Origin: a virus
Length of the DNA stretch: 64,000 nucleotides
Virus record (IMG/VR): IMGVR_UViG_3300029324_000094
Span: 1 to 64,000 of that record
Strand: one strand, 5' to 3'
The notes under the pieces were generated by a model. The model made no database searches. It was not told the origin of the DNA and saw nothing but the letters and a program-made list of their open reading frames with translations. Of this stretch, positions 1 through 64,000 are shown one piece after another. Both the position numbers and the translations under genes were made by a program. The first letter of the stretch is position 1; the number at the start of each line of letters is the position of its first letter.

Positions 1-1053
1 AACAATAATATCTGTCGTAAGAGAGATATCCGGTACCGCTTTTTTAATCTTGTCTACAAGCTCAAGATAATGCTCTTTTGTATAGTGGCGGTTCATCTTC
101 TTTAAAATCCGGCTGCTTCCTGACTGAACCGGAAGATGCAGATGCCTGCAGATTTTTTTGGATCTGCTCATCACTTCGATCAGTTCATCCGACAGATCTT
201 TTGGATGGGACGTCATAAACCGGATTCTCTCCAGTCCCTCGATTTTTTCAATCTCCTGAAGAAGCTGTGCAAATGTCATCGGATGCTCCAGATTCTTTCC
301 ATAGGAATTGACATTCTGTCCCAGAAGCATAACCTCCACAACTCCGTCTGCTACGAGACGCTCAATCTCACGTACGATCGCTTTCGGGTCTCTGCTGCGT
401 TCCCTTCCACGCACATATGGTACAATACAGTAACTGCAGAAATTATTGCAGCCGAACATGATATTAACACCGGATTTGAAAGAATACTTTCTCTCAACCG
501 GAAGGTCTTCAACGATCTTATCTGTATCTTTCCAGATATCAATTACCATCCGGTCAGACTGCATGCTGTTCGTAAGAAGCTCTGCGAATTTGTATATATT
601 ATGTGTGCCGAAGATCAGGTCTACAAACCGGTAACTCTTTTTCAGTTTCTCTACAACCTCCGGTTCCTGCATCATACAGCCACATAAAGCGATCATCATA
701 TGCGGATTTTTTTTCTTGATCCTTCCAAGCTGTCCCAAGCGTCCGTAAACTCTTAAGTTTGCATTTTCCCGGACAGTACAGGTATTATAAATAACAAAAT
801 CTGCTTTCTCCTCGTCCGGTTCTTCCACATAACCGATCTGCTCTAAAATACCGACCAGTTTTTCGGAGTCGCGTGCATTCATCTGACAACCAAAGGTTAC
901 GGTACTCGCGGTTAAAGGACGTCCCAGCTTTTCAGACATCTCCTTTACATACTTTCGTGCTTTTTCAATAAAATAATACTGACGCTCCGGCTCAGTGGTC
1001 GGTGCCTCTATTTCAAGACTCTCAGAACCGGATAATTCCTCAACTATACTCAT
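1..1053 (-). CDS. miaB: MiaB-like tRNA methylthiotransferase (radical SAM), host gene; 3' end runs past the window start
   Basis: Minus-strand translation from the ATG at 1053 has an MTTase N-terminal domain (FGCQMNARDSEKL) and the radical-SAM motif CNNFCSYCIVP. Missing from the ORF table because it is open at the window edge. Confidence 0.7.
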   Translation of the reverse strand, partial: MSIVEELSGSESLEIEAPTTEPERQYYFIEKARKYVKEMSEKLGRPLTASTVTFGCQMNARDSEKLVGILEQIGYVEEPDEEKADFVIYNTCTVRENANLRVYGRLGQLGRIKKKNPHMMIALCGCMMQEPEVVEKLKKSYRFVDLIFGTHNIYKFAELLTNSMQSDRMVIDIWKDTDKIVEDLPVERKYSFKSGVNIMFGCNNFCSYCIVPYVRGRERSRDPKAIVREIERLVADGVVEVMLLGQNVNSYGKNLEHPMTFAQLLQEIEKIEGLERIRFMTSHPKDLSDELIEVMSRSKKICRHLHLPVQSGSSRILKKMNRHYTKEHYLELVDKIKKAVPDISLTTDIIV

Positions 1054-1126
1054 TATAAGCTTTCCTCTCTTAAATTTATGTATGCGATTTTATATTATAT
1101 CCGATACGGTCTGATTTTTCAATGAA

Positions 1127-1152
1127 AAGGCTACACTTTTATATGTAGCCTT
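1127..1152 (-). terminator. Rho-independent terminator downstream of the endolysin gene
   Basis: Inverted repeat AAGGCTACA/TGTAGCCTT followed by a U-rich tract on the minus-strand transcript, about 36 nt past the endolysin stop. Confidence 0.45.
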
Positions 1153-1189
1153 CTATGATGTAAAGGAATTTAATTCCAGTACCCTACTT

Positions 1190-2218
1190 TTATTTCACCC
1201 TGAGTTTCTGACCGGCATAAATTTTATTCGGATTTTTGATGCCGTTCAACGCTGCAATCTTCTGATAGGTTGTGCCGTATTTTGCTGCAATCTTTGACAG
1301 GGTATCACCGGATTTTACCGTATAGCATACAGCAGATGTTCCTGATCCACTTCCGTTGATTACTTTCTGCACTTCTGCATACCGTTTTCCGAGTACCGTC
1401 TTACGGGTATCACCATTGCCATATTTTCCCGCCTTTGTCTCTGCAGCAAGCGTGGAGACTGATGCGGATGCGATATGATTGATAAATGTCTGCACCTCGG
1501 AGTAACGACTGCCAAGCTTTGCCTTGCGTGTATCGCCATTACCATACTTGCCTGACAGCGTATCTACCACAAGCTGCAATGTTGTTCCAATCGGCACGAC
1601 TGCACTGGGACTGGATGCAGGCTGTGACGGCTTGCTGATCCCTGTGATTTCTGCCGGAAAATCACGATAGCAATAATTAACATCTACCCGTCCACTAATG
1701 CCCGGAACACTTCCATCGGAGCTGTACTGCCACATATCGGCTTTCATCCCAAGTGTACTATTATAGCGTGCGATCCACAGTGGATATCTTGTCCCCAGCG
1801 AACTCAAGTAATTATCCCACCATGATTTATTACAATACACTCCGCACTTATATCCTGCTGCTTCGATCAGTGCAGCGAATTTCTTCATACGGTCAACCGC
1901 ACCGTTCTGCGTTCCCGATTCTTCCAGATCATAAAATACCGGATATGAAAGTTTATATCCTTTCACCAGTCTCAGTACATGTCTTGCCTCTGACTCTGCC
2001 TGTGCAGTTGTCTTTGCATACGAATAAATATAAACACCAAACGGAATCCCCAGCTTGGTACATTCATTTGCATTTCTCTTCCACTGTGTATCATCCTGAG
2101 AGGTCAGATCATCCCCGTAGCCACACCGGATGATTACATGATATCCGGCTGCCTTAACTTTCTCCCAGTTAATAGTTCCCTGATGATACGATACGTCTAC
2201 TACATTAATCGTTGCCAT
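1190..2218 (-). CDS. Phage endolysin: GH25 muramidase, two CW_7 repeats and a C-terminal LysM
   Basis: N-terminal GH25-like region ([21 protein letters not shown]). Two repeats [18 protein letters not shown] match the CW_7 motif. C-terminal LysM ([29 protein letters not shown]). Confidence 0.85.
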
Positions 2219-2220
2219 GA

Positions 2221-2643
2221 TTATTCTTCCTCCTTATCTGAATCTCTCAACTGTAAAAGTACATCTTTCAGCCGTTCCGGGATCGGAACAAATACCGCTG
2301 CATTTTCCAACAGGCTCAACGCTTCGTTGCAAATGTAAAATGTGATTACCACTTCCCGGAGTGGAATCGTGCCACCGATCAGCATCTGAATCAGGTAAGC
2401 CACAGCGATCACAATAAACATCACGATCTTTTTCAGCAATCCACGAAATCCCGTTTCGGACGAAAGCTGCTTCAAATAGATCCCTTTTAGCACTCCCGTA
2501 ACATAATCCAGCACTGCAAGACACACGATCGTCTTAAGCAGTACATCCCATCCTCCTAAAAAGTACGCAAGGACTCCACCCAGGAATCCAAACACAATGC
2601 TGATTTCATTAAATAACTTGTCCATCTTTTTCATATTCCTCAC
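2221..2643 (-). CDS. Phage holin (phage_holin_4_1-like)
   Basis: 140 aa with two or three TM segments and a charged C-terminus; sits immediately upstream of the endolysin gene. Confidence 0.75.
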
Positions 2644-2650
2644 TTTCCTT

Positions 2651-3778
2651 TCATCCTACTGCAAACACCGGGCGAACCCCATAAGTGCTTGTAGCCATAT
2701 CACTGCTAGCATCGCCGTATTGCGATATCAAGGTGTATGTCTGTGATCCTGCTACATTCCGCAACCAATAGTTTACACCAATAGTCTTCAATTCAGGAGC
2801 AAGCCGGAACAGTGCTAACTGTTGTGTATCGGATGTCTGCTTATTACTATTGTCAGTGCAAATATAAGTTCCATGCACCATTACTTCACTCATGAGATCC
2901 ACGGACGCATTTATCCAAGCTCCATCGGAAAACATTCTATGAGTTAGCAATAAACTTTTAAATGTATCCGGCAATGTTTTCGCTATATTATTCAATCGAG
3001 TCGATTTCATTTCCGAATTTCTATAACCACCGTACGTACTGTTGCTTGTATGCATCTGTCCGCTCCCTAACACAGTATCCGGGACTATTAATATATGGGG
3101 TTTTTGTACTTTTTCTGATTCCGGATAACCTACATTTTTCCAGTAATTTACGTCTGCTATCCGATATTTCACTCCATTTATCTCCCAGTAGTCACCAACA
3201 TACAAATCCGCAAAACTTCCATCCCGGATGACTTCCAGCTGCTCCTCCGTGATCGATTCTCCCAGATGTTTACCCCGGAAGATGTTCCGGTGCATTTCCG
3301 GTGACAATGCCGCCTGTATATACACGCTGACTGCCTGCTCCACCATCTCAGGACTGGCGGCAAACCTTCCGGCATCCGCATCATCCCGGACTGACTGGGC
3401 GATCTGCCGTGTCTCGTCCACCTTTTCAAGAATCTGCTGCCATACTGTCGGCTCAGGATTGGATGGAGTACCACCGGAAAGAGTAGCCGGAACCGTAAAG
3501 CTCTTGATATCGGTCGTGATAACCGTCTCGCCTAGCGTCCCGGATACGGATACCCCGACCCGTCCCGGTGCGGTAAGAGCCTCTGCCGGAACAGTGCAGG
3601 TATCATCTTCCAGAAGTTTCGGATGATTTTCCCCGTCTGCTCCCCGGAAGAAAGCCGTCTTCGTCATTCCATCCCATTCCTCTGAGAAGCTGAACTCTGC
3701 TTTCAGATACTCCCTTGTTCCCTCTGCTGTCTCAGGTGGCTCAAGATAGAGCCGCTGATTTACTACTTTGATTTTCAT
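2651..3778 (-). CDS. Putative tail fibre / receptor-binding protein with C-terminal YWLR...GVRP domain
   Basis: 375 aa between the tail genes and the lysis cassette. The C-terminal YWLRNVAGS...YGVRPVFAV motif recurs in ORF 45538..46143. Confidence 0.4.
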   Translation of the reverse strand: MKIKVVNQRLYLEPPETAEGTREYLKAEFSFSEEWDGMTKTAFFRGADGENHPKLLEDDTCTVPAEALTAPGRVGVSVSGTLGETVITTDIKSFTVPATLSGGTPSNPEPTVWQQILEKVDETRQIAQSVRDDADAGRFAASPEMVEQAVSVYIQAALSPEMHRNIFRGKHLGESITEEQLEVIRDGSFADLYVGDYWEINGVKYRIADVNYWKNVGYPESEKVQKPHILIVPDTVLGSGQMHTSNSTYGGYRNSEMKSTRLNNIAKTLPDTFKSLLLTHRMFSDGAWINASVDLMSEVMVHGTYICTDNSNKQTSDTQQLALFRLAPELKTIGVNYWLRNVAGSQTYTLISQYGDASSDMATSTYGVRPVFAVG

Positions 3779-3821
3779 GCTTTTGTATACCCCATTGTCT
3801 TTCTCTCATCTACAAATATTT

Positions 3822-4232
3822 TTAAAATAATTTATATCTTGGCATTTCTTCTCCCCACAGCAGATGTCGAATCCAATCGTCAAGAACAACTGCAATGGCA
3901 GACAAAAGAAACCACAAAATCGAAAACGGAAGACAGATTTGCCCCAGCAGATTGAATGGCATATTGCTGTAATCCCATACATTCCAGCCAAGCAATAGAT
4001 TTACGATGCAACCGCACACAAACTCCAATAATGTAATCACTGCCGACCCTATAACCATCTGTTTCGCAAGTGCCATGCTGCGATATTTTTCATTGATGCA
4101 CCCAATCAAAAAGAACGCTACGCCACCAACAATAAACATTGTCCAGTGGGTTCGTCCTCGTGCAACAACCTCAAGTAGCATATAAATAAGGCCGCCAATC
4201 CCAAATAAAATCAGCGGTCTTATTCTCCTCAT
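3822..4232 (-). CDS. Multi-pass membrane protein (moron; resembles putative ABC-transporter type IV / CmpB-like proteins)
   Basis: 136 aa with four hydrophobic segments. Confidence 0.4.
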   Translation of the reverse strand: MRRIRPLILFGIGGLIYMLLEVVARGRTHWTMFIVGGVAFFLIGCINEKYRSMALAKQMVIGSAVITLLEFVCGCIVNLLLGWNVWDYSNMPFNLLGQICLPFSILWFLLSAIAVVLDDWIRHLLWGEEMPRYKLF

Positions 4233-4939
4233 GATTTTTGAGCCAGCATTGCTTTCAGCGGCTCAGACTGATAATTGACCGGGATATCCATTCCATAGAC
4301 AACTCGTTCAACCTCTTCTTTGTTTTTCAGTGATCGAATATAAATTCTCAGGTCACGAAAATAAGTAACATGCCATGTAACATATCCCATTGCTTTTGAT
4401 GTAATCCTAGCCATGTCCTCATTGCTATAGAACTTGCAATGTTTGTCCTCATCAGACGTGTGCCACGGAATATTTTCTTCTCTTGCCATAACCTGTGCTT
4501 GCAGTCCAACGAGGCTTGTCTGGTCGTGTTCTGTCAACGTAAAATGTTCGGTACTTCCATCGGATAGAACAACATCAATCCCTTGTGCAATTAATGCCTG
4601 CTGCGTATCATTCATTTCAATTACTTTCGATTCTATCACTTCTTCAAGCGTTTCCGGCATAATTGGAACTGGTTCAGGCTCTTCATACACGCTCCCGTCA
4701 TTGGAAAGAATATACCCATCATCAAACACCCGATACAATGTTGTGAAATCTTCGTATTTTCCGTAAACGTTTCCAGCATCATTAAGAAGATAAAAGCCGG
4801 AAAGATTCTGATCGCATCCTGTAATCTGTATCAGATTACTTGCAATCACAGACACGGAGCCATTAACAAGATTCATTTTGTCCAAAAATAAGATATTCAT
4901 ATGTGCCTCCTCGCTACGATTTTGCAATCCATACGCCAT
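4229..4939 (-). CDS. Tail fibre-associated protein (DUF4376-like chaperone?)
   Basis: 236 aa; position within the tail-fibre module only. Confidence 0.3.
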   Translation of the reverse strand: MAYGLQNRSEEAHMNILFLDKMNLVNGSVSVIASNLIQITGCDQNLSGFYLLNDAGNVYGKYEDFTTLYRVFDDGYILSNDGSVYEEPEPVPIMPETLEEVIESKVIEMNDTQQALIAQGIDVVLSDGSTEHFTLTEHDQTSLVGLQAQVMAREENIPWHTSDEDKHCKFYSNEDMARITSKAMGYVTWHVTYFRDLRIYIRSLKNKEEVERVVYGMDIPVNYQSEPLKAMLAQKS

Positions 4940-5552
4940 GGAATTTATAAAAATCCCTTACCGCTGGTGTGGAGAAATAAATAACGCCCGTAGTATCAAC
5001 ATACGACATCACAGCAACTCCGTTTCCCCAACTCTGCGAACATCCTACGCACTGGATGTGCGTTGCTACAGTGGGTCTAAGCTCTGCTGGAATAGCCTCC
5101 GAATTGATGCCATACAAGTTGTTAGCAATTAATGTAGTTCCGCTTTTAGCATTGAGAGATACATTGAAATGTACCTCCCTGCCGATTTTGTAAGCCGAAA
5201 ACGCAGATACGTTATAAAATGGCTGGATATGAAACATTGACTGTGCGTAGCTGACAGGGGTAATCATGTCATACAATTCCTTTACAGCTTTTGCATCAAC
5301 AAAATATCCCTCTTCCGTGACAAGGCTCACTTCACTCAAGGATACAATCTTATTCGCATGGATATCATTCAATGCCTTTCTTTCTTCTATTATCTCTTTT
5401 GCTCCATAGACTGTTCCTTTTTGAGCATACGCAGTCAAATCTTCCAAAGAAATTGTCCCGTCAGTATTGATAGTCTGACGATATTTTCTTTGCGTATTTA
5501 CGCTTGATAATATCTCATCTTTAAAGTCTAAAGATAATGGTGTATATTGCAT
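4914..5552 (-). CDS. Putative tail fibre / baseplate upper protein
   Basis: 212 aa, downstream of Tal. Confidence 0.35.
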   Translation of the reverse strand: MQYTPLSLDFKDEILSSVNTQRKYRQTINTDGTISLEDLTAYAQKGTVYGAKEIIEERKALNDIHANKIVSLSEVSLVTEEGYFVDAKAVKELYDMITPVSYAQSMFHIQPFYNVSAFSAYKIGREVHFNVSLNAKSGTTLIANNLYGINSEAIPAELRPTVATHIQCVGCSQSWGNGVAVMSYVDTTGVIYFSTPAVRDFYKFHGVWIAKS

Positions 5553-5564
5553 CTCCTAACCCTC

Positions 5565-6005
5565 CTAACATTTTATCGCTGACTGAACTCGCCCCAGCAC
5601 AATAGATAACCTCTGCTGCGTCAGCTTTTGTGTGGTATAGCCATTGTAAAAAGCAAGGCAGGAGCTTTCCAGTCTGTTCAAGTCTTCGTAGGACGGTGTT
5701 CTGCCGTTGTCTATCCACATTTTTTTATCCGTATCAGCAAAAGCAAACGTATCATTCATTAGCGATTCTAAATTATCCTCTAGGGAATTAAATTCGTCCG
5801 CATACGGAAAGTCTGCATAACTTGCTTTATCGCTCCCCATTTCTTTCATTGAAACATCAGCATATAGCGTTAGTGCAACTCCCTGTAGGTACGCTATATT
5901 GTTTTTGATTCGGTTGTAATCTTCGTAATTGAAGTAATCGCTTTCAGACCAATCTGTTTTTGGCTCTTTCCACATTTCCTTTTCTCCTTGTTCTGAGTCC
6001 ACCAC
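5565..6005 (-). CDS. Phage tail-associated hypothetical protein
   Basis: 146 aa ORF overlapping the Tal stop. Confidence 0.35.
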   Translation of the reverse strand: MVDSEQGEKEMWKEPKTDWSESDYFNYEDYNRIKNNIAYLQGVALTLYADVSMKEMGSDKASYADFPYADEFNSLEDNLESLMNDTFAFADTDKKMWIDNGRTPSYEDLNRLESSCLAFYNGYTTQKLTQQRLSIVLGRVQSAIKC

Positions 6006-8187
6006 TCAAAGCTCCGGCATCATATGAAATCTGAGACTCTTCAACCACAGCTTGCAGAGAGGAATCATATTTATTTTCCTGCCGGATCGTGTCTCCACAA
6101 TCTATCGCTGGCTCTCCACGATAATCAAGTTCATATTCTATGCCGGACGAATAATAATCTCCAACCCATTCAGCAAGCTCTCTACTATGTTCCAGGTCGG
6201 AAATTAACGGGTTGTTCCATTCCTTATCATTACCACGGTTATTTACCGATTGAACGGTATAGGCTGTCGAAATGTTATATTTATACCCCCTAACCGATAT
6301 GCTCACCTCTGCCCCAACAGAAACACCTGACAGGGCAATTTCCACATAATAAGCACCTGATGACACGATAGACGCTGACTGACCGCTTTTCCCGTTCTGA
6401 ATACTTGCAACGTAGCCGTAACTCGGCTCAGAAACATAATAAATAGAGCTATTTCCGTCATAGGTAAATGTTTCAGAAACAAGCTCATCCAACGTATTGC
6501 CTTTTGAGTAAAGGTATCTTGCAACCTTTATATTTTTTACTTTATCAAGCTGCGTACCTATAGGAGTAGAATACAAATCATCATACTCAATCTTATACGC
6601 CGTTTCGGATCCGATGGAGATATAATTTACATGGACTCTGCTATTCGATGGCATTTCCGTAAATTCGATTTCCATTTTGTCATACTCTTTGAAATCGTAT
6701 TGAATCTCAAATTCCTGAACGATGCCGGAACTAATCACCAGTGTGTCATTCAATACATTGTCAGCGTACGTCCGTATAATAAACTTTTTCGGAAGAATAT
6801 TTCCAAACTCAATAAAAAGTCCATAGGATTTATATTTTGCCTCAAGCGTCCGTGTAATAACTGGATTTTGCGTAAAGGTTCCGTCATCCTTACTGATTGC
6901 CGCACTCACGTATCCAGAGTTTAAAACACCAACTCTTTTTAGAAACAAGGATTTCCCATCCGCTTTCCATCCATTTTTTTCATATGTTGCAAAAACATCT
7001 TTTTCATTCTGAACATCGACACTGCTCACATCGGAATAGTAAGTTGTTCCATTGGAACTTGTTTCACATTCAGGGATGAATAATGAATGGATCCTGATTC
7101 GTCCATATCTGTCATAATCCAGTACGCAACGTCCGGCATTTGCAATGATCTGTAATGCCTCCTTGTGCGTTACGTTTGGAAGTGGATTGTGTACTTTTAC
7201 TTTCTTCAAATACGTGTCTATGTCGTATTCGTCAGGCGTTATCCCAGCATCAGCAAACACTTGTTCAGCTAAATCATACAATGAAATTCCGTCCGTATAA
7301 TATTCACCTTTGTGATACTCATCACTCATGAACTGCAATACATCTACAGCCTTAATGGTTGCTTGTTCGTCATCAGCACTCCATTCATGGACATATAAAG
7401 AATGCATCTGCATCCACTCAACACTCCCTGAGTCCAATTTATACCCCATCAAGACATTGATTTTCTGACCACTTTCTAAGAAGTTGATTTCAGATGCCGG
7501 ATTGTCCACGTTGAAGATCTGATTATCATTATTAAGGGTTATTGAAAATTCTGATTGAGGAAGATCATCATTAATAGCAGACAAACTTGTTGTACTACTC
7601 GCCTCTTTAATCCATTCGTTGTCATATTCAAGTCCGAGTCCGAACTGAATATAATCAATTCTCACTCGGTTATTTGGGAAACGCATCTCTATGATCGACA
7701 ATTCGATGGATTCCGTATTCTCAAATACGCTGTCCGTCTCAAATGTCGCATTTGCGTTATTATACTGGTTCACTTCACCACTATCGGTCATGATTGTAAA
7801 TTTAGTTGGATAATTTTCTCCAAACCGAATTGTCAGACCTTTAATGTCTGACTTCCCACATCCGAACACAAATTTCACACTAAATGTTCCAGCAAAGAGA
7901 TTCTTCGATGTAATTCCATCTTTTGAATAATCATTTTCACTTCTCGGAAGAAAGTACATTCCACCATCAGCTCGAAACATATTTTTTTCATAGGTCGCAT
8001 ATCTTTTCACGGTATGCTGACTGTATAGGGATGTTGGATCAGAAAAACCGTTATACTTCTCCTGATCCTGCAGCTCCGCAGACTGTTGAGCATCCTGATT
8101 AATCAATCCTAACTGGACTTTCATAAAAGATTGATTTCTAACAGGACGCTTCATTAAGTCTTTATATTCTTGTGAAGTCTGATACAT
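5944..8187 (-). CDS. Tail-associated lysin / prophage tail endopeptidase-family protein (Tal)
   Basis: 747 aa, second gene after the tape measure gene, the canonical Tal position in siphoviruses. Confidence 0.55.
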   Translation of the reverse strand: MYQTSQEYKDLMKRPVRNQSFMKVQLGLINQDAQQSAELQDQEKYNGFSDPTSLYSQHTVKRYATYEKNMFRADGGMYFLPRSENDYSKDGITSKNLFAGTFSVKFVFGCGKSDIKGLTIRFGENYPTKFTIMTDSGEVNQYNNANATFETDSVFENTESIELSIIEMRFPNNRVRIDYIQFGLGLEYDNEWIKEASSTTSLSAINDDLPQSEFSITLNNDNQIFNVDNPASEINFLESGQKINVLMGYKLDSGSVEWMQMHSLYVHEWSADDEQATIKAVDVLQFMSDEYHKGEYYTDGISLYDLAEQVFADAGITPDEYDIDTYLKKVKVHNPLPNVTHKEALQIIANAGRCVLDYDRYGRIRIHSLFIPECETSSNGTTYYSDVSSVDVQNEKDVFATYEKNGWKADGKSLFLKRVGVLNSGYVSAAISKDDGTFTQNPVITRTLEAKYKSYGLFIEFGNILPKKFIIRTYADNVLNDTLVISSGIVQEFEIQYDFKEYDKMEIEFTEMPSNSRVHVNYISIGSETAYKIEYDDLYSTPIGTQLDKVKNIKVARYLYSKGNTLDELVSETFTYDGNSSIYYVSEPSYGYVASIQNGKSGQSASIVSSGAYYVEIALSGVSVGAEVSISVRGYKYNISTAYTVQSVNNRGNDKEWNNPLISDLEHSRELAEWVGDYYSSGIEYELDYRGEPAIDCGDTIRQENKYDSSLQAVVEESQISYDAGALSGGLRTRRKGNVERAKNRLV

Positions 8188-8190
8188 TCA

Positions 8191-8583
8191 TTACCACCCC
8201 GCATCAATAATGTTGACCTTGCAATTTATGTAAGACAGAACTCTCCCCTCAGAATCGATCTTGAAAACGTCTGCCGTCCTGTCCCCCGGATACATAGTCA
8301 GTGTTCGCCAGTTATTGTTTACCATGTCCCAAAACTGAACAGTGAAAAAATAATTTTTATCAAATTCTTTTAGCATATCGGACCATGTTTTCGCATCCAA
8401 GTACGGCCATTCAAGGTTGTTGATCTTGTAGTTATCTCTTCCAATTTTCTGACCAACAACCTTATTATTAGCATTTCGAGCAGCATTTACCGCTGTGGTA
8501 ACTACCATATTGGGATACCGTTTCGGTGTTGGAAACGGCTTTCCATTTATCCGTATGAAATTAGATATATGCCTTGCTGCCAT
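8191..8583 (-). CDS. Small distal-tail (Dit-like) component
   Basis: 130 aa immediately after the tape measure gene. Confidence 0.35.
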   Translation of the reverse strand: MAARHISNFIRINGKPFPTPKRYPNMVVTTAVNAARNANNKVVGQKIGRDNYKINNLEWPYLDAKTWSDMLKEFDKNYFFTVQFWDMVNNNWRTLTMYPGDRTADVFKIDSEGRVLSYINCKVNIIDAGW

Positions 8584-8595
8584 CTCCTACACCTC

Positions 8596-11500
8596 CTAAG
8601 TTGGCGAAAAAGAAAAGCCCGCATTATTGCGTGCTTTTGAAATCTGCTTATCAACTCTCTTACTATCCATATTTACACTCACGTTTTTCCTGAGTATTGC
8701 TTTCTGATATTCAATAACCTCTCTCAATAAAGCATTCGTCTCATCATTTGCACGCTCCACACCGGAACTTACAGACTCAACGATTTGGCTATTATTTGCT
8801 ACCACATGGCGATTTCCAATGTTTCCGATATACTCAGAGCCGAATCCATTTTCATTTGCCACATAAATCTCACCATTGAGCGGCATTCCACCAGTCTTAT
8901 ATCCTTTGTATCCTCTTGCAGTCCAACCGCTATACAGACTTCCATACCTTGATACTGTATAACGGATAGATGCAAGCATATTGGATAACGGGTCATAAAT
9001 ATTGGAGTTGTATCCCTCTAACGCATTCGCTTTAAAGGTTGAATCAATCACCTGCATCAGACCCTTTGACGGAGTTCCTTTCTTTGCATTGGAATCCCAG
9101 TTATTAATTGCATAAGGATTTCCACCTGACTCATGTTGCATCTGTTTCAGCAATGCATTCAGATTGTCCTCTGAAAACTGCTTTGTCATCTGCAATGCCT
9201 TTTTTGCAAGTTCTCTCCACTGCTCAACTCCACCGGATGGCGAATAATCCATGCTTGTTCCACTGAACAGATCCTTGACTTTGGAAACCACTGAATCAAA
9301 CAACTTATTAATGGATGTCTTTGCAATAGTAAGTCCGGGTTCTAACGCCCCCGTGAAGTCAGTAAACTTGTCGATAGCCAACTGAACCAACTTTTTAGGA
9401 TGCGTTGCATAATCAAATACATTTCCGGTAAAGCTTTTGAATGACTCCCACGCACTACCTATAAGATCTCCAATACCACTCTTGAAGTGTGGCATACTCT
9501 GCATCTGCATAAGAGCTGCTGTCTTTCCAGCTGGAAGAACTTTTGTTCCCTTTGGCATAGGCAGTACCACATTGCGTCCCGTAGGAATAATTGTCTTTCC
9601 GTTCGGGAATTGAACCAGCTCACGATACGTGCTACCTGATTGGTCATTTACAACACCCAATGTATCATGAGCAACCCCGTTGGTTCCTGTTGCAAATGCT
9701 GGAATCAGGTCGCTGTCACCTCCAAGTTTTTTGTAAATCCAGTTCACAGCTTTCCGAACCGCATCCAACGCTCCCTTAATCGGCTTACTAATCCACCCCG
9801 CAACTTTTTCAAAGTATCCACCGATATTATCAAAAATTTTGGTGATGCCACTATAGGCTTTTTGGAATGTTTTACTAAACCAATCCGCTATAGGTTTTAC
9901 ACTGTTGCGGATATCGGATATACGCTCAGAAAACCAAGTTCCAATAAATTTAAAAGGAGCTTCCGCAAGCGTCTTTGCGGCAGAGAATTTCTTCGAGAAC
10001 CACTCACTTACCGGCTCAAAAACATATTGAATTCCCTGCCAAATTCCGGAAAAGAATCCATCTCCATCAGACCACGCCTGCTGAGCCACTCCCCATCCAC
10101 TCTGAAATCTAGCTCCAACTTCTATCGCCGTATCTGTTGCTTCTTCCCTAATGTTCTTAAACGTTGTTGCAATACCTATGGCTGATGTAGGTGGAAATGA
10201 AATTTCTGGAAGCTCAACCTCTTCTCCAAACATCTTTTTGATTATTTCCTGTCCGAAACCTCTTGCAAAATCATTTGGCAAGTCAAGCAACGCATCGGAT
10301 AATGCCAGAAAAAATTGAGCAAGATCCCATGTGAGTCCCGCCCAATCAATTCCGCAAATAAAATCCACAAGCTTTTGCCCTATAGTTTCAAAGGTCTCAT
10401 CATCATCTAATGTGTTGATAAAGCTTGTCATTGACTCAAGTATGCCTTTTACAAAATTACTGAAAGTCTCTGCCGTAAGTCCCGCATCCCAATTTTCAAA
10501 AAAACCAGTTATGCTACTTGCCAAAGATGCACCCAAATTAGACCAGTCAAAATTTATATTGAATGCATTGGCGGCATGAAAAGCTGTATTTATAGAATTA
10601 GCAACGGTTCCTCCCAAATCATAAAAAAGCCTCGGTGAAATCAATCCGTTAAGGAATGTCGCCAAGTCTTTTCCAAAATTATCGGCCTTATGATAAACAG
10701 ATTCCCACGGGATACCCTCCAAGGCGGAACTTAGTTTATCCCCAATGATCGCTCCGATTTCAGTGAAGTCAGACTTTGCTATAGCATCCTTAAACATATC
10801 AGCCAATTTATTCATCGAACTGGAAACTTCAATCGTTTCAAACATTTCAGACGGAGATGGTCCGCTCGAACTGCCGCCTGAACCGCTACTTCCGGACGAA
10901 CCACTATTATCATTCGGCTGGACAACGTTCAGCTCATCAATTCCCAATGTATAGTTCTGTAAATCCTTAAGAGCTTTTTCAGCACTGTTAGCTGATTTCT
11001 TGGTTGCATCCAATCCAGATGCATAGTCTTTCCACGCCTTTTTGGCTTGTACGACATAGCCTTTCCCTGTGAGTGCTGCCATAAACTGGCCAACTGCATT
11101 CAAAGCACTTGCAATCATGTCAATGAATGTAGATATATATGGACCTACCACATTAATAATCGGGGCAAAAGCGACAGCCCATGCATTCTTCATGTAAAGA
11201 AGTGAGCTAACCATGCCAGAAATACTCTTGTTATACTCGGAACTATACTGAGTTAAGTTATCTGACCCTTCTTTGATTGCCTGTTTTATCTTGCTTATTA
11301 ATCCAAAAATGGTTGAAAACATGATGGATGAACCAATCATTCTTCCAATCGACATTCCTCGCCGTGATTGCTTGGTATTCGTTGACCCCATTAATTCTTT
11401 TAGTGTTTTTATCGGATGTATAGCCTTACTCGCAACCGTCTTTGCATTTGCAATCGTCTTCGCCATCTTGTCGAAAGATTTTTTCACGGAATTAATCCAT

Positions 11501-13476
11501 TTTCCGGCACCCTTAATATTACCGACAGCTCTTTTGAACCCGTTTGCAATCTTCGTGGCTCGGCTCATCGCAGCAGCAGCACGTTTAGCTTCTTCAGCTC
11601 CCATTTCAGCCTTTACACGCGTCCGCATCTGCCTATCATACTGCTTCTTTGCGGCTGTAACCCTTTCCAGTTCAAGAGCGACTCTATCGTACTCTGAATC
11701 TCCCTGTCCATATCCTTGAGTTCCAAGGTCTGAAAGATTTTGCTTCAACTGTTTTATTTTGTACTCAAGTGTATTAATTCCCTCTTGTGCAGTCTTCGTG
11801 TCAATAGATAACTCAGATTTCGCAACATCACGCATTTCTTTATCGTACTGCTTCTTTGCGGCTGTAACCTCTGCTAACTCTCTTGCAACAGCATCATATT
11901 CCGGGTCGTATTCTGCAAATCCCTTAGACGCTAATTCTCCAAGGGTTTCCTTTAATCGCTTTATTTGCTCATTGAATGTATTTACTGTGCGGGTATTCAT
12001 TGAAGAGCCTAAGTCATTCAGTGTTCTACCTGCTTCCGATGCATTAACTCCAAGTCCTTTAACTGCATCGCCGAAACTTCTATACTGCGCAGCTTCTTCA
12101 CCGAAGACCGCTTTCACTGCCTCTGGGTTATATCCAACAGATTCTGCGGAAACGGGATGTCCTTTTTGCTCGGTCGGTGCAGTAGCCGGTGTTGATGTCT
12201 CACGTGTAATAGTAAAATCTTTTTTACTTTCAGCATTTAACTTTCCAAGAGCCTCAGTCGCTGCATAGATGGCATTTTCATACTGATTCATTTGCATAAT
12301 TTTTTTGTACCAGTCTTTTCCACCTAGTGTGTCTGTACCCTCCAGGGTAACCATATCGCTTACTGCTTGCTTGACACGGGTATACGCACGTTCATATTTT
12401 GAAATTTCACCCTGAAGCTCAATCGCTCCCATAGATGAAAAATCCGTTGTCACCATAGAATCCTTGAATTTCTTATTGAGATTATCAAGCGATGCTGCCG
12501 GATACTTCAAGTCGCTTCTAGTAGCTTTCTGCTCGGCAGTTCTTCCAGTGCTGCGTTTGAGACTATTTGCAATCTCATTCGCCCTCTCAAGTCCAGACAA
12601 ATCCATCTGAGCACCGAACAACTCAGCAAGAGACTTTCCAGTATCTTCAACTCCCTTAACAGATTTTGAAAGCTGGCTGGACTCTTCTTTTGCAGCTTTA
12701 ATGCCGGTTGCGAGATTATTTACGCCCTCAATTACACTGTCATAAGCGGAATCTTCAAATCCCTTTGGTTTTTCATAGCCTTTGGAAGTGTCATAAAAAT
12801 GCTTCATGGCATTGTCAAGCTGAGCAAACTGATCCTCAACACTTCCAGTTTCTTTCAAGATACTTGGAAACTGGCTTTGCAGTGCTGAGTAATACTCATC
12901 CATAGGCGTTCCGCTGCCTGTTGACATTTTCTGTTTTAATATCGGAGAACGCTCCTTATAGCTATCTCCAATGGATTTCGCAGTTTCAGGGTTCAACTTA
13001 ATCTTCCCTGACTTATTAATCCACTCATAGAGCCTTCTATATTCGTCAGCCGTCTCTTTTGCGATAGAACCGTTCTTCGCAGTAAGATTTCCCAACTCTT
13101 CAATATCTTCCGCAAAGCCTTTGTAAGGATTGCCGGAATTTGCCGCAAGCCCCTTGGCGATTTTTTTCGTAAGGGATTTTACCTGATTCTGAACGTCTGC
13201 ACCCGCAAGATTTAGATTGAAATTCCTTATGAGATCATTTGCTAAATCCCTGCCAAGTTTTTTGGCGGACGCTTTCATGGCATCACCGGAAAGCAGTTTA
13301 TCAAAATCAACGTTTTTGAAAGAAAATCCACCTTGAGCCATAATCATGACCTTTTCAAGTGAATTTGCTACTTTTTCAAGTTTTTTATATAAGGCTCCTA
13401 ATGCTCGAGTGGCACGACTCGCCTCTGTCTCAACGACTATTTCAAGTCTGTCAATTTCATTTTCCACTGCTCTCAC
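8596..13476 (-). CDS. Tail tape measure protein with C-terminal lytic transglycosylase (SLT) domain
   Basis: 1626 aa, coiled-coil rich, with an internal tandem repeat ([23 protein letters not shown] / [23 protein letters not shown]). SLT motif [29 protein letters not shown]. Confidence 0.9.
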   Translation of the reverse strand: [1626 protein letters not shown]

Positions 13477-13860
13477 CTCGAGTCCGTATTGTTTGTCCTA
13501 TTCGCCCATGCTGCGAAATTAGCTGCTGCTATTTGCGTATTTTGGTCAATGATCTCTTCCAGTTCTTCCTCTGTCAGCTCCTCCGAATATTCATTTCCAA
13601 CAATCATATGCTTTTCAGGGTATGATGCTTTTTTAGACAAGACACATCCAATCGCTTTCAGTACATAGAGTCCATTCATCCATGCAGATATATCCTGCAT
13701 TACAGCCACTTCACGCTCACGATCTTCCTGCTGTTCCTTGTAGATGTTCAACGCTCTCGGAGTCATATTCCAAAATTCCGAGTAGCCAATTCCACATCTA
13801 GCTGCTATTGGCAGCCAATACTCATAAATGAACTGCGTATAGCTTTCCGCTTTAATTAAT
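13473..13860 (-). CDS. Tail assembly chaperone GT extension, reached by a -1 frameshift from the upstream G gene
   Basis: The -1 frame stays open across the G stop codon (13856-13858) for more than 20 codons upstream. The first in-frame ATG is only at 13766. Confidence 0.45.
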
Positions 13861-14221
13861 CTTCCTCTGTTTCCTCGTCTGCTACTTTCTTTGACTTCGT
13901 AGCTTTCTTCGGAGTCTCCTGCTCGTCCTGAGTCATTCCGAGCATTTTTTGGAAAAAATCAGATTCTGACACTGCCTCCGCAAAAGCATTTGTGATATCA
14001 ACAATGTTTCCACCGCCAAGTACGTGCTGAGTAATCAGTCTCTCAGCTTCCTCACGATCGCAGTCTGCCGCCACACAAGTAAATCCCATTGCGATAAGTA
14101 AGAGCTGTTTCTTACGGAACGCATCAATGATTGAGAATCCCTGTTCCTCCATCTTTGCGTATTCTCCAAACTGCATTTCTTTTACTCTGTATTCTTTTCT
14201 GTTGATCGTTACCTTTACCAT
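13856..14221 (-). CDS. Tail assembly chaperone (gpG-like)
   Basis: About 121 aa (MVKVTINRKEY...) with an acidic C-terminus, lying between the major tail and tape measure genes. Confidence 0.5.
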   Translation of the reverse strand: MVKVTINRKEYRVKEMQFGEYAKMEEQGFSIIDAFRKKQLLLIAMGFTCVAADCDREEAERLITQHVLGGGNIVDITNAFAEAVSESDFFQKMLGMTQDEQETPKKATKSKKVADEETEED

Positions 14222-14541
14222 TTTTAACTCTCCTATTGACACTCCCCACAGATAAAGCATGGGAATTCTTGCTTCAACCACTACTGCATTGGCTGATACC
14301 ATTCGGTATCTCAATGTCTTACACAGTGTCCACAAGCTAGATTATACTGTTCCCGTATGCCCTGCGGTGCAGTTCATATGTTCTATTGTTTTACGTTTAC
14401 TATGCTGACTGCATTTGCAGTCCTTTATTCAGTCTTATATCCCCATAGCTAAAGCAGGGGGCTTTACGACACACTGGATAAAAAATAAGAGCCGCCACCA
14501 GGCGGCTCTAGCAAATTCCAATGTTAAACAGTATCAGCATA

Positions 14542-14979
14542 TTAAGATGCGAATGCTGTGGCTGCCGCTTCTGATTCGATCGCAGAGTCTCTTACAATCG
14601 TAATGGTCATTTCACGTGCAGCGTTTACATCACCGCTGTTGACCTTTACGCTCAGAACTCCTGTCCAAGAGAACTGACCATCTTTACCATCAGCACCGAA
14701 ATCCAGCTCAAACACCTGCTTCTTACCAGCTTTTGCGAGAACTGCCTTATGTGTTTCTTTCGTGTAGTTCGCTGTGAACTGCATATCGTCTGCACTGCGA
14801 ACTCCTGGAATAGACGCTTCATCCTCATCGTCCAAATCGGTTACTGTAATTTTCTCAGGATCTCCACCGAGATCAGGGTAGTTCTTAATAGGACACAGCT
14901 TTGCAACCGTTGCACCAGTGTCACCACATTTCAGAACTGTATTAATCGTACTTAATGCTTTTACTTCTGCGTTTGCCAT
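14542..14979 (-). CDS. Major tail protein (TP901-1/phi13-like)
   Basis: Starts MANAEVKAL behind an AAAGGAAG RBS; about 145 aa; sits upstream of the chaperone pair. Confidence 0.65.
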   Translation of the reverse strand: MANAEVKALSTINTVLKCGDTGATVAKLCPIKNYPDLGGDPEKITVTDLDDEDEASIPGVRSADDMQFTANYTKETHKAVLAKAGKKQVFELDFGADGKDGQFSWTGVLSVKVNSGDVNAAREMTITIVRDSAIESEAAATAFAS

Positions 14980-15065
14980 TTCTTCTTCCTTTCTACCGCC
15001 AACTATTGCGGTCAGCGAATGTCTCCTAGCGACATCCGGTATAATACACATTAGAATAGGAAGCT

Positions 15066-15488
15066 TTACGCTCCCTTAGTTTCAAATTTCTTTATTTCAT
15101 CTACCGATGCAACAAGCCTGTTAAATCTCGCCACCGTACGATAAATGTTTGTGTCTGATACATTTTCAACGGGTTTTGGACCGTATGACCGAGCATACCC
15201 CATCTTTCTCATAGCATCACAACATTGATTTATGATATTTTTTGATTCGGTAATGTTCTTATTGGAATAGCACTGAATTTCCATCACCGATTTTACAGCA
15301 TTCTCTGAATTATCAAGATCCATGCAAGCATCCGTATTGTCAATTTGCACGACTGACACTGCCGGAAATGCCGGAGGTGACTTGCTGGAATAATTGGATA
15401 CATTTTTACAGGTTTCTGCCACATATGTTTTTATGTTGGTCAGAACCCTATTAGATGCGTCAATCACTTCCAAACACCTCCTTTGCAA
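15066..15488 (-). CDS. Tail terminator / neck protein (position-based)
   Basis: 140 aa between the tail-completion and major tail genes. Confidence 0.3.
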   Translation of the reverse strand: MQRRCLEVIDASNRVLTNIKTYVAETCKNVSNYSSKSPPAFPAVSVVQIDNTDACMDLDNSENAVKSVMEIQCYSNKNITESKNIINQCCDAMRKMGYARSYGPKPVENVSDTNIYRTVARFNRLVASVDEIKKFETKGA

Positions 15489-15966
15489 TACTGCTTATCA
15501 CACCCATATTCCTTAACTGCTGTCCAGTCTCATACATGAATGGACGGGAAATCATACCGTTTGTCCAGTGCCATTCTCCGTCTTTAAAGTAGTACCAGCC
15601 GGCTTCGCCATGATTATTCACGTCATACTTCCATCCTGCAATGGACTTGTTAGGGTGAGGTGTTTTCTCTCCCATCACTCCTGTTCCAAACTCAACATAT
15701 GCAGCCCACGGGCAATCAGTATAAATAACATATGTAGCACCATTGTAGATGATATCTCCCTGCTCAAGTTTCAGGCTGTTTAAAAGCTCTCCCGTGTAAA
15801 TAGCATCCTTACCTGATATTTTTATACGAGCAATCGCTATGCCTTCTTCCGCAAGCCTGTAAGCGAACTCTTCACATTTCTCCTGTATCCGGTTGTTGTA
15901 TAGCCGAACTTTTCGACCAAGCTCTCTGAAATCTTTCGCTGACAGTCCCACTGTGTACTTAGGCAT
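15460..15966 (-). CDS. Tail completion protein (HK97 gp10-like, position-based)
   Basis: 168 aa in the neck module. Confidence 0.3.
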   Translation of the reverse strand: MPKYTVGLSAKDFRELGRKVRLYNNRIQEKCEEFAYRLAEEGIAIARIKISGKDAIYTGELLNSLKLEQGDIIYNGATYVIYTDCPWAAYVEFGTGVMGEKTPHPNKSIAGWKYDVNNHGEAGWYYFKDGEWHWTNGMISRPFMYETGQQLRNMGVISSIAKEVFGSD

Positions 15967-16354
15967 TCTTTTTCCTCACTTTCAGTGCGACGACGACACC
16001 ACTCAAGCCGTCTGCAATGCCAGCAACAGTGTAGTCCGCCGTTTTATCGTCAATAGTGCCATCCGCATTCACAGTCGGTTTGTTTTTCCAAATAAGAGAC
16101 TCCTCTGTAATCGGAAGATTTTCTACTGTGGACAACGTTCTTGTATAGTCAAGGTTCGTTCCAAACACATCTGCATACGCAGTTCCACGGCTTGCTGACA
16201 ATGAAGCATAAAAAGATACAGGAGAACTGTAACCACTGTCGCAATCTCCTGTATCGTCACCATTTTCATCCAAAATATGTACGTCTTTGACGTAATTTGC
16301 ATACCATAATTTCTGTGTATTTCTTTTCAAGTTTCTCAATACGCTACCCTCCAC
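15959..16354 (-). CDS. Head closure / head-tail adaptor (SPP1 gp16-like)
   Basis: 131 aa in the neck module. Confidence 0.35.
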   Translation of the reverse strand: MEGSVLRNLKRNTQKLWYANYVKDVHILDENGDDTGDCDSGYSSPVSFYASLSASRGTAYADVFGTNLDYTRTLSTVENLPITEESLIWKNKPTVNADGTIDDKTADYTVAGIADGLSGVVVALKVRKKNA

Positions 16355-16467
16355 CTAAAATGCGTATATGTCCCTGCGACCTTTCCGGCAGTCACCGTAT
16401 TGGTCACGCACAATCTTCTGCAACTTAACCCTGTTGCCGGGAGATAATCGGATCACCTATACCTTTC

Positions 16468-16797
16468 TCAAACCACTGTGCATATAGCAACAACTCCTTC
16501 AAGGTACGTGCTTCGCTGAACCCATGTCCTAGTTCCAGTGTTATCATTATGAGAACTTTCCCCCTCAGCACCAATCTGATTATAGTCGTACAGTGCAAGA
16601 TTGCGAATATTGGAGTAATACCGCTCCATATCCTTTTCTATCATCTCATCGCTATATTCATCGGGATAACTTCTTATCCTCTTTACCTCTCGATAGGCAT
16701 TTTTGATCTTGGAATTAAGAGCCAACAAATCAGCACTTTCCGATATGCACAATTCCTCGATCAATTCTTCACTTATTTCATATACTAAGCTGTCCAT
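16468..16797 (-). CDS. Head-tail connector protein (gp6-like)
   Basis: 109 aa, acidic and helical, immediately after the capsid gene. Confidence 0.45.
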   Translation of the reverse strand: MDSLVYEISEELIEELCISESADLLALNSKIKNAYREVKRIRSYPDEYSDEMIEKDMERYYSNIRNLALYDYNQIGAEGESSHNDNTGTRTWVQRSTYLEGVVAICTVV

Positions 16798-16802
16798 GCA
16801 AT

Positions 16803-16982
16803 CACCTATTTCTTTGGTGGTCGTCCTGCCCTCTGTTTCTCATCTGCCGTTCCACTTCTTTTTGTCTCGGAATCAGTGGCTTTCTGAACCACCCGTTTCC
16901 ATCCACTTAACGCAAATGCGGAGGCCTGAATTTCAGACCCCACGCTCATCTTAACTCCATTTTTTTCAAATGTGATAATCAT
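16803..16982 (-). CDS. Small hypothetical protein (59 aa) downstream of the major capsid gene
   Basis: Reverse-strand ORF MIITFEKNGVKMSVGSEIQAS...; below the ORF-table size cutoff. Confidence 0.3.
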
Positions 16983-16995
16983 TATCTCTTACTCC

Positions 16996-17829
16996 TTAGT
17001 CTGCTGGGTTCTGGCAAACACCGATAGCATCTTTCTTCTGATTCAGAACAAAAGCATCGTAGCGAACACGTCCTTCTACGAGGCTACCAGAAATTCCCGG
17101 TGCATCCTCATGAATCTTGTACTCAGCAAGTTTAATTGGTGATGGCATAACCACTGGGTTAGTGATTACAAAGTTTGTTTTCTCAGGGAAGTAAGATGCA
17201 GGAGCTTTGATAATAAGAACTCCATCAACTTCACCTACAAGTCCCGTGATAGCAAGTTTTGTAGCCATATCGCCTTTCTTTGTAAATGCTTCGTCAAGTT
17301 TCAGCATATTGTAGTAACCCGGAGTTACGATACAAACTCTTCCGCCTGTCGGCACTTTAGCATTGTCAAGAATCTCCTGCACAGCAAGGAATTTCTCATA
17401 TGCGTTAGCTTTTGTCACAGCAACGTCTTTAACAACGTGTGATACCTCTGCTCCTGCAACCAGTTTTGCGATACGGTATGTATCAATCTCAGGAATAATA
17501 ACCTCGTCAATCTGACGTCTCAGCGCAGCAGCCGCAGCCATTGTTCCCATTGTGTCATCTTCACTCTTCTTGTCGATTGTGAATGTGAAGGCTCTGTCTT
17601 TGGAAAGAACCATCTCCTGAACTTCATTCTCAAGCTCTGCCGGTGTTCCGTATCTATTAGCACCCTCTGTTTTGTAATCTCCCATTGTTGCAGTCGGTAC
17701 AGAAAATACCTTTACCGTGGAAACTCCAACCCAGTCATATGCGTAGTTTACAAGCGCAGATGTAAGTGCACCAATTTTGAATCTTTCATCCACAATCTGT
17801 GAATACTTCTCAGCGTAATTAACAGCCAT
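16996..17829 (-). CDS. Major capsid protein
   Basis: 277 aa following the scaffold gene. Confidence 0.8.
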   Translation of the reverse strand: MAVNYAEKYSQIVDERFKIGALTSALVNYAYDWVGVSTVKVFSVPTATMGDYKTEGANRYGTPAELENEVQEMVLSKDRAFTFTIDKKSEDDTMGTMAAAAALRRQIDEVIIPEIDTYRIAKLVAGAEVSHVVKDVAVTKANAYEKFLAVQEILDNAKVPTGGRVCIVTPGYYNMLKLDEAFTKKGDMATKLAITGLVGEVDGVLIIKAPASYFPEKTNFVITNPVVMPSPIKLAEYKIHEDAPGISGSLVEGRVRYDAFVLNQKKDAIGVCQNPAD

Positions 17830-17899
17830 TTCTATTCTCCTTTTCTAACTTTTTGAAATCAGCGAACACATCTTTATGTGCCCGGTATATATAGGAAGA

Positions 17900-18433
17900 T
17901 TAACCGTTGAATCCTTTCAGGAATAAATCAGTCTCTTCATCTTCACCTTGTCCGGCATTTACTGGCGGTCTACTCTTGAGCCATTCTGTCTCAGCCTCTT
18001 TAATTGAAGCATCCTTGAATTTACTCATGTTCTCAGTAACTTTAACCATATCACCGTCAAGCTCTGCCTGTGCAGTATCCTTAGCCATGTCTCCTGACAT
18101 TCCAAGTGCAAGATAGCGATTTGTAGCATTTGTCATTTTGATGGTATCTTCCAGACCTTTGACGTACTTCTTATGTTCTTCTTCTGCTTCTCTTTTGGCT
18201 TCTTCTTCCTGCTCTTCTGCCGTCTGTTTAGCTTTTAACTGCTTTCTGTAGTTGGCAGCCTCCGAGGATGCCTTGTTGTAGTCATTCTGTAATTTCGCAC
18301 TATTGGCTCTTTCCTGAGCAAGCTGTGCCATCAGCTCTTCTACGGTAGGCTCTTTTTCATCTGTAGTAGCATTTGGCTCCTGATTCTGCTGCCCCTGTCC
18401 TTCAAGGTTTTTGTTGTCTTCCATAATTATCAT
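17900..18433 (-). CDS. Scaffolding protein
   Basis: 177 aa, acidic, coiled-coil and Q/E/K-rich, between the MuF and capsid genes. Confidence 0.7.
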   Translation of the reverse strand: MIIMEDNKNLEGQGQQNQEPNATTDEKEPTVEELMAQLAQERANSAKLQNDYNKASSEAANYRKQLKAKQTAEEQEEEAKREAEEEHKKYVKGLEDTIKMTNATNRYLALGMSGDMAKDTAQAELDGDMVKVTENMSKFKDASIKEAETEWLKSRPPVNAGQGEDEETDLFLKGFNG

Positions 18434-18511
18434 GTTCCTTTCTTTCGCGTTTAGAGTTCTCTCTCATCAGTTACATTTCGCGATTATAGTCTTCTCTGAC
18501 TTTCGCGTTTG

Positions 18512-18545
18512 TTAAGGCACTTCTCTGTGCCATATAAAAAACAGC
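18512..18545 (-). terminator. Rho-independent terminator between the MuF and scaffold genes
   Basis: Minus-strand ACAGTCACA-AAAA-TGTGGCTGT followed by UUUUUU. Confidence 0.5.
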
Positions 18546-18567
18546 CACATTTTTGTGACTGTAATTT

Positions 18568-19221
18568 CTAAAAATAAATAACTGTGCATCTGCAATTTAC
18601 CACTTGATTCAGACTAGGATTCATCGACATGTCTTTTGGGAATAACATCCATGAATCCCCAACATGAAAAGCCTGTCCTATCGGGATATATTTGCCATTA
18701 ATATCTCGATGATCCCCCCTTGTCACCTCATCCATAATCGACTCCCATCGTTTCATGGTTCGCCCGGAATTAACGGCCTCCATATATCTTGTATGATTGG
18801 TAGCTGTATTGACTTCATTTTCAGCCATATATTTTGCCCTGTCTAATGAGTAGTAATAAGGCTGATCCTTGTGTTTCCTAGTGCTATCAATAACATCATA
18901 GGAAAAACCTTTGATATAGGTAGAAAGATATTTGTCAACGTCCGTATATTTCCGTAAAGTTTCCAAATAAGAATCTTCAATTTGCTTACGAACAATCTCG
19001 TAATGGATTTTCCCTGCCTGAGTCATTGTAAATAATAAGGTCATAGTTACAATGAAATTATCTTCAAGCTCTTGTGCAATCTTGATTCTTTCGGCCTTGT
19101 CATCTTCCGTAAGATTCATTTCTCCGAAATACTGTTCAAAAGGCATACTTCGTTTATTTTGGACAAGAGCGTTTAATTCATCAAATCTAAGATTCTTGAA
19201 CATCGTCACCACCGCCATCAT
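18568..19221 (-). CDS. Head morphogenesis protein (Mu F / SPP1 gp7-like)
   Basis: 217 aa; C-terminal NVVNCRCTVIY is the typical Phage_Mu_F motif. Confidence 0.75.
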   Translation of the reverse strand: MMAVVTMFKNLRFDELNALVQNKRSMPFEQYFGEMNLTEDDKAERIKIAQELEDNFIVTMTLLFTMTQAGKIHYEIVRKQIEDSYLETLRKYTDVDKYLSTYIKGFSYDVIDSTRKHKDQPYYYSLDRAKYMAENEVNTATNHTRYMEAVNSGRTMKRWESIMDEVTRGDHRDINGKYIPIGQAFHVGDSWMLFPKDMSMNPSLNQVVNCRCTVIYF

Positions 19222-20779
19222 TGGTACTCATTCCGTCTAAAATCGGTGAATTGCCCGTTTGATCGGACAGGTCAGCCATCTCCCTTTTCTGTGGTTGCTG
19301 CTGAGTATCTTTCTTTATAAGCGATTCCTGATACTGTTCAATCGTTTTTCGACTGTCAGCCCACGCCTGTGCCACATCCGGGAATAAATCAACCTGCTCC
19401 ATAGCGACACGTCCATGCACTCCGGCATTAATCATTGCAACCATTGAATTAACCTTTGTGGCAAGATCATATGTCTTATTTCTGATAAACTTCGGTTTCA
19501 CATCAGAAAATTTCAAATTCCGCAACGGACTGTCATATGGTATATCGTTTGTTTTTTGAATTGCAATCAGTTCAAGTTCTACAATCTCCGCTTTTCCTCG
19601 GCGTAAAATCTGTTCTTCCTTGCAAGCACTGTTTTCAGCAGCACTCCAACCAGAAGACATATTCATTGCAGATCCAGTAGAGCCGCCACCGGGATCTGTC
19701 TGAATTGGGACGTAAGCCTTTTGTAAAATCATGTTACGCTTGCTTACGATATTTTCTTGCACGCCCTGATAATCAAATGTGCTTGAAACAGCCTTTAACA
19801 TTGGCGTTCCACCATTCCCACTCTGCGGTGCGATAATCCATTGCCCTCCAATAGGAGACTGAGTTTTACCATCACTATCTTTCGGCAAGTCGAATCCTGT
19901 ACCAAAAAATACTTCCTGAGTTGTCTGTGCTACGCTGTTGGCGAAATCAGACACCTCTACGTTCAGTGCGTTCATATCAGAAATCTGCCGTTCAAAGCAT
20001 CCCATTCTGTCCGTTGCCCGGTTAAACTCCACAATCGGGATCTTGCCGAACGGATTTGCCTCTCCGCTTCTCCCCATAAATGACCACGGATTTTCAGGCT
20101 TATTTCCATTTATAATTTCTCGCATATCTTTAATCTCATAGCGAGTATCCGGCGTGAACACTGTATAGTACACCGTTCCGTCCTTCGTCCTGCGGAAAGT
20201 AACACCAGCAATCTTTTCTTGTAACGCTGAATTTCTGTAGATGCAGAACGTAAACAAGGGATTTAGCGTTGCAAGATCAAATGGAGCTAAACCATCATAA
20301 ACCTTTTTGATATCAACGAACTGATAACCAATTCCGTTAATTTCAACAAATCTGCCAAGCTCCTGATCTTTTGAAAAAGCATATTCTGAATCATTCAGCT
20401 CATTCAACATGGAAATCGCATCATCCTGTGAATCATTCTGTTTATCTGTAGATTTGCTCAAATCCTTATTTCCACGTTGCACATAGGTGATTGGCTGCCC
20501 CCAAACATATCCGAGCTTAAACTCGGTAATTTGGTTTGCGAGATTATCTTGTACTCTAATATCAACGTCCTTACGGATCGTTTTCTTTCTCACAAGTGGC
20601 TGAATACCTTTTTCGTACCGCATCAAGGTAACCATATTGTTTGCATTTTCCATGTGGACAAGCATCGCTTCTTCCAACACCTGAAAGATATTTTCTTTTG
20701 TAATCTTTTCCACATCCGTATAAATCCGGCGTCTGCCAGTTAATTCAGGATATACATATGCTTTATTGTCCTCGGACAC
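19187..20779 (-). CDS. Portal protein (SPP1 gp6-like)
   Basis: 530 aa, directly downstream of the terminase region and upstream of MuF. Confidence 0.8.
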   Translation of the reverse strand: MSEDNKAYVYPELTGRRRIYTDVEKITKENIFQVLEEAMLVHMENANNMVTLMRYEKGIQPLVRKKTIRKDVDIRVQDNLANQITEFKLGYVWGQPITYVQRGNKDLSKSTDKQNDSQDDAISMLNELNDSEYAFSKDQELGRFVEINGIGYQFVDIKKVYDGLAPFDLATLNPLFTFCIYRNSALQEKIAGVTFRRTKDGTVYYTVFTPDTRYEIKDMREIINGNKPENPWSFMGRSGEANPFGKIPIVEFNRATDRMGCFERQISDMNALNVEVSDFANSVAQTTQEVFFGTGFDLPKDSDGKTQSPIGGQWIIAPQSGNGGTPMLKAVSSTFDYQGVQENIVSKRNMILQKAYVPIQTDPGGGSTGSAMNMSSGWSAAENSACKEEQILRRGKAEIVELELIAIQKTNDIPYDSPLRNLKFSDVKPKFIRNKTYDLATKVNSMVAMINAGVHGRVAMEQVDLFPDVAQAWADSRKTIEQYQESLIKKDTQQQPQKREMADLSDQTGNSPILDGMSTNDGGGDDVQES

Positions 20780-20919
20780 CGAATCTCACCTACCTTTGTG
20801 TAAAAAAGAAAGAGCCTCACGTGATGACGCCACGCAAGACTCAATCCTTGAAAAAATGAACGAATTACAATTTCTTCGATTATAAGTATAGCACTCTTAA
20901 TTGTGAATTGTGTGAAACC

Positions 20920-21354
20920 TTATCGGGAAACATATTTTGACAACCTCTTTGATACAGTAGAACGCTCCATACACATTATTTCTGCAATCTCCTGTTGACA
21001 CAACCCGTCCTTTGTGTACTCAAGAATCGCCTTGTCCTCGACGTCTTTGCAATTTGCTATCACATTGTCAATCGCAAGTTCCAGCTCATTCAGATACCGA
21101 ATGTCTGATTGGATCTGCTCTTCAATTATTCGGCAATCTTCTTCCCATTTCTTCATCTGCTGCCGCTCATACTCCGCACACCCAGTAATAGTAAATCCTC
21201 TTGTTTCATACGGGAACTGCGGATTTGACCCATAAACCTTTCCTGAATAATAAGATGGACGCTTTTCTATGTACCGTTCAAGCTTTTTCTTATCCTTTTC
21301 AAGAAGGATTCCAAGTAACTTATAATTTGCGATATCTCTTCTCGTAATTTCCAT
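20920..21354 (-). CDS. Sigma-70 region-4-like HTH protein (RinA/ArpU-like late regulator?) between terminase and portal
   Basis: C-terminal DKAILEYTKDGLCQQEIAEIMCMERSTVSKRLSKYV resembles sigma-70 region 4. Confidence 0.4.
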   Translation of the reverse strand: MEITRRDIANYKLLGILLEKDKKKLERYIEKRPSYYSGKVYGSNPQFPYETRGFTITGCAEYERQQMKKWEEDCRIIEEQIQSDIRYLNELELAIDNVIANCKDVEDKAILEYTKDGLCQQEIAEIMCMERSTVSKRLSKYVSR

Positions 21355-21368
21355 TCTCTGTATCCTCC

Positions 21369-24080
21369 TTAAATTGGACTTTGTATAATTTGTGCCGCCC
21401 TAACGAAACCAGTTGTAACAAATAATGCAAAACTCGCCAATCCGTCCGGCACATCATCGTGTGGATTCTTCCCACGCACTGAATAACTCAACAGAAATCC
21501 CATCATTCTTCCGTAATCATCTTTCGGTTTATAATGTTCACGATCCCTAAAGAGGACGTGCTTCTTTACCCAATCTGCATTGACAATAATCTTTGTTTCC
21601 TTATTAGATTCCGTGTACTTTGTGGTTATGTTGCAGGCACCGCCTTTTTGCTCAACAAGCTTACTTACTTCAAGTGCTACACGGTCCCCACCATTGTTTG
21701 ACTCGAACTGACACTGTTGCATTTTAGTATTAACTATCAAATCCGATGTCCGCTCATACTGGATTCCGTAATTGGAATTATCATCACAAACACAGTCTGT
21801 AAGATAAAAGTCGTTTCCGTACTGCAACATACAAGGCAAAAACAAATAGTCAGTACCTTTATTTTTCGTATCGCAGATGCCCCATACAGCGTCAGGCTCA
21901 GTAACCGGCAACGTAATGAATCTCCGCAATTCTTCATCTGTATACAGGAGTCCTTCACGTTCGATAGGTTCATTCTTATACAGACACTTGTAGGTGATCT
22001 CATCCATTGTGAGTTCCTGGTCATGGAAAAACTCAACGCTGAAACCATTGTACTTGTAATCGAAATTCGACTCCCCAGTGATAGGGTCTATGTCCGGTAT
22101 GGCAATAAATCTTGCCCTGTCATTTCCATCGTAAATATCAATTAGTCGCCCAATGACATCATGCACGGACCATCTCGTAGCAATATGGATTTCTTTGCAG
22201 CCATCCATTTTTCTCTGTTTGGCGTCAGTACCGTAGATTCTCCAAAGCTTGTCCAGAATATTTTTATTCAATGCTTCTTCGATACCACCAATCAAATCAT
22301 CACAATACAGATATCTATTTGCACGGACTTTACCGGCATTCTTACTTCCAACAGATGTACACTGGATATTTGAGAACGGTTTGTATTTATTGAAATTTAT
22401 GGTTTCTCTCTTGGCATTTGTGCTATGAAATTTCACGTCTGGGAAAATCTCTTGCCAGCAATATTCATCTGAGTTCGTTGTAATATCCATAACCCCGTCA
22501 TAGAACATTCTGGTAATATCTCCACTGTGTGAGAAAAACAAACTGAAATCATCCGGGTGTCTTCCGATTATCCATGAACAGAAAAACTTTTCAAGAGTGG
22601 TGTTATGCGTAATGATATAATCATCTGTAATATATAAATGACTTTCATCATCAATGTAAATGCATTGGCACTCTTCTTCACCGATGTATTCTATCTCTGA
22701 TATGAATCTCTTCATAACTTTTCTTTTTGGAGTATATTTTTCAGCTTTTCTTGTCAGAGAAAATATACTATCCATGCCAGAGGTAAATTGTATGATAATC
22801 TCAAAATAATCATTGCATTGTTTATACTTACCATTTTTCTTATATCCGGCTTTACGTTTGTTTTTACTTGCATAACCTCCAAGAGAATGAACAAGTTCGC
22901 ATACATCATTTGCAAGATGTTCTGAAATTGTAGCGTATGTACAATAATATTTTGAAGCAGATCCGTCTGTATCCATAAGACCTCTCAAAAGCCACAATCT
23001 CTGCTCATAACTTCCATATAGATAATCTTTCGGTATGAATTTATCTATACTCTTCTTTCCGAATAATCCGAGCCTATCAAGTTCTTTTCTGACTAAGCTT
23101 CCAACTTTTGCATTATCGCCTTCATGTCCACTAACAAAATATGTACATCTCTCTTTATATTTCAAGCTATATCCATCAGGTAAAAAACTGTCAAATCTAT
23201 CCAACAATTCTTTGTCTACAGAGCTTAGCAAAACACTACCACCAGTTAATCCGCCATCTCCGATAAGTGCACCGACAACATACGGGTGCAGGGAAAATTC
23301 TTTTTTCTCAAAACAATCGATCTTAGGAACATAATCTATTGAATAATTTTTTCTCTTTCCATTCTCCAACTTGTAATTTTTAAGCATTTCAGACAGCTCT
23401 ACTGTCCTGTATTTTTCGCTACCATCTTTATTCTTTCGTCTGCGATCATCTCTTGTTTGTACCGTCCATAAGTGATTATCCGAACATCTCGTCTTGGAAC
23501 CATCATCGAAGGTCACCTCATACATCTTTCGCTTCTTTCTTGGTGAGATACTAAGCACGGTTGCTACTTTTCCTGTTCCAGAAATTACCTTTGTACCTAC
23601 TTTGACGTCCCCCATTTGTATAAATCCATTTGGCGTCAATATCTTTGAATATAAAGGTTGACACTTCTGCGTTCCCGGTGGCATGGAAATTGAAAGGATG
23701 TCAAGTTTGTCATCCTCAAGATCCTGCATTGCCTGAATCAATCCATGCTTATTCAGTTGTTTCCTTTTCGGGGAGTAGAAGCGATCCTGTTCTAATCGTT
23801 TTCGCTCAAGATAAAGTAGATAGCTGTCAAACAAATGAGGTGCCTCAAACTTTAAAGCTTGCCAGTACAAGGTTTCAAACCGCACATCCTGATTCTTTAT
23901 CAGTAATCTCTGAGCCGATAACTTAACCGCCTTTGAGAGTTTCAGGCAGTATTGCAGATAGTCATGATTATCCTCATACATATTCAGGCACAACTGCATA
24001 ATATTATCCCATGTACTATATTTATTTGTATCCTGCATTTTCAATGCGTTTGCTAATCTCTTATACTCTCTAAACTCCAT
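21369..24080 (-). CDS. terL: Terminase large subunit interrupted by an intein
   Basis: Likely start MEFREYKRL behind a GGGAGA RBS; the ORF-table start at 24125 has no good RBS. ATPase P-loop PPGTQK|..|TTLEKFF is split by a 354-aa Cys1...HN/T intein. C-terminal nuclease domain contains HDDVPD. Confidence 0.85.
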   Translation of the reverse strand: MEFREYKRLANALKMQDTNKYSTWDNIMQLCLNMYEDNHDYLQYCLKLSKAVKLSAQRLLIKNQDVRFETLYWQALKFEAPHLFDSYLLYLERKRLEQDRFYSPKRKQLNKHGLIQAMQDLEDDKLDILSISMPPGTQKCQPLYSKILTPNGFIQMGDVKVGTKVISGTGKVATVLSISPRKKRKMYEVTFDDGSKTRCSDNHLWTVQTRDDRRRKNKDGSEKYRTVELSEMLKNYKLENGKRKNYSIDYVPKIDCFEKKEFSLHPYVVGALIGDGGLTGGSVLLSSVDKELLDRFDSFLPDGYSLKYKERCTYFVSGHEGDNAKVGSLVRKELDRLGLFGKKSIDKFIPKDYLYGSYEQRLWLLRGLMDTDGSASKYYCTYATISEHLANDVCELVHSLGGYASKNKRKAGYKKNGKYKQCNDYFEIIIQFTSGMDSIFSLTRKAEKYTPKRKVMKRFISEIEYIGEEECQCIYIDDESHLYITDDYIITHNTTLEKFFCSWIIGRHPDDFSLFFSHSGDITRMFYDGVMDITTNSDEYCWQEIFPDVKFHSTNAKRETINFNKYKPFSNIQCTSVGSKNAGKVRANRYLYCDDLIGGIEEALNKNILDKLWRIYGTDAKQRKMDGCKEIHIATRWSVHDVIGRLIDIYDGNDRARFIAIPDIDPITGESNFDYKYNGFSVEFFHDQELTMDEITYKCLYKNEPIEREGLLYTDEELRRFITLPVTEPDAVWGICDTKNKGTDYLFLPCMLQYGNDFYLTDCVCDDNSNYGIQYERTSDLIVNTKMQQCQFESNNGGDRVALEVSKLVEQKGGACNITTKYTESNKETKIIVNADWVKKHVLFRDREHYKPKDDYGRMMGFLLSYSVRGKNPHDDVPDGLASFALFVTTGFVRAAQIIQSPI
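22602..23663 (-). other. Intein with LAGLIDADG homing-endonuclease domain inside terL
   Basis: Starts CQPLYSKILTPNG (block A) and ends YIITHN followed by +1 Thr. Carries LAGLIDADG-like motifs ALIGDGGL and LLRGLMDTDGS. Confidence 0.8.
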
Positions 24081-24143
24081 GTTTCTCCCTAAATCAAAAA
24101 AGAGCCAATATCTGCAATTTCTCACAAATATCAGCTCTGGCTC

Positions 24144-24305
24144 TTAGGCTCTGGCACTAATTATCTTTCCATCCTTAATCACTGGATAATACGCTTTCTT
24201 ACAGTGCTTACACCAAATCGGCGTATTCTCAATATTGGAATGTTTCTCTATCCGCTGTCCAGTCTTATGACCAGCCGGACAGTAATACCAACCATTAACG
24301 ATCAT
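24144..24305 (-). CDS. Small zinc-ribbon protein
   Basis: MIVNGWYYCPAGH...CKHCKK; a CPxG...CxxC ribbon. Confidence 0.35.
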   Translation of the reverse strand: MIVNGWYYCPAGHKTGQRIEKHSNIENTPIWCKHCKKAYYPVIKDGKIISARA

Positions 24306-24306
24306 G

Positions 24307-24591
24307 TTATTCCGCTGTATGACAAGTGTTTGTAATCTTTCCATACACATCTTCATACAGCTCCTGTTTGTCCCCGTTATATGTGTACTCAGCATAAATA
24401 CCATCTCCACTGATATCGGTTGAAGCAAGGCACTTATAGTTCTGCAAGGTTTTACACGACCAAACGATAAATACATTGCTTAAATCAATCGGTGGCGTCT
24501 GTGGAGTATCTGCCTGTCCATTATTGTTATACCATTCAACAAGTTTCTTCTTACATACACTCTGAAAGTGGTCCATTCCTGTGATAATCAT
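24307..24591 (-). CDS. Hypothetical phage protein
   Basis: 94 aa ORF. Confidence 0.35.
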   Translation of the reverse strand: MIITGMDHFQSVCKKKLVEWYNNNGQADTPQTPPIDLSNVFIVWSCKTLQNYKCLASTDISGDGIYAEYTYNGDKQELYEDVYGKITNTCHTAE

Positions 24592-24593
24592 GA

Positions 24594-24950
24594 TTAAGCC
24601 TCCTCATAAATAATATCCAAACCATAAGCAACCGCAGCATCATGTTCTATCCGGCATCCTCTTGCATTCTCCCAGCCTTTACAGAAGTACGCTGCATGGC
24701 ACAGAGACATATTCTCTAAGGACTTAGCAAGGAAACATAATGGAATCTGAACTACTCCACGTTTTTCCATTGCATCGGCACTGTACCATTCATCTGTAAA
24801 AAGAGTATTCACAACTTCATATCCTTTTTCTTCAAGAACCTTAATTGCTTTCTCTCTTGTTGCTACGATTTCCTCATCAGTCTTTCCAGCCATTGGCTGA
24901 CTTAACATTGCTTTCTTCATGATTAATCCTCCTACTCTGCAAATACCCAA
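24594..24950 (-). CDS. DUF4406-like (nucleoside 2-deoxyribosyltransferase-like) protein
   Basis: MKKAMLSQPMAGKTDEEI... N-terminus typical of DUF4406. Confidence 0.5.
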   Translation of the reverse strand: MGICRVGGLIMKKAMLSQPMAGKTDEEIVATREKAIKVLEEKGYEVVNTLFTDEWYSADAMEKRGVVQIPLCFLAKSLENMSLCHAAYFCKGWENARGCRIEHDAAVAYGLDIIYEEA

Positions 24951-25435
24951 TCTTCTGCAAGCATATCTGTCTGTGTCGGCACATACTGCTCACATTTTGT
25001 GTAATAAGAATCTTTTTCAGATTCACAGGCTTTTATGATAGAGTATTCTTTGCTATCAAATCTGTCTTCCCTTTTGCCATCAAGACAGGCTCCGAAAGTG
25101 GCTCGTGCAAGTTGCAAGAATGTGTCTGACTCAAATGTTAATCGTCTTACACGCTTCTTGTTCTTCACCTGTTTCATAGCTTCATGGAATGAAAATGTAT
25201 TCATGCCACCAAGTGCTGGACAGTTCGTACCATTCGCAAAAATCCATTCATTGGAACAAATATTTGTAAATGTGTAATCCACACACTCGGTGCTTCGGAT
25301 ATCAATGTCCTTACCATCTTTCGTATGCATCAAAATTGACTGTGCCGGAATACACCAAAACCAATATCCAGACCATGACGGAAGTTTTACTTTTGCTCCA
25401 TGTTTCATTGCTTCAAATGCTTCTTTAAATGTCAT
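24932..25435 (-). CDS. DUF2829-like phage protein
   Basis: N-terminal MTFKEAFEAMKHGAKVKLPSW. Confidence 0.45.
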   Translation of the reverse strand: MTFKEAFEAMKHGAKVKLPSWSGYWFWCIPAQSILMHTKDGKDIDIRSTECVDYTFTNICSNEWIFANGTNCPALGGMNTFSFHEAMKQVKNKKRVRRLTFESDTFLQLARATFGACLDGKREDRFDSKEYSIIKACESEKDSYYTKCEQYVPTQTDMLAEDWVFAE

Positions 25436-25451
25436 CGTTCATTTCTCCTTT

Positions 25452-25856
25452 CTATAGTCCCTCCCATTCTGCTTTCCATTTCGCTACTCTATCTTTCATG
25501 ATTTTTCTCGCCTTTTCCATTGGCGTTCCTTTTGCAAATGTAGCAGTTATACGGATATATCTTTTCCCATTTTGATTAAACATTTTGATTTCATTTCTTT
25601 CGAACGAAATAAACGGGGATGCTATATGCACTTCATTCAACGTGCAATAATCAAACTCCGCAACATAGCATTCCATTACTTTTTTATTTGAATCGAATTG
25701 AATAGCATCAGTGTCGTACTCTTCTATCTCATACCTGTCATAGAAAATATCTTTATTTAATGTCGCACATATGCATTCTGCGCGATTTCGGTCTATTTCT
25801 ACAGCACGAATTCCATAATCAGAATATTCACCAGATGTGATCACATACACTTTCAT
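25452..25856 (-). CDS. Hypothetical protein
   Basis: True start MKVYVITSGEY. The longer ORF-table N-terminus (AERLAVNQDVAGSIPS) is a read-through of tRNA-Asn. Confidence 0.45.
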   Translation of the reverse strand: MKVYVITSGEYSDYGIRAVEIDRNRAECICATLNKDIFYDRYEIEEYDTDAIQFDSNKKVMECYVAEFDYCTLNEVHIASPFISFERNEIKMFNQNGKRYIRITATFAKGTPMEKARKIMKDRVAKWKAEWEGL

Positions 25857-25879
25857 TTCATCACGCTCCTTTTCTAAAA

Positions 25880-25951
25880 CTGGCATAGACGGAATCGAAC
25901 CAGCGACATCTTGGTTAACGGCCAAGCGTTCTGCCTCTGAACTATATGCCA
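25880..25951 (-). tRNA. tRNA-Asn (GTT), with C rather than U at position 33
   Basis: Cloverleaf folds with T-loop GGTTCGATTCC, a 7-bp acceptor stem, D-stem GTTC/GAAC and anticodon stem CTTGG/CCAAG with loop CCGTTAA. Confidence 0.6.
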
Positions 25952-26512
25952 ATAAAACATGATTAGAGTTTCCTCTTATTCACCACGGTAAAAGTCATAT
26001 TCTGCCACTGTGATGATAGGTCTGAGCTTCTGAGAGCGACTCTTGGCTTCCTACCACTGTCTAAGCACACATGGGATTGATACCCACAAATTTCACGGTT
26101 CTTTCAGAGAATTTAATGTTTTTCTTATCGCCTTTAAAACATTTTGTTCGAATTAAGAACTTGCCATACCGCTACTTTAACGAATTTCTTGTGTTATACT
26201 CTGATTTCTCGGATTCAAGGCAAATCAGCTTACTTGAGATTTCCGGTTAGTCCGTAGTCTCTCACACTACTCACATCACCGGATTATTCTTGCACCGCAA
26301 GCGTCTATTCTACGCTGACCACAAGGATTCTGCATTTAACTTCTCTATGATGATACACTGCAAAGCATTGTTGACGGTTTCCGTCTCCACCAATGAAATC
26401 ACTTCCACTGGAAAGAATCAGTTAATCCAGTATCCCGAATTAACCTATCTCGCTATCATTGCATCTCAGCAGGATTGAAAAATCCATCTGCACTGAGTTA
26501 ATCATGTTTGAA

Positions 26513-26584
26513 CAGACCGAATAGGGATCGAACCTATAATTGCGGTTTTGGAGACCGCTGTTTTGCCAATTAAACTATCGACCT
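26513..26584 (-). tRNA. tRNA-Trp (CCA)
   Basis: Anticodon stem GCGGT/ACCGC with loop CTCCAAA; T-arm ATAGG-TTCGATC-CCTAT; acceptor AGGTCGA/TCGGTCT. Confidence 0.6.
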
Positions 26585-26586
26585 AC

Positions 26587-26655
26587 AAGGTAATGGGGAA
26601 TCGAACCCCAACATACGGAGTCAAAGTCCGTTGCTCTACCGTTGAGCTATTACCC
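26587..26655 (-). tRNA. tRNA-Gln (TTG)
   Basis: Anticodon stem ACGGA/TCCGT with loop CTTTGAC; T-loop GGGGTTCGATTCCCC; acceptor GGGTAAT/ATTACCT. Confidence 0.6.
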
Positions 26656-26662
26656 GATAAAA

Positions 26663-26733
26663 TTACTGCATTCGGAATCGAACCGAAACCTATTAGCCAT
26701 TCGCTAATCATTCTGCCGCTTAAACTATACAGT
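26663..26733 (-). tRNA. Atypical tRNA-like gene: anticodon loop CGAATGG (G33, apparent anticodon AAU)
   Basis: Good acceptor stem (TACTGTA/TGCAGTA), T-arm (TTCGG-TTCGATT-CCGAA) and anticodon stem (ATTAG/CTAAT). The anticodon loop is non-canonical. Confidence 0.4.
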
Positions 26734-26791
26734 ACACTGGAAAATCACTATGAAAGAAAAAGGTCTCCAGGAAATTCCACTCCCCGGAGAA

Positions 26792-26865
26792 AGCTACCAC
26801 TCGGACTCGAACCGAAAACCTGTTGATTCGTAATCAACTGTTCTATCCATTTGAGCTATGGTAGC
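26792..26865 (-). tRNA. tRNA-Arg (ACG)
   Basis: Anticodon stem GTTGA/TCAAC with loop TTACGAA; acceptor GCTACCA/TGGTAGC. Confidence 0.6.
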
Positions 26866-26942
26866 ATATCGCGGTTTTTATATTTTGATTCAGGGTGGGG
26901 AGTCCGAAAAAATATTTATCTGAGAACCGCGAAGCTCAGAAA

Positions 26943-27016
26943 TAGCAGATGTCGGAGTCGAACCGACTATTTCAAGATCATGACTCTTGCGTGGTATTCC
27001 GTTCCACTCATCTGCA
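26943..27016 (-). tRNA. tRNA-Met or tRNA-Ile2 (CAT)
   Basis: Anticodon stem CAAGA/TCTTG with loop GTCATGA; T-arm GTCGG-TTCGACT-CCGAC; the 1:72 pair is a T.T mismatch. Confidence 0.55.
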
Positions 27017-27018
27017 AA

Positions 27019-27101
27019 CGCCGTATGAAGGATTCGAACCTCCAAGTCGTTTCCGACCGAATGGTTAGCAACCATCTCCAATACCATTATGGGAATACGG
27101 C
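27019..27101 (-). tRNA. tRNA-Ser (GCT), class II
   Basis: Anticodon loop TTGCTAA; long variable arm CGGTCGGAAACGACTT; T-arm GGAGG-TTCGAAT-CCTTC; acceptor GCCGTAT/ATACGGC. Confidence 0.6.
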
Positions 27102-27205
27102 TTATTTAGCGGTCTGCCAAACCGCCATAAATATAAAATTAAAAAAGAGTTACAGCCTATCACTGTCAGTATCTCCGCAAAGATACTGGGTTGAGTTTCA
27201 CCTCT

Positions 27206-27273
27206 AGGAATCGGAAGGACTCGAACCCTCGTTTCTGTCGCGATCAGTGTTCTACCAGTTGGACTACAATTCC
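27206..27273 (-). tRNA. Degenerate tRNA-like gene (3-bp anticodon stem, loop ATCGCGA, apparent anticodon CGC); possible tRNA pseudogene
   Basis: Acceptor GGAATTG/CGATTCC, D-arm GTCC..GAAC and T-arm GAGGG-TTCGAGT-CCTTC are intact. The anticodon arm is 4 nt short. Confidence 0.35.
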
Positions 27274-27423
27274 TTTAACCGCCATCTGACGGTTAGCAAC
27301 AATATTTATCGTGCCGTGCGTTGCACTATGCGGTTGTTTAAGGTTCGTATCGTCTTACCGCCAACCTACACGCCGCTCTTTTGTTCCTCAAGCAGTAGTT
27401 GGAGATTTTAGAGTCTTTACTGA

Positions 27424-28285
27424 CTATTTTCCATCAGTTACTACCGTGTCTGCACCTTGAACAGTTACCCATCCAAATTTGTTTCTTGCCTCAGCTTCTT
27501 TCATCCGAATCAGCTCATCCGTAATCGAAGCACTGATGATTTTATTTGACTCAGCTTCAGCCTGAGCTTTCGTAATCTGAATCTGTGCATCTGTTTCAGC
27601 CTGAATCTTCTCAGTCTCTTTCTGAACCTTGATTTTTTCCTGTTCAGCTTCTGCTTGTTGCTTTTCTTGTAATGCAGTCACGCGATTATCAATAGCTTCT
27701 TTCAGTTTCTTGTCTGGGTGAACATCAATGATTGATGCATCCAGAACTTCAATTCCGTACTTATCGGAAAATTCGCTATTCAGGTAATCAGTCAGCTCAG
27801 AATTGAGTTTTGATCTGTTTCCAGAGTAAATATCCATCATGGAATAATTCGTTGTAATCTCTGAAATTTTCGATTTCAGAACAGGCTTCACACGGCTTTC
27901 GATGATATCGTCACCGTCCATACCTTTGAACTTCTTGTATGTATCTACAAGCGTATCCGGGTTGTATCGATATGACATCTAAAAACTGATTGCAATACTT
28001 GCATCATCAGAAGTAGCAACCTTAAAAGAGTCATCTCCCTTGCTGCCCTCTCTCTTGTCTTTCGACATTACCAAGATTTCATTACTTGTTGAGAACTCTT
28101 TTACTTTTTTCATCGGACCTACAAAATTCAATCCCGGTGAAAGCGTTTCTTTCTGTACTCCATCCCTATACGTGTAGACTATACCAGTCTGTCCAGTCTT
28201 AATCAATTTGCACGAACTGACCGTGAACGCTGCACCGATAACAGCTGCAGCCACTACTACCGCGACTATTCCTTTTTTTCTTCAT
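27424..28285 (-). pseudogene. SPFH / band-7 (HflK/prohibitin-like) gene disrupted by an A7-tract frameshift near the start and an in-frame TAG at 27979-27981
   Basis: ATG at 28285 followed by an AAAAAAA run. The SPFH frame is reached only via a -1 shift, and the ORF table had to use a GTG start at 28254. The SPFH domain (GIVYTYRDGV...PGLNFVGP) continues in the same frame across TAG|ATG into ORF 27424..27978. Confidence 0.5.
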
Positions 28286-28428
28286 TCGTCCATTTTCCTC
28301 TCTTTAATTTCTTTTTCTGCTTTCGCATTATCTTTAAGGATTGAAAGTAAGATTTTATTTCCTACCCAAGCCAAAAGCATTCCAATAATCAAAAATACGG
28401 TTAAGGCACCTACAAATACTACAAACAT
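28282..28428 (-). CDS. Small membrane protein (48 aa) upstream of the SPFH gene
   Basis: MFVVFVGALTVFLIIGMLLAWVGNKILLSILKDNAKAEKEIKERKMDE; one TM segment; stop overlaps the SPFH ATG. Confidence 0.4.
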   Translation of the reverse strand: MFVVFVGALTVFLIIGMLLAWVGNKILLSILKDNAKAEKEIKERKMDE

Positions 28429-28429
28429 C

Positions 28430-28606
28430 TCAACTCACCGCCTGTGCTACAAAATATAATAAATTTCCAACAGATATTAACAACAATCCTACCGTGATTC
28501 CAATGTTAATTCCATCTCTACGAGCTTTCACCATGAAGTACAGCATAGAAGTAAACATTGCTGCCATTATCAAATTTGCAATCAAGAAAATTAAGTTGAT
28601 TATCAT
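28430..28606 (-). CDS. Small membrane protein (58 aa, two TM)
   Basis: MIINLIFLIANLIMAAMFTSMLYFMVKARRDGINIGITVGLLLISVGNLLYFVAQAVS. Confidence 0.4.
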   Translation of the reverse strand: MIINLIFLIANLIMAAMFTSMLYFMVKARRDGINIGITVGLLLISVGNLLYFVAQAVS

Positions 28607-28899
28607 TTCCGGTATCTCCTCCGCATTCGCAATCCGTGAAGTTTCCGCCAGTTATTTGAACCAATCGAGTAACATGGCAAAGTGTTTACATTAAATGTTC
28701 CAAACGTTCCATAGAAAACCGTAGATGCGTCCAATAAGTTGTCTATGTTTCTCATTTTCTGTTTTAGCATTGAAGTTGGTATTGTTGCCAATTCTTCGAT
28801 CAGATCATCACAGATTAGATCCGAATCCTGTTGGATGTAAAAATTCCCAACAGGAGGAAATCCACCACATACATATCTTCTCTTATCTTTCACACCCAT
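28603..28899 (-). CDS. Hypothetical protein
   Basis: 98 aa ORF. Confidence 0.3.
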   Translation of the reverse strand: MGVKDKRRYVCGGFPPVGNFYIQQDSDLICDDLIEELATIPTSMLKQKMRNIDNLLDASTVFYGTFGTFNVNTLPCYSIGSNNWRKLHGLRMRRRYRK

Positions 28900-28910
28900 C
28901 GCACATTCTC

Positions 28911-29231
28911 CTAAAGCGCATTCACGCTCTCAAAAGCTTTTATCATCTTCGGAAACTGAATGGCTATCCAGTCAATAATTGTCTCTTCGTGTCCGAACTG
29001 CTTGTAATGCTCAAAGTTTGCTTGCAATCCACTTTCAGCAAGGAAAGCGTGAATGATTTCATGCCGCAACTGCTTTCTCATCAACTCATCAAAATCACCA
29101 ACCTCATTGACGTTATCATCCCTGATTTTAATTTCTCTTGACGTATAATCGCAGTAGCCATCGATATCTTTATCTTTGAATGACTCCCTAATCACTCTAT
29201 ATTCGGTTCCAAGAATATTTACTGTTGTCAT
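28911..29231 (-). CDS. Small HExxH metallopeptidase-like protein
   Basis: 106 aa with LRHEIIHAFLAESG (HExxH plus a downstream E). Confidence 0.45.
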   Translation of the reverse strand: MTTVNILGTEYRVIRESFKDKDIDGYCDYTSREIKIRDDNVNEVGDFDELMRKQLRHEIIHAFLAESGLQANFEHYKQFGHEETIIDWIAIQFPKMIKAFESVNAL

Positions 29232-29254
29232 TTGCTATCCTTTCAAGACGTATC

Positions 29255-29488
29255 CTACAGGCATTTAATAATTAAACTGATAACCGTTACGATCACCATC
29301 ACGAATGTAACCATGACGGTAAATCCGAACAGGGTAAAGAGTATTTCCTCTCCCTTTTTGTATTCCTTTTTCACAGAAATTCTTAGCTGATCTGTAACGC
29401 CTAGCGTCCTAACATACATCCTTGACGTTATCAGAAGTGCAAAGCTGATGACGACTAATATCATCGTAATTTTAATTAACATATCCAT
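29255..29488 (-). CDS. Small two-TM membrane protein
   Basis: 77 aa, hydrophobic, behind a GGAGG RBS. Confidence 0.45.
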   Translation of the reverse strand: MDMLIKITMILVVISFALLITSRMYVRTLGVTDQLRISVKKEYKKGEEILFTLFGFTVMVTFVMVIVTVISLIIKCL

Positions 29489-29519
29489 CCTCCAAAAGAG
29501 CCTTTTTGTTTTTGGTCGT

Positions 29520-29645
29520 TATTTTTCGGGGTGAGGCTGTGCCGGGTGTACCATCCACTACAACCCCTGCCGGGGGATCTCCAGCAACAAGCAATGCTAA
29601 AATGCAAGCGGTGCATCAGCAACCCGAACATATGTATCTATACGA
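29520..29645 (-). other. GC-rich structured non-coding element in the 5' leader of the 77-aa membrane protein gene
   Basis: Local GC is well above the roughly 40% background. Nested inverted repeats (GGGGTG..CACCCC, CCCGGC..GCCGGG) and no ORF. Confidence 0.3.
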
Positions 29646-29754
29646 TAAATAACCATTTTCAGTATAGATTATGTACTATATTTTGTATGCTATTTTGAAC
29701 AAACACAATATATTGTTATTTAATTTTAGTTTAGCATTATGTGCTACACACTTG

Positions 29755-30360
29755 TTAAAATAAGTCAACCGGATCATCTGTATCCGCATCACCTAGAAGT
29801 GCTTTGGGATCTGCTCCGATGTCGGTAGCGATTTGTTCAATACTCTTTTTCGCTCCAGTAATCTGTTCATGCTCTACTGCTTTTGTCTCCGCCATTCCGT
29901 AAGCAGCTTTTGCAATGAATATTTTGTTCGCATCTGTCCCCTTGGAATTTCCCAAATTGTCGACCAAAAAACCTTTGCAAATATTCAACCATTTTTTGAC
30001 CGTGTCGGAGTGTTCAGCTGTCCGATATCTCCCATTAAGCCAAGTATTAAACGTTGTTCTGTCGATATCTACTAAAAAGCTAAATGCTTCCAACGTAGGA
30101 TTGACACTGTATTTACTGCATAGTCTTACATACACACTAAATATATTATCTAATGCTTTTATGTCTGCATTATCTGGCTTAGATATACGGTCTGAAATAT
30201 AAAATAACATATCCACAAAGTTGTCTTTTACGATCTTTTTACTTTCCTGATCCACATGCTCTAACTCTAATTCATTTTTGATATATTCATCAGCGTAATA
30301 ATTAATGTCATGTCTATATATCTCTATTCCAGCAGATGTAATATCTGTATTGTCTTTCAT
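29755..30360 (-). CDS. Hypothetical protein with internal HTH-like segment
   Basis: 201 aa; LEAFSFLVDIDRTTFNTWLNG is helix-turn-helix-like. A terminase small subunit role is possible but unsupported. Confidence 0.35.
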   Translation of the reverse strand: MKDNTDITSAGIEIYRHDINYYADEYIKNELELEHVDQESKKIVKDNFVDMLFYISDRISKPDNADIKALDNIFSVYVRLCSKYSVNPTLEAFSFLVDIDRTTFNTWLNGRYRTAEHSDTVKKWLNICKGFLVDNLGNSKGTDANKIFIAKAAYGMAETKAVEHEQITGAKKSIEQIATDIGADPKALLGDADTDDPVDLF

Positions 30361-30596
30361 TTTTGCTCACCTCCAAACTGTAAAAGTATAATAAAAAAGA
30401 CCGCTCCCCATTATGCAGTAACGTATATCTGCTATACGGGTCACGGTCTCAAAGGACTACCAAGAATGTATATATTATAATTCGGCTATATACTGCCCTA
30501 TTCACTTTTCATTGCTTATATATTAATTCAATATTCTGCAGGTGTCAACCCTAATAAAAAAAGTTGTGCATCAGCTTGCGAAATGCACAAGATATA

Positions 30597-30689
30597 ATAT
30601 ATATTCTATTCTTTTCTTCTCTATTCTTCTCTTATCTTCTCTGGGTTGCCAATTGGTATACCAACCGGTTACAAACCGGTATACCAAGC
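30597..30689. repeat. Ori-like repeat block, non-coding copy: pyrimidine tract plus palindromes CCAATTGG, GGTATACC and AACCGGTT with AACCGGT iterons 11 bp apart
   Basis: About 85% identical to 49659..49733 (inside the replisome-organiser gene) in the same orientation. Preceded by the 8-bp inverted repeat TTGTGCAT/ATGCACAA at 30564..30590. Confidence 0.6.
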
Positions 30690-31099
30690 ATATTTCACTC
30701 TCTGGAAGTGCAAAAAAGACAGCCGTTTTTTAGCTGCCTTTTCCATTGATTTATTTTATCCAATCTGCTATAATCAATTTAGCTCGAGAGCGGTGGCAAG
30801 TTCCGCCCTCTCTTGTGTGTCTGAGCTGTTGTTATACGGCTCTTTTTTTAATTGTCTTCGATGCCCTTTTGAGTGTCATCAATAAGGCGGTCAACCATCT
30901 TTTCAGCCTTATCATATTCTTTGTTTTTCAATGCTTCTTTCAAGTCTTTTAAATCCTGTAAAAGTCTTCTCAAGTAACTTTTAAATACGCTCATGTCTTC
31001 GTTCATGTCTCTCCTTTCTCCAGCTTGCCACTGGTAACTTGTAAGCTTGTTCCTTACAAGTATTATTATACCACTATTTTTAGTGCTGTCAATACTTTT

Positions 31100-31381
31100 T
31101 TAATAATATTTAACTTTTTCCTCGTCTGTCGGAACGACCTCTAATATATCGCCGGGTTGGCATTTTAGCAGCACGCACAGAGTGTTAAGCGTAGTCGTGT
31201 TGATATTCTCGCCCCTCCTTATCTTGGTCATTGTAGCCTCGCTGATCCATTTGTTTTTGCGTATCCTAGTACTCGTGTACCCTCTTTCCGACAGCTCTCT
31301 AAGCACATCTATCTTGTATTTAATCATGTCTCGCACTCTCCTTTTTACCCTAGATTGTATCACCTCTATATTATATATCAT
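31100..31381 (-). CDS. XRE-family HTH transcriptional regulator
   Basis: 93 aa with an HTH_26/Cro-C1-like helix (ISEATMTKIRRGENINTTTLNTLCVLL). Confidence 0.7.
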   Translation of the reverse strand: MIYNIEVIQSRVKRRVRDMIKYKIDVLRELSERGYTSTRIRKNKWISEATMTKIRRGENINTTTLNTLCVLLKCQPGDILEVVPTDEEKVKYY

Positions 31382-31398
31382 TGGTTAAGGCAGCACAA
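31369..31398 (-). promoter_or_regulatory. Sigma-70 promoter for the XRE gene (-35 TTGTGC, 17-bp spacer, -10 TATAAT)
   Basis: Read directly on the minus strand, followed by an AAAAAGGAGAG RBS. Confidence 0.45.
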
Positions 31399-31431
31399 GA
31401 AAAAGTTTTTTAAAATACACGCTTTTTAGTG

Positions 31432-31460
31432 TTGACATACACTATTTTTAGTGGTATATT
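31432..31460 (+). promoter_or_regulatory. Near-consensus sigma-70 promoter (TTGACA, 17 bp, TATATT) driving the plus-strand small-gene cassette
   Basis: ttgacatacactatttttagtggtatatt. The 5' leader carries two direct repeats AACGAGGACAGAAA (31472..31485 and 31504..31517). Confidence 0.55.
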
Positions 31461-31527
31461 ATAACCATAGCAACGAGGACAGAAAAAATCCCGCCCCGGA
31501 GGTAACGAGGACAGAAAGAGGTAGAAA

Positions 31528-31743
31528 ATGAAAAAGTATTTTTTGAAAAAATACTATAGTTTTAAATTCCAGCTTAACCGGCTGGAAAGAAAAGAATTAA
31601 AAAAGGAACTGGGAGAACTCGAGTTCTCCGGCTGTACTTTTGCAGCCACAGACAGAATCAAATCCGTACTCTATGAATTAGGGTACAGAGTCGAAACGAG
31701 AGGACGCTTAGCGTTCTCGGAAAAATTCTTTGAGGAGGTGTAG
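31528..31743 (+). CDS. Small basic hypothetical protein (71 aa), cassette gene 1
   Basis: ORF behind an AGAGG RBS. Confidence 0.45.
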   Translation: MKKYFLKKYYSFKFQLNRLERKELKKELGELEFSGCTFAATDRIKSVLYELGYRVETRGRLAFSEKFFEEV

Positions 31744-31746
31744 AAA

Positions 31747-31923
31747 ATGAAAAAAGAATATAAAAAATTTAAAAAGATAAAAAGAGCGGTTGACCTACTA
31801 CTACTCGTTGCAGCAGTGGCGGTTGCAAGCTCAGCTGTGACGAGATCTTACATGATCCGCACGGCACAGCCAGATCGGGCGTGCAATATCGCCTGGTCAG
31901 GTGAAATACATGAATACAGATAA
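31747..31923 (+). CDS. Small peptide (58 aa) with Lys-rich N-terminus and one hydrophobic segment; signal or anchor-like
   Basis: MKKEYKKFKKIKRAVDLLLLVAAVAVASSAVTRSY...; below the ORF-table size cutoff. Confidence 0.4.
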   Translation: MKKEYKKFKKIKRAVDLLLLVAAVAVASSAVTRSYMIRTAQPDRACNIAWSGEIHEYR

Positions 31924-31934
31924 GGAGAAAGGCC

Positions 31935-32225
31935 ATGAAATACTTTTTTGAAGAAATAAAAACAAAAAAGGTTGTGGAGCTGGAAAGAGACAGCATCACA
32001 GCCGGGCAAATGAAAGAAATCAGCCGTGACGGCTTCCGGCTGATCGGAATATGCGGTGGGGAAGAAATCACCCAAACAGGGTGCTACTGTACCGCCATCG
32101 GTCAGCAGCACTTTGACGGGCTGACCCTCGACTATCTGGTGGCAGGCTACACCCTGACTGCTGCCACTGAATCTGTCAGAGCATTTGAAAAAGACGGTCG
32201 GACGGTGACCGTTGAAAGAATTTAA
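31935..32225 (+). CDS. Hypothetical protein (96 aa)
   Basis: ORF behind an AAGGAGAAAGG RBS. Confidence 0.45.
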   Translation: MKYFFEEIKTKKVVELERDSITAGQMKEISRDGFRLIGICGGEEITQTGCYCTAIGQQHFDGLTLDYLVAGYTLTAATESVRAFEKDGRTVTVERI

Positions 32226-32237
32226 GGAGGAAACAAA

Positions 32238-32432
32238 ATGGAAGCATATATAAAAATATTAGTCAAAAACTTTGATTTTGAAAGCCCAGAGGATTTCCGG
32301 GCAGAATTAAGAAAAAACCGGAGCGAGGTTATAGAATGGCTCCGGTGGAGAGCAGACGGCGGCAAGATGAAAAACGAAATTACAGCCGCCGGACTTGCAC
32401 AAGCTTGCAAAGAGCTTTTAAATCGCATTTAG
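32238..32432 (+). CDS. Hypothetical protein (64 aa)
   Basis: ORF behind an AGGAGG RBS. Confidence 0.45.
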   Translation: MEAYIKILVKNFDFESPEDFRAELRKNRSEVIEWLRWRADGGKMKNEITAAGLAQACKELLNRI

Positions 32433-32510
32433 TCGAAACGCCTCCGGGCGTCTACAGGAACCGCCCCACCTGTACCGATGAGACAGGGCAACGAAAGGAG
32501 ATAGAACACA

Positions 32511-32941
32511 TGAAAAATTATATAACAATTGTGGAGAAAACAAGTAAAAACCTTAGAAGCCATGTGATAATTCACAACGGTTTTCATTATTTCGCTGAAA
32601 TGGACACCGCGGAGCAATTAGAAAGATTTTCTAAAATGCTCGGATTCACTTACAAGCTGGAAGAAGTGAGCAAATCAGAACAGCATGGAGAATATAGACG
32701 TTTTAGCATGTCGCACACTATAGAAGACCGATGCGGCGGCGGATTTTGGAAGCTTTCAGACATTCCAGAGAATGCAAAGCCGTTTAAAGCTCTTTCAAAT
32801 GGATCTATCGTTAATTGCTTTTTCCTAAATGATGGCGAAACAATACACATATATAGACCAAACCCAAATGCAAAAGAAGTATATAAACCGCTCGCTCTTA
32901 AAGAACGCATTAAATTTGTGAAAAATAATTATTTATGTTAA
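32511..32941 (+). CDS. Hypothetical protein (143 aa)
   Basis: ATG at 32511 behind an AAAGGAGA RBS. Preceded by the GC hairpin ACGCC-TCCG-GGCGT at about 32445..32460. Confidence 0.45.
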
Positions 32942-33013
32942 CCACCGCCGACAGCGTACCGGGGAGCATTGCCCCGGAGCGGTTTTATAAAAAATATGAA
33001 AGGAGGTACAGCC

Positions 33014-33205
33014 ATGAAAAAAATCATATTGACCGATACGGAAGCACGCCGGTTGTGTCAGTTAATCCAGTTAACAGCCGGATGCAGACAAGAAAGCCTG
33101 CAGAGCTGGCAGAAAAGCGATCTCGATTCTGCCAGTGAAGTAGTGCAGCTACTCGAAGACATAGAAAGAGTAGCCGAAAAGATTAGAAAGGAATTAGCCG
33201 GATAA
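33014..33205 (+). CDS. Hypothetical helical protein (63 aa)
   Basis: ATG behind an AAAGGAGG RBS. The longer ORF-table start at 32969 is less likely. Confidence 0.45.
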   Translation: MKKIILTDTEARRLCQLIQLTAGCRQESLQSWQKSDLDSASEVVQLLEDIERVAEKIRKELAG

Positions 33206-33218
33206 TTTCCGGCTTTTT
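33196..33218 (+). terminator. Rho-independent terminator ending the plus-strand cassette
   Basis: AGCCGGA-taatt-TCCGGCT followed by TTTTT. Confidence 0.55.
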
Positions 33219-33256
33219 CCAGTACAAAAAACGGACGGGAGGGGACGAAAACGCAA

Positions 33257-33400
33257 ATGAAAATCACAGAAAAAGAATGGCTGAACCTGTGCCAGTCAGT
33301 CAAAAACGAAAAGTGTGACTGTATACACTGGGACGATGCCCCGGTCACATCTCAATCCAGCGGAGTTGTTGCAGCATATTCCGCACCGGGCAGAAGTTAA
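33257..33400 (+). CDS. Small Cys-containing ORF (47 aa)
   Basis: MKITEKEWLNLCQSVKNEKCDCIHW... behind a GGGAGGGGA RBS. Confidence 0.3.
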   Translation: MKITEKEWLNLCQSVKNEKCDCIHWDDAPVTSQSSGVVAAYSAPGRS

Positions 33401-33453
33401 TATTTTGTAAAAATAAAGCCAACACCGACTTTTGGGGATTGGCTTATTAGTGT

Positions 33454-33885
33454 TTACTCGTATTCTTTTCGTATCTGTTCCATACGGCTGCTTATTGCGT
33501 TCCGGACGGATTCCGGCAGATTCTGAAAACGTGGAACAATTCCAAAGAAGTCAGACATAACCAGAGCGGAAAATGCATTTGCATCTACTTCCAGCGATTG
33601 CAGATTGTACTGTTCGACGCTAATTTTATCGCTTGCTTGGTATCCTTTCAGGTCTGCACCGTTGGCGATCTGATAAGAATGCCGCAGCTCGTGAGAGATC
33701 GCAAAGAACAGCTCAGGCGATACGGTCACATCATTCCGGACCAATACCGCATCCGGTGTTAATGCTGCTATTTGTGTACTGGTCCGCATTCGATCAGATG
33801 GAACGAATTTAATAGCTGGTACAGATATATCCAATATATTGCAGACCTCCCGAGCGAATTTGATGCAGATTTGCTTTTTATCCAT
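33454..33885 (-). CDS. HExxH metallopeptidase-like protein (ImmA/IrrE-like?)
   Basis: 143 aa with the motif AISHELRHSYQ. Confidence 0.4.
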   Translation of the reverse strand: MDKKQICIKFAREVCNILDISVPAIKFVPSDRMRTSTQIAALTPDAVLVRNDVTVSPELFFAISHELRHSYQIANGADLKGYQASDKISVEQYNLQSLEVDANAFSALVMSDFFGIVPRFQNLPESVRNAISSRMEQIRKEYE

Positions 33886-34311
33886 GTTCCTAATCTCCTT
33901 TTATGAGTGTATAATACCATGGATCGGACAAAAATGGAATTGAATTTATATTTTAATCGTGATATGCTAAATACGATTATAAGCTTGTATTTGACGGTTT
34001 AAGGCATTTTATTTAATAGGCGAGCAAATTATCAAATATGCTTAAAAGGCATCAAATTCAGTCGCATACGAACGCACAGCGATATCACGGCTCATTATTA
34101 TAGTATTATTCACACAGCAAAATCGCATCAAAAAAGGACGCTGAAATTGACTCATTTTTCAGCATCCAGATTTTAGACCTCCTGAAAAAGTACCGACATC
34201 TTTTTTGCGGAAACTCTTCCGGGAGATTTTCTTGCCCTAAAAACGCCCTAAAAACGCCACCCTTCGGACTTTTGGAACGCAATAGTAAATTGCCACATTG
34301 GACAGAGCTTT

Positions 34312-34962
34312 TTAATTCTCCGCTATACTTTTCCTATAATCATTTCTTTCTTGCATCAACTGCTCAATATTGGATTTTACTCCACGCTTTGCATCTGAAA
34401 CCCTCATGTGAATTTGTTTCTGCTTTCTCCTGCAATAATCACTGCAAAGATTTGTTGCAACATCAGAATGAAACTGTTTTCCGCAGTATACACAGATTTT
34501 AAGACTATTCTTTCGTTTCTCTATCTTTTTATCATATTGACCTGATTCTATATTATACCTCTGCTTATGATCTCTCTGCCATTCCAATACCGCCTCACGT
34601 TGGCATTCATCTGAGCAATATTTTTGACGACCGGAATTTACTACATATTCCACACCACACCATTCACATTTTGCGACACTCCCGATCGGTCTTGCAGTTC
34701 CTTTCTCTCTGTGTCTCTTTTCGGCATCCCTTTTCCTTACGACCCTACAGTTCGGGCAGTAAAACGCCCTTGGTCCACCACTAAACTCGGCTCCACACAT
34801 CTTGCACGTCCTGATTCTCATTACATCAGACTTTCTTTTTTTTGCACATTCGTCACAGTACAATTTATCGAGATCGCCATAGAAAGCCTTACCACAGTCA
34901 ATGCAAGCTCTTTTTGTCCTATTCTTCATTAAAAATAGACACCTACCATTCTTCTTCGTCAA
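34312..34962 (-). CDS. Multi-zinc-ribbon protein (five CxxC...CxxC modules)
   Basis: CIDCG..CDEC, CKMCG..CPNC, CEWCG..CSDEC, CVYCG..CSDYC. Confidence 0.5.
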   Translation of the reverse strand: MTKKNGRCLFLMKNRTKRACIDCGKAFYGDLDKLYCDECAKKRKSDVMRIRTCKMCGAEFSGGPRAFYCPNCRVVRKRDAEKRHREKGTARPIGSVAKCEWCGVEYVVNSGRQKYCSDECQREAVLEWQRDHKQRYNIESGQYDKKIEKRKNSLKICVYCGKQFHSDVATNLCSDYCRRKQKQIHMRVSDAKRGVKSNIEQLMQERNDYRKSIAEN

Positions 34963-35202
34963 TCAACCCAAATATCTTTTTATCCTTTCGGAAGTCCTCT
35001 TTAAGTAGTCACTCTTTTCTCCTGATTCATTCGCATTATCGCAATAGTACGATATCTCTTTCAGCATATGCCGCCTGTTATCATCCTTTTCCTGATCCAC
35101 GTCCAATTCTTCGCCCATGAGTCCGGCGATAAGCAAATTAACCTTTAACTTATAATCATCATCCATCATAGCATCTTTAATTAAAACTGTCACATTTCGC
35201 AT
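34963..35202 (-). CDS. Hypothetical protein (79 aa)
   Basis: ORF only. Confidence 0.35.
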   Translation of the reverse strand: MRNVTVLIKDAMMDDDYKLKVNLLIAGLMGEELDVDQEKDDNRRHMLKEISYYCDNANESGEKSDYLKRTSERIKRYLG

Positions 35203-35370
35203 TTTTGTACCTCCATTTTAAAACACTCCTTAACCTATATATACTACATCACATTGATTCCCGATAGTCAAGCGTTTTCACGAAAAAGCAGATGACCGCT
35301 TATCAATCATCTGCCTCAGTACACTTTATTCCACTATTCCAGTTCTAACATCTATTCCATGTCTACGCAG

Positions 35371-35553
35371 TCACTCATCTGGTTCTTCCTTTAAATATGC
35401 TCTTTGCTGCCTGGTTACAGCCTCATACGCTGGAGTCTTGAACCTCCTCAACGCTTCTATTGGCGGTCTTGTCTTCTCAAGCCGTTTATAATGCGTCTGA
35501 AAATTATTGTCCATTTCAGCTGGACAACTTCTTTCTTCCGTACTTCGTTTCAT
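35371..35553 (-). CDS. Hypothetical small protein
   Basis: ORF only. Confidence 0.3.
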   Translation of the reverse strand: MKRSTEERSCPAEMDNNFQTHYKRLEKTRPPIEALRRFKTPAYEAVTRQQRAYLKEEPDE

Positions 35554-35756
35554 GAAAAATCACTCCATTCTTTTGATGCAAGCCAATCTTCATAGCCTGT
35601 ATGCCCTTTGCAGCACGTTTCTTGTGCTATACAGTCGGAGCAGCATCTTGTTATTTCGCACAGCATATCAGCCAGTTCCTTGTCTGTCGCTTTCCTGATG
35701 CGGTCAGCATTTGTCATTTTCTCAGACACTTCACAATGCCTCCAATTCTTTTTCAT
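35550..35756 (-). CDS. Hypothetical small Cys-rich protein
   Basis: 68 aa with CSDC..CC. Confidence 0.35.
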   Translation of the reverse strand: MKKNWRHCEVSEKMTNADRIRKATDKELADMLCEITRCCSDCIAQETCCKGHTGYEDWLASKEWSDFS

Positions 35757-35943
35757 ACTCTGATTTTTTCTGTTTCATCCAGTCACACAACTCTTTCTGG
35801 AATCGGACTGACTGTCCGTAATTGTAAGGGAATGAACTGGATACGCACAATCCGTCCCCGCTTTCCTTCTCTTTAATTAAAATCCTAAGACTTTCAATGT
35901 CTCTTTCCAATTCTTTTGCCTTATCTAAAATGTCTTTAGTCAT
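35731..35943 (-). CDS. Hypothetical coiled-coil protein
   Basis: ORF only. Confidence 0.35.
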   Translation of the reverse strand: MTKDILDKAKELERDIESLRILIKEKESGDGLCVSSSFPYNYGQSVRFQKELCDWMKQKKSEYEKELEAL

Positions 35944-36413
35944 TACCTGCCCCTCTCCTTTTCCACTAATTCAAATCTGTATTTCTGCTGCACGTCCGGA
36001 TATTTTACATGATCGACCTCGCTCACAAACATTCCATAAGGTCTGCACCAAATTGCTCCGTCCTCACATTCGTATACTACATAGAATTGTCCCGGTGCTT
36101 CTGTATCCTGGCTGACTGCGATCACTTTAACCGTATGCCCTTTGAAATGTCTGTAGATCTTACCAATCTCAACTTTCCTGTCGTTATCTACTGGAACTTT
36201 TCTCTTGAAATGCTTCTCGCATTCCGCAAGATCGCAGTTGCCGTAATTCAATGGATTTTCATCACTCCAACGTCCAATATCTGCTTCTTCTACATGGATG
36301 TGCTGGTTTATCATCCCATCTAAACCGAAACTGATTTCCGCAACAACCTCACTCGCATCAATATCTCCCTCAACGTCCACCAAATATCCGCTTACTTTAA
36401 ATATCTTTGCCAT
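35943..36413 (-). CDS. DUF1653-like protein
   Basis: C-terminal YRHFKG...YVVYECEDGAIW resembles DUF1653. Confidence 0.4.
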   Translation of the reverse strand: MAKIFKVSGYLVDVEGDIDASEVVAEISFGLDGMINQHIHVEEADIGRWSDENPLNYGNCDLAECEKHFKRKVPVDNDRKVEIGKIYRHFKGHTVKVIAVSQDTEAPGQFYVVYECEDGAIWCRPYGMFVSEVDHVKYPDVQQKYRFELVEKERGR

Positions 36414-36900
36414 TGCTATTCTCCTTATCTTCTAACAGTTCAGGATCGTCATAGATATTGCCAATAACTTCCCAATCCTCACTTACCCAACACTCCATCA
36501 ATTCTGTATTCCCATCAGATATTCCTCTAACACAAGATGATGGATTTTTGTGTGTATAAATCATAAAAGAACAATTCGCAAAAATAATCTCTGCGTAATA
36601 GTTGTATTCTTCATCATGACAGAATGGATATTGAAATCCTCTTAATATATCTCCCTCAAAGATTTTCTTTCCGTTCTTGTCGGTCAGTCCTGTGTACTGG
36701 CAAATCGTATCCGGTTTAACATCCGCAAAATCAATTGCATTAATATCCCATTCATCACAAGCCGTTCCTTTGTATTCATTAATCACCAAACCACCTACAA
36801 AAACGTGCCTAGGTTTTGGGTAGCCATCGTCAAACAAATATCCATCTACCCATTCGCCATCGTCTATTTTCTTCGCTCTAAAAAGAATCTCTCTATTCAT
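36397..36900 (-). CDS. YopX-family phage protein
   Basis: MNREILFRAKKIDDGEWVDGYL... is a typical YopX N-terminus. Confidence 0.55.
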   Translation of the reverse strand: MNREILFRAKKIDDGEWVDGYLFDDGYPKPRHVFVGGLVINEYKGTACDEWDINAIDFADVKPDTICQYTGLTDKNGKKIFEGDILRGFQYPFCHDEEYNYYAEIIFANCSFMIYTHKNPSSCVRGISDGNTELMECWVSEDWEVIGNIYDDPELLEDKENSNGKDI

Positions 36901-37282
36901 TTATTCCACCGCCTTTCACGATCTCGATCGCAGTTGCAATCCCGCTCGCATATCCTTTTGCCGAATCGAACTGTAATGGATTTTCTCTTGCACATCTTTG
37001 TTTTTCTTCGTCAGCAAGCTTCAATTCTTCTTCCAACTGCTTCAGAACCTTGTCCACATCATAGGCTGTATTATACAATCTCAAAATCTTAATTTCCTTA
37101 TTGCAGTCAACAATATTTTTTTGTAATTGCACAATTTTTGCTTCAATGTCATATAAAGTAGTATCTGCATCTGTTTTTCTCTGTTCCCATCTTGCAATCT
37201 CTGCCATTGCTCTAGTCATTTCTTCACTCATTTTTTCAATTTCTGCATCAGCATCAATCAGTCTCATCTTCTTCACTCCCAT
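36893..37282 (-). CDS. Hypothetical coiled-coil protein
   Basis: ORF only. Confidence 0.35.
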   Translation of the reverse strand: MGVKKMRLIDADAEIEKMSEEMTRAMAEIARWEQRKTDADTTLYDIEAKIVQLQKNIVDCNKEIKILRLYNTAYDVDKVLKQLEEELKLADEEKQRCARENPLQFDSAKGYASGIATAIEIVKGGGINE

Positions 37283-37563
37283 TCACTTTTCAACATATCT
37301 GCCTTAATCAGTCCGTAGATTATATCCAGTGCTGTTCTTTTGTCACTGTACCGGCAATTTGCATTTTTATGTATCCGTGGATCACTCTTATCCCAATCCA
37401 TCATGGCAAAATGTATGTCGCTCACAAATAACATCTTACATCCTCTTGCCACGCAGAGATAATAGCATTCTGCCTGCTTCGGAAGTCCTCTACACCGTTT
37501 GAATCCGAACTTCTCAAACTCACTGGCTTTTACTTTTGGTTTCAGCATCTTTTCCTCCTTCAT
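37273..37563 (-). CDS. Hypothetical protein
   Basis: ORF only. Confidence 0.3.
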   Translation of the reverse strand: MKEEKMLKPKVKASEFEKFGFKRCRGLPKQAECYYLCVARGCKMLFVSDIHFAMMDWDKSDPRIHKNANCRYSDKRTALDIIYGLIKADMLKSEWE

Positions 37564-37581
37564 CTTCGAAGCTCTTCGCTT

Positions 37582-37881
37582 TTATCTCAATGAATTCATT
37601 TGCATTTCTTCGAAGATTTTCTCATAACCTATCTGTTGATCGCGTTCTTTCAGATGCTCAACACGGTTATTCCATTTCTCAACAGCTTCTTCTTTGGAAT
37701 TCGCTCCATGTACCGCATAGCAATCTTCCTCGGCTGTGTCTATTGTTGTTCCGTGTATTCCATCGTAGTGGCAGTATCTCGGACAGCCAGCCGACCATCC
37801 GAAATAAAATCCGTCTGCCACATCTCTTGAAAGATATGCTTTCGCTCCACATCTAGGGCATGGTTTTAATTCTTCCATCAA
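37582..37881 (-). CDS. lar: Lar-family restriction alleviation protein
   Basis: N-terminal LKPCPRCGAKAY matches the Lar_restr_allev signature. Confidence 0.55.
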   Translation of the reverse strand: MMEELKPCPRCGAKAYLSRDVADGFYFGWSAGCPRYCHYDGIHGTTIDTAEEDCYAVHGANSKEEAVEKWNNRVEHLKERDQQIGYEKIFEEMQMNSLR

Positions 37882-38198
37882 TTGTCCTCCTTATACGGTT
37901 CCGGCAATGGCATCCAGGCAATAATTACTCTTGTTGAATACTCATAAATCCCTTCAAAAATACCATTTCCTGCATATCTTAATTCTGTTACTGTGCCATC
38001 TGAAAATTGTGCTATTACATTCATTGCATTCTCCGGCAGCCTCTCACTGCATGGAATCCACTTACTTTTTTCTCTCAATGATTTAAGTTCTTCCAACCAA
38101 TCTGCGAGTTGCCTGTGTTCTTTCTGACATTCTTCGCATACATATTGATTTTCAGACATTTCTTTTGCATGAGCAATTGCTTCTTCCAGTGTCATCAT
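37878..38198 (-). CDS. DUF551-like phage protein
   Basis: C-terminal AWMPLPEPYKE. Confidence 0.45.
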   Translation of the reverse strand: MMTLEEAIAHAKEMSENQYVCEECQKEHRQLADWLEELKSLREKSKWIPCSERLPENAMNVIAQFSDGTVTELRYAGNGIFEGIYEYSTRVIIAWMPLPEPYKEDN

Positions 38199-38569
38199 AC
38201 TTCCACCTCTTCATCTGCTGGAAACTGGAATATAAATCCAGATGTAAGCAATTCTTTTGCAATTTCCATATCCACAAGCGTATCTCCCTTTGGAATAATA
38301 CGTCTGTTGTATTCCGCTGTTGCATAATGCTTTCTGCACATCTCCATAGCTTTGATTCCTTTTTCTTCCGTGGAATACTTAGCCATTATCATAAAAGCAT
38401 CACTTAAAAGGTCGCTCAATGAAAAAGCAATTACTCTCCCATCACCTAAAGCTTGTAACGTTGTTTCTCCGTAAGGCAAATCAAATTTTTTGTCCTGGCT
38501 AATGATTCTCATAACTAACTCCACCTTTCGTATTCCATGCACACATATCGCAATTCTTAGGGCATACAT
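38195..38569 (-). CDS. Hypothetical protein
   Basis: ORF only. Confidence 0.35.
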   Translation of the reverse strand: MYALRIAICVHGIRKVELVMRIISQDKKFDLPYGETTLQALGDGRVIAFSLSDLLSDAFMIMAKYSTEEKGIKAMEMCRKHYATAEYNRRIIPKGDTLVDMEIAKELLTSGFIFQFPADEEVEV

Positions 38570-38687
38570 TTGCCTTTATTGCTCTTTTGCACATCTCCAT
38601 TTTCAATTCCCTATCATCCTTAATGTCCTTAATGAATCCGAGTTTCCTCAGGATTCTATGAATCAGTGATTCTTTCTTCATCTTCAT
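38499..38687 (-). CDS. Hypothetical small protein
   Basis: ORF only. Confidence 0.25.
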   Translation of the reverse strand: MKMKKESLIHRILRKLGFIKDIKDDRELKMEMCKRAIKANVCPKNCDMCAWNTKGGVSYENH

Positions 38688-38834
38688 TCTCCTTTACATA
38701 ATCCGGGCAGTCTACCGCATATTCGTAGCTGTCCAGAGAATCACAATACATATCGCAGCATTCATATTCTCCGCATTCCAGACAGCAACAGGCGTTCTTC
38801 TTATCTACTACACATTCAATTCTGCATCCCATCA

Positions 38835-39536
38835 TTATTCCCCTTGCTTATATTCGCATTTAATCTGTCTAGCTGACACGATCATGTTCACAAAATCACC
38901 TGCATGGTTAATCTCAATGTTTGCCGGAATGCCGTATTCATCAAACATCTTAATTTCATAATGCTCATCTGCTTCATCTGCTAATTCCAACGCATCTGTG
39001 AAATTGTTTTCTTCGTCTGGAAAGCCATCCAGAATATCTCTTATTTCATTCTCAATATTTGACAACAACGAAATCATAGGTACATTGACCGTCCTCTGTG
39101 AAATCACAATTCTTCTTGTGCCATCTCCACAAGTCAGAAGCAATTCGTATTCGCACTCATAATAACCATCCACCAAAATCGCATTTTCCGGGAATTCGTC
39201 TGTCACCGTAGGCTTGTTTTTACTGCTTTCCTGGATATCATACGGCACATAGTAATCAATAACGTGCTTTTCTTCCAAAGTTTCTCGGCTAAAAACCGTA
39301 TGCTCTTTTTCCAGCAATGTGACATTCTCTCTAAATCTATCAAATTCATCCGTATTGCCATTCTCATTATCTACCTTGAAGAACGACTCAAGTTCGCCTG
39401 TATCAATATTCTTTCTTCCGATTCTCTCTGTATAAATGTCCGGGATTGCCGTTCCTCTACAATTAAGTTCGATTTTATTTTTAAGTACCAATCCTTTAGA
39501 TTCTAAATCTTCTCTTGCTATTCCTGTTAATTTCAT
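38835..39536 (-). CDS. Hypothetical acidic protein
   Basis: Likely start MKLTGIARE. Confidence 0.35.
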   Translation of the reverse strand: MKLTGIAREDLESKGLVLKNKIELNCRGTAIPDIYTERIGRKNIDTGELESFFKVDNENGNTDEFDRFRENVTLLEKEHTVFSRETLEEKHVIDYYVPYDIQESSKNKPTVTDEFPENAILVDGYYECEYELLLTCGDGTRRIVISQRTVNVPMISLLSNIENEIRDILDGFPDEENNFTDALELADEADEHYEIKMFDEYGIPANIEINHAGDFVNMIVSARQIKCEYKQGE

Positions 39537-39605
39537 AATTCGTTCCTTTCTCCTTAAAAATGGGTATAAAAATACCAACCACCGAATACTGATGGTTGGT
39601 AAATT

Positions 39606-40358
39606 CTAAATAATTTCTGCTTTGTGTAGAAAAGAATTGGAATTTTTTATATAGCATTCCTTTCTGGCTTTGAAAGAAATTTTACCTACTTTCTGATAAG
39701 ATGTGCAACTTATATTTACAGTCAATTTCGTTTTTACGTTTTCACATATAGCATCTATATCAAAGCCTATACATAATTGTTCTGCTGTTTTTAATATATT
39801 CTCAGCTTTCTCATCTTGCAAATCAAAATTTATTATTAAGTGTTCTTTATCTTCATATTGAAAATTAACATTTTTTTCTTTTTCGTATTCTTTATAAAAT
39901 TGTTTTTCTTTTTCTCTCGGATGCTCAATATCATATATGGACAAATGTTTTATTTTCAATTTTGAAATCATAACATTTGATAACAATTTTAATTCCATTT
40001 CAATAAAAATGTCATCAACTTCTCGTGTACCAGGATTTAGAAAATCAATCTTTACTTTTTGTTCATTATTTACAACAAACATGGCTTTATTGTTTGAAAT
40101 TTGTGTTCTATCATTTTGTCGTTTATTTGACAGATACACTGTCATACTCAACATGAATGTCACACAAAATGTTAATACAGTTCCTATATACGCCAACATA
40201 TTTCCTGCTGGAATAGTTACTTGAGACCACCATGACTCTGTAGGAATTATATAAACAAAATGAATAATCGCAGTAGGCACTACTATCAATCCCAAAAACA
40301 CGCATATAAAAAATATTATCGGATGTTCGTCAAAAAATCGTATTATCTTTTCTAGCAT
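39606..40358 (-). CDS. Membrane-anchored protein (two N-terminal TM plus soluble domain), AT-rich moron
   Basis: 250 aa; local AT content is higher than in neighbouring genes. Confidence 0.45.
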   Translation of the reverse strand: MLEKIIRFFDEHPIIFFICVFLGLIVVPTAIIHFVYIIPTESWWSQVTIPAGNMLAYIGTVLTFCVTFMLSMTVYLSNKRQNDRTQISNNKAMFVVNNEQKVKIDFLNPGTREVDDIFIEMELKLLSNVMISKLKIKHLSIYDIEHPREKEKQFYKEYEKEKNVNFQYEDKEHLIINFDLQDEKAENILKTAEQLCIGFDIDAICENVKTKLTVNISCTSYQKVGKISFKARKECYIKNSNSFLHKAEII

Positions 40359-40443
40359 ATTTCCTATCTCCTATAATAAATGATACGAAAATTATACCAT
40401 TCCAACCATCAATATTCAATTGTCAAGGTGCTGTTATTTGTTT

Positions 40444-41133
40444 TTAATCAATCCCATCATAAAGATTTTCAGATAATTCAACTTCCCTTTCGTCCAGTTC
40501 TCTTATTGCTTCAATAATCTTCATCTTCGTTTCTCTGCAAGGGAAATATCCGTATTTTGCATATCTCAGCATTCTCTCAAACGTACTCATTGGATACGGA
40601 ATATTTCCATCTGTCACTAACCTCTTCATATGCAAGTGCTGAAAGAAATTTTCTGTATACATTACACGGTATTCGATATGTGTTTTGATGTCTTCATTGA
40701 ATGGATCCGGCTCTTCTTCACGCTCTGCGCCTGTTTCATCCTCTATGATTGCTTTGTAGTACGCAAATTTCGTAATGCTAAAATCAAACTGGCTTAATAT
40801 TTCTTCTGGTTTTCCAAAAATCTTTGAACACAATTCAATCCTTACGCCTGTTCTTATATGCTTATACGCCTTTACATTGTCGTTCTCGTAATAGAACGTA
40901 TACTCTTCACTCCGTTTATCATCGCCCTCATATCCGGGAGTCATTGAGTCAAAATACTGAACTGCATCTTCGTAATCAGATTCGCTCTCGAAAAACATAT
41001 CAATGTCTTTTACATTCTCTTTATTGAAAATGTTTTTGAAACAGCCACCACAAATGAATCCGTTATGTCCTATCATAAATTCATCTAACCAGTTCAATAT
41101 CCAAAAATTTCCTCTATCTTCTCGTGTAAACAT
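40444..41133 (-). CDS. Minimal nucleotidyltransferase-fold (Pol-beta superfamily) protein
   Basis: GFICGGCFKNIFNKENVKDIDMFF fits the hG[GS]x9-13Dh[DE]h motif. A later FDFSI acidic patch is a candidate third catalytic residue. Confidence 0.4.
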   Translation of the reverse strand: MFTREDRGNFWILNWLDEFMIGHNGFICGGCFKNIFNKENVKDIDMFFESESDYEDAVQYFDSMTPGYEGDDKRSEEYTFYYENDNVKAYKHIRTGVRIELCSKIFGKPEEILSQFDFSITKFAYYKAIIEDETGAEREEEPDPFNEDIKTHIEYRVMYTENFFQHLHMKRLVTDGNIPYPMSTFERMLRYAKYGYFPCRETKMKIIEAIRELDEREVELSENLYDGID

Positions 41134-41168
41134 TGCTTTTCTCCTTTCAATTACTGATATTTCGCTTA

Positions 41169-41564
41169 TTATTCTTTGTACTTCTGCAAAATCTCTGTAA
41201 TTGCTTTCATGTGATCTGCTGCTTCCATCAAATCTTCATCACCAATCGAATCAAGACCGTATTTCCTATTAAAATCCTCAAACGCATATCTTCCATCTCT
41301 AAATTGTTCAAACATGATAGCTAATTCATTTTCTTTTTCCGAATTTTCATCACACTCATAAAAAATTTCATTTTTGTCATGTTCTCCAAACTTATCAGTA
41401 AAGAATTTTGTCCGCTTTGGAGTGATTCTTGTGATTTTTGCCGGAGTAATTAACTGATGCCGGAATGATGAACGCCATCCACAACTCACGTCTCTCGCAA
41501 CACCAACAATATCCCCGACTTTCAATGTGTCTTTGTCTATCTCTTTTAATTTAATGTTCATCAA
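41169..41564 (-). CDS. Hypothetical protein
   Basis: ORF only. Confidence 0.35.
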   Translation of the reverse strand: MMNIKLKEIDKDTLKVGDIVGVARDVSCGWRSSFRHQLITPAKITRITPKRTKFFTDKFGEHDKNEIFYECDENSEKENELAIMFEQFRDGRYAFEDFNRKYGLDSIGDEDLMEAADHMKAITEILQKYKE

Positions 41565-44061
41565 TTCTCATCCTTTCCGCAATCGCTTCGATCACATTTA
41601 CAGTAACTCCATTTCCGGCTTGCTTGTACAACTGACTGTCAGAATTTACAAACGCAGCTTTTTCAAAATAATCATCCGTCCACCCTTGCAGTCTGAAACA
41701 TTCTTTCGGAGTCAATCGCCGGATTGCTATGTAGCATTGATATTTTTCATACCAGACAGCATATACGGTCAGTTCTTCCGACACTTGTACGAAAATCCCT
41801 TGATTGCAACTGGTATCAAGCGTATTTGCTATGTCATGCCCTACTCTACCTCTTCTCGTTTTACTTCCTGGTACAGCCAAATTTACGCTATCAACACCAA
41901 CTCTGCATTCCGAATATCCTTGTTTTGTCGCTTCTGTTACTTTTACTGCAAGCTGATTATCTTTATTGACGGTGGACAATGTATTCACTACTCCATCATC
42001 TCTGACTTCGCTTTCGAGGAATTCATGTCTGGAGATTTTGATGTTTCCAGCTTCATAATCTTTGCGGATTTCTTTTCCGTAATCACTACGAACATTCCGT
42101 AGTACTCCGATCGGCTCTATTCCTACTCCATGTCTATCCTGTCCCGTAAGCGTAAACATTGGTTCTCCGTCTTCCTTGAATCTCCGTCCGTTCTGACGTT
42201 TTTCTGCCCTATCTGGTGTTAATACCGGAATAGCAATTCCGCTATCTTGCCCTGCGTGGTTCGATGCTCCTTTGTGATATCTTGCCTTCAGGCATCGTGC
42301 CTGCTCCGTCATCTTCGAGCCTTCATGACACAAGTCAATGAAGCATGGCAAGGCACCATGTTGCCTTCCGCCGCCTTGACAAGTGCTTAATGCTTCTGTG
42401 ATTCCATCTTGTGCAAATACCTGCGTATTTCTTCTGTAACCGTCCCTGTGACCTATTATTTGAATACTATTTTCTCCGTCTGCTCTTTCGACAGGAAATA
42501 CTTTTGCGGTACTTCTCCCTCTAAGATGTCCGATAATGAAACACCTTTCTCTGTTTTGTGGGACTCCGAAATCTTTGGAGTTGAGTACTTGCCATTCTGC
42601 ATCATACCCTGCTTGTTCCATTTCAATGAGCAGTCTGGCGAAATCCCATCCTCCATTAACACTAAGCAGATTCTTAACGTTCTCAATGAAAAGGTAAGTG
42701 GGTTTATCTTCTTCTTTGAGCTGTCCGATAAGGTACATAACTCTGAAAAACAAGCTTGAACGGTTTCCTTGAAATCCAAGTTGCTTTCCGGCAACTGAGA
42801 TATCTTGGCAATTGTGGACAATTGCTCCGTTTGCAACATATGAGTTGTCTTCTTCAACACTGATGTTATACACTGTTCCAAAATCATCAGATTCTGTTGG
42901 CTGATACAATTCTCTGCAAACATATCTTGCACGATAATGTCCTTTAACTGATTTACTAGAGATTCGGAATGTATATGTATCTCTTTGTCGGCATTCCCTT
43001 CCTTGGATAACACATTTTTCATCTCTTCTAGTGTAGTAAACAGCTGGAACAGATTTTCCAAGTCGCTGTGCAATGATGCACATGCCAAGAACGAGTGCTG
43101 CGCTGGTTGATGTTGCTTCTTCTCGATCACTTCTTCCATCACCGGACATATATCCATCGAAGAAGTATTTTGCTTTCTCTCGTGGCAAACACAATGCTTC
43201 TCTTGGAACTCGTTTTCCATGTGCGTATTTTCCGAACTTTTCAAGGTATTCGTATAATTGGTTATTGCACACATGATACTTTCCACAAGTTCGTTCTTTT
43301 GTGTAAGTTCCATGTAGTTTCGCTTCTCGCAATCGCTGTTCGAATTCTGCCCTCTTATCATCGCTGATTGCGAACACGATTCTTCCTCCACTTGGTCTGT
43401 CTTTTCTTTCAACTCTCCACCCATCAGCAAGATAACGTCCGATAATCCACCACATTTCCTTGCTGTATCCATCGGATTCTGCATCAGGCAAAACCATTGT
43501 GGAATACCAACTGTCATCAAGTTGTTCCACTTTTTTGAATTCCATTGGCTGATCTGGTTTAGTGACATAATACGGATGCTCTGCCGTGGTTCTTGTTGGC
43601 AATATTCCGAATCCATTGACATCCCAGAGTCTTGCTCCGTCCCTGTGCATTGTTGCTGTGACTTTTCTCCATCTTCCTTTGTGCGTAAGGACTTTATCTC
43701 CGACAGATACATCTTCAATTGGGATATATCCTTTTTCTGTAAGAATATAAGTTCCTTTGGCAAAACATGGGAATCCGAAACACCAACAGTCTGCTTTCGG
43801 AATGTCTCCGGTATACACTCGTCTAATGTCATTTGCGTACCATTCTCCGTTTCTGTATTCATCTTTTAAAATCTCCTTTTGTCGCTTTTTCAGTGGTAAT
43901 TCTTCCAGTACTTTTCTCTGCTCATCTGTCAGAAGATGCATGGATATGTAGCTTGCAGTCGCAAATTTATCAAATTCACAAAAACCAACACACTCATGTC
44001 CAGCAAGTTCCATTCCCTTTCGGAAACCACCTATTCCGGCGAAAAAATCTATAAATTTCAC
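41551..44061 (-). CDS. dcm: DNA cytosine-5 methyltransferase (Dcm) interrupted by an intein
   Basis: Motif I FAGIGGF. Motif IV GFPC|Q is split by a 319-aa intein. Also ENV, QNRER, and motifs IX/X (QAGNGVTVNV). Confidence 0.85.
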   Translation of the reverse strand: MKFIDFFAGIGGFRKGMELAGHECVGFCEFDKFATASYISMHLLTDEQRKVLEELPLKKRQKEILKDEYRNGEWYANDIRRVYTGDIPKADCWCFGFPCFAKGTYILTEKGYIPIEDVSVGDKVLTHKGRWRKVTATMHRDGARLWDVNGFGILPTRTTAEHPYYVTKPDQPMEFKKVEQLDDSWYSTMVLPDAESDGYSKEMWWIIGRYLADGWRVERKDRPSGGRIVFAISDDKRAEFEQRLREAKLHGTYTKERTCGKYHVCNNQLYEYLEKFGKYAHGKRVPREALCLPREKAKYFFDGYMSGDGRSDREEATSTSAALVLGMCIIAQRLGKSVPAVYYTRRDEKCVIQGRECRQRDTYTFRISSKSVKGHYRARYVCRELYQPTESDDFGTVYNISVEEDNSYVANGAIVHNCQDISVAGKQLGFQGNRSSLFFRVMYLIGQLKEEDKPTYLFIENVKNLLSVNGGWDFARLLIEMEQAGYDAEWQVLNSKDFGVPQNRERCFIIGHLRGRSTAKVFPVERADGENSIQIIGHRDGYRRNTQVFAQDGITEALSTCQGGGRQHGALPCFIDLCHEGSKMTEQARCLKARYHKGASNHAGQDSGIAIPVLTPDRAEKRQNGRRFKEDGEPMFTLTGQDRHGVGIEPIGVLRNVRSDYGKEIRKDYEAGNIKISRHEFLESEVRDDGVVNTLSTVNKDNQLAVKVTEATKQGYSECRVGVDSVNLAVPGSKTRRGRVGHDIANTLDTSCNQGIFVQVSEELTVYAVWYEKYQCYIAIRRLTPKECFRLQGWTDDYFEKAAFVNSDSQLYKQAGNGVTVNVIEAIAERMRIDEH
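42811..43767 (-). other. Intein with LAGLIDADG homing endonuclease inside dcm
   Basis: Starts CFAKGTYILTEKG and ends NGAIVHN followed by +1 Cys. Carries IIGRYLADGW and FFDGYMSGDG. Confidence 0.8.
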
Positions 44062-44909
44062 TGTGTACCTCCGATAAAATCAGTAATGCTCATCTGCGGA
44101 TCTACTTCAACATTCAACATCTCATTTTTCGCTTTACTGTAAAAATTTCGATCAATTTCAAATCCGTAAGCACTTCTACCTAAATTCCTTGCAGCTCGCA
44201 ATGTGCTACCGGAACCGCAGCAAGGATCAATAACCACATCCCCCGGATCCGTAAATATCTGGATCAGTTGCTCCAACACCTTAACCGGCTTCTGTGCTGG
44301 ATGGATTTTAGGTATCTCTTTCCCGTCCTTTTCCCACTTAAACCAGTTAAACACCATATGTCCGGTACCTCGAATCGTCTTACCGTTTTCGTCAAATTTT
44401 GCACCGTTTCTAAATTTCGGCAACTTATCCCGGTATAATACCAGTGCATATTCCGTAGCACCCACAACACGCATGTTTGCTTTCAATACCTGTGGGCTAT
44501 AATTTTTCACGAATACAAGCGGTATGTAATTATTAAAACCATGTTTCTTAGCTGCATTGATCAATGTACTCATCTGCTCAAAACTGCAAAATACAATCAT
44601 GCACGGTGCATCAGAACTTCTTCCACGTCTACCGGCTTTCTTTGGCTCTTTCTTCAACATCTTCGAGCAGAAGTGGAAGTATTCATATAAATTGAAATTA
44701 AAGTCAGAATTGAATGCTGCTTTCTTTGCAAGTTTGCTTTCACCGTTTTTGTTATCCCCACCTACATACCACATTGGATTGCTTCCATAGAAGTTGCTTC
44801 CAACATTGTATGGCACATCTGCTATAATCAGTTGCGCTTTCGGTATTCCATAACGGCGAAAATTTTGCATCGAGTCTCTATAGATTTCACATTTCATACT
44901 CTTTCCCAT
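44058..44909 (-). CDS. N6-adenine or N4-cytosine DNA methyltransferase (beta class)
   Basis: Motif IV DVPY (IIADVPYN) precedes motif I (DPCCGSGST). Confidence 0.7.
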   Translation of the reverse strand: MGKSMKCEIYRDSMQNFRRYGIPKAQLIIADVPYNVGSNFYGSNPMWYVGGDNKNGESKLAKKAAFNSDFNFNLYEYFHFCSKMLKKEPKKAGRRGRSSDAPCMIVFCSFEQMSTLINAAKKHGFNNYIPLVFVKNYSPQVLKANMRVVGATEYALVLYRDKLPKFRNGAKFDENGKTIRGTGHMVFNWFKWEKDGKEIPKIHPAQKPVKVLEQLIQIFTDPGDVVIDPCCGSGSTLRAARNLGRSAYGFEIDRNFYSKAKNEMLNVEVDPQMSITDFIGGTQ

Positions 44910-45466
44910 CTCATGCCTCCTGCCGTTTTCGCAATCCCAGTAATTACATGGTTAATACTACCAACGTTAATTCCGGTTAAATCACTTGCTTCTTTGCATG
45001 AACTATAAACAACTCCGGTATCGACGCATTTTATTGGCTTGCAATTCCGTGCCTGCTTAAGAACGTTGTAGGAATGCTTTATATTTTCCCCATGCGAAGT
45101 CCATTCCAAATTTTCTACATAATTATTTCTTTTATTTCCATCCTTATGATTTACGTCCCTAAACTTTTCAGGATTGTCTAAAAACGCTGATGCAACCAAT
45201 CTGTGAACTGTACATATCTTTCTTTTTGCGTTTACGCTTATACTAACAATTGGATAGCCTCCGTTTTGTATTCTTTGTGCAAGCACACGTCCTTTCATAA
45301 AACTGGTTACGTTTACACCTCCATTCCCAATCTTTGATATCTTTCTGTCCAAAGACCGGATATTTCCAAGATTCGATGCCTGATAAAATCCTTTGTACTC
45401 AGGTATATCTTTCCATATTTCACACTTTATCTTCTTCCTTCTCTGTTCCATATTTACTCGGAGCAA
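44894..45466 (-). CDS. HNH homing endonuclease with NUMOD4 motif
   Basis: WKDIPEYKGFYQASNLGNIRS (NUMOD4) and an HNH_3 core (NHKDGNKRNNYVENLEW). Confidence 0.65.
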   Translation of the reverse strand: MLRVNMEQRRKKIKCEIWKDIPEYKGFYQASNLGNIRSLDRKISKIGNGGVNVTSFMKGRVLAQRIQNGGYPIVSISVNAKRKICTVHRLVASAFLDNPEKFRDVNHKDGNKRNNYVENLEWTSHGENIKHSYNVLKQARNCKPIKCVDTGVVYSSCKEASDLTGINVGSINHVITGIAKTAGGMRWERV

Positions 45467-45537
45467 AGGATCCTTTCATGCTGGCCAGCAAATCTCCTGC
45501 TCCTTTCTGTAATTTATCTCTTAATCAAGTTCCGCCA

Positions 45538-46143
45538 TTAGTCATCATCTTCCTCACAAGATTCAAAGAGTGGAGAAGAAAAGATACAAAATGGGCGAAC
45601 ACCGCCGCTGCCGTTGCTGTAATTACTGCTGAAATAGCCGGACGGAGAAACAATACGAACCCATGAAGTATCGTTATTGCATTTTGTACTGTCAGGAGTT
45701 AAAGTCCACCACCAATATTTTTCATTTGGAATTAATTCACGATATTTTCTGTACTCATCAAGACTAATAATCGATACCTTATCTTCACATGATCCATATT
45801 CCTTCTGTCCGTCTAATGAGGTTAACACCCTCTCGAATGCAACTACATGATCTTCTCCAATTTCATCAACCAGCTTTTCATAGAATTCTTTATTGAGATA
45901 TTTTCTAATACTGCTTTCCTTCCAATCATTGTTTGTCCCAAAATTAAAAGAATCTTTTATTCTTTCGGCTAAACAAACAATACCTTTATCTGTCCTATCC
46001 AGCATTTTCCATGTAAGTCCAGCTAATTCGAACGTGTCTCCAATTTCAAGACTACGAAATTTTTCACCCTTTAACTCTGATTTTATTTCACGTAATTCAT
46101 CTTCTAATTTTCGTACTTTTTCTTCTAAAATTTTATTTGTCAT
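45538..46143 (-). CDS. Coiled-coil protein with C-terminal WWTLTP...GVRP domain
   Basis: The same C-terminal domain signature as ORF 2651..3778. Confidence 0.4.
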   Translation of the reverse strand: MTNKILEEKVRKLEDELREIKSELKGEKFRSLEIGDTFELAGLTWKMLDRTDKGIVCLAERIKDSFNFGTNNDWKESSIRKYLNKEFYEKLVDEIGEDHVVAFERVLTSLDGQKEYGSCEDKVSIISLDEYRKYRELIPNEKYWWWTLTPDSTKCNNDTSWVRIVSPSGYFSSNYSNGSGGVRPFCIFSSPLFESCEEDDD

Positions 46144-46147
46144 ATCT

Positions 46148-46390
46148 TCAATCTCCTTTATTCATCCACTCAAACGCTTCTGCAGCATTGCGAAATGTTC
46201 TTGCTGCACACCAATTGCATATCAGTTTGTGTCCACAGTTACTCATACTGTTGTTAATACAAGCTGGTTCTCCGCAGATCACACAGCGAAAACGGTTCTC
46301 GCTAGAACGTTTCAAGCCTGTCTTATTAAACACTTCAAGATTCTCTCTGTCGATGCTTACATAGTCCTCATGTACTTTAACGTCCATCAC
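46148..46390 (-). CDS. Small zinc-ribbon protein
   Basis: CVICG..CGHKLICNWC. Confidence 0.35.
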   Translation of the reverse strand: MMDVKVHEDYVSIDRENLEVFNKTGLKRSSENRFRCVICGEPACINNSMSNCGHKLICNWCAARTFRNAAEAFEWMNKGD

Positions 46391-46605
46391 TTCACCTCAT
46401 TCGCAAGCTGGAATCCCATTCTCGCTGCATTTCTAAGGTTGTCCTTAATCAGCGACTTATTTGGCTGTCTGTTGGAACACAACCATTGCATGTCTCGGTC
46501 ATCCTCCCAGTCTTTGGCATTCCATTCGTCCAAATACTCACACTCAGCTTTCGCCACCTGTAAGCATTGAATCATGTAATCTATCTTTTCTCCTGTGTTC
46601 ATCAT
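46387..46605 (-). CDS. Hypothetical small protein
   Basis: ORF only. Confidence 0.3.
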   Translation of the reverse strand: MMNTGEKIDYMIQCLQVAKAECEYLDEWNAKDWEDDRDMQWLCSNRQPNKSLIKDNLRNAARMGFQLANEVK

Positions 46606-47162
46606 TGCTTCACCTCGTATCTAAATTCCATAAGCGAGAAGAATTTCCCATCGTGATTTTCACAGTAGTTTTTCAGCACATCCATGCAAGAATCACTATT
46701 TCCAATTTCTTCTTCATGCACGATTTTTCTTTCTTCATCCACTACAAGGCAATAAATTTTCTGTGTAACCTCAACCACTTTCTTCTCATGGTCTTTCTTA
46801 AACTGTTTGAGGATTTCAATCACTTTGTCAGGATGTTCTCTTCTGTAAGCCGAACAAAACGAATATCTAGATTCTTTAACGAGTTTTCCTAACTCGCAAT
46901 TTTTGCACTCTCTTGCGCACATATCTGCCAATACCTTGATTGCTTCTTCTGCTGTCAGTTCTTCCTCTACTGGTTCAAACATTTCGTCTGTCCAACTATA
47001 CACGTCCTTGTAAATTTCATAGAAATCACTATGAACAGTACGAATCGTTGCGATTTTTCCACTTTTTTCAACCATTTTACTCACAGCCGGATAACAACCA
47101 TATCTTTTTCCAACCACTAAATCTTTTCTGACTCTTACCTTATCTCCTGCTTTGTATTTCAT
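46602..47162 (-). CDS. Hypothetical protein
   Basis: 186 aa ORF. Confidence 0.35.
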   Translation of the reverse strand: MKYKAGDKVRVRKDLVVGKRYGCYPAVSKMVEKSGKIATIRTVHSDFYEIYKDVYSWTDEMFEPVEEELTAEEAIKVLADMCARECKNCELGKLVKESRYSFCSAYRREHPDKVIEILKQFKKDHEKKVVEVTQKIYCLVVDEERKIVHEEEIGNSDSCMDVLKNYCENHDGKFFSLMEFRYEVKQ

Positions 47163-47389
47163 TACTTACCTCGTTTCTCTTTGCAAAGTCTCTCTATTTC
47201 ATCAAGGATTGCTAGACATATGCTCTTCGCAAAACTTGTTTTTCCATTACTTTCGTAGATTTTATGAATCACCTCTGACATTTCGCATTCAATATCATCA
47301 GAAAAATCTCCATGTTTCAGAAATTCATTGAATGCAAGCCAATTCTGCGTAATCACTTTGTAATACTTTTTTCTTTCTTCTTCCGTCAT
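47162..47389 (-). CDS. Hypothetical small protein
   Basis: ORF only. Confidence 0.3.
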   Translation of the reverse strand: MTEEERKKYYKVITQNWLAFNEFLKHGDFSDDIECEMSEVIHKIYESNGKTSFAKSICLAILDEIERLCKEKRGK

Positions 47390-47397
47390 ATTCTCAC

Positions 47398-49245
47398 CTA
47401 CTCAAACGGAATCTTTAGTTGATCCGCCTCGCTGAATCCGTCTTGTTTCGCCCATCCATACTCTACGGTTAAATCATCATTTTCACCGTAAATTCTCTTG
47501 GATCGCTCATCATACATGACGAGAAATCCTTTTGTATTGATTTTCCCAAACAATCTATTTTTCGGGACTGTGACTCTTCGATACGCATTGCTCAATTCGT
47601 TATCCTTGCTGTATCCAATCACCAGTGAAGCAAGATTTGATATGTCTCCTGCACCGCTGATTTCGTCTGTCTCATTCGTGGAAAAATTGTTCTTCCTCTT
47701 ATGAGCTACAAGCAAAATCAATACATCGAATTGCAATGCCATCCTCGCAAGTTTTTTCACAAAAAGACTTTGCTTTTCGTACTTATCAGTTCCTTTTTCT
47801 GCATCTAAATCAATCGCAGTCATTAAATTATCAATCAGAACAACATCTATTCCGTATTGTAGAACCGTTTGCTGTACGGTTTTGCACAGATCCTCTTTCT
47901 CATCTCCATCGACAATCGAACTGTCATAAATAAACGCTTTTCCTCGATACCAGGCATTAATCAACTCTTGATTCTGATTGGAAATCTTTCTTGAAACATC
48001 TCCAAATCTGTTTGTTGTTTCGATGATGTGCTGCGGACCGGCTATCTGAAAATCAAGCCACGCTTTAAACAAATAGTTTGGAAGCTCACCGGAATAAGCA
48101 AACACCTTATGTCCGGTCTCAATCGCCCTGCCTACAATCTGACTTGCAAGTGTTGACTTTCCCTCACCCGGCTTTCCAGTAATAAGAACTACACCGCCAA
48201 AAGGAATGCCACCGTATAACAGGCGATTGCACTCGTTGACCGTAGAGTCCAGCTTTTTCAAACTGTATATATCAACGTCCTGCACGTCAGACAGCTCTTT
48301 AACACGCCTCACAGGCTCAAATTCGGCATTTTCTACCGCTAGCCGAACATCTTCATGTCCATGCTTCATTAACAGCTCATTTGCGTCTTTACAGCCCTTA
48401 TAGTCCTCTTCCCGGACGTGTTTAATCTTGTTTGGAAATCTTCCCTTCAATTCCGGTAGCAATGTCATATGCCCTTTTTCAAAATCTCCAAACACTACAA
48501 TCTCTTGGAATTTGTTCACCCAGTCAAAACAATATGGAATCCAGGTAAATCCCTTTGCTCCGTTCGGAACGCTCACGGCATTCTTTATACCGGCTGTCGC
48601 TACGGAAAGGCTATCTAACTGCCCCTCCGTAATCACAAGCCTTGTGAAGTCCTTGCATTGCTTCATCCCAAACAATATCGGCTTACAATCGCGTTCACAC
48701 CATTCCTTGTTCTTATCTACTTCCTTGTTGAAGTCGGTTTTGCGGTATTTGACGAATTGCATCTTCCCATCTCCGTCATAGAACGGAAATACGAGTATGT
48801 TGTCATGATCCTTTTGAGTGGTAATTTCATACTCATGAGCAACCTCAGCAGATATTTTTCTGCTTTCCAAGTAAGCAACTGCCGGCTCTTTTGGAACAAT
48901 CGGCTTGTCCGGTGTCTTCAATTTCCTGTATTGCTTTTTCGGCTGGTAATATTCCATTACCTGCTGCCCCAAACTGAAATCAAAATCTCTTGCAAGACTG
49001 ATCATATTTCCGGTAACACCGCAGCTCTCTCTCAAACATTTAAACTGACCGGTTGACAGATTAATGGAAAAAGTGTTCTTGTCCTTTTTATCTCCACCGT
49101 GACAATACGGACAGAACCTTGTGAATTTCAATTCATCACCGTGTTGTCTTGCAGGCTCTCCAACATATCGGGCGAAATCAAAAGCATCTTCCGGCTTAAA
49201 TTTGTAATACATCAAACACCACTCTCCTGAATTTTTTTCAACCAA
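47398..49245 (-). CDS. Primase-helicase fusion (zinc-binding CHC2 primase, TOPRIM, DnaB-like helicase)
   Basis: CPYCHGGDKKDKNTFS...CLRESCG zinc finger, and helicase Walker A GKPGEGKST. Confidence 0.8.
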   Translation of the reverse strand: MVEKNSGEWCLMYYKFKPEDAFDFARYVGEPARQHGDELKFTRFCPYCHGGDKKDKNTFSINLSTGQFKCLRESCGVTGNMISLARDFDFSLGQQVMEYYQPKKQYRKLKTPDKPIVPKEPAVAYLESRKISAEVAHEYEITTQKDHDNILVFPFYDGDGKMQFVKYRKTDFNKEVDKNKEWCERDCKPILFGMKQCKDFTRLVITEGQLDSLSVATAGIKNAVSVPNGAKGFTWIPYCFDWVNKFQEIVVFGDFEKGHMTLLPELKGRFPNKIKHVREEDYKGCKDANELLMKHGHEDVRLAVENAEFEPVRRVKELSDVQDVDIYSLKKLDSTVNECNRLLYGGIPFGGVVLITGKPGEGKSTLASQIVGRAIETGHKVFAYSGELPNYLFKAWLDFQIAGPQHIIETTNRFGDVSRKISNQNQELINAWYRGKAFIYDSSIVDGDEKEDLCKTVQQTVLQYGIDVVLIDNLMTAIDLDAEKGTDKYEKQSLFVKKLARMALQFDVLILLVAHKRKNNFSTNETDEISGAGDISNLASLVIGYSKDNELSNAYRRVTVPKNRLFGKINTKGFLVMYDERSKRIYGENDDLTVEYGWAKQDGFSEADQLKIPFE

Positions 49246-50105
49246 TCAGGATGTTCGCTTAAGATTCCATAATCAAGTCCTTGTCCATCGTAAATAGCAC
49301 CCGCATCTTCTAACTGCTTGCGGAAACTCGATTCCAAACAGGAAAAACGGTCACAAGGTTCTCTTGGTTTTTCTAAGTCCTCCGATTCCTGCCCCCAGTT
49401 TTCATCCAAATAATCAACATACCCACTGTTGAAAAATGTGCTTCCGTGCATCCAATATTTACGATCTCTACCGCTGTCACTCATATCTTTCAAGAATCGA
49501 TCAACACAACGTCCAATCTGATCGTATCCGATTTTTTGAAGTGCTTTCTTCCTTGATGTTGATACCTGCCCTTTCCCTTTTTTGATTGGATATAACTTCC
49601 AAATAGATTCAAAGAAGTCATCAAGTGATTGTTCATCGTGCAGTTTTTCTGCACTATATATACTATTCTTTTCTTCTCTATTCTTCTCTATTCTATTCTG
49701 GGTATCCAACCGGTTACAAACTGGTATACCAAGCGGTAAAACGTCCGAAGATTCCACGGCATTTCTAAAGGAATATCTGCCATTCGGTTGCACTGTTAGA
49801 TGTGATTTTTCTTCCTGGTAAATCGTTTCCGTGTATCTGTCTTTCCTCAAATAATTATTAATTCTCCAATGCTTGATTACACAGATCCCGTCTGGAAACT
49901 GTATGACAAATGATTTCGCAACAAGCAGATCGTAATCATTCTGATTTGCACCGATGATCTTCATTACCTTTTTAGCGTTGTTCAAAAATCCATCATCATC
50001 AGCTCTCATAGATAGGTGGAAATACAATGCTTGTGTTGATAATGGCATTTCTAAGAAAGCATCTGAATCAACAATTTGTTTGGAGAACATTCTTTTTTCT
50101 GCCAA
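49212..50105 (-). CDS. Replisome organiser protein (Phage_rep_org_N-like)
   Basis: N-terminal LEMPLSTQALYFHLSMRADDDGF. The gene body contains the iteron/palindrome block. Confidence 0.7.
   Translation of the reverse strand: MAEKRMFSKQIVDSDAFLEMPLSTQALYFHLSMRADDDGFLNNAKKVMKIIGANQNDYDLLVAKSFVIQFPDGICVIKHWRINNYLRKDRYTETIYQEEKSHLTVQPNGRYSFRNAVESSDVLPLGIPVCNRLDTQNRIEKNREEKNSIYSAEKLHDEQSLDDFFESIWKLYPIKKGKGQVSTSRKKALQKIGYDQIGRCVDRFLKDMSDSGRDRKYWMHGSTFFNSGYVDYLDENWGQESEDLEKPREPCDRFSCLESSFRKQLEDAGAIYDGQGLDYGILSEHPDWLKKIQESGV
49659..49733. repeat. Ori-like iteron/palindrome block inside the replisome-organiser gene
   Basis: ccAACCGGTtacaAACtGGTatacc preceded by a pyrimidine tract; homologous to 30597..30689. 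Confidence 0.6.
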
Positions 50106-50759
50106 CTATTCCACCTCCCGTTGAAGCAGTTCAATAACTTTTGCTCCCTGTTCAGAGTTACTGCAAAATACGAACTCTACTCCGTACTTCTTCTGCATAG
50201 TTTTACACGCTTTCATGAGCGTTTCGCCTTTAGTTGCGGCAGGATACCTCTGTGTACGCCTATATATTGGATTTCCGCTCTTGTAATGACCAATCACATC
50301 ATCTGTACGCTTCATCACAAAAAGTCTCGGATTTTTCCATCTATAAAGCTCGTCAAGAGATCGGATTGTCCGATTGTAAATATCTTTTGTTCCCGGAATC
50401 AAGCCACCGGCATTCTGTACCAACACATACAGCTTAATTCCGTTGTTCTGAGCCAGTATGCATTCATCGCGGAATCTTGCGTGCTGTTTACCGCAGATAT
50501 CCCCCACAAGTTCCTGAATATCTTTCTTTGTGTCAACAGTCACATTGTACGTTCCGAGGAAATCCATTTTTTTTACCGGAATCCCACGTTCTTTCTTCCG
50601 GTTAATTACATCCGCAACCTTTTCGTTGGCAATAATGTAATCACCACATGGAAGAGGCATAGTCAGGACCTCAATTCCTTGCTTTTGCCAATAATTCTCT
50701 TTGGCAGTATGTTTACCTTTCTGCTGCCCTTTATCGCTAATTAGTATCAGTTTTCTCAC
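50106..50759 (-). CDS. Putative recombination or repair nuclease (restriction-endonuclease-like fold)
   Basis: PLPCGDYII...EK motif; sits between the replication and SSB genes. Confidence 0.3.
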   Translation of the reverse strand: MRKLILISDKGQQKGKHTAKENYWQKQGIEVLTMPLPCGDYIIANEKVADVINRKKERGIPVKKMDFLGTYNVTVDTKKDIQELVGDICGKQHARFRDECILAQNNGIKLYVLVQNAGGLIPGTKDIYNRTIRSLDELYRWKNPRLFVMKRTDDVIGHYKSGNPIYRRTQRYPAATKGETLMKACKTMQKKYGVEFVFCSNSEQGAKVIELLQREVE

Positions 50760-51132
50760 CTGCCTTAAGTTCTTTTCTTCGTAAATATCTCTGATGTTCC
50801 CGCTCCTTTACCGGTATTTTCTTCGGACACCACTGCGGACAGCACGTCACTTTCTGCAAAATCAACCGCATTTCTGGGACGCACAGTCTCTTAAAACCTG
50901 TACCCTTATCTAATTTGACAAGGGTACATTCATTGCATTCGTCACAATGAGGAAGTGATTCTGCCACCTTGCTTCTATAATCCCTCTGCTTCTGCCTATA
51001 AACTTCAGGATTCGCATTCCAGCGTCTTCTCTTAAGAAGAGCATTTACGTTATCAACAATGCAATCCTCATATTGGCATTCATAGCAATTTGGATACGAA
51101 CAGTCCTTTTTTCCAGCCATTCCGCTTCTCAT
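50737..51132 (-). CDS. Cys-rich hypothetical protein
   Basis: 131 aa with multiple Cys pairs (CSYPNCYECQYEDC, CDECNEC, CCPQWC). Confidence 0.35.
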   Translation of the reverse strand: MRSGMAGKKDCSYPNCYECQYEDCIVDNVNALLKRRRWNANPEVYRQKQRDYRSKVAESLPHCDECNECTLVKLDKGTGFKRLCVPEMRLILQKVTCCPQWCPKKIPVKEREHQRYLRRKELKAGEKTDTN

Positions 51133-51286
51133 TCTTTCTCCTTATATATTCTTCACGGCTTATCCCATCCGTCATATTAACGTCCACCCTCTCACCGGCT
51201 AAAGTGCCATTGTATTTGCAATCAGGATATGGACACTGAAAGCAATCGGGATGGCAACAATACTCCGGTCTTACTCCGCTCGACAT
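51080..51286 (-). CDS. Cys-rich small protein
   Basis: CCHPDCFQCPYPDC. Confidence 0.3.
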   Translation of the reverse strand: MSSGVRPEYCCHPDCFQCPYPDCKYNGTLAGERVDVNMTDGISREEYIRRKNEKRNGWKKGLFVSKLL

Positions 51287-51296
51287 TTATTTCTCC

Positions 51297-51722
51297 TTAA
51301 TTAAACGGTAATTCTTCATCCATTCCATCCGGGATACTCATAAACCCGTCTGATGCCGGAATTGATCCACTTCCTGCTGACTGCTGATTCTGCTGATTGG
51401 CTGCTTTGCTTTCTGCAAACTCCTGTTCTTCCACAACTACATCTGTTGTATACACCTTGTTTCCGTCCTTGTTTGTGTAGCTTCCGGTCTGAATACGCCC
51501 TGAGACAGCAACTTGCATTCCTTTGCGGAAATACTTCTCTGTAAATTCAGCCGACCGTCCAAAGACAACACAAGGAATAAAATCCGCTGTCGGCTCTCCA
51601 TCTTTCTTAAATTTTCTGTTTACAGCAAGTGTATATCTTGCAACCGCTGTAGCATTGTCTCCCTGTGAATATCTCACCTGCGGATCTGCTGTCAATCTCC
51701 CCATTAAAACTGTTTTATTCAT
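51297..51722 (-). CDS. ssb: Single-stranded DNA-binding protein
   Basis: OB-fold N-terminus (VLMGRLTADPQVRY), Gln-rich linker and acidic tail DEELPF. Confidence 0.85.
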   Translation of the reverse strand: MNKTVLMGRLTADPQVRYSQGDNATAVARYTLAVNRKFKKDGEPTADFIPCVVFGRSAEFTEKYFRKGMQVAVSGRIQTGSYTNKDGNKVYTTDVVVEEQEFAESKAANQQNQQSAGSGSIPASDGFMSIPDGMDEELPFN

Positions 51723-51909
51723 CTATGTAGTCCTCCTTATTTAAGTAAATAAATAATCATGTTTACGATACTTAAGATTATTGCGAGCAAGAATCCTAAA
51801 AACGGAATTAAAAATCCTTTATTCTCAGTGTCTTTATACATGTAAAAATCAAAAGTCGCTCCCATAGCGTAAAAAATTATTAATAATATTTTGTAAATCA
51901 TTGCTCCTC

Positions 51910-52653
51910 CTAGAATGGCGTAAGCCTAAACTCTTTCTCTGCACGCTTTTCGGCAATCCAAACATTCACATCTGAGTCAACCACACTTCGTATCTCGTCT
52001 TTGAACCGCTGCGGATTGCCGTTTCCTGCACTTAAGTGTATCAAGCCTATACTTCTTAGGCTTTTACTGTTTATGCTCTGTATGAGCCTTTTACACGTTT
52101 GTAATTCCATATGCCCAGTAAGCACATGGGAGAATTTAGCCCCATCTTCTTCTCGGCTGATATAGTCCTCTGAGTAGTTGCACTCAATCAGTCCATAGTT
52201 GATTTCCATTTTTGAGAAATCGTACGGACAATACTCAGCATCCGTAATGAAAAGGATTCTTCCGTCAGGTGAATCAATCAACCATCCGTCACACTCCGTC
52301 TCTCCATGCGGTACACGGAACGGTATCACCGAAAATGAGCCTATCTGATAACGCCTCATACGCTGTAACCCTACAGTCTTTTCGCCCATTACTGTTTCAA
52401 TGTCCGTCTCCACTTCATCGGATGTGTAAATCTTGATACCATACTGCATATACTGCTTGATGTACCCAACATGGTCTTTATGAACGTGACTTACCATGCA
52501 TCCGCTCACCTTGGAAGTCTGATAGTCAATCGTTTTCAGCATATCTTTTGCTGGCACACCGCATTCCAGGAGAAGAACATCTTCCCCTGAAATCAGAGCA
52601 TAACCATTTCCTTTTGAACCGGAGTTAATTGTTTTTACTACCACTAAAAACAC
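51910..52653 (-). CDS. Metallo-beta-lactamase-fold hydrolase
   Basis: HVHKDHVGY motif; next to recT. Confidence 0.6.
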   Translation of the reverse strand: MFLVVVKTINSGSKGNGYALISGEDVLLLECGVPAKDMLKTIDYQTSKVSGCMVSHVHKDHVGYIKQYMQYGIKIYTSDEVETDIETVMGEKTVGLQRMRRYQIGSFSVIPFRVPHGETECDGWLIDSPDGRILFITDAEYCPYDFSKMEINYGLIECNYSEDYISREEDGAKFSHVLTGHMELQTCKRLIQSINSKSLRSIGLIHLSAGNGNPQRFKDEIRSVVDSDVNVWIAEKRAEKEFRLTPF

Positions 52654-52673
52654 CTTTCTTTTCTGATGTCATA

Positions 52674-53129
52674 TCAACCGCCCATATTTGGACAGATGCA
52701 ATCCCATTGATAATTTTCGAAGTGAAGTTCTTCATCTTTCAGAATTCTTCCATCAACAATTTCAATGTCCTGATTGAATTCCATCCCCATTTCAAAACCA
52801 TGAATTTTCATATCAACATGATATTTTTCACATGTTTTCAGGAGTTCATCTGCTGAAATTCCCCATGCAAACTTGGAATCAAAGACTTCAACAAAGGTTT
52901 CATCATCTTCATATTCAGAAAGATAAACTTCTACACCTTTGACAAATCCCCTTCTTGTGTTTTCGATCCAACATGTTTCATTTGAATTAATATCGCCATA
53001 TTCATCCAGCTGCAGCTTTGCTTTTTCTTCACCAAGGAATCCAACTGGACGTAAGCCTTCAAGAATAAATCTCGTCATATTTTCTTTTGTTCCACGAACT
53101 TTCAAACTTCCTTCACACCAATTTGGCAT
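52674..53129 (-). CDS. Hypothetical protein
   Basis: 151 aa ORF. Confidence 0.35.
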   Translation of the reverse strand: MPNWCEGSLKVRGTKENMTRFILEGLRPVGFLGEEKAKLQLDEYGDINSNETCWIENTRRGFVKGVEVYLSEYEDDETFVEVFDSKFAWGISADELLKTCEKYHVDMKIHGFEMGMEFNQDIEIVDGRILKDEELHFENYQWDCICPNMGG

Positions 53130-53144
53130 TTTATATGTACCTCT

Positions 53145-53534
53145 CTACTCACCGAAAAATTCCTTCCTAACATCGACCACTTCATACCTTGCGGCTTTCA
53201 TCCTGAATGGCTTCTTATCGCCTTTACAAATAAATTGCCGACATATTTCTGGTCTGACTGGATAGATTCTGCATTTCTCTTTCAGCTTTGAATCGTCCAT
53301 GAACGGGCAAGCCAGGTCGTAAACCTCTTTAGCTACTGGAAACAAGTGTCTGTAAGGCTTGATATCGTGAGCTTTGATGTACTGCTTAATCGTAATGATT
53401 TCTTTACTGGATAAAGGCAGGCATCTCGAACAGCACGCACCACACTGGCTACATTTTCCATCAACCGTCATGTCATAAGTGCCATTTTTCATACCCTCAA
53501 TGGCATCACTTAACCACTTTGTTTGAGCTGTCAT
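53145..53534 (-). CDS. YkgJ-like Cys-cluster (zinc- or iron-chelating) protein
   Basis: CSQCGACCSRC cluster plus a later CPF...C. Confidence 0.45.
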   Translation of the reverse strand: MTAQTKWLSDAIEGMKNGTYDMTVDGKCSQCGACCSRCLPLSSKEIITIKQYIKAHDIKPYRHLFPVAKEVYDLACPFMDDSKLKEKCRIYPVRPEICRQFICKGDKKPFRMKAARYEVVDVRKEFFGE

Positions 53535-53878
53535 TCTTTTACAATCTCCACTTCATATCCAAGCTCTTTGCAGATTTCAGAAGCGGTCATTTTTCGTACT
53601 TTTTCACGATTCCAAATACAGTTACGTTCATCTGAAAGCATGATGCTAAATTTTCTTAATGCTGGCTTGAAAACTTTCATAATATCAAGGTCAGAATCAT
53701 CCGGCCATGTCATATCACTTTTATGTGGATATCCTCCATCAAGCGACATATAGCCGTTCATTCCAATACCGTATAATTTTCCATCCTGATTGACAATCAA
53801 GTATTTTGTACCATCTCTTGTTTCAACAACCATTCCTGTTTTTAAATCTTTTAATTCCATATCTTTACTCCTTTGCAA
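53531..53878 (-). CDS. Hypothetical protein
   Basis: 115 aa ORF. Confidence 0.35.
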   Translation of the reverse strand: MQRSKDMELKDLKTGMVVETRDGTKYLIVNQDGKLYGIGMNGYMSLDGGYPHKSDMTWPDDSDLDIMKVFKPALRKFSIMLSDERNCIWNREKVRKMTASEICKELGYEVEIVKE

Positions 53879-54893
53879 AATCCGGCGTTTCTACCTCAAC
53901 AGCTTCAGATTCAGCCACTACAGATTCATCTTCCACGGCAAATTCCTGTGAATTTTCGCTTTCCCTAACCTCTTCCTGTGCCGTCTTATATGTTTCATCC
54001 AACTGCAATAAGGAACTGGATGCCATGCTGTTAAGATTCTTCGGAAATTTCTTGATAGCATTGTTACGCATCTTTCGTACAATCATAGCTTCCGGTGTAT
54101 CAAGCCACGCTGCACTGATATATGGCTTTGCAGCTTCACACCGCAAGATATCTTCCAAAGTTTCGCACTCACGGATGGCTGATAAAACTTCCTCTTTCCT
54201 TGCCCTGATCTGTTCTTTCTGTTTTGGAGTAGCTTTATAGCGATTCTCACAAATTCCAAACGTTTCATTCAGCAGATTATTCCTGATATGAGCGATCAGG
54301 TTCGTTCTCACCGGCTCTCTTTCTGCAATCAGATAATCAATCGTTCCATCTTTCAGCTTTACCGGATAAACAACCCTTACCGTCTTGTCTGACAGTCCTT
54401 TAGGAGTCCACTCCGCAGGCTCAATCTCAATTCCACGTCTGCGAGGATATGTAAAATCATCTCCTTCTTTTACGAGCCAAACCGGGTATACGGTGTCAAT
54501 GTTATTTCCGAACTGCCGGAGCAAACTGTCATTTCCGTCTCCCTCAATCCCCATTTCAACAACCTTGCACCACTGACCGCCAATCTGCTTGTTTCTGAGC
54601 TGGAAATACACTTCTCTCGGCATTGCACTGGCGTTTAGCTTAAGACTCGCACACTGAGCCACGACCTCTCTCAGATTGGAAGTGTTGAGATTCCCCATAT
54701 CTGCTTTATCATCATTTTGCACTAACTGGAAGATAGCTCCCATAGCGTTCATTGCACACTGTTTGGAATATTCATCATACTTAACACCATTCTGCTCAAA
54801 ATCCCTTGAGACAAGACCAGTTATGGTATTTGTCCACTGACTCAAACCAGTTGTAAATTCCTGCTTCTGAGCAACTTCATTCTTCTCTGCCAT
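53865..54893 (-). CDS. recT: RecT-family single-strand annealing protein
   Basis: 342 aa; its position in the recombination module next to the MBL-fold hydrolase and SbcC/Rad50-like ATPase fits a RecT-family annealing protein; no motif was checked. Confidence 0.65.
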   Translation of the reverse strand: MAEKNEVAQKQEFTTGLSQWTNTITGLVSRDFEQNGVKYDEYSKQCAMNAMGAIFQLVQNDDKADMGNLNTSNLREVVAQCASLKLNASAMPREVYFQLRNKQIGGQWCKVVEMGIEGDGNDSLLRQFGNNIDTVYPVWLVKEGDDFTYPRRRGIEIEPAEWTPKGLSDKTVRVVYPVKLKDGTIDYLIAEREPVRTNLIAHIRNNLLNETFGICENRYKATPKQKEQIRARKEEVLSAIRECETLEDILRCEAAKPYISAAWLDTPEAMIVRKMRNNAIKKFPKNLNSMASSSLLQLDETYKTAQEEVRESENSQEFAVEDESVVAESEAVEVETPDFAKE

Positions 54894-55120
54894 TACTCTT
54901 CCTCCACTTTCCCATCAATCTTTTTCAGCTTCTCCCGGAAAGGAAGAATTTCCGTCTCTGGAACATCAACCGCAGTTACTACAGCTTTCGCAGTTCCAAT
55001 AGAAACTACTTCTCCCGGCTTCACGATCACATCTGAACCGAACGTGTATTCACGCCCATGCTGAACGCCATCTTTCATATATCTGGCTTTGATATATAAC
55101 ATTAGTCCTACTCCTTTCAT
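54893..55120 (-). CDS. Hypothetical small protein
   Basis: ORF only. Confidence 0.3.
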   Translation of the reverse strand: MKGVGLMLYIKARYMKDGVQHGREYTFGSDVIVKPGEVVSIGTAKAVVTAVDVPETEILPFREKLKKIDGKVEEE

Positions 55121-55410
55121 TCAAACACGTGTCTCAATAACGCCCATATCGCATCAGAAGCATCCATTCTCTTTTCTTTTTCCATAAAAACATCCTTGAG
55201 AACTTCATTTATCTCGCTTGCGATTTCATCATCAGGCTTTCCGCTTGCAAGAATGTTAAACACTTTCTCTCCTGCATCCTCTCCGAACTTATCTGCAAAC
55301 ATTTTTCTTACTCCACGACAAATCCCCTTAAATTCATTCATAGTGTCGTTCAGGAAACCGCTGATTTCTACTGATCCTGTTCCTTTCCCGTTTCTTTCTG
55401 CCTTAATCAT
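55117..55410 (-). CDS. Hypothetical protein
   Basis: 97 aa ORF. Confidence 0.3.
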   Translation of the reverse strand: MIKAERNGKGTGSVEISGFLNDTMNEFKGICRGVRKMFADKFGEDAGEKVFNILASGKPDDEIASEINEVLKDVFMEKEKRMDASDAIWALLRHVFE

Positions 55411-57427
55411 ATTTAACCTCGCTCTCTACTTTTAATTCCTTATCATCGGTTACTGCCAAACAAATCATCTGAGAATCCATTTCCGGCACATTGAAGTCGT
55501 TGATGCTTTCCGCATTATCCACGAAAATAGGGCAACTGACACCGTACAGACTGGATAATGATTGAATAATATCCAATCCTGCAACAATCCGATGCCCGTT
55601 ATTCAAGCTTGAAAGCGGAACGCCATTTACAGTACATTCACAAGTTTCTTTCAGCCCCCCGTTGATCTGATTGTCGAACAGCTTGAATGAAACCAACTTA
55701 AACATTCCGTTGATCTTTTCAGAAATCATTTTCATTTTCGCCCGAATAAAATCCTCCACAAGGTCGATCATCTGTTCCTGTTCTGCAATTTTCTGTCCGA
55801 CTTCTTTCTGCTCTTCCTCCAATTCAGCAATACGCTCTTTCACTTTGGAATTGTCTGCTGCCGCAATCTTTCCAGTAATTTCAGCAATTTCATTTTTTAA
55901 AATATCTCTCCGAGCTTTCAACTCCATCGAAGAAGTATCTTTGCTCATTTCTTCAATCTCTTTTTCAAGTGCCGAGATTTTCTCTGTAGTTGCCTTATAC
56001 TCTGCATTTTCTGAAACATCAGCAACCTTTGGCATTCCGTCTACAGCCTTTTTAACAATCTCGTATTCACTCTGTGCATCTGCCAACTTGGTAGTCAGCT
56101 CATCTTTTTCTTTGATAAGAGATTCTTCCAAGGTTTTAAATTTGTCTCTCGATTTAGCAGCTGACCTTCCATCAGCTTCAATCTGCGAAATCCTTTTAGC
56201 ACGGTTTTCTTCAAACTCTGCCTTATCTTTTTCGTACTTGCTTTCATATGCAGTCTTGCGAGCTTCGTAATCAGCAATACGTTTCTGCTTTACCTCTTCC
56301 GGCAAGTCCTGTCCGCAAGTAGGACAGATAAACGAGCCGTCCGTAAGCGGTTCCAACGGAGTAAGAGCCGGATATGCCTTTGCTTTTTTAGACTTCCATT
56401 CAACCAAAAGCCGATTTTTTTCACGCTCATGATCTTCATACTTTACATGAGCATCCCTGATTTCGCTTTCCTTATTCAATACATCACGCTTGAGATCATT
56501 CAATGTATCCCGCGTTCTTGATAAGTCATTTCGGATATCAGTTGATTCCAAAAGCAACTTCTGATTCTCCGCATTCTGAATTTCTGATAGATGGAATTTG
56601 AGAGTCATGATTTCTTCACGTTTGGAATTAATTTCTTCCAACTTGCTGTTACCGCCTGAGATTTCATCTTCTACTTTCTGCAGAGCTACTTCCTTGGCGG
56701 TTTTCTCAGTCTCCAACGCTCCCACATCCGCAATGACAAGCTGTTTAGACGCTTCATCAATTCTTGCTGGAATCTCAACCATGTCCTTATTAAGTGCATT
56801 TTTTGTCTTCGTGTATTTTTTCAAAATATCGTCTGTGCTTGCAATTCTCAGTTCCGGGATGAGTTTTGCGTACTTCTCGCCAAACGTCTGAGCGATCTCC
56901 GCATCCGGGAATGTTCCAACGAATTTCATCAGGATCTCTCTCTGCTTTTTCCACGGTAATGCATTGAACGCTGCAGGATCGGTAATCAGAGTGAAGATCT
57001 CTTCATCAATGATTCCAGCAATAAATTCCTTGAACTCTTTTTGAGATTTCGGATACCCGTTGATCTCAAACTCATTCACATTCCCCTGAAATTCTGTAAT
57101 GCCTGTTCCACGTTTTTTTACCCATTTCTGTTTCTGAGTCTTTTTCAGATCATATTCATCTCCGCCAACGGAAATCTTCGCTTCAACGGAAATCTCGATA
57201 TTATCAATCATCTTTCCGTCCTTGTCCAACGGTCTGACATCGAAATCTGAATTTCCAAGAGAATCTCTTCCAAACAGTAGCCATTTAAATGAATCAAAGA
57301 TCGTTGTCTTTCCGGTGGCATTTGCACCGAATATTCTTGTCTTTTCACCAAATTCAATATTGCGATCCTTGCATCCTTTAAAGTTCTGAATATGTATGGA
57401 CAGCAACTTAACCTTTTTAATTTCCAC
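55403..57427 (-). CDS. SbcC/Rad50-like SMC-family ATPase with zinc hook
   Basis: Walker A GANATGKTT, long coiled coil, hook CPTCGQ, and C-terminal signature/D-loop (LSSLNNGHRIVAGLDI..VDNAES). Confidence 0.7.
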   Translation of the reverse strand: MEIKKVKLLSIHIQNFKGCKDRNIEFGEKTRIFGANATGKTTIFDSFKWLLFGRDSLGNSDFDVRPLDKDGKMIDNIEISVEAKISVGGDEYDLKKTQKQKWVKKRGTGITEFQGNVNEFEINGYPKSQKEFKEFIAGIIDEEIFTLITDPAAFNALPWKKQREILMKFVGTFPDAEIAQTFGEKYAKLIPELRIASTDDILKKYTKTKNALNKDMVEIPARIDEASKQLVIADVGALETEKTAKEVALQKVEDEISGGNSKLEEINSKREEIMTLKFHLSEIQNAENQKLLLESTDIRNDLSRTRDTLNDLKRDVLNKESEIRDAHVKYEDHEREKNRLLVEWKSKKAKAYPALTPLEPLTDGSFICPTCGQDLPEEVKQKRIADYEARKTAYESKYEKDKAEFEENRAKRISQIEADGRSAAKSRDKFKTLEESLIKEKDELTTKLADAQSEYEIVKKAVDGMPKVADVSENAEYKATTEKISALEKEIEEMSKDTSSMELKARRDILKNEIAEITGKIAAADNSKVKERIAELEEEQKEVGQKIAEQEQMIDLVEDFIRAKMKMISEKINGMFKLVSFKLFDNQINGGLKETCECTVNGVPLSSLNNGHRIVAGLDIIQSLSSLYGVSCPIFVDNAESINDFNVPEMDSQMICLAVTDDKELKVESEVKYD

Positions 57428-57599
57428 CGATTATATCCCCTTTCTTCTTATCTATAATCTTGACTACACGCTCGCCCGAATGCTTCTGAACAATGTGTAG
57501 ATACAAATTATCTTCCAGTAGGTTCATCCATTCTTCCTGGTTTAAACCCACCTTTTCCAGCAGGACCTTATTCTGCCTTGTCAACTTCTTCGGCTGTTT
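57417..57599 (-). CDS. Hypothetical small basic protein
   Basis: Likely start MKQPKKLTRQNK. Confidence 0.3.
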   Translation of the reverse strand, partial: KQPKKLTRQNKVLLEKVGLNQEEWMNLLEDNLYLHIVQKHSGERVVKIIDKKKGDIIGGN

Positions 57600-57786
57600 C
57601 ATCTTCTTCCTCCATTTCAAACAATTTGCAGAGCGTCCTTGCAAAAAGTTCCTGCGAAACAGCGATAAGAGCTTGTCCCGCCGCTGAATCAATGCCACAC
57701 TCGCTATTAGTTATCATATCCGCCGCCGCATCTGCGAACTTTTTGACAAACTCATCAGGCGTAATCGTTATTTTTTCCTTTGCCAT
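57568..57786 (-). CDS. Hypothetical acidic small protein
   Basis: 72 aa ORF. Confidence 0.35.
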   Translation of the reverse strand: MAKEKITITPDEFVKKFADAAADMITNSECGIDSAAGQALIAVSQELFARTLCKLFEMEEEDETAEEVDKAE

Positions 57787-57871
57787 TTTCTTTTTCTCCT
57801 ATTTGTGATATTATTTAATTGGTTTTTGAGCTAAGTGCCTGAGAGGTTGCCGCCTCACTATGGCACTTTTC

Positions 57872-58054
57872 TTATGCATACAATGTCTGCCCGAAAGCCA
57901 CGCAGCATACCATCAGTGCGATCGAAAATCCTATTACAAACCAAAATGCTTTCTCTACGACCTTATCGTAGGCATCCGGCTTCTTTACCGGTTGCTCCAT
58001 CGGTTGTTCCGCCGTTTTTCTCTTTCTGACCTGTACTACTTCCAATTCTTTCAT
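57872..58054 (-). CDS. Small single-TM protein
   Basis: 60 aa with one hydrophobic helix. Confidence 0.3.
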   Translation of the reverse strand: MKELEVVQVRKRKTAEQPMEQPVKKPDAYDKVVEKAFWFVIGFSIALMVCCVAFGQTLYA

Positions 58055-58209
58055 GCCGCAACATCCTCCTTCTTCTTTGTTCCGGAAACCATAAGCGAAA
58101 TATCTAATGTTTCCTTTTTTATGGCTGCATTCAACTCTTCAATAGAGTTAATGCCGACTTCTTTCAGCCTGTCTTCTATAAATCTCCTTTTTTCTTCCAC
58201 ATATTTCTC

Positions 58210-58998
58210 CTACGCAACCTGTTCAATCACCGGAACATAGCCATGCTTCTTCAATTCTTCATATAAGAAGAGTCTGCCTTTCTGTGTCCATTCAGTCTGC
58301 ATCGTAACGTCTGCTCTGCCATCAGCTCTTGTGATGTTGATTGTTTTGCTATGGACATATCCATTATTCTGATGTTTGGAATACAGGACCCATTGACCGC
58401 CGACTTTGTACTGAATCTTTAATTCTTTTAGAATCTGATTCATTTTCCTTCCGCTAAGTCCGTAGTCCTTGGCAATCTGTGTGATAGCTACCAGTGACTT
58501 CGATTGAAGAATCTTGTCTACATAATTTGCTTTCGGCTGTAGCTCGGAAATCAATTTCTGATTTTCAACAGCCTGTTCACCAAGAAACTTGCATTGGTCT
58601 TTCAGAGAGTCTATAGTCTTTTTCGCTTCAATCACCGCAAGTGCAAGTAACTCTTCGCCTTGTGGTGCAAGCTGATAACTTCCATTCTTTCTGATTGCCG
58701 GAAGAACTTCGGATGTAACCCAGTGTTTAAATCTCTTTGCTGATTCCAGCTTACTTCCAAAGATTAATGCGTATAAGCCAGATTCGTTGATTACTGTTAC
58801 TTCCCTTCTCTGACCTGCGTACTCGATTTGGGTACTCAGCTTATCCTCTTCACTTACATGAGTCGGAACTGCATTTTTAGGATTCGCATAACCAAGTGCT
58901 GTTGCCACATCTTTTCCTACAAAATAGGTTTCATTATCAATAGCTACTGTTCGGATATCACCGAACTCTTCTGAATTAAAAATATGTAATTCGTTCAT
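58210..58998 (-). CDS. Antirepressor (Bro-N plus KilA-C domains)
   Basis: N-terminal FGDIRTVAIDNETYFVGKDVATALGY (Bro-N). C-terminal KilAC-like ORF6C region. Confidence 0.7.
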   Translation of the reverse strand: MNELHIFNSEEFGDIRTVAIDNETYFVGKDVATALGYANPKNAVPTHVSEEDKLSTQIEYAGQRREVTVINESGLYALIFGSKLESAKRFKHWVTSEVLPAIRKNGSYQLAPQGEELLALAVIEAKKTIDSLKDQCKFLGEQAVENQKLISELQPKANYVDKILQSKSLVAITQIAKDYGLSGRKMNQILKELKIQYKVGGQWVLYSKHQNNGYVHSKTINITRADGRADVTMQTEWTQKGRLFLYEELKKHGYVPVIEQVA

Positions 58999-59014
58999 TA
59001 CATTTCCTTTCTGT

Positions 59015-59026
59015 GATATAATCCTC
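59015..59026 (+). promoter_or_regulatory. Extended -10 promoter TGTGATATAAT (copy 1)
   Basis: Lies in the duplicated module 58985..59050, directly upstream of plus-strand gene 59046..59288. Confidence 0.4.
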
Positions 59027-59045
59027 CGTGAAAGGAGGCGTTTTC

Positions 59046-59288
59046 GTGAAAAAGAAAGTTAAATTCACATGTTCCAAATTATCGGAAGGCTTCATTTCCG
59101 AATGTGAAGTTGAAAACGTTAGTGATTTTGAGAATCCAAATCTATTCAAAGTCACTACTGTTTACAATCAGAGTTGTCCTCTGTATCAGTTGAAGAAATG
59201 TCCTTCGCTCGACTGCGCACTGGCACAGGGCGATGTGATGGATTATTACAGTCATTCTGACTCAAATTCGATTGACTGCAAAAGATAG
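59046..59288 (+). CDS. Small Cys-rich protein (GTG start), plus strand
   Basis: AAAGGAGG RBS then GTG. VKKKVKFTCSKL..SEC..CPLYQLKKCPSLDC. Overlaps the 3' end of minus-strand ORF 59155..59466 antisense. Confidence 0.4.
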   Translation: MKKKVKFTCSKLSEGFISECEVENVSDFENPNLFKVTTVYNQSCPLYQLKKCPSLDCALAQGDVMDYYSHSDSNSIDCKR

Positions 59289-59466
59289 CTCGCTTCACTG
59301 TCATTTCCGGGGATTCACCCATCTTTGCCTTAAACTTGAATCCTCGGAGATTTTCAATTTTTTCCCCATCGACATAAACTCTTACCGGTTCTGTATCGAC
59401 AAACTTTCCTTTTTCTCCGATGTGGATAACAATTTCCTTTAATGGTTCATATCCTAATTCGTTCAT
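59155..59466 (-). CDS. Hypothetical protein with MNEL N-terminus; C-terminal third may be antisense read-through
   Basis: The first 58 aa or so look protein-like; the remainder overlaps the plus-strand gene. Confidence 0.35.
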   Translation of the reverse strand: MNELGYEPLKEIVIHIGEKGKFVDTEPVRVYVDGEKIENLRGFKFKAKMGESPEMTVKRAIFCSQSNLSQNDCNNPSHRPVPVRSRAKDISSTDTEDNSDCKQ

Positions 59467-59475
59467 CTTTCTCCT

Positions 59476-59487
59476 TTCTGTGATATA
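59476..59487 (+). promoter_or_regulatory. Extended -10 promoter TGTGATATAAT (copy 2)
   Basis: Lies in the duplicated module 59455..59515, upstream of 59508..59768. Confidence 0.4.
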
Positions 59488-59507
59488 ATCACCCTGGAGG
59501 TGATATT

Positions 59508-59768
59508 ATGAAATTTTTCATTTACTGCGATTTCTCGACTTTAAAATGTACAAAATTTGAGTTTGCTAAAAAACTTCAAACTATTTCAACAAATTTCTGT
59601 AATATTAATGATTTCTTTTGGGAAATAGAAATTAATGAATTATCTCTTATTCCTTATTCAGATAATTCTTGCGAAACTATCTATCATCAATTGGAAGATT
59701 TTGTTGATTCGCACAGCATTCTTAAAGTTTTCAAAGTTGAAGAATCTTTCGGCAATGAAGCTCCATAG
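59508..59768 (+). CDS. Small hypothetical protein, plus strand
   Basis: GGAGGTGATATT then ATG; 86 aa. Its 3' end overlaps minus-strand ORF 59687..59959. Confidence 0.4.
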   Translation: MKFFIYCDFSTLKCTKFEFAKKLQTISTNFCNINDFFWEIEINELSLIPYSDNSCETIYHQLEDFVDSHSILKVFKVEESFGNEAP

Positions 59769-59959
59769 AGAGCAGCCTGCCGTTCTTCGTTTGTCATGCA
59801 CCGGATTTTTAACTCTTCTTCGGATAAAGTATTTTGTGGATTCGGGCGAATCATTTTTCTTAACAACTCTTTTGATTTGTCCGTATCCAGTTCTTTTAGA
59901 TACAGCATGATTTCTCGCACGAGTTCAATGTCGTATTTAACCATTCGATTTTTAAGCAT
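59687..59959 (-). CDS. Hypothetical helical protein
   Basis: 90 aa ORF. Confidence 0.35.
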   Translation of the reverse strand: MLKNRMVKYDIELVREIMLYLKELDTDKSKELLRKMIRPNPQNTLSEEELKIRCMTNEERQAALYGASLPKDSSTLKTLRMLCESTKSSN

Positions 59960-59979
59960 TTACTTTTACTTTCTCCTTT

Positions 59980-60168
59980 CTACTCTTCCAGGAAATACTC
60001 AATAGTTACTCCGAAGTAGTCAGCAATTTTCTTTAATTTATCTACTTTCGGCTTACTTTTACCGGACTTCCAATCAGAAAAAACTGTTGTTGACAAGCCA
60101 GTGTCTTTTGCAACTCTATATGTAGAAATTCCTCTTGCTTTTACGAGTCGCTCAAATTTTTCGTACAT
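59980..60168 (-). CDS. Cro-like XRE-family HTH regulator
   Basis: 62 aa with an HTH (STYRVAKDTGLSTTVFSDWKSG), divergent from the cI-like gene. Confidence 0.7.
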   Translation of the reverse strand: MYEKFERLVKARGISTYRVAKDTGLSTTVFSDWKSGKSKPKVDKLKKIADYFGVTIEYFLEE

Positions 60169-60759
60169 TTCAATCCTCCTTTCTTGAAAATAGCTAGGAT
60201 ATCCTGTATAATAAGTTTAGCCTTAGTTAAGGTAGAAAGTAGGTGTTGCCAGTGAAAGCAATATTGAATCTGCCCTGTTCCTACATAATCATGATGCGTA
60301 AGGCTGAGTTTTGAGCGGAACAAAAACCGCTAAAGTGAGTGGTACACCACAGAAGCTTTTTGATTACTTTAGGCATGATTCCATAACTTCTGTAAAATGT
60401 GTAGAGAAACACGTAATAATTCGCTAGTCAGAAACAAGGTATAAGCACAGAGAAGTGCAATCCTCTTGGAGAATAATCGCGGCTTTGGGTTATGGTTCAT
60501 TGCAGTGTACGTAGGTAAACAAATTTTGAGGAGAGACTTTGTGTGAGCGTATATGCGCTAAAGTAATCGCACGAAGTCTTTTTCTTTTTATCCTAACTTT
60601 TTATTGAAATTAGTTAGAAAATCCTATATAATGTAATCAGGCAAAATTATTTATTCAAAACCTAGGATTTTCTAACTTGTATCCTCATTATACTTAGGAT
60701 ACTCTAGTTTGTCAACGACTTTTTTAGGATTTTCTAGTTTTTATTGAGGAGTGTAACTA
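60169..60759. promoter_or_regulatory. Lysis-lysogeny switch intergenic region with operator repeats
   Basis: TAGGATTTTCTA occurs three times (60617..60628 inverted, 60663..60674, 60725..60736). Palindromes CTAGGATATCCTG (60193..60205) and CTTAGGATACTCTAG (60690..60704). Several TATAAT-like boxes. Confidence 0.5.
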
Positions 60760-61134
60760 ATGTATGAAATATTTGAGAGATTATTAAAAGAAAAAGGGTT
60801 AAAAGCAGCGGATGTTGTAAGAGGGACTGGGATAAAGTCCCCCGTGTTTTCCGAATGGAAAAAAGGAAAAAGCAACCCAAATACTGAAAAAATGCTTAAA
60901 ATAGCAAATTTTCTTAATGTAACTGTTGAATACCTTATGACAGGGGAAGACCCAAAAGCCGACTCTCCCTCTCAAGGCTACTACATTGATGAAGAGACAG
61001 CTCGTACAGCACAGGAAATCTACAGCAATGATAAGATTCTCTTTGACGTATACAAAACCGCAGATAAAGACAGATTGATAGCGTACGCCAAAAAGTTATC
61101 TGAATTGCGAAAATTAGAGGAAGGTGAGGAATGA
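60760..61134 (+). CDS. cI-like XRE-family repressor
   Basis: N-terminal HTH (KAADVVRGTGIKSPVFSEWKKG) and a C-terminal extension. Confidence 0.7.
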   Translation: MYEIFERLLKEKGLKAADVVRGTGIKSPVFSEWKKGKSNPNTEKMLKIANFLNVTVEYLMTGEDPKADSPSQGYYIDEETARTAQEIYSNDKILFDVYKTADKDRLIAYAKKLSELRKLEEGEE

Positions 61135-61431
61135 TTGTATTACAAAGGATATTATATAAATGTAGTAATACTCGATGAATCCTATGGTGTTCCGGGATGC
61201 GTAAGACATAATTCTGATGATTCTTACACGATATTCATAGATGCATCATTAAACTACGAAAAACAGCATGAAGTGTTTTTGCATGAAATAAGACATATTT
61301 TAGGTGACGATTTCAGTGAATCCGATGTGCAAATGATAGAAATGAAGAACCATATGCATGATTACTGCATAGAAGTTTCAGCAGAGATTTTCCCATACAC
61401 GCAAAGAATAAAGATTGTAACTGCTAATTAA
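61135..61431 (+). CDS. ImmA/IrrE-family metallopeptidase (anti-repressor protease)
   Basis: HEVFLHEIRHIL (HExxH); directly follows the repressor gene. Confidence 0.6.
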   Translation: MYYKGYYINVVILDESYGVPGCVRHNSDDSYTIFIDASLNYEKQHEVFLHEIRHILGDDFSESDVQMIEMKNHMHDYCIEVSAEIFPYTQRIKIVTAN

Positions 61432-61478
61432 CAATACTTAAAATATAAGATTTATTATAAACAGAGGAGAAAATAATT

Positions 61479-62219
61479 TTGAGTGACTGCACATTATATA
61501 TCGATGAAGCCGGAGATTTAGGAACGGGGAAAGGATCTGATTGGTTTATTCTATCCGGAGCTATAGTAAATAAGGAAGACGAACAAGAAATCAGAGATAC
61601 AATAAAGAATATTCGTGTAAAATTAAATATCAATGAAATACATTTTAGAAAAATGATAAGTTTTGATAAGAAAGCATACGCAGTATCTGAATTATCTAAA
61701 TGTAATTTTGAATACATAACTGTAGTAGCTGATACAAATAAGTTAAATTTGTCGAAGTTTCACTCTGCTCCTACCCAACGCCCAAGTATGATTTTCTATA
61801 ATCATATTTGTCGATTTTTAATTGAACGAGCTTCTTGGTTATTAAGGGATACAGGAAGAACTGCCAATATCGTATTATCCAGTAGAGGAACGAACCGAGA
61901 TGCAGAACTAATAGAATACATAAAGAAAATAATCACATACAGAAATAACAATATTGAATCTCGTTTTAGTGGGATATGTGCAAAACCAGCATCATCTTGG
62001 GATATGTTACAGCTTGCAGATGTGTGTGCTACATCAATGTATAACATGTACCAAGTAAATGGACTCGGATTCACAACTCCGTGCTACGCACGCAAATTGC
62101 AATCTCATTTATACAGACATAATGGAAAAACACTTCTAAAATATGGCATGAAATATTATGATGATGCAATGGCACCTGATAAAAATTATTTCAAAGATCA
62201 TACGATTTGCAATAGATAA
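61479..62219 (+). CDS. DUF3800-family protein
   Basis: N-terminal LYIDEAGDLG is the characteristic DUF3800 start. Confidence 0.55.
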   Translation: MSDCTLYIDEAGDLGTGKGSDWFILSGAIVNKEDEQEIRDTIKNIRVKLNINEIHFRKMISFDKKAYAVSELSKCNFEYITVVADTNKLNLSKFHSAPTQRPSMIFYNHICRFLIERASWLLRDTGRTANIVLSSRGTNRDAELIEYIKKIITYRNNNIESRFSGICAKPASSWDMLQLADVCATSMYNMYQVNGLGFTTPCYARKLQSHLYRHNGKTLLKYGMKYYDDAMAPDKNYFKDHTICNR

Positions 62220-62459
62220 TATAGATATAGAAAAAACCCCCAGCACGACTACCACAGGTCAAGCCTGCTGGTGATTACACCCTCGCGTTATCTGGCGGCG
62301 TTCTTTCTAAGATTATTATAATTCAGCCAGTTATAAATGTCAACAAACATTTGTTCTGGAATACTTAAATTGGTATAACCGCCTAGTGCGATTATATATA
62401 AAACGTGTGGTGCGTTTAAGAACAGGTTCTTATCAAAAGAGAAAGAGAGGAAAAAAGAA

Positions 62460-62813
62460 ATGAAAACTTGGAAACTTGTATCAGGAATACTGTCAATTAT
62501 TTTATTTGCAGTAGTCAGTATGCAGTCATGTGCTGTAGGAATTGGGAACACGTTGCAAGACAATGGAGAAGTTGGTGGTTCGGCTGGAATTATTGTTGCT
62601 ATACTTCTTCTTGCAGGAGGAATTGTATCTATCGTTACACGAAACGGTGGAAAAGGTGGCAACATTGCATTAATCGTGCTGTTTGGACTTGCTGCACTCT
62701 GCGGTTTTACTATGGGAGGAAGTTATAGTGATTTAACTATATGGTCTGCATGGTGCTTAATTTGTGCAATACTTGCAATTATTTCTATCGTGAAAAAGCC
62801 TAAAAATCAGTGA
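62460..62813 (+). CDS. Four-TM small membrane protein
   Basis: 117 aa, Gly-rich TM helices, behind an A/G-rich RBS. Confidence 0.5.
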   Translation: MKTWKLVSGILSIILFAVVSMQSCAVGIGNTLQDNGEVGGSAGIIVAILLLAGGIVSIVTRNGGKGGNIALIVLFGLAALCGFTMGGSYSDLTIWSAWCLICAILAIISIVKKPKNQ

Positions 62814-62831
62814 TTTGATAGTTGCATTATA

Positions 62832-63025
62832 TGAATAAATACGTCTATGACAACAACCTTGCACATTATACGCAAAAAGAATTGAATGCCTATGCGAAGA
62901 TGGTTCACAAAACTATTGGAAATGGCATACATATTCCTGGACACTTCCAAACATTAGACGAAGACTTGCAGAACAAAGTTATGGACATTAACCGTGAGAT
63001 GTATTTGAGATCTCACAGTCAATAA
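62832..63025 (+). CDS. Small hypothetical protein
   Basis: About 64 aa (MNKYVYDNN...), followed by the hairpin CCGCCCCTT..AAGGAGCGG. Confidence 0.3.
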
Positions 63026-63220
63026 AACAAAAACCGCCCCTTCGCCAAAAGGAGCGGAATGTTGAAGAAACACACGCAAATATGTTTCTTCCAGTACTCC
63101 GAAGAGATACCATTAATTGCCAATGAATATTGTATCATCTTCGGACAGCCAATGCAATCAGAACAGCCGTTCTGTGTTGGTTGTATTTTTTATACCCATT
63201 TTTAAGGAGGATGATTTTTT

Positions 63221-64000
63221 ATGACAGAAAACCAAGAAAAAATAGTAGCACTATACGTCCGTGTATCGACTGGCTATCAGGTGGACAAGGACTCCCTCCC
63301 ATTCCAGAAGAAAGAATTGAAAGCATACTGCGAACACGTATTGCACATCGACAAAAAGCGAATAGAGATATTTGAAGATGCGGGAAAATCAGGAAAGAAC
63401 ACGAAGCGTCCGGCATTTGAACGAATGATGAACAAGATAAAAGCCGGGCAAGTATCTCATGTAATCGTTTACAAGATTGACCGCATATCTCGTAACCTTG
63501 TAGACTTCTCTCTCATGTACGATGATTTCAAGTACAACAACGTCACGTTCATATCTCTGAACGAGCAATTTGATACCTCTAGTGCAATCGGAGAAGCTAT
63601 CCTTAAAATTATATTAGTGTTCGCTGAATTGGAGCGTAAGCTTACGTCAGAGCGTGTTAAAGACGTAATGATAGGACGTGCGAAGAACGTTCAGTGGAAT
63701 GGGGCAAGGGTTCCGTATGGATGGGATTGGGATGAAAAAAATAAATGCCCGGTACATTCCGATAAAGAAGCTCCTTACGTGAGAACTATGTATCAAATGT
63801 ATTTAGATGGCGGGTCAACGATCACTATAAGGAATTACAACAACTCTCACAACATCCCTACAAAACGAGGCGGTGAATGGACATCAAAAACTGTAGCTGA
63901 TCTTTTGAGAAATCCAATGAATAGAGGTGATTACCGGTACAATTATCGAGAAAGCTCACGAGGACGTAAAAAACCGGCGGAAGAAGTCATCTACATTAAA
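63221..64000 (+). CDS. int: Large serine recombinase (integrase), N-terminal part; continues past the window end
   Basis: Resolvase catalytic domain (VALYVRVSTGYQ with the Ser nucleophile, VIVYKIDRISRN) followed by a recombinase domain. No stop codon within the window. Confidence 0.8.
   Translation, partial: MTENQEKIVALYVRVSTGYQVDKDSLPFQKKELKAYCEHVLHIDKKRIEIFEDAGKSGKNTKRPAFERMMNKIKAGQVSHVIVYKIDRISRNLVDFSLMYDDFKYNNVTFISLNEQFDTSSAIGEAILKIILVFAELERKLTSERVKDVMIGRAKNVQWNGARVPYGWDWDEKNKCPVHSDKEAPYVRTMYQMYLDGGSTITIRNYNNSHNIPTKRGGEWTSKTVADLLRNPMNRGDYRYNYRESSRGRKKPAEEVIYIK

What the first reader, a model, noticed from the sequence alone, without database searches (positions are those of the whole stretch)
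21369..24080. Large terminase interrupted by a second LAGLIDADG intein in the ATPase P-loop
PPGTQK-[C...354 aa...HN]-TTLEKFF; two LAGLIDADG motifs. The terminase P-loop is a known intein hot-spot. Two independent inteins in one roughly 63-kb prophage (terL and dcm) is notable. DNA packaging and the methyltransferase would both depend on splicing.
Basis: partly seen in the sequence, partly recalled or inferred. Interest (0 to 1): 0.6.

Follow-up and report, generated by a model that had tools for sequence, protein, structure and literature searches.

The report
Intein splitting a phage terminase P-loop
The phage DNA-packaging enzyme gene is interrupted, exactly inside its ATP-binding loop, by a self-splicing mobile protein element. 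This is a well-known kind of element at a well-known site, but this copy belongs to the rarer "class 3" lineage while keeping the first cysteine that class 3 members normally lack.

Summary
The ORF at 21369-24080 (-) encodes a 903-aa large terminase (TerL) precursor. A 354-aa insert (22602-23663) runs PPGTQK|C...THN|TTLEKFF. Removing it gives a 549-aa protein. Twenty-seven intein-free homologues (90-94% identical; 26 of 549 aa, one of 535 aa) read PPG[TA]QK-TTLEKFF across that junction.

The insert folds as a HINT splicing domain plus a LAGLIDADG homing endonuclease (pLDDT 91; best match PI-SceI). The spliced product folds as a large terminase. The split falls between Lys and Thr of the Walker A loop.

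The refinement is that this is not an ordinary class 1 intein. It carries the class 3 signature: Trp66 (B:12), Cys334 (F:4), Thr352 (G:5), with Thr+1. Among 94 orthologous TerL inteins, residue 1 is Cys in 46, Ala in 45 and Gly in 2, while W/C/T/H/N/+1T are essentially invariant. In 159 inteins of the wider family, WCT is universal and Ala1 dominates.

Splicing is therefore probably started by Cys334, not Cys1 (inferred, untested). The dcm intein is an unrelated class 1 intein (20% identity). Prophage status was not shown.

Verdict: a real, ordinary intein and a new member of a known kind. The Cys1+WCT hybrid is mildly interesting.

The parts
21369..24080 (-). terL precursor gene: 903 codons plus a stop at 21369-21371. 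ATG at 24080, Shine-Dalgarno AGGGAG at 24085-24090.
   Evidence: The homologue P0001 (903 aa, 94% identity) starts at the same Met.
23664..24080 (-). N-extein, aa 1-139. It ends ...ILSISMPPGTQK, i.e. a beta-strand plus the first half of the Walker A loop.
   Evidence: In the model of the intein-free homologue, strand 128-132 is followed by a loop and then a helix from 139.
22602..23663 (-). Intein, 354 aa (Cys1 ... Thr352-His353-Asn354). GC 0.35 against 0.40 in the exteins.
23364..23663 (-). N-terminal splicing (HINT) subdomain, intein residues about 1-100. Cys1 is at 23661-23663. Block B is Ser61-x-x-His64-x-Trp66: His64 at 23472-23474, Trp66 (B:12) at 23466-23468.
   Evidence: phmmer to gp41-1 at 1.4e-13 and to the class 3 MchDnaB1 and Msm DnaBi1 inteins. 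Residue positions. pN/pS 0.024.
22734..23363 (-). LAGLIDADG homing endonuclease domain, intein residues about 101-310. Catalytic Asp136 at 23256-23258 and Asp233 at 22965-22967.
   Evidence: Pfam LAGLIDADG_3 and Hom_end. Fold matches PI-SceI, TliVMA and I-DmoI. Asp conserved in 90/94 and 94/94. pN/pS 0.10.
22602..22733 (-). C-terminal splicing subdomain, intein residues 311-354. Block F is EECQCIYIDDESHLY with Cys334 (F:4) at 22662-22664. Block G is IITHN: Thr352 (G:5), His353, Asn354 at 22602-22610.
   Evidence: Cys334 aligns to the branch-point Cys124 of MchDnaB1, and THN aligns to THN. Conserved in 94/94.
21372..22601 (-). C-extein, 410 aa. It begins with Thr+1 (22599-22601), which is the Walker A Thr. 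It then carries Walker B (YLYCDD), the ATRWS motif and the RNase H-like nuclease domain.
   Evidence: invariant D240, D241, T281-S284, D383, E439, D521/D522 in spliced numbering; PF22530, below cutoff

Best explanation
The gene encodes a large-terminase precursor whose Walker A loop (PPGTQK|TT) is split between Lys139 and Thr140 by a 354-aa mobile intein. The intein is a HINT splicing domain with a LAGLIDADG homing endonuclease nested inside it.

After translation the intein excises itself and joins Lys139 to Thr+1. This produces the 549-aa TerL found in intein-free sister phages. Until then the ATPase cannot have a functional P-loop, so DNA packaging depends on splicing (inferred).

The intein belongs to the class 3 (Trp-Cys-Thr) lineage of P-loop inteins. 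The most likely chemistry has four steps (inferred from family conservation and from published class 3 biochemistry, not shown here):
1. Cys334 (block F:4), positioned by His64, Trp66 and Thr352, attacks the Lys139 carbonyl and forms a block F thioester branch.
2. The N-extein is passed to the hydroxyl of Thr+1.
3. Asn354 cyclises and releases the intein.
4. An O-to-N shift gives the peptide bond.

Cys1, which class 3 inteins normally lack, is probably dispensable or an auxiliary or secondary nucleophile.

The endonuclease domain is intact and under purifying selection. It presumably cuts intein-free terL alleles during co-infection and copies the intein in (homing). This would explain its patchy distribution.
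For: Shown:
- Exact junction and length.
- 27 intein-free alleles, 90-94% identical in the extein (26 of 549 aa, one of 535 aa), read PPG.QK-TTLEKFF.
- The DNA is collinear with the intein-free allele after removing 1062 bp, in a syntenic terL-portal-MuF-capsid block.
- The spliced product aligns without a gap to annotated terminases, with the junction at PPGTGK|S/T.
- The model of the intein-free homologue matches solved terminases, with the site at the strand-loop-helix P-loop (pLDDT 88.8; 8dgc_E at 3.4e-18; T4 gp17; D6E; Sf6).
- The intein model (pLDDT 91.4, pTM 0.90) matches PI-SceI at 2.6e-18, the TliVMA intein, gp41-1, the MchDnaB1 and Msm DnaBi1 inteins and I-DmoI.

Class 3 lineage:
- Trp66, Cys334 and Thr352 align to the WCT residues of the solved class 3 MchDnaB1 and Msm DnaBi1 inteins.
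- In 94 TerL orthologues, residue 1 is C 46, A 45, G 2. By contrast W is 93/94, and Cys F:4, Thr G:5, His, Asn and Thr+1 are each 94/94.
- In 159 full-length inteins from the 150 best 50%-identity representatives, W is 159, Cys F:4 is 159, Thr is 158 and Asn is 159. Residue 1 is Ala in 113 and Cys in 5. The flanks are mostly GK|T/S.
- Published definition and mechanism: PMC2807308, PMC5222942, PMC7664689.

Activity and mobility:
- pN/pS is 0.07 over the intein (0.02-0.04 in the splicing parts, 0.10 in the endonuclease).
- P0014 has an intein 91% identical to this one in an extein only 55% identical.
- The closest exteins are mostly intein-free.
- Synonymous divergence is lower in the intein (0.51) than in the exteins (0.71-0.94).
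Against: - Nothing here shows splicing, a branched intermediate or DNA cleavage. All mechanistic steps are inferred.
- The window's intein does have Cys1. It therefore fails the formal class 3 criterion 'no N-terminal nucleophile' and could splice by the class 1 route.
- Its best solved sequence match is gp41-1, a class 1 intein.
- The 46:45 Cys/Ala ratio comes from the 120 hits most similar to the query, so it is not an unbiased frequency.
- The Walker A of this clade has Gln where Gly is usual (PPGTQKT). It is recognisable only through its alignment to PPGTGK[ST] relatives.
- I could not read model coordinates, so I could not measure Cys334 or Cys1 distances to the scissile bond.
Confidence: 0.85

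Rival explanations
1. This is a standard class 1 intein. Cys1 makes the N-S acyl shift, Thr+1 attacks that thioester, and Asn354 cyclises. Under this reading the WCT residues are only an inherited structural feature.
For: - Cys1 is present and is conserved in all 46 members of its subgroup.
- Block B Ser-x-x-His, the penultimate His, the terminal Asn and a +1 nucleophile are all present.
- The closest solved sequence is the class 1 gp41-1 intein (1.4e-13).
- A WCT graft alone did not make gp41-1 splice as class 3 (PMC7664689).
Against: - Cys F:4, Trp B:12 and Thr G:5 remain invariant in every Cys1 member. If Cys1 had taken over, F:4 would be free to drift to the class 1 Asp.
- About half of the listed orthologues at the same site, 55-72% identical over the intein, have Ala or Gly at position 1 and must splice without it.
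- All nearest relatives in a 1.8-billion-protein library carry WCT.
- An Ala1 orthologue gives the same PDB ranking, so the gp41-1 similarity is not specific to Cys1 members.
Confidence: 0.3
2. The intein is decayed or non-splicing and sits in a defective prophage. Under this reading TerL is dead and the element is a relic.
For: - No experimental evidence of splicing exists.
- A related terL in a Lacrimispora chromosome is disrupted by an insertion element, so decayed copies of this phage type do exist.
- An inactive class 3-like intein pseudogene is known (PMC3196547).
Against: - The 903-codon frame is intact and every catalytic residue is present.
- Purifying selection is strong on the splicing domains, the endonuclease domain and both exteins (pN/pS 0.02-0.10).
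- The 90% cluster of the nearest homologue holds 342 member sequences and was read on 13 contigs, with complete structural modules next to it.
Confidence: 0.03
3. The 354-aa segment is an ordinary inserted domain of this terminase family that stays in the mature protein.
For: None beyond the segment being in frame.
Against: - Intein-free alleles of the predicted spliced length exist.
- The segment has a HINT plus LAGLIDADG fold.
- It carries intein blocks A, B, F and G.
- It would sit in the middle of the P-loop.
Confidence: 0.01

Closest known systems
Class 3 (WCT) P-loop inteins: mycobacteriophage Bethlehem DnaB intein, M. smegmatis DnaBi1 (PDB 6BS8), M. chimaera DnaB1 (6RIX/6RIY)
   Same: - Trp B:12, Cys F:4 and Thr G:5, with THN and Thr/Ser at +1.
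- Insertion in an ATPase P-loop of a phage or helicase-type protein.
- Most carry a LAGLIDADG endonuclease.
- The residues align directly, and all nearest relatives carry WCT.
- Tori et al. already listed phage terminase large subunits among the hosts (PMC2807308).
   Different: - The window's copy begins with Cys. The class is defined by lacking Ser, Thr or Cys at position 1. Only 3 of 37 WCT inteins in PMC2807308, and 8 of 159 here, have Cys1 or Ser1.
- Sequence identity to the solved class 3 inteins is only about 30% over the N-terminal part.
- The host is a Lachnospiraceae-type phage terminase rather than an actinobacterial DnaB.
Mycobacteriophage TerL1-a/b P-loop inteins (Kelley et al. 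2016, PMC5050341)
   Same: - The host protein is TerL.
[quoted passage not shown]
- Both are LAGLIDADG-bearing, patchily distributed and thought to be mobile between phages.
   Different: - The terminase family and the hosts differ.
- The class 3 terminase inteins named in that paper's discussion, as read, are TerL1-c and TerL1-e, which are not P-loop insertions (TerL1-e is in Walker B). Here a WCT intein occupies the P-loop site.
- I did not compare sequences directly.
gp41-1 intein (class 1, cyanophage-like helicase; PDB 6QAZ; WCT-grafted variant 6RIZ)
   Same: - It is the best solved sequence match (1.4e-13 to 2e-16).
- It shares Cys1, the Ser-x-x-His block B and the THN end.
- The engineered gp41-1_WCT scores even better, because it carries the same Trp and Cys.
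   Different: - gp41-1 is naturally split, lacks an endonuclease, and has Phe at B:12 and Asp at F:4.
- The WCT graft did not splice (PMC7664689), whereas the natural family here keeps WCT with either Cys1 or Ala1.
PI-SceI (Sce VMA1 intein) and the TliVMA intein
   Same: The overall two-domain architecture is the same: HINT plus a nested LAGLIDADG endonuclease. These are the best structural matches (2.6e-18, TM about 0.7).
   Different: They are class 1 inteins in V-ATPase subunits, with only 17-20% identity.

Membership tests
Intein (HINT protein-splicing element) | In-frame insert that is absent from orthologous alleles, with the flanks joining into a conserved host motif | tested here: met
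   27 intein-free homologues (26 of 549 aa, one of 535 aa) read PPG.QK-TTLEKFF. The DNA is collinear after removing 1062 bp. The junction aligns to PPGTGK|S/T of annotated terminases.
Intein (HINT protein-splicing element) | Splicing blocks: A (residue 1), B (T/S-x-x-H), F, G (His-Asn), followed by a Cys/Ser/Thr at +1 | tested here: met
   Cys1, Ser61/His64, His342, His353-Asn354 and Thr+1 are present. They align to the gp41-1 and DnaB inteins. They are invariant in 94 orthologues, except residue 1.
Intein (HINT protein-splicing element) | HINT fold | tested here: met
   AF2 model with pLDDT 91.4. Foldseek hits include PI-SceI, the TliVMA/PhoVMA inteins, gp41-1 and MchDnaB1.
Intein (HINT protein-splicing element) | Actual excision and extein ligation | not testable with these tools
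   Needs expression with SDS-PAGE and MS, or virion proteomics.
Class 3 inteins | Trp at B:12, Cys at F:4, Thr at G:5 (WCT triplet) | tested here: met
   Trp66, Cys334 and Thr352 align to Trp67, Cys124 and Thr143 of MchDnaB1. Conserved in 93/94, 94/94 and 94/94.
Class 3 inteins | No Ser/Thr/Cys nucleophile at intein position 1 | tested here: not met
   The window has Cys1 (codon TGT at 23661-23663). The criterion is met in 47 of 94 orthologues (Ala 45, Gly 2). In the wider family residue 1 is Ala in 113 of 159, while Cys or Ser occurs in only 8. By the strict published definition the window's copy is therefore a 'WCT intein with Cys1' and not a formal class 3 member.
Class 3 inteins | Ser or Thr (rarely Cys) at +1 | tested here: met
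   Thr+1, 94/94. In the wider family: T 125, S 32, C 2.
Class 3 inteins | Nearest relatives are class 3 inteins (the class is reported as monophyletic) | tested here: met
   All 159 full-length domains in the 150 best representatives carry Trp B:12 and Cys F:4. No formal phylogeny with class 1 outgroups was made.
Class 3 inteins | Block F branched thioester intermediate; splicing requires Cys F:4 and not residue 1 | not testable with these tools
   Needs C1A, C334A, T+1A and N354A mutants.
LAGLIDADG homing endonuclease | Two LAGLIDADG helices with catalytic acidic residues, in the alpha-beta-beta-alpha-beta-beta-alpha fold | tested here: met
   Asp136 and Asp233. PF14528 at 3.8e-9 and PF05204 at 4e-5. 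Fold hits to PI-SceI and I-DmoI. pN/pS 0.10.
LAGLIDADG homing endonuclease | Cleavage of the intein-free allele, and patchy horizontal distribution | tested here: inconclusive
   The distribution is patchy, and intein and extein histories disagree (P0014: intein 91%, extein 55%). Cleavage itself was not testable.
Large terminase (TerL) | N-terminal ASCE ATPase (Walker A/B) plus C-terminal RNase H-like nuclease, encoded next to the portal gene | tested here: met
   phrog_38 at 2e-45. Foldseek hits to PhiV-1, T4 gp17, D6E, Sf6, T7 and HK97 terminases. Invariant DD (Walker B), TRWS and nuclease acidic residues. The portal gene lies one gene downstream. Walker A deviates: PPGTQKT.

The most novel reading that the evidence does not exclude
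[quoted passage not shown] Orthologous inteins at one site carry either Cys1 or Ala1 on the same invariant WCT/THN chassis, and their closest solved relative is the class 1 gp41-1 intein.

The window's Cys1+WCT copy could use either nucleophile, or both. It could also use a Cys1-Cys334 disulfide as a redox brake on terminase maturation.

If so, it would speak directly to the open dispute over class 3 origins. One view is that class 3 inteins diverged from class 1 inteins (Tori and Perler). The other is that they arose separately (Beyer et al. 2020). A 2025 paper calls gp41-1 'transitional' and asks for more evidence.
Probability: 0.2. Interest if true: 0.55.

Novelty: new member of a known kind. 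Interest (0 to 1): 0.33.

Why it matters
For annotation, the gene should be called as one terL with an intein, and the mature protein is 549 aa. Gene callers and Pfam see only a weak LAGLIDADG hit and no terminase domain.

For phage biology, packaging in this phage depends on a post-translational step. The intein-plus and intein-minus alleles in otherwise syntenic gut phages of Lachnospiraceae document ongoing homing.

For intein chemistry, the family offers about 90 natural orthologues split roughly evenly between Cys1 and Ala1 on an invariant WCT background. This makes a ready-made system to test whether residue 1 matters in WCT inteins, and how class 1 and class 3 mechanisms interconvert.

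None of this changes the general picture. Inteins in terminase P-loops and class 3 inteins of phage origin have been described since 2010.

Tried and rejected
- Megablast of the gene and of a 20-kb neighbourhood against 50,697 phage records found no close relative, only one 137-bp hit. Identification therefore rests on protein-level searches.
- A PDB sequence search with the spliced extein found nothing. I replaced it with structure prediction and Foldseek.
- A MAFFT DNA alignment of intein-plus and intein-minus alleles misplaced the gap. I replaced it with direct codon-register comparison.
- A whole-intein NJ tree suggested about 8 switches of residue 1. Region-wise analysis showed that Cys1 is tightly linked to intein positions 38-45, 58 and 63, and is nearly monophyletic for the N-terminal subdomain. 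I therefore do not claim many independent Cys/Ala switches within the TerL family. Recombination between intein parts is the simpler reading.
- The idea that the 38-45 hairpin is a necessary co-adaptation to Cys1 was rejected. Cys1/Ser1 WCT inteins in other host proteins keep the 'Ala-type' hairpin GVYPQG.
- The idea that Gln in PPGTQK is an adaptation to the intein was rejected. 24 of 27 intein-free alleles have it too.
- A common origin of the terL and dcm inteins was rejected: 20% identity and different block residues.
- Tori and Perler 2011 (PMC3133030) is the paper that tested WCT inteins with Ser1/Cys1. It is not held, so I cannot cite its result.
- Model coordinates are not exposed, so no active-site distances could be measured.
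- A search for an integrase in the scanned ORFs was negative.
Full report
**Observation.** The minus-strand ORF at 21369..24125 is open for 918 codons. The ATG at 24080 has an AGGGAG Shine-Dalgarno sequence 4 nt upstream. It coincides with the start of the closest homologues.

Translation gives ...DILSISMPPGTQK | CQPLYSKILTPNGF...DDYIITHN | TTLEKFFCSW.... The bracketed segment is exactly 354 aa, at window 22602-23663. It contains two LAGLIDADG motifs with their acidic residues, Asp136 and Asp233. The description is accurate.

**The insert is an intein and not a domain.** A search of 5.8 billion proteins with the precursor returned about 93 homologues of roughly 900 aa. It also returned 27 homologues that lack the segment (26 of 549 aa, one of 535 aa). 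549 aa is the length predicted for the spliced product.

- Those 27 are 90-94% identical to the window's exteins and read PPG[T/A/S]QK-TTLEKFF straight across the predicted junction.
- One of them lies on a 63,689-bp contig with the same gene order: terL, a 144-aa gene, SPP1-type portal, Mu F-like, capsid, tail and tape measure.
- Removing the 1062 intein bases from the window gives a 1650-bp ORF that matches that allele codon for codon, at 81% nt identity with no gaps.

Pfam finds LAGLIDADG_3 (3.8e-9) and Hom_end (4e-5) above their cutoffs. The Hint-type models fall below theirs. PHROG terminase, primase and helicase-loader families hit the insert only through their own inteins.

The insert's N- and C-terminal parts match the gp41-1 intein (1.4e-13) and the MchDnaB1 and Msm DnaBi1 inteins in the PDB. 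An AlphaFold model built on 67 sequences is confident (pLDDT 91.4, pTM 0.90). Its best structural matches are PI-SceI (2.6e-18), the TliVMA and PhoVMA inteins and PI-PfuI. Mini-inteins and I-DmoI match the two sub-domains.

**The host is a large terminase, and the site is the P-loop.**

- The spliced sequence hits phrog_38, 'terminase large subunit', at 2e-45.
- It aligns as a single tblastn piece to 175 phage records, many annotated as terminase, including Dulem virus 39, Clostridium phage Maintenon and Geobacillus phage GBK2.
- In the alignment the junction falls at PPGTGK|S/T, the Walker A motif.
- A model of the 94%-identical intein-free homologue (pLDDT 88.8) shows strand 128-132, a loop, and a helix starting at 139. 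The insertion point lies between Lys139 and Thr140 at the loop-helix boundary.
- The model's best PDB matches are terminases: PhiV-1 at 3.4e-18, then T4 gp17, D6E, Sf6, T7 and HK97.

One oddity concerns this clade's Walker A. It has Gln where Gly normally precedes Lys (PPGTQKT). This is not an intein effect, because 24 of 27 intein-free alleles share it.

**What kind of intein.** This is where the reading needs refining. The intein has Trp66 at block B position 12, Cys334 at block F position 4 and Thr352 at block G position 5, followed by His-Asn and Thr+1.

HMMER aligns these residues to Trp67, Cys124 and Thr143 of the solved class 3 MchDnaB1 intein, and to the same residues of Msm DnaBi1. 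This Trp-Cys-Thr triplet is the published signature of class 3 inteins. [quoted passage not shown]

Family statistics agree:

| Set | Residue 1 | Other key residues |
|---|---|---|
| 94 intein-bearing TerL homologues | Cys 46, Ala 45, Gly 2 | Trp B:12 93/94; Cys F:4, Thr G:5, His, Asn and Thr+1 each 94/94 |
| 159 full-length inteins from the 150 best representatives | Ala 113, Cys 5, Ser 3 | Trp 159/159; Cys F:4 159/159; Thr 158/159; Asn 159/159; flanks mostly GK\|T or GK\|S |

The second set comes from an exhaustive HMMER scan of 1.84 billion cluster representatives with the intein alone, which found 13,119 proteins at E ≤ 1e-10.

The element thus belongs to the large class 3 lineage of P-loop inteins. 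[quoted passage not shown]

The window's copy is unusual within that lineage only in having Cys at position 1. Such 'WCT inteins with Ser1/Cys1' were recorded as 3 of 37 in 2010 and flagged for study. A later census of 1,701 class 3 inteins excluded them by definition (PMC7891396).

**Mechanism.** The following steps are shown by sequence and comparative evidence:
- the precise boundaries;
- the presence of all catalytic residues;
- the fold;
- the existence of the predicted ligated product in nature.

The chemistry is inferred. I consider the class 3 route the more likely one: Cys334 attacks, the N-extein transfers to Thr+1, Asn354 cyclises, and an O-to-N shift follows. My estimate is about 0.6, against 0.3 for class 1 through Cys1. 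Three observations support this:
- Half of the listed orthologues must splice without a position 1 nucleophile.
- Cys F:4, Trp B:12 and Thr G:5 show no relaxation in any of the 46 Cys1 members.
- An Ala1 orthologue has the same PDB similarity profile as the Cys1 copy.

Dependence of packaging on splicing is inferred from the position of the 354-aa insert inside the P-loop.

**Is it alive and mobile?** I compared the window with the P0001 allele (L006).

| Region | pN/pS | pS |
|---|---|---|
| N-terminal splicing part | 0.024 | 0.53 |
| Endonuclease domain | 0.10 | 0.48 |
| C-terminal splicing part | 0.044 | 0.62 |
| Whole intein | 0.07 | 0.51 |
| Exteins | 0.04-0.06 | 0.71-0.94 |

Both intein functions are under purifying selection. 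Synonymous divergence is lower in the intein than in the exteins.

- The closest exteins to the window's are overwhelmingly intein-free.
- One homologue (P0014) has an intein 91% identical to this one inside an extein only 55% identical.
- Intein and extein identities correlate weakly (r = 0.33).

All of this fits horizontal spread by homing. I did not, and could not, show cleavage.

**Cys1 versus Ala1 within the TerL family.** A whole-intein tree interleaves the two states. However, residue 1 is perfectly linked to positions 40, 42 and 43, and nearly to positions 38, 45, 58 and 63.

Fitch changes of residue 1 by region are: N-terminal sub-domain 4, endonuclease 13, C-terminal part 21, exteins 16. 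The simplest reading is a single Cys1 N-terminal variant nested within Ala1 diversity and shuffled by recombination.

The hairpin change is probably a lineage marker rather than a requirement. Cys1/Ser1 WCT inteins in other host proteins keep the Ala-type hairpin.

**Context.**
- The window carries a phage structural module: GH25 endolysin, tape measure, capsid and SPP1-type portal.
- It has seven tRNA genes just upstream of terL.
- It encodes RecT-like, SbcC-like, DnaB-like, N6/N4 methylase and antirepressor genes.
- It contains a Dcm methyltransferase interrupted at GFP|CQ by a 319-aa intein at 42811-43767.

The dcm intein has Thr-x-x-His, Tyr at B:12, Val-His-Asn and Cys+1. It is therefore class 1.

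Relatives of this terL occur in Dorea, Lacrimispora and Clostridium genome assemblies, which suggests Lachnospiraceae hosts. I found no integrase in the ORFs I scanned, so 'prophage' remains unproven.

**Comparison and novelty.** In function and architecture this is a textbook mobile intein at a textbook site. By lineage it is a class 3-type P-loop intein. By the strict published definition it fails one criterion, because it has Cys1. I therefore file it as a WCT intein of the class 3 lineage, not as a formal class 3 member.

The closest solved relative by sequence is gp41-1. A 2025 paper calls gp41-1 'transitional' between classes 1 and 3 (PMC12245125). Beyer et al. argued from a failed WCT graft on gp41-1 that class 3 could not derive from class 1. 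A natural family with Cys1 and Ala1 orthologues on one WCT chassis is a useful test bed for that dispute. That is the only part a specialist would find noteworthy.

Overall: the finding is confirmed and ordinary in kind, a new member of a known kind, with interest about 0.33.

Noticed in passing
window 22602-23663 (-), intein residues 1, 38-45, 58, 63; homologues P0001-P0120: Among 91 orthologous TerL inteins, Cys1 versus Ala1 is perfectly linked to positions 40, 42 and 43. The Cys1 group has S-x-[VIR]-K and the Ala1 group has [YF]-x-Q-G. Linkage is nearly perfect for positions 38, 45, 58 and 63. The rest of the intein and the exteins are interleaved between the two groups. This looks like two N-terminal variants shuffled by recombination.
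   Followed up: partly
window 23664-23684 and 22596-22601 (-): Walker A PPGTQK|TT: The Walker A of this TerL clade has Gln instead of the near-universal Gly before the Lys. The same is true of 24 of 27 intein-free alleles. More distant relatives have PPGTGK[ST].
   Followed up: partly
window 42811-43767 (-), within ORF 41551-44061: A second intein (319 aa, with LAGLIDADG motifs) splits the Dcm cytosine methyltransferase at GFP|CQ, so the catalytic Cys is the +1 residue. It has class 1 features (T-x-x-H, VHN, Cys+1) and is 20% identical to the terL intein.
   Followed up: partly
window 25879-27101 (-): An array of seven tRNA genes (Asn, Trp, Gln, Ile, Arg, Met, Ser) lies between the terL region and the upstream genes.
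   Followed up: no
L016 2527-6690 (Lacrimispora xylanisolvens chromosome NZ_CP070896.1): An intein-free terL homologue (PPGTQKTTLEKFF) is split after ...LIGGIEE by an insertion of about 2.2 kb. The insertion carries a 275-aa ORF on the opposite strand that I take, untested, to be a transposase. This looks like a decayed prophage copy.
   Followed up: no
window 21369-24080 versus L006 10001-12712: Synonymous divergence between the window and the 94%-identical P0001 allele is lower in the intein (pS 0.51) than in the N-extein (0.94) and the C-extein (0.71). This suggests the intein was shared more recently than the surrounding gene.
   Followed up: partly
window 20920-21354 (-): A 144-aa gene sits between terL and the portal gene. 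It has weak hits to transcription-regulator and sigma-factor PHROGs, and it is conserved at the same position in all related contigs.
   Followed up: no
window 30598-30657 and 49655-49714: A 60-nt pyrimidine-rich direct repeat (85% identical) occurs twice, 19 kb apart. It is the only long direct repeat in the window.
   Followed up: no
whole window: No integrase or recombinase was found among the ORFs scanned with Pfam and PHROGs. A related intein-free contig is 63,689 bp. The window may be a near-complete phage genome rather than a demonstrable prophage.
   Followed up: partly

What the first reader, a model, noticed from the sequence alone, without database searches (positions are those of the whole stretch)
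31432..33400. Plus-strand cassette of seven small genes under a consensus promoter inside the minus-strand lytic region
A near-perfect sigma-70 promoter (TTGACA, 17 bp, TATATT) with a 5' leader carrying two direct 14-nt repeats (AACGAGGACAGAAA). It drives small ORFs of 71, 58, 96, 64, 143, 63 and 47 aa. The 58-aa product is signal- or anchor-like. There is an internal GC hairpin and a clean terminator. The cassette is divergent from an XRE regulator that has its own consensus-like promoter, and flanked at the far end by a convergent HExxH protein. None of the products matched a family I recognise. Their orientation matches the lysogeny-expressed strand (cI, integrase). This is the best candidate here for an undescribed prophage accessory system such as a toxin-antitoxin, anti-defence or superinfection-exclusion module.
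Basis: partly seen in the sequence, partly recalled or inferred. Interest (0 to 1): 0.7.

Follow-up and report, generated by a model that had tools for sequence, protein, structure and literature searches.

The report
Repressor-gated array of swappable small phage genes
A gut-bacterial prophage carries a strongly promoted string of small unknown genes, gated by a neighbouring exchangeable repressor; the layout matches the regulated counter-defence gene sets of other phages, but what the genes do is untested.

Summary
A consensus promoter (31432-31460) drives ORFs of 71, 58, 96, 64, 143, 63 and 47 aa on the strand opposite the lytic genes, and none matches Pfam, PHROGs, NCBIfam, PADLOC or PDB. 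Three corrections apply.

1. The 47-aa ORF is a frameshifted remnant of a 93-aa gene.
2. The strongest terminator follows gene 6.
3. The genes are not one fixed system. Relatives swap them gene by gene, at least 15 alternative families appear on the + side (43 ORF families in the whole variable region), and only the 143-aa protein is widespread.

The conserved part is the control module. The 75-aa XRE gene sits between two outward consensus promoters, and each carries the same 14-nt palindrome in its core. In relatives the regulator and its sites are replaced together, by other XREs or an unrelated RHH-like protein. The match is strict in 19 distinct contigs, and at least five specificities exist.

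The closest known kind is an Aca-type repressor controlling neighbouring anti-defence operons. I therefore read this as a repressor-gated array of early accessory genes, probably counter-defence. The cargo function is inferred, not shown. It is a new variant of a known kind, of moderate interest.

The parts
30712..30744 (-). Intrinsic terminator that ends the minus-side unit (P(-) to g52)
   Evidence: Fold z = -3.4, 0 of 200 shuffles fold as well. 30724 is a recurrent homology breakpoint.
30848..31006 (-). g52, a 52-aa hydrophilic ORF; the cargo of the minus-side promoter in this phage
   Evidence: ORF list. No family match. Relatives carry other small genes in this position: 78, 72 and 98 aa, a GIY-YIG protein, and others.
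31065..31092 (-). P(-): a perfect TTGACA-16-TATAAT promoter with TG, immediately downstream of the regulator gene and facing terS
   Evidence: 12/12 match. Equivalent perfect promoters are visible in type B and type C relatives (sequence read).
31072..31085 (.). Operator O3, CACTATTTTTAGTG, filling the P(-) spacer
   Evidence: (family D5).
31100..31327 (-). Regulator, 75-aa XRE/HTH_26 protein (specificity type A)
   Evidence: HTH_26 E = 5.9e-14. Closest solved protein is 3tyr, a small XRE-family regulator, at 7e-6. Not a paralogue of the prophage cI-like gene.
31354..31381 (-). Probable promoter of the regulator itself (ATGATA-16-TACAAT with TG), weaker than the two gated promoters
   Evidence: 9/12 match. 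It has no overlap with an operator.
31418..31431 (.). Operator O1, CACGCTTTTTAGTG, abutting the -35 of P(+)
   Evidence: Its centre is 22 bp from the centre of O2.
31432..31460 (+). P(+): TTGACA-17-TATATT with TG, the cassette promoter
   Evidence: 11/12 match.
31440..31453 (.). Operator O2, CACTATTTTTAGTG, filling the P(+) spacer
31461..31527 (+). Unstructured leader with two 14-nt direct repeats (31472-31485 and 31504-31517); probably a recombination joint
   Evidence: Fold z = +0.6. Repeats confirmed. Only copy 2 is present where g1 is not the first gene, in L040.
31528..31743 (+). g1, 71 aa, basic; usually the first gene of the array; confined to this lineage
   Evidence: Only 3 clusters, all >= 87% identical, among 5.8e9 proteins. 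The exact sequence is indexed in 535 blocks of the collection.
31747..31923 (+). g2, 58 aa, signal- or anchor-like peptide with a conserved C-terminal tail (invariant C46, W50, H55, Y57)
   Evidence: Alignment A3. Precise presence/absence at 31743/31934. Paralogues at 44-52% identity in other arrays.
31935..32225 (+). g3, 96 aa, confined to this lineage
   Evidence: 7 clusters, all >= 74% identical. AlphaFold2 model unusable, pLDDT 55.
32238..32432 (+). g4, 64 aa, fast-evolving; found wherever g5 is >= 79% identical among the close relatives mapped
   Evidence: 8 synonymous against 41 non-synonymous codon differences.
32510..32941 (+). g5, 143 aa; the only widespread member; confident predicted fold with no known relative
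32959..32977 (+). GC hairpin CCGGGGAGCATTGCCCCGG, a 3' feature that travels with g5
   Evidence: Unique in the window, with 0 expected by chance. It follows g5 in all loci where g5 is >= 79% identical.
33014..33205 (+). g6, 63 aa, predicted helical; usually the penultimate gene of the array; about 30% identical homologues in other arrays
   Evidence: family F3.
33196..33214 (+). Main intrinsic terminator of the cassette, overlapping the g6 stop codon
   Evidence: Fold z = -3.5, 0 of 200 shuffles fold as well.
33257..33400 (+). g7, 47-aa remnant of a 93/123-aa gene
   Evidence: 128-nt deletion relative to L041, causing a frameshift. Family F7.
33417..33445 (.). Hairpin shared by the convergent g7 and HExxH genes; a weaker, bidirectional terminator
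   Evidence: Fold z = -2.0.
33454..33885 (-). Flanking 143-aa HELRH...EVDANAF protein, a putative metallopeptidase; last gene of the early operon and not part of the array
   Evidence: Weak matches only: DUF6782 at 0.002, capP at 0.016. Truncated or absent in L001, L039, L040 and L044.

Best explanation
This is a repressor-gated, hypervariable array of small accessory genes.

How the control works: a stand-alone small regulator gene (here a 75-aa XRE) lies between two outward-facing, near-perfect sigma-70 promoters. P(+) drives g1 to g6 plus the g7 remnant. P(-) drives g52, towards terS. Each promoter has the regulator's 14-nt palindrome in its -35/-10 spacer, and P(+) has a second site abutting the -35.

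Inferred mechanism:
1. On entry of naked phage DNA, host RNA polymerase fires both promoters at once.
2. The regulator, made from its own weaker promoter, accumulates, binds the sites (probably as a dimer) and shuts both promoters off.
3. It keeps them off in the lysogen.

Inferred cargo function: the cargo genes act individually, not as one machine. They are most likely inhibitors of host functions, that is, counter-defence or host-takeover proteins.

Inferred reason for regulator diversity: a resident prophage with the same regulator type would silence the array of an incoming relative, which would select for exchange of the regulator-operator module.

What is shown and what is inferred: the anatomy, the co-variation of regulator with sites, and the mosaic cargo are shown by computation. 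Repression, timing and cargo function are inferred.
For: Regulation:
- The palindrome occurs only at 31072, 31418 and 31440 in 64 kb, each time in or next to a consensus promoter.
- In relatives the leader and g1 stay 97-100% identical, while everything between the two -10 hexamers is replaced. Breakpoints fall at 31095-31102 and 31438/31454.
- Each regulator type comes with its own repeat on both sides: A with CACnnTTTTTAGTG (3 sites), B with ACATnTATTTCnTG (3-4 sites; only one found in L040), C with ATTTGTGCYTAAT (5 sites). There is no cross-occurrence in 19 distinct contigs.
- Two further variants show the same design: L008 and L005. L040, a 91% variant of type B, has about seven such repeats.
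- Type C is unrelated to XRE proteins.
- The type B regulator is 100% identical in phages whose cargo differs.

Cargo:
- Gene-by-gene exchange at gene starts.
- 43 ORF families in the variable region, mostly 35-143 aa. Of the 20 representatives scanned, none reaches a Pfam threshold except one regulator (HTH_26) and one LPD29 protein at 39 bits.
- No defence-system match in PADLOC.
- g5 fusion relatives sit in early or establishment regions of mobile elements, next to SSB, RadC, DpnD-PcfM and ChlI.

Precedent:
- Aca regulators, HTH or RHH, repress their own and neighbouring anti-defence operons through repeats in the promoters. LPD29 genes occur in Aca-regulated operons (PMC13551039; PMC12282945).
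Against: - No cargo protein resembles any validated anti-defence protein in the libraries available.
- The regulators do not match any solved Aca protein.
- The regulator is not in the cargo operon, unlike classical acr-aca loci, and no operator overlaps its own putative promoter.
- g2 looks exported or membrane-anchored, which fits exclusion or signalling better than cytoplasmic inhibition.
- The cassette points the same way as cI and the recombinase, so expression in the lysogen is not excluded.
- There are no expression or binding data.
- Many of the compared loci are close relatives, so the locus counts are not independent events.
Confidence: 0.5

Rival explanations
1. Lysogen-expressed moron cassette. 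The genes are made from the prophage and protect the lysogen (superinfection exclusion or defence) or otherwise alter the host. The regulator only tunes their level, or turns them off during lytic growth.
For: - It has its own promoter and terminators and lies antisense to the lytic genes.
- It has the same orientation as the cI-like gene and the recombinase.
- g2 is a signal- or anchor-like peptide with a conserved external tail, like many exclusion factors.
- Variable accessory regions inside lytic operons carry sieA in P22-like phages (PMC8022706).
Against: - Repressor sites occupy the promoter core.
- The same regulator gates a second cargo set that faces the lytic direction.
- The cargo is far smaller than known defence proteins, and PADLOC finds nothing.
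- g5 relatives are co-oriented with early genes elsewhere.
Confidence: 0.22
2. Secondary immunity region of the P22 immI type. The gated cargo includes a small antirepressor that inactivates the main cI-like repressor, and the local regulator plays the role of Mnt.
For: - A divergent small repressor with a strong, operator-bearing promoter, inside the lytic region, in a very variable spot, as described for immI (PMC8022706).
- Immunity-like exchange of regulator plus operators.
- g1 is nearly invariant and usually first.
Against: - No ANT, KilAC or Bro domain in the cargo. A Bro-N/KilAC antirepressor already sits next to the cI region at 58210-58998.
- No cargo gene is universal. g1 is absent from the L004-L008 groups, which keep the architecture.
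Confidence: 0.1
3. Toxin-antitoxin or abortive-infection module made of two or more of the small genes, with the XRE protein as antitoxin or regulator.
For: Small adjacent genes next to an XRE protein. Among the close relatives mapped, g4 is present wherever g5 is >= 79% identical, and g6 with the g7 family usually co-occur.
Against: - No toxin or antitoxin family in Pfam, NCBIfam or PADLOC.
- g5 occurs widely without g4.
- g7 is broken here.
- The XRE is replaced by unrelated regulators while the cargo is unchanged.
Confidence: 0.03
4. No coherent function. The region is a recombination hotspot that collects selfish or decaying small ORFs, and the promoter-operator design serves only to keep a strong promoter harmless.
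For: - Remnant g7.
- GIY-YIG endonucleases and IS elements in the same region of relatives.
- g4 has few synonymous changes.
- Most cargo is confined to this lineage.
Against: - The g5 family is conserved across 233 clusters at 50% identity, with invariant motifs and a confident fold.
- About half of the codon differences in g5 and g6 are synonymous.
- The control architecture is maintained through at least five regulator replacements.
Confidence: 0.1

Closest known systems
Aca-regulated anti-CRISPR / anti-defence operons, especially multi-operon control by Aca14 (RHH) and bidirectional control by Aca11 and Aca13 (PMC13551039, PMC12282945)
   Same: - A small HTH or RHH regulator.
- Cognate repeats inside the core of strong promoters.
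- One regulator controlling two neighbouring operons.
- Cargo of small, mostly unannotated, rapidly exchanged genes.
- An LPD29 protein among the cargo of one relative.
   Different: - The regulator is a stand-alone gene between two outward promoters, not the last gene of the cargo operon.
- No visible autoregulatory site.
- No sequence relation to solved Aca proteins.
- No cargo gene is a known Acr or anti-defence protein.
- The host range is gut Clostridia (Lachnospiraceae- or Ruminococcus-type MAGs).
P22 immI secondary immunity region (mnt - Pant - arc - ant)
   Same: - A divergent small repressor facing a strong promoter.
- Located inside the lytic gene block but transcribed on its own.
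- A very variable region among relatives (PMC8022706).
   Different: - No antirepressor domain in the cargo.
- A second gated promoter on the other side of the regulator.
- The cargo is an array of many exchangeable genes.
Immunity-region exchange in lambdoid phages (imm-lambda, imm434, imm21); from my own knowledge, not checked here
   Same: Repressor and operators are exchanged together as one module between otherwise near-identical phages, giving distinct specificities.
   Different: Here the module does not control the lysis-lysogeny genes. A separate cI-like region lies at 58-61 kb. Some replacements are by a non-homologous protein fold.
Morons (independent promoter-terminator units inserted between conserved phage genes); from my own knowledge
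   Same: A self-contained transcription unit with its own promoter and terminator, between conserved terS-side and early-operon genes, with slightly different composition (GC 0.42-0.48 against 0.36-0.39).
   Different: It is multi-gene, internally mosaic and tightly gated by a dedicated repressor. Morons are defined by expression from the prophage, which is untested here.
Anti-defence islands in leading regions of conjugative plasmids (PMC11541004)
   Same: Clusters of small early-expressed genes next to ssb-type genes. Relatives of g5 fused to DUF4121 lie in such SSB/RadC/DpnD-PcfM neighbourhoods.
   Different: This is a phage, not a conjugative element. Neither DUF4121 nor PF13497 is mentioned in that paper's supplementary files.

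Membership tests
acr-aca / Aca-regulated anti-defence operon | A small HTH or RHH transcriptional regulator encoded at the locus | tested here: met
   HTH_26 at E = 5.9e-14. Type B is also HTH_26, at 5.6e-7. The RHH assignment for type C rests only on its sequence pattern (beta-strand, helix, G-x-S, helix), with no database support.
acr-aca / Aca-regulated anti-defence operon | Repeats specific to the regulator overlap the core promoter of the cargo operon or operons | tested here: met
   O2 fills the P(+) spacer, O1 abuts its -35 and O3 fills the P(-) spacer. Regulator type and motif co-vary strictly. Actual binding is not testable with these tools.
acr-aca / Aca-regulated anti-defence operon | The regulator belongs to a named Aca family (Aca1-14) | tested here: inconclusive
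   No solved Aca protein appears among the PDB sequence matches. The best is 3tyr, a small XRE-family regulator. No Aca profile library was available.
acr-aca / Aca-regulated anti-defence operon | The aca gene is co-transcribed with the cargo, giving autoregulation | tested here: not met
   The regulator is on the opposite strand with its own putative promoter (31354-31381), and no operator overlaps that promoter.
acr-aca / Aca-regulated anti-defence operon | At least one cargo gene is a validated or homologous Acr or anti-defence protein | tested here: not met
   No match in Pfam, PHROGs or NCBIfam for any cargo, or in PDB by sequence for g1, g3, g4, g5 and g6. No fold match for g5. The only lead is LPD29 in one relative's cargo. 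dbAPIS and Acr-specific libraries could not be searched.
P22 immI-type secondary immunity region | A repressor divergent from a strong promoter, inside the lytic region | tested here: met
P22 immI-type secondary immunity region | The cargo encodes an antirepressor | tested here: not met
   No ANT, KilAC or Bro domain in g1-g7. Such a protein is encoded elsewhere, at 58210-58998. A novel small antirepressor cannot be excluded.
Type II toxin-antitoxin module | A conserved, co-inherited toxin-antitoxin gene pair with recognisable families | tested here: not met
   No toxin or antitoxin families. No pair is conserved beyond the lineage.
Moron | An autonomous promoter-to-terminator unit inserted between conserved phage genes | tested here: met
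   Promoter, terminators, conserved flanks with sharp breakpoints.
Moron | Expressed from the repressed prophage | not testable with these tools
   This needs RNA-seq of a lysogen. The operator-filled promoter argues against constitutive expression.
Integron-like gene-cassette array | An adjacent integron integrase and attC-type recombination sites flanking each cassette | tested here: not met
   No integrase next to the array. No repeat family shared between the cassette junctions except RBS-like joints (family D3). The GC hairpin belongs to g5 only.

The most novel reading that the evidence does not exclude
The regulator-operator unit is a portable 'immunity cassette' for a phage's counter-defence arsenal. 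Resident prophages of this very common gut phage lineage would silence, in trans, the early anti-defence burst of incoming relatives that carry the same regulator type. That would be a form of superinfection immunity acting through the invader's own gating switch, and it would drive the observed turnover of HTH and RHH-like regulators with their sites. Under this reading, the roughly 40 cargo families, including the g5 fold that has no known relative, would be a largely untapped set of inhibitors of Clostridia defence systems.
Probability: 0.2. Interest if true: 0.75.

Novelty: new variant of a known kind. Interest (0 to 1): 0.5.

Why it matters
The phage lineage is abundant: the exact g1 sequence is indexed in 535 blocks of the collection, the portal's nearest deposited relatives are uncultured human-faecal phages, and no cultured relative exists.

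If the array is a counter-defence locus, it offers about 40 candidate inhibitor families for defence systems of gut Clostridia, where very few are known. It also provides a natural set of orthogonal repressor-operator pairs with matched strong promoters. The stand-alone, two-sided switch would extend the Aca concept beyond regulators that sit inside the cargo operon. The exchange of regulators between otherwise identical phages would make trans-silencing between related phages directly testable.

Tried and rejected
- **One co-functioning seven-gene system:** rejected because of the mosaic content and the broken g7.
- **Riboswitch or attenuator in the leader:** rejected. The leader is unstructured and has no Rfam match.
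- **The 14-nt leader repeats as regulatory sites:** unlikely. Copy 2 travels with g1, so a recombination scar is more likely.
- **Integron-like array:** rejected, with no integrase and no attC-like sites.
- **Sequence searches against PDB** for g1, g3, g4, g5, g6, the HExxH protein and both regulator types gave no informative match.
- **Pfam scan of all 73 g5 homologues** gave no consistent weak signal.
- **DUF4121** has no literature in the library and is not mentioned in the supplements of the leading-region paper.
- **Supplements of the Aca paper** were not held, so the regulators could not be compared with Aca14.
- **blastn of the region** against deposited phages found nothing.
- **The regulator as a paralogue of the prophage cI:** rejected.
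Full report
**1. What is there**

The window is a siphovirus-like prophage read mainly on the minus strand.
- Below 30.4 kb lie late genes: an intein-bearing large terminase (21369-24125), an SPP1-type portal (19187-20779) and a capsid gene.
- Above 34 kb lie early and replication genes: YopX, DUF1653, a C5 methylase with an intein, a DnaB-like helicase, RecT and an SMC-like ATPase.
- At the far end lie a Bro-N/KilAC antirepressor, a cI-like HTH gene (60760-61134, +), DUF3800 and a large serine recombinase on the + strand that runs off the window.
- A host MiaB-like gene lies at the other end.
- The nearest deposited phages are uncultured human-faecal contigs at 41% portal identity.
- Relatives of g5 occur in Lachnospiraceae, Ruminococcus and other Clostridia MAGs.

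The finding sits at the early/late junction.

**2. Check of the observation**

Every literal element is present:
- P(+) TTGACA-17-TATATT with a TG extension, 11/12.
- Two exact AACGAGGACAGAAA copies at 31472 and 31504.
- ORFs of 71, 58, 96, 64, 143, 63 and 47 aa.
- The divergent XRE gene (HTH_26, 5.9e-14) and the convergent HELRH protein.

GC and AT skews invert exactly across 31.5-33.3 kb. Relatives keep the reading frames. About half of the differing codons are synonymous in g5 and g6, and a third in g2 and g3. g4 has only 8 of 49 (a crude count).

Corrections:
- g7 is a remnant. A 128-nt deletion relative to the 93-aa gene of L041 shifts the frame.
- The best terminator follows g6 (z = -3.5). 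The hairpin after g7 is weaker (z = -2.0).
- The leader is unstructured (z = +0.6) and the region after g4 is unexceptional.
- There is no Rfam match in 29.5-35 kb.

**3. The control module, the main new result**

A 14-nt palindrome, CACTATTTTTAGTG, occurs only three times in 64 kb.
- O2 (31440-31453) fills the spacer of P(+).
- O1 (31418-31431, two mismatches) abuts its -35, 22 bp from O2 centre to centre.
This is P(-), a perfect TTGACA-16-TATAAT (31092-31065) just downstream of the XRE stop codon.
- P(-) drives a 52-aa ORF and ends at its own terminator (z = -3.4).

So the regulator gene lies between two outward, near-perfect promoters that share its presumptive binding site. The regulator's own promoter is weaker (9/12) and carries no site.

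**4. Co-variation across relatives**

I fetched 49 loci.
- In close relatives, the leader and g1 (97-100% identical) and the terS side are conserved. The stretch between the two -10 hexamers is replaced, with breakpoints at 31095-31102 and 31438/31454.
- Three regulator types each carry their own repeat on both sides:

| Type | Regulator | Repeat | Sites |
|---|---|---|---|
| A | XRE-A | CACnnTTTTTAGTG | 3 |
| B | XRE-B, 44% identical to A | ACATnTATTTCnTG | 3-4 (only 1 found in L040) |
| C | Unrelated 69-aa protein | ATTTGTGCYTAAT, direct repeats | 5 |

- I read type C as ribbon-helix-helix from its pattern only. It has no database support.
- The association is strict in 19 distinct contigs, with no cross-occurrence.
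- Two more divergent regulators (L008, L005) have their own repeats in the same mirror-image design. In L008, TTGACA-[TCACTAATATTAGTGA]-TATGAT faces g5 directly. L040, a 91% variant of type B, has about seven TACATnnTATTTnnTGTA-like repeats.
- The type B regulator is 100% identical in phages whose cargo differs (L001 against L004/L007).

Many loci are close relatives, so the independent evidence is the number of specificities (at least five) and the non-homologous replacement, not the locus count. Binding and repression are inferred. Sites inside the -35/-10 spacer imply occlusion of RNA polymerase.

**5. The cargo is mosaic**

Arrays seen in otherwise syntenic phages include:
- 71-58-96-64-143-63-47 (window; L038 is 100% identical over 5.3 kb)
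- 71-96-58-135-67-63-93
- 71-58-111-112-63-93
- 58-339-179-48-71-58

Further points:
- Breakpoints fall at gene starts: 31743/31934 for g2, and 32244/33014 for g4+g5. Gene starts share AGGAGGTnTAGAAAATGAAAAA-like joints (family D3).
- Only copy 2 of the 14-nt leader repeat is present when g1 is not first. The pair is therefore best read as a recombination scar.
- The minus side of the regulator is equally variable: 52 aa; 78-72-98 aa; GIY-YIG endonucleases.
- Clustering gave 43 ORF families in the region. Of the 20 representatives scanned, none passes a Pfam threshold except one regulator (HTH_26) and a 339-aa LPD29 protein (39 bits) with a sub-threshold J-domain match.
- g1 and g3 are confined to this lineage: 3 and 7 clusters among 5.8e9 proteins.
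- The g2 family has a basic N-terminus, a hydrophobic core, a conserved SS-x-A/V-TR junction and a conserved tail with invariant C, W, H and Y. It is either an exported peptide or a membrane anchor.

**6. g5**

g5 is the only widespread member, with more than 226 clusters at 90% identity and 233 at 50%. Motifs such as SNGS and RPNPN are invariant.
- Its AlphaFold2 model is very confident (pLDDT 95.3, pTM 0.87).
- In distant phages it lies among co-oriented early genes, without the other cassette members.
- Five of ten long relatives are fusions of an N-terminal DUF4121 with a C-terminal g5 domain.
- Those fusions sit in early or establishment-type regions next to SSB, RadC, DpnD-PcfM and ChlI, or behind a repressor-ANT pair followed by more than 40 small ORFs.
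- A GC hairpin (32959-32977) travels with g5.

**7. Interpretation**

The design closely matches recent descriptions of Aca regulators. It has a small dedicated repressor, sites in the cores of very strong promoters, two gated operons, and tiny unannotated cargo that turns over quickly.
- Aca proteins repress strong acr promoters through repeats in the promoter.
- Aca11 and Aca13 act bidirectionally (PMC12282945).
- Most Aca families are predicted to control neighbouring operons.
- An RHH protein, Aca14, represses two anti-defence operons.
- LPD29 genes occur in Aca-regulated operons (PMC13551039).

I therefore favour an early-burst, then-silenced array of counter-defence or host-takeover genes. 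My confidence is about 0.8 for the regulatory logic, about 0.4-0.5 for the cargo function and 0.5 overall.

It fails two membership features of classical acr-aca loci: the regulator is not in the operon, and no cargo is a known anti-defence protein. A third is unresolved: whether the regulator belongs to a named Aca family. So it works like such a locus but cannot be filed as a member.

Rivals:
- A lysogen-expressed moron or exclusion cassette (0.22). This is favoured by the orientation and by g2.
- A P22 immI-like antirepressor region (0.10; PMC8022706).
- A hotspot of functionless ORFs (0.10).
- A toxin-antitoxin module (0.03).

**8. Verdict**

The finding is better described as an exchangeable two-sided repressor switch gating hypervariable small-gene arrays in a prevalent, uncultured gut phage lineage. 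It is a new variant of a known kind and of moderate interest. Its main value is as a source of candidate inhibitors and of orthogonal repressor-operator pairs. It also offers a testable case of trans-silencing between related phages.

Noticed in passing
window 30746-30850 (+): A promoter-like site (TTGATT-17-TATAAT with TG, 10/12) is followed by a two-hairpin unit of about 70 nt ending in a strong terminator (z = -3.8). It has no Rfam match. It lies fully antisense to the 3' UTR of the g52 transcript, so it is a candidate small antisense RNA that travels with g52 in L039 and L041.
   Followed up: partly
window 30600-30690: Upstream of the putative small terminase gene (29755-30360, minus strand) lie CT-rich repeats of about 10 nt (30602-30650) and two copies of a GGTATACCAA-containing 21-mer (30644-30664 and 30667-30687). 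The region is conserved in all relatives up to 30724. It could be a late-promoter or activator site, or a packaging site.
   Followed up: no
window 21369-24125 (-) and 41551-44061 (-): Two intein-bearing genes: the 918-aa terminase-sized ORF carries LAGLIDADG and homing-endonuclease domains, and the C5 cytosine methylase carries Hint and intein-splicing domains.
   Followed up: no
window 33454-33885 (-): The 143-aa HELRH...EVDANAF protein looks like a small ImmA/IrrE-type metallopeptidase. The database matches are weak (DUF6782 at 0.002, capP at 0.016). It ends the early operon, is 80-92% conserved where intact, and is truncated or missing in L001, L039, L040 and L044.
   Followed up: partly
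L037, L043, L045 (5082-5484, -); L041 (1217-2407 and 10005-11766): Relatives carry GIY-YIG homing endonuclease genes on the minus side of the regulator. One relative also has a DDE_3 transposase gene and an IS605 OrfB / Cas12f1-like TNB gene next to a resolvase gene nearby. These are plausible drivers of the mosaicism.
   Followed up: no
L042 1-83; L037, L038, L039 and L044 at about 11.6-12.2 kb; L036, L043 and L045 at about 12.1 kb: Other parts of related phages encode Tad2-like, Lar restriction-alleviation and PAPS-reductase proteins. These are families linked to counter-defence, so the lineage invests in anti-defence elsewhere too.
   Followed up: no
L040 4239-5258 (+): A 339-aa cargo gene with an LPD29 domain (39 bits) and a sub-threshold J-domain match (HPD motif) heads an alternative array. 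It is the only cargo family with a Pfam assignment.
   Followed up: partly
L047 10001-10909; L048 10001-11017: Fusion proteins of an N-terminal DUF4121 with a C-terminal g5 domain occur in mobile-element regions. L047 has Rep3, a HepT/MNT pair, two SSB genes, RadC and ChlI. L048 has DpnD-PcfM, SSB and ChlI after more than 40 small ORFs. The DUF4121 profile match stops at about position 147 of 264, so the g5 domain may replace, or be a distant version of, its C-terminal half.
   Followed up: partly
window 27424-27978 (-) and 61479-62219 (+): An SPFH/Band_7 protein is encoded between the packaging genes, and a DUF3800 protein lies next to the cI-like repressor. Both are accessory genes of unclear role in this prophage.
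   Followed up: no
L004, L005, L007, L008: In several more distant phages g5 is adjacent to a family of about 115-122 aa (MKDYTKFMNYA...IDRKTQDD...), in either order. This is a possible functional partner, and it is absent from the window.
   Followed up: no

What the first reader, a model, noticed from the sequence alone, without database searches (positions are those of the whole stretch)
41551..44061. Cytosine-5 DNA methyltransferase split by a LAGLIDADG intein exactly within the catalytic PCQ motif
Motif IV reads GFP-[C...319 aa...HN]-CQ, so precise excision of 42811..43767 restores GFPCQ. The intein has block A and block G features and two LAGLIDADG motifs. The MTase cannot be active unless the intein splices. 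Intein-containing Dcm genes in prophages are rarely annotated.
Basis: seen in the sequence. Interest (0 to 1): 0.65.

Follow-up and report, generated by a model that had tools for sequence, protein, structure and literature searches.

The report
Mobile intein splitting phage cytosine methyltransferase
A gut-phage DNA cytosine methyltransferase gene is interrupted, exactly at its catalytic cysteine, by a self-splicing and apparently still mobile protein intron (intein); it is a real and tidy example, but of a kind already known and common in public sequence data.

Summary
ORF 41551..44061 (minus strand, 836 aa) is a C5 DNA methyltransferase whose motif IV reads GFP|C...319 aa...HN|CQ. Removing 42811..43767 restores GFPCQDIS and a single contiguous match to the C5-MTase profiles.

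The insert is a class 1 intein. It has Cys1, TxxH, a terminal His-Asn and a +1 Cys, and it carries a two-motif LAGLIDADG homing endonuclease. An AlphaFold model (pLDDT 97) matches the TliVMA, PhoVMA, PI-SceI and I-DmoI structures.

Intein-free alleles (up to about 97% nt identity in the C-extein) differ by a clean 957-nt gap. Nearly identical inteins sit in divergent exteins, and the reverse also occurs. Identity falls from about 99% to about 86% exactly at both intein borders. The endonuclease domain is under purifying selection (dN/dS 0.11). Together these indicate ongoing homing.

It is not rare. About 120 of the 126 best full-length 50%-identity cluster representatives carry an intein at the same P|CQ site. 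These include cultured phages (Lactobacillus Nyseid, Propionibacterium B22, P1-like dmt alleles). B22 gp50 is already catalogued as a C-5 methylase intein.

Verdict: a new member of a known kind, of modest interest. Splicing, cleavage and methylation specificity are all untested.

The parts
41551..44061 (-). Whole precursor ORF (836 aa): C5 DNA methyltransferase interrupted by an intein
43768..44061 (-). N-extein (aa 1-98). Contains motif I FFAGIGG and ends with ...CWCFGFP, the first half of motif IV.
42811..43767 (-). Intein, 319 aa, class 1 (Cys1 ... His318-Asn319)
43483..43767 (-). N-terminal Hint (splicing) subdomain, intein aa 1-95 (approximate border). Block A CFAKGT is at 43750..43767; block B TTAEHP (Thr61, His64) is at 43573..43590.
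42913..43482 (-). LAGLIDADG homing-endonuclease domain, intein aa 96-285 (approximate borders). Motif 1 is at 43417..43452 (Asp115), motif 2 at 43135..43170 (Asp210), and the conserved Lys185 lies in 43204..43224.
42811..42912 (-). C-terminal Hint subdomain, intein aa 286-319. Block F TVYNISVEEDNSYVANG and block G AIVHN.
42808..42810 (-). +1 Cys codon (aa 418). It is the splicing nucleophile and, after splicing, the catalytic Cys of PCQ.
41551..42810 (-). C-extein (aa 418-836 plus stop). Contains CQDIS, ENV (motif VI), QNRER (motif VIII), a variable region of about 260 aa, RRLTPKECFRLQGW (motif IX) and GNGV (motif X).

Best explanation
This is a phage C5 DNA methyltransferase gene invaded by a mobile class 1 intein that carries a LAGLIDADG homing endonuclease. 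The intein lies between Pro98 and the catalytic Cys of motif IV (PCQ). Inferred mechanism, from established intein chemistry: the 836-aa precursor is made first. Cys99 (intein residue 1) undergoes an N-S acyl shift. Cys418 (+1) attacks that thioester. Asn417 cyclises and releases the 319-aa intein. An S-N shift then leaves a normal Pro-Cys peptide bond, giving a 517-aa MTase with an intact GFPCQ loop. The same Cys therefore serves once as splicing nucleophile and afterwards as the nucleophile that attacks cytosine C6, so the precursor should be inactive. The released intein (or the precursor) acts as a site-specific endonuclease on intein-free alleles, at the DNA that encodes ...CWCFGFP|CQDISVAGK. 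Recombinational repair from an intein-bearing phage or prophage copies the intein in (homing). What is shown here: the anatomy, the fold, conservation of catalytic residues, presence/absence polymorphism, and population-genetic signs of horizontal movement. What is inferred: splicing, cleavage and methylation.
For: Anatomy and reconstitution. The spliced motif IV aligns without a gap to M.HhaI cfGFPCQ..S..GK. Splicing residues: in 82 diverse relatives (35-78% identity), C1, T61, H64 and N319 are invariant, and H318 and the +1 Cys are at least 90% conserved. Endonuclease: G110, G116, K185, G205, D210 and G211 are invariant and D115 is at least 90% conserved. The AF2 model has pLDDT 97.2 and pTM 0.93. 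The best PDB matches are endonuclease-bearing inteins TliVMA (E 1e-16), PhoVMA, PI-SceI, PI-PkoII and PI-PfuI, and the two-motif LAGLIDADG enzyme I-DmoI. Polymorphism: 112 of 233 close homologues have an uninterrupted FGFPCQDIS, and all 120 intein-bearing ones have an intein of exactly 319 aa. L069 and L073 differ from the window by a clean 957-nt gap. Empty and reconstituted sites are the same sequence apart from wobble positions; non-wobble conservation is 0.99-1.00. Mobility: L027 has a 100% identical N-extein but an 86% identical intein, while L034, L036 and L037 have 98-99% identical inteins in 81-83% identical N-exteins. Identity falls from 0.99-1.00 to 0.85-0.88 exactly at both borders in 16 loci. 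Within one intein type, dS is 0.07 for the intein, against 0.44 for the N-extein and 0.17 for the C-extein. Selection: dN/dS is 0.14 for the intein and 0.11 for the endonuclease domain.
Against: No experiment supports splicing, cleavage or methylation. The query's own LAGLIDADG_3 Pfam score is below threshold (14 bits, E 0.061), so the endonuclease assignment rests on the model, the fold search and relatives. Block F is non-canonical: Asn301 replaces the usual Asp, and no His sits at the usual F-block position (the comparison with canonical inteins is from my own knowledge). This could slow or condition splicing. No co-conversion tract is visible next to the intein, which is unusual for homing. 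The exteins are themselves mosaic, so part of the discordance could come from ordinary recombination. The homologue sets were picked by similarity to the query, which inflates apparent intein conservation at the protein level.
Confidence: 0.85

Rival explanations
1. The intein splices, but its endonuclease is no longer active. In this view the intein is inherited vertically and reshuffled only by general homologous recombination between related phages.
For: No co-conversion tracts flank the intein. The exteins are clearly mosaic: N-extein and C-extein identities are uncoupled and the variable region is swapped. The query's own LAGLIDADG_3 score is sub-threshold.
Against: The catalytic Asp115, Asp210 and Lys185 are conserved across relatives of 35-78% identity. 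dN/dS of the endonuclease domain is 0.11. Identity breaks coincide with both intein borders in 16 loci. Intein dS is 6-fold lower than N-extein dS within an intein type. The same site is occupied in very distant MTases from Actinobacteria, Firmicutes and Proteobacteria phages.
Confidence: 0.1
2. The intein is splicing-defective, so the gene is effectively an inactivated methyltransferase kept only as a vehicle for the selfish element.
For: Block F residues are non-canonical. The Mannheimia phage 587AP2 relative is frameshifted just after its intein, which shows that such genes can decay.
Against: All four splicing nucleophile or assisting positions are intact and conserved. Both exteins are under strong purifying selection in intein-bearing alleles, with dN/dS of 0.04 and 0.12. 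All MTase motifs are intact. All 120 homologues keep an open 319-aa in-frame intein.
Confidence: 0.04
3. The insert is not an intein but a permanent inserted domain, either a bacterial intein-like (BIL) domain or a nuclease module that makes a fused restriction-modification enzyme.
For: The best PDB sequence hit for the N-terminal 70 aa is a bacterial intein-like domain (2lwy, E 0.0017).
Against: The insert sits inside the catalytic loop, between Pro and Cys. It has the full HN|C junction, and TIGR01443 is above cutoff. Whole-length structural matches are to true endonuclease-bearing inteins. Near-identical alleles lack it precisely.
Confidence: 0.01

Closest known systems
Propionibacterium phage B22 gp50 intein. 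It is listed as 'DNA methylase, C-5 (IPR001525), class 1, LAGLIDADG' in a supplementary table of bioRxiv 10.1101/2025.01.02.630785.
   Same: Same insertion site (CGGSP|CFVAGT...VVHN|CQDLS), same class, same endonuclease type, and a homologous intein (about 30% identity over the full length).
   Different: It is an actinobacteriophage with a very divergent extein, and it has canonical block F (VYDL...DHSF). The preprint does not discuss the insertion site or the wider distribution.
Mycobacteriophage DNA-methylase inteins (DNMT-1/2 in Kelley et al. 2016, PMC5050341; Gosselin et al. 2023, PMC9957025)
   Same: A homologous LAGLIDADG intein (32% identity over all 319 aa) in an orphan phage DNA methylase. 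Those papers report the same patchy distribution and intein/extein discordance.
   Different: The host is an N6_N4 (PF01555) methylase fused to a helicase. The site is ...QMHV|C...VKN|CPLQ, not PCQ.
Endonuclease-bearing VMA inteins and PI-SceI / PI-PfuI / PI-PkoII (PDB 7qsu, 7qss, 7qst, 1vde, 1dq3, 2cw7)
   Same: A Hint splicing domain split by a two-motif LAGLIDADG endonuclease. Foldseek E is 1e-16 to 1e-11 and TM (query-normalised) is 0.52-0.71. The N-terminus CFAKGT is identical to PI-SceI.
   Different: Only 10-18% sequence identity, different exteins, and shorter (319 aa against 360-540 aa), so it probably lacks the extra DNA-recognition region of PI-SceI (inference from length only).
M.HhaI and other type II C5 DNA methyltransferases (PDB 10mh and others)
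   Same: The spliced extein has all the conserved motifs. Motif IV GFPCQ aligns to the M.HhaI catalytic loop (E 2.5e-35).
   Different: The variable region between motifs VIII and IX is about 260 aa, much longer than in M.HhaI. Specificity is unknown. It is not an orthologue of E. coli Dcm.
Same-site inteins in cultured phages that are annotated only as methyltransferases: Lactobacillus phage Nyseid and the P1-like dmt of OP279344.1, RCS47 and Ro157c2YLVW
   Same: The junctions are GFP|C...VHN|CQD (Nyseid) and GTP|C...VHN|CQA (P1-like). Canonical P1 (NC_005856) lacks it, so the same presence/absence polymorphism exists there.
   Different: 29-32% intein identity and different phage families and hosts. 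I found no paper describing them.

Membership tests
Class 1 intein | Cys or Ser as first residue (block A) | tested here: met
   Cys99 begins CFAKGT. C1 is invariant in 82 relatives.
Class 1 intein | Block B TxxH | tested here: met
   TTAEHP is present. T61 and H64 are invariant.
Class 1 intein | C-terminal His-Asn followed by a Cys/Ser/Thr +1 nucleophile (block G) | tested here: met
   AIVHN|C. TIGR01443 scores 31.6 bits against a cutoff of 15.6. N319 is invariant; H318 and C+1 are at least 90% conserved.
Class 1 intein | Hint fold | tested here: met
   Pfam Hint_2 is above cutoff. The AF2 model has pLDDT 97.2 and whole-length Foldseek matches to solved inteins.
Class 1 intein | In-frame insertion at a conserved site of a host protein, with intein-free homologues | tested here: met
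Class 1 intein | Canonical block F Asp and His | tested here: not met
   The sequence reads VYNISVEEDNSY. Asn301 is invariant in this family. This is an auxiliary feature, not a defining one, in known inteins (own knowledge).
Class 1 intein | Protein splicing demonstrated | not testable with these tools
   Needs expression plus SDS-PAGE and mass spectrometry.
LAGLIDADG homing endonuclease (two-motif, monomeric) | Two LAGLIDADG motifs, each ending in a catalytic acidic residue | tested here: met
   GRYLADG (Asp115) and YMSGDG (Asp210). D210 is invariant and D115 at least 90% conserved.
LAGLIDADG homing endonuclease (two-motif, monomeric) | Pseudo-dimeric alpha-beta-beta-alpha-beta-beta-alpha fold | tested here: met
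   The model's secondary-structure order and Foldseek matches to I-DmoI (E 3.5e-07, target-normalised TM about 0.6) and to intein endonucleases.
LAGLIDADG homing endonuclease (two-motif, monomeric) | Match to Pfam LAGLIDADG profiles above threshold | tested here: inconclusive
   The query scores 14 bits against a cutoff of 22.5. However, 36 of 66 sampled family representatives match LAGLIDADG_3 at E <= 1e-3.
LAGLIDADG homing endonuclease (two-motif, monomeric) | Site-specific cleavage of the empty allele, and homing | not testable with these tools
   Only indirect evidence: intein/extein discordance, sharp identity borders and low intein dS.
C5 cytosine DNA methyltransferase (PF00145 / TIGR00675) | Profile match above the curated cutoff after excision, contiguous through the junction | tested here: met
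   PF00145 scores 211.7 bits (cutoff 22). TIGR00675 scores 225.8 bits (cutoff 100.65) in a single stretch, 3-512 to 1-329.
C5 cytosine DNA methyltransferase (PF00145 / TIGR00675) | Motifs I (FxGxGG), IV (PCQ), VI (ENV), VIII (QxRxR), IX and X (GNxV) | tested here: met
   FFAGIGG, GFP|CQ, ENVKNL, QNRERCF, RRLTPKECFRLQGW and GNGVTV are all present.
C5 cytosine DNA methyltransferase (PF00145 / TIGR00675) | m5C formation and target sequence | not testable with these tools
   Needs methylome sequencing or methylation-sensitive digestion.
E. coli Dcm subfamily (NF007772) | Score above the subfamily cutoff | tested here: not met
   99.9 bits against a cutoff of 710. 'Dcm' applies only in the loose sense.

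The most novel reading that the evidence does not exclude
Splicing may be conditional. The catalytic Cys is locked up as the +1 splicing nucleophile next to Cys1, and the family-wide block F is non-canonical. The intein could therefore act as a post-translational switch, redox-sensitive or DNA-dependent, that delays or gates methyltransferase activity during infection or lysogeny. Separately, the endonuclease targets the most conserved codons of C5 MTases, so it could also cut the MTase genes of competing phages or of the host, acting as an interference weapon.
Probability: 0.1. Interest if true: 0.7.

Novelty: new member of a known kind. Interest (0 to 1): 0.35.

Why it matters
The case illustrates a known rule in an extreme form. 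Inteins settle at the most conserved catalytic residues, and here they reuse the enzyme's own nucleophile as the +1 splicing residue.

The by-products are more useful than the single locus:
- The P|CQ site of C5 DNA methyltransferases hosts a large and diverse intein family. In the intein search, 503 cluster representatives scored below 1e-30, and most of the best ones sit at this site.
- The literature I could search barely mentions this family.
- Genome annotation labels these genes only as 'DNA methylase', or splits or mislabels them.
- The gut-phage population sampled here holds at least three intein alleles together with many empty sites, so it is a natural system for studying ongoing intein homing.

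In practice, methylome and restriction-evasion predictions for such phages should treat these genes as intact methyltransferases.

Tried and rejected
- My first regular expression for intein borders anchored on an upstream Cys and gave wrong lengths. It was replaced.
- A local HMM built from the close extein family was too narrow to recognise the divergent exteins of the cluster representatives: 69 of 150 were found split, and many gave no hit. I used Pfam on 66 sampled representatives instead.
- The first dN/dS run included loci whose C-extein was out of register, which gave a spurious C-extein dN of 0.18. It was redone on 36 clean loci.
- A PDB sequence search with the intein gave only weak hits (best E 0.0017), so the fold was settled by modelling and Foldseek.
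- Several literature searches found only inteins used as purification tags or unrelated inteins. These covered intein with cytosine methyltransferase, C5-methyltransferase, Dmt/P1 and cytosine-5.
- The Gosselin 2023 methylase intein is in the N6_N4 class, not the C5 class.
- I looked for an integrase among the larger ORFs to test the word 'prophage' and saw none in the ORFs scanned. The small ORFs were not scanned exhaustively.
Full report
**1. Observation.**
The minus-strand ORF 41551..44061 encodes 836 aa. Its GTG start is preceded by GGAGG and overlaps the stop of the upstream gene as GTGA. GFPC lies at aa 96-99 and VHNCQ at aa 415-419. The insert is therefore aa 99-417: 319 aa, window 42811..43767, starting CFAKGT and ending AIVHN|CQDIS.

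The full protein matches PF00145 in three stretches (186 bits). It also matches Hint_2 (37.1 bits, above cutoff) and TIGR01443 intein_Cterm (31.6 bits, cutoff 15.6). After in-silico excision, PF00145 rises to 211.7 bits, with one stretch running through the junction (1-204 to profile 1-176). TIGR00675 then aligns 3-512 to 1-329 in a single stretch. The spliced motif IV aligns without a gap to the catalytic loop of M.HhaI.

**2. What the insert is.**
All class 1 splicing elements are present: Cys1, block B TTAEHP, block F/G ...VANGAIVHN and the +1 Cys.

I aligned the insert with 81 diverse relatives (35-78% identity) drawn from an exhaustive search of 50%-identity cluster representatives.
- C1, T61, H64 and N319 are invariant.
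- H318 and the +1 Cys are at least 90% conserved.
- In the endonuclease, G110, G116, K185, G205, D210 and G211 are invariant and D115 is at least 90% conserved.

These positions include the two LAGLIDADG motifs (GRYLADG and YMSGDG) with their catalytic aspartates.

An AlphaFold2 model built on that alignment is very confident (pLDDT 97.2, pTM 0.93). Its best PDB matches are endonuclease-bearing inteins: TliVMA at E 1e-16, then PhoVMA, PI-SceI, PI-PkoII and PI-PfuI. The two-motif LAGLIDADG enzyme I-DmoI also matches.

The query's own Pfam LAGLIDADG_3 score is sub-threshold (E 0.061). However, 36 of 66 sampled relatives match that family.

One departure from canonical inteins is the block F sequence VYN...EEDNSY, with Asn301 invariant in the family. 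The comparison with canonical Asp/His is from my own knowledge.

**3. Presence/absence polymorphism.**
A search with the full protein returned 120 close homologues (78-100% identity). All have an intein of exactly 319 aa. A search with the excised extein added 112 close homologues with an uninterrupted FGFPCQDIS, for example P0121 at 94% and P0122 at 98% identity.

At the DNA level, the viral contigs L069 and L073 align to the window on both sides of a clean 957-nt gap. Among viral loci, 48 are occupied and 30 are empty by my motif test. Empty sites and reconstituted occupied sites are the same sequence, AAAGCAGACTGYTGGTGYTTCGGATTCCCN|TGYCAAGACATCTCNGTTGCAGGAAARCAA. Nearly all variation is at wobble positions; non-wobble conservation is 0.99-1.00.

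**4. Evidence that the intein moves.**
- Intein and extein relationships disagree. L027 has an N-extein 100% identical in nucleotides to the window but an intein only 86% identical. L034, L036, L037 and others have inteins 98-99% identical in N-exteins 81-83% identical. Three intein types are visible, at about 99%, 85% and 80% identity to the window.
- In 16 loci that carry the window's intein type, nucleotide identity is 0.98-1.00 across the intein. It drops to 0.88 and 0.85 in the first 42 nt outside either border.
- Within an intein type, synonymous divergence is 0.07 in the intein, against 0.44 in the N-extein and 0.17 in the C-extein.
- dN/dS is 0.14 for the intein and 0.11 for its endonuclease domain, both within and between types.

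Together these results indicate a functional endonuclease and recent horizontal spread into pre-existing, diverged MTase alleles, which is homing.

Two caveats apply. No co-conversion tract is visible. The exteins are themselves mosaic.

**5. How common it is, and what is known.**
The intein-only search found 7,024 cluster representatives at E <= 1e-3 and 503 at E <= 1e-30. Of the 126 among the best 150 that have full-length matches, about 120 show xxP|C...HN|CQx-type junctions. Of 66 representatives sampled from the best 150, 61 match PF00145 and 64 match Hint_2.

Same-site inteins occur in cultured phages:
- Lactobacillus phage Nyseid: GFP|C...VHN|CQD.
- Mannheimia phage 587AP2: GTP|C...VHN|CQS, annotated as two genes.
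- Propionibacterium phage B22: GSP|C...VHN|CQD.
- The dmt genes of some P1-like phages, while canonical P1 is intein-free.

They also occur in a chromosome contig of Mediterraneibacter hominis NSJ-55.

In the literature, Kelley et al. 2016 and Gosselin et al. 2023 describe LAGLIDADG inteins in N6_N4 methylases of mycobacteriophages. The intein of phage Doug gp68 is 32% identical to ours but sits at a different site in a different MTase class. A 2025 preprint lists C-5 methylase among actinophage intein hosts. Its supplementary table has one such entry, B22 gp50, class 1, LAGLIDADG. I found no paper that discusses the PCQ insertion site or its breadth.

The locus is therefore a new member of a known kind.

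**6. Context.**
The window is a siphovirus-like phage genome, transcribed almost wholly from the minus strand. Identified genes are:
- endolysin;
- tape measure protein;
- portal;
- terminase large subunit;
- RecT;
- an SbcC-like protein;
- anti-repressor;
- primase/helicase;
- a DnaD-like loader.

Directly upstream of the MTase lie an N6_N4 methylase (44058..44909) and an HNH/NUMOD4 endonuclease (44894..45466). Relatives come from human-gut viromes and from Lachnospiraceae genomes: Mediterraneibacter, Blautia, Roseburia and Coprococcus comes. Integration of this particular copy was not shown.

**7. Mechanism and verdict.**
The most likely account (confidence 0.85) is standard class 1 splicing. 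It restores Pro-Cys in motif IV, with the catalytic Cys doubling as the +1 nucleophile. The LAGLIDADG domain then drives homing into empty PCQ sites.

Splicing, cleavage and methylation are inferred, not shown. The rivals are a dead endonuclease (0.10), a dead intein (0.04) and a non-intein domain (0.01). Each is disfavoured by residue conservation, purifying selection and the precise polymorphism.

The most novel reading that remains open is conditional splicing acting as a switch on MTase activity, or use of the endonuclease against competitors' MTase genes (probability about 0.1).

Noticed in passing
window 21369..24125 (-); putative intein 22602..23663: The 918-aa terminase large subunit appears to carry a second LAGLIDADG intein at the P-loop (aa 155-508, 354 aa), with junction PPGTQK|CQPLYS...IITHN|TTLEK. 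Pfam LAGLIDADG_3 (37 bits) and Hom_end are above cutoff, but the Hint matches are weak. Intein-free homologues were not examined.
   Followed up: partly
window 44058..45466 (-): A free-standing HNH/NUMOD4 homing-type endonuclease (44894..45466) overlaps the start of an N6_N4 DNA methylase (44058..44909). That methylase's stop overlaps the GTG start of the C5 MTase (GTGA). HNH endonuclease genes also flank the intein-bearing methylases of Mannheimia phage 587AP2 and mycobacteriophage Doug.
   Followed up: no
L109 (Escherichia phage P1 isolate OP279344.1, dmt, locus 2270-5311): The dmt genes of some P1-like phages (OP279344.1, RCS47, vB_EcoM-Ro157c2YLVW) carry a same-site intein (GGTP|CFTAGH...VVHN|CQAFS). 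Canonical P1 (NC_005856/AF234172), P7 and SJ46 lack it. I found no paper mentioning this.
   Followed up: partly
L108 (Mannheimia phage vB_MhS_587AP2, locus 1264-3100): The intein-bearing C5 MTase is annotated as two genes ('hypothetical protein' plus 'cytosine-specific DNA methyltransferase'). The reading frame changes just after the intein, which points to either a decayed gene or a sequencing frameshift.
   Followed up: no
phage records (e.g. NC_031262.1, NC_026588.1, NC_051685.1): The RefSeq copies of several mycobacteriophage genomes name the intein-bearing DNA methylase 'anaerobic ribonucleoside reductase large subunit' or 'DNA helicase', while the GenBank originals say 'DNA methylase'. 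This is probably misannotation driven by intein homology.
   Followed up: no
window 41700..42230 (-), extein aa about 196-460: The variable (target-recognition) region is about 260 aa and differs in length and sequence among close homologues (total lengths 763-882 aa; region identity down to 62%). It has relatives in C5 MTases of many Firmicutes phages, including 21 Bacillus and 106 Streptococcus records. It may be a modular or multispecific recognition region. Specificity is unknown.
   Followed up: no
window 42769..42810 and 43768..43809 (extein DNA next to the intein): No co-conversion tract is visible. In loci with a 98-100% identical intein, the first 42 nt of extein on either side are only 85-88% identical. 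This is unexpected for double-strand-break-repair homing and remains unexplained.
   Followed up: partly
window 42826..42876 (-), intein block F: In this family the canonical block F Asp is replaced by an invariant Asn (VYN), and there is no His at the usual F-block position. B22 keeps the canonical VYD...DHSF. This may bear on splicing rate or regulation.
   Followed up: no
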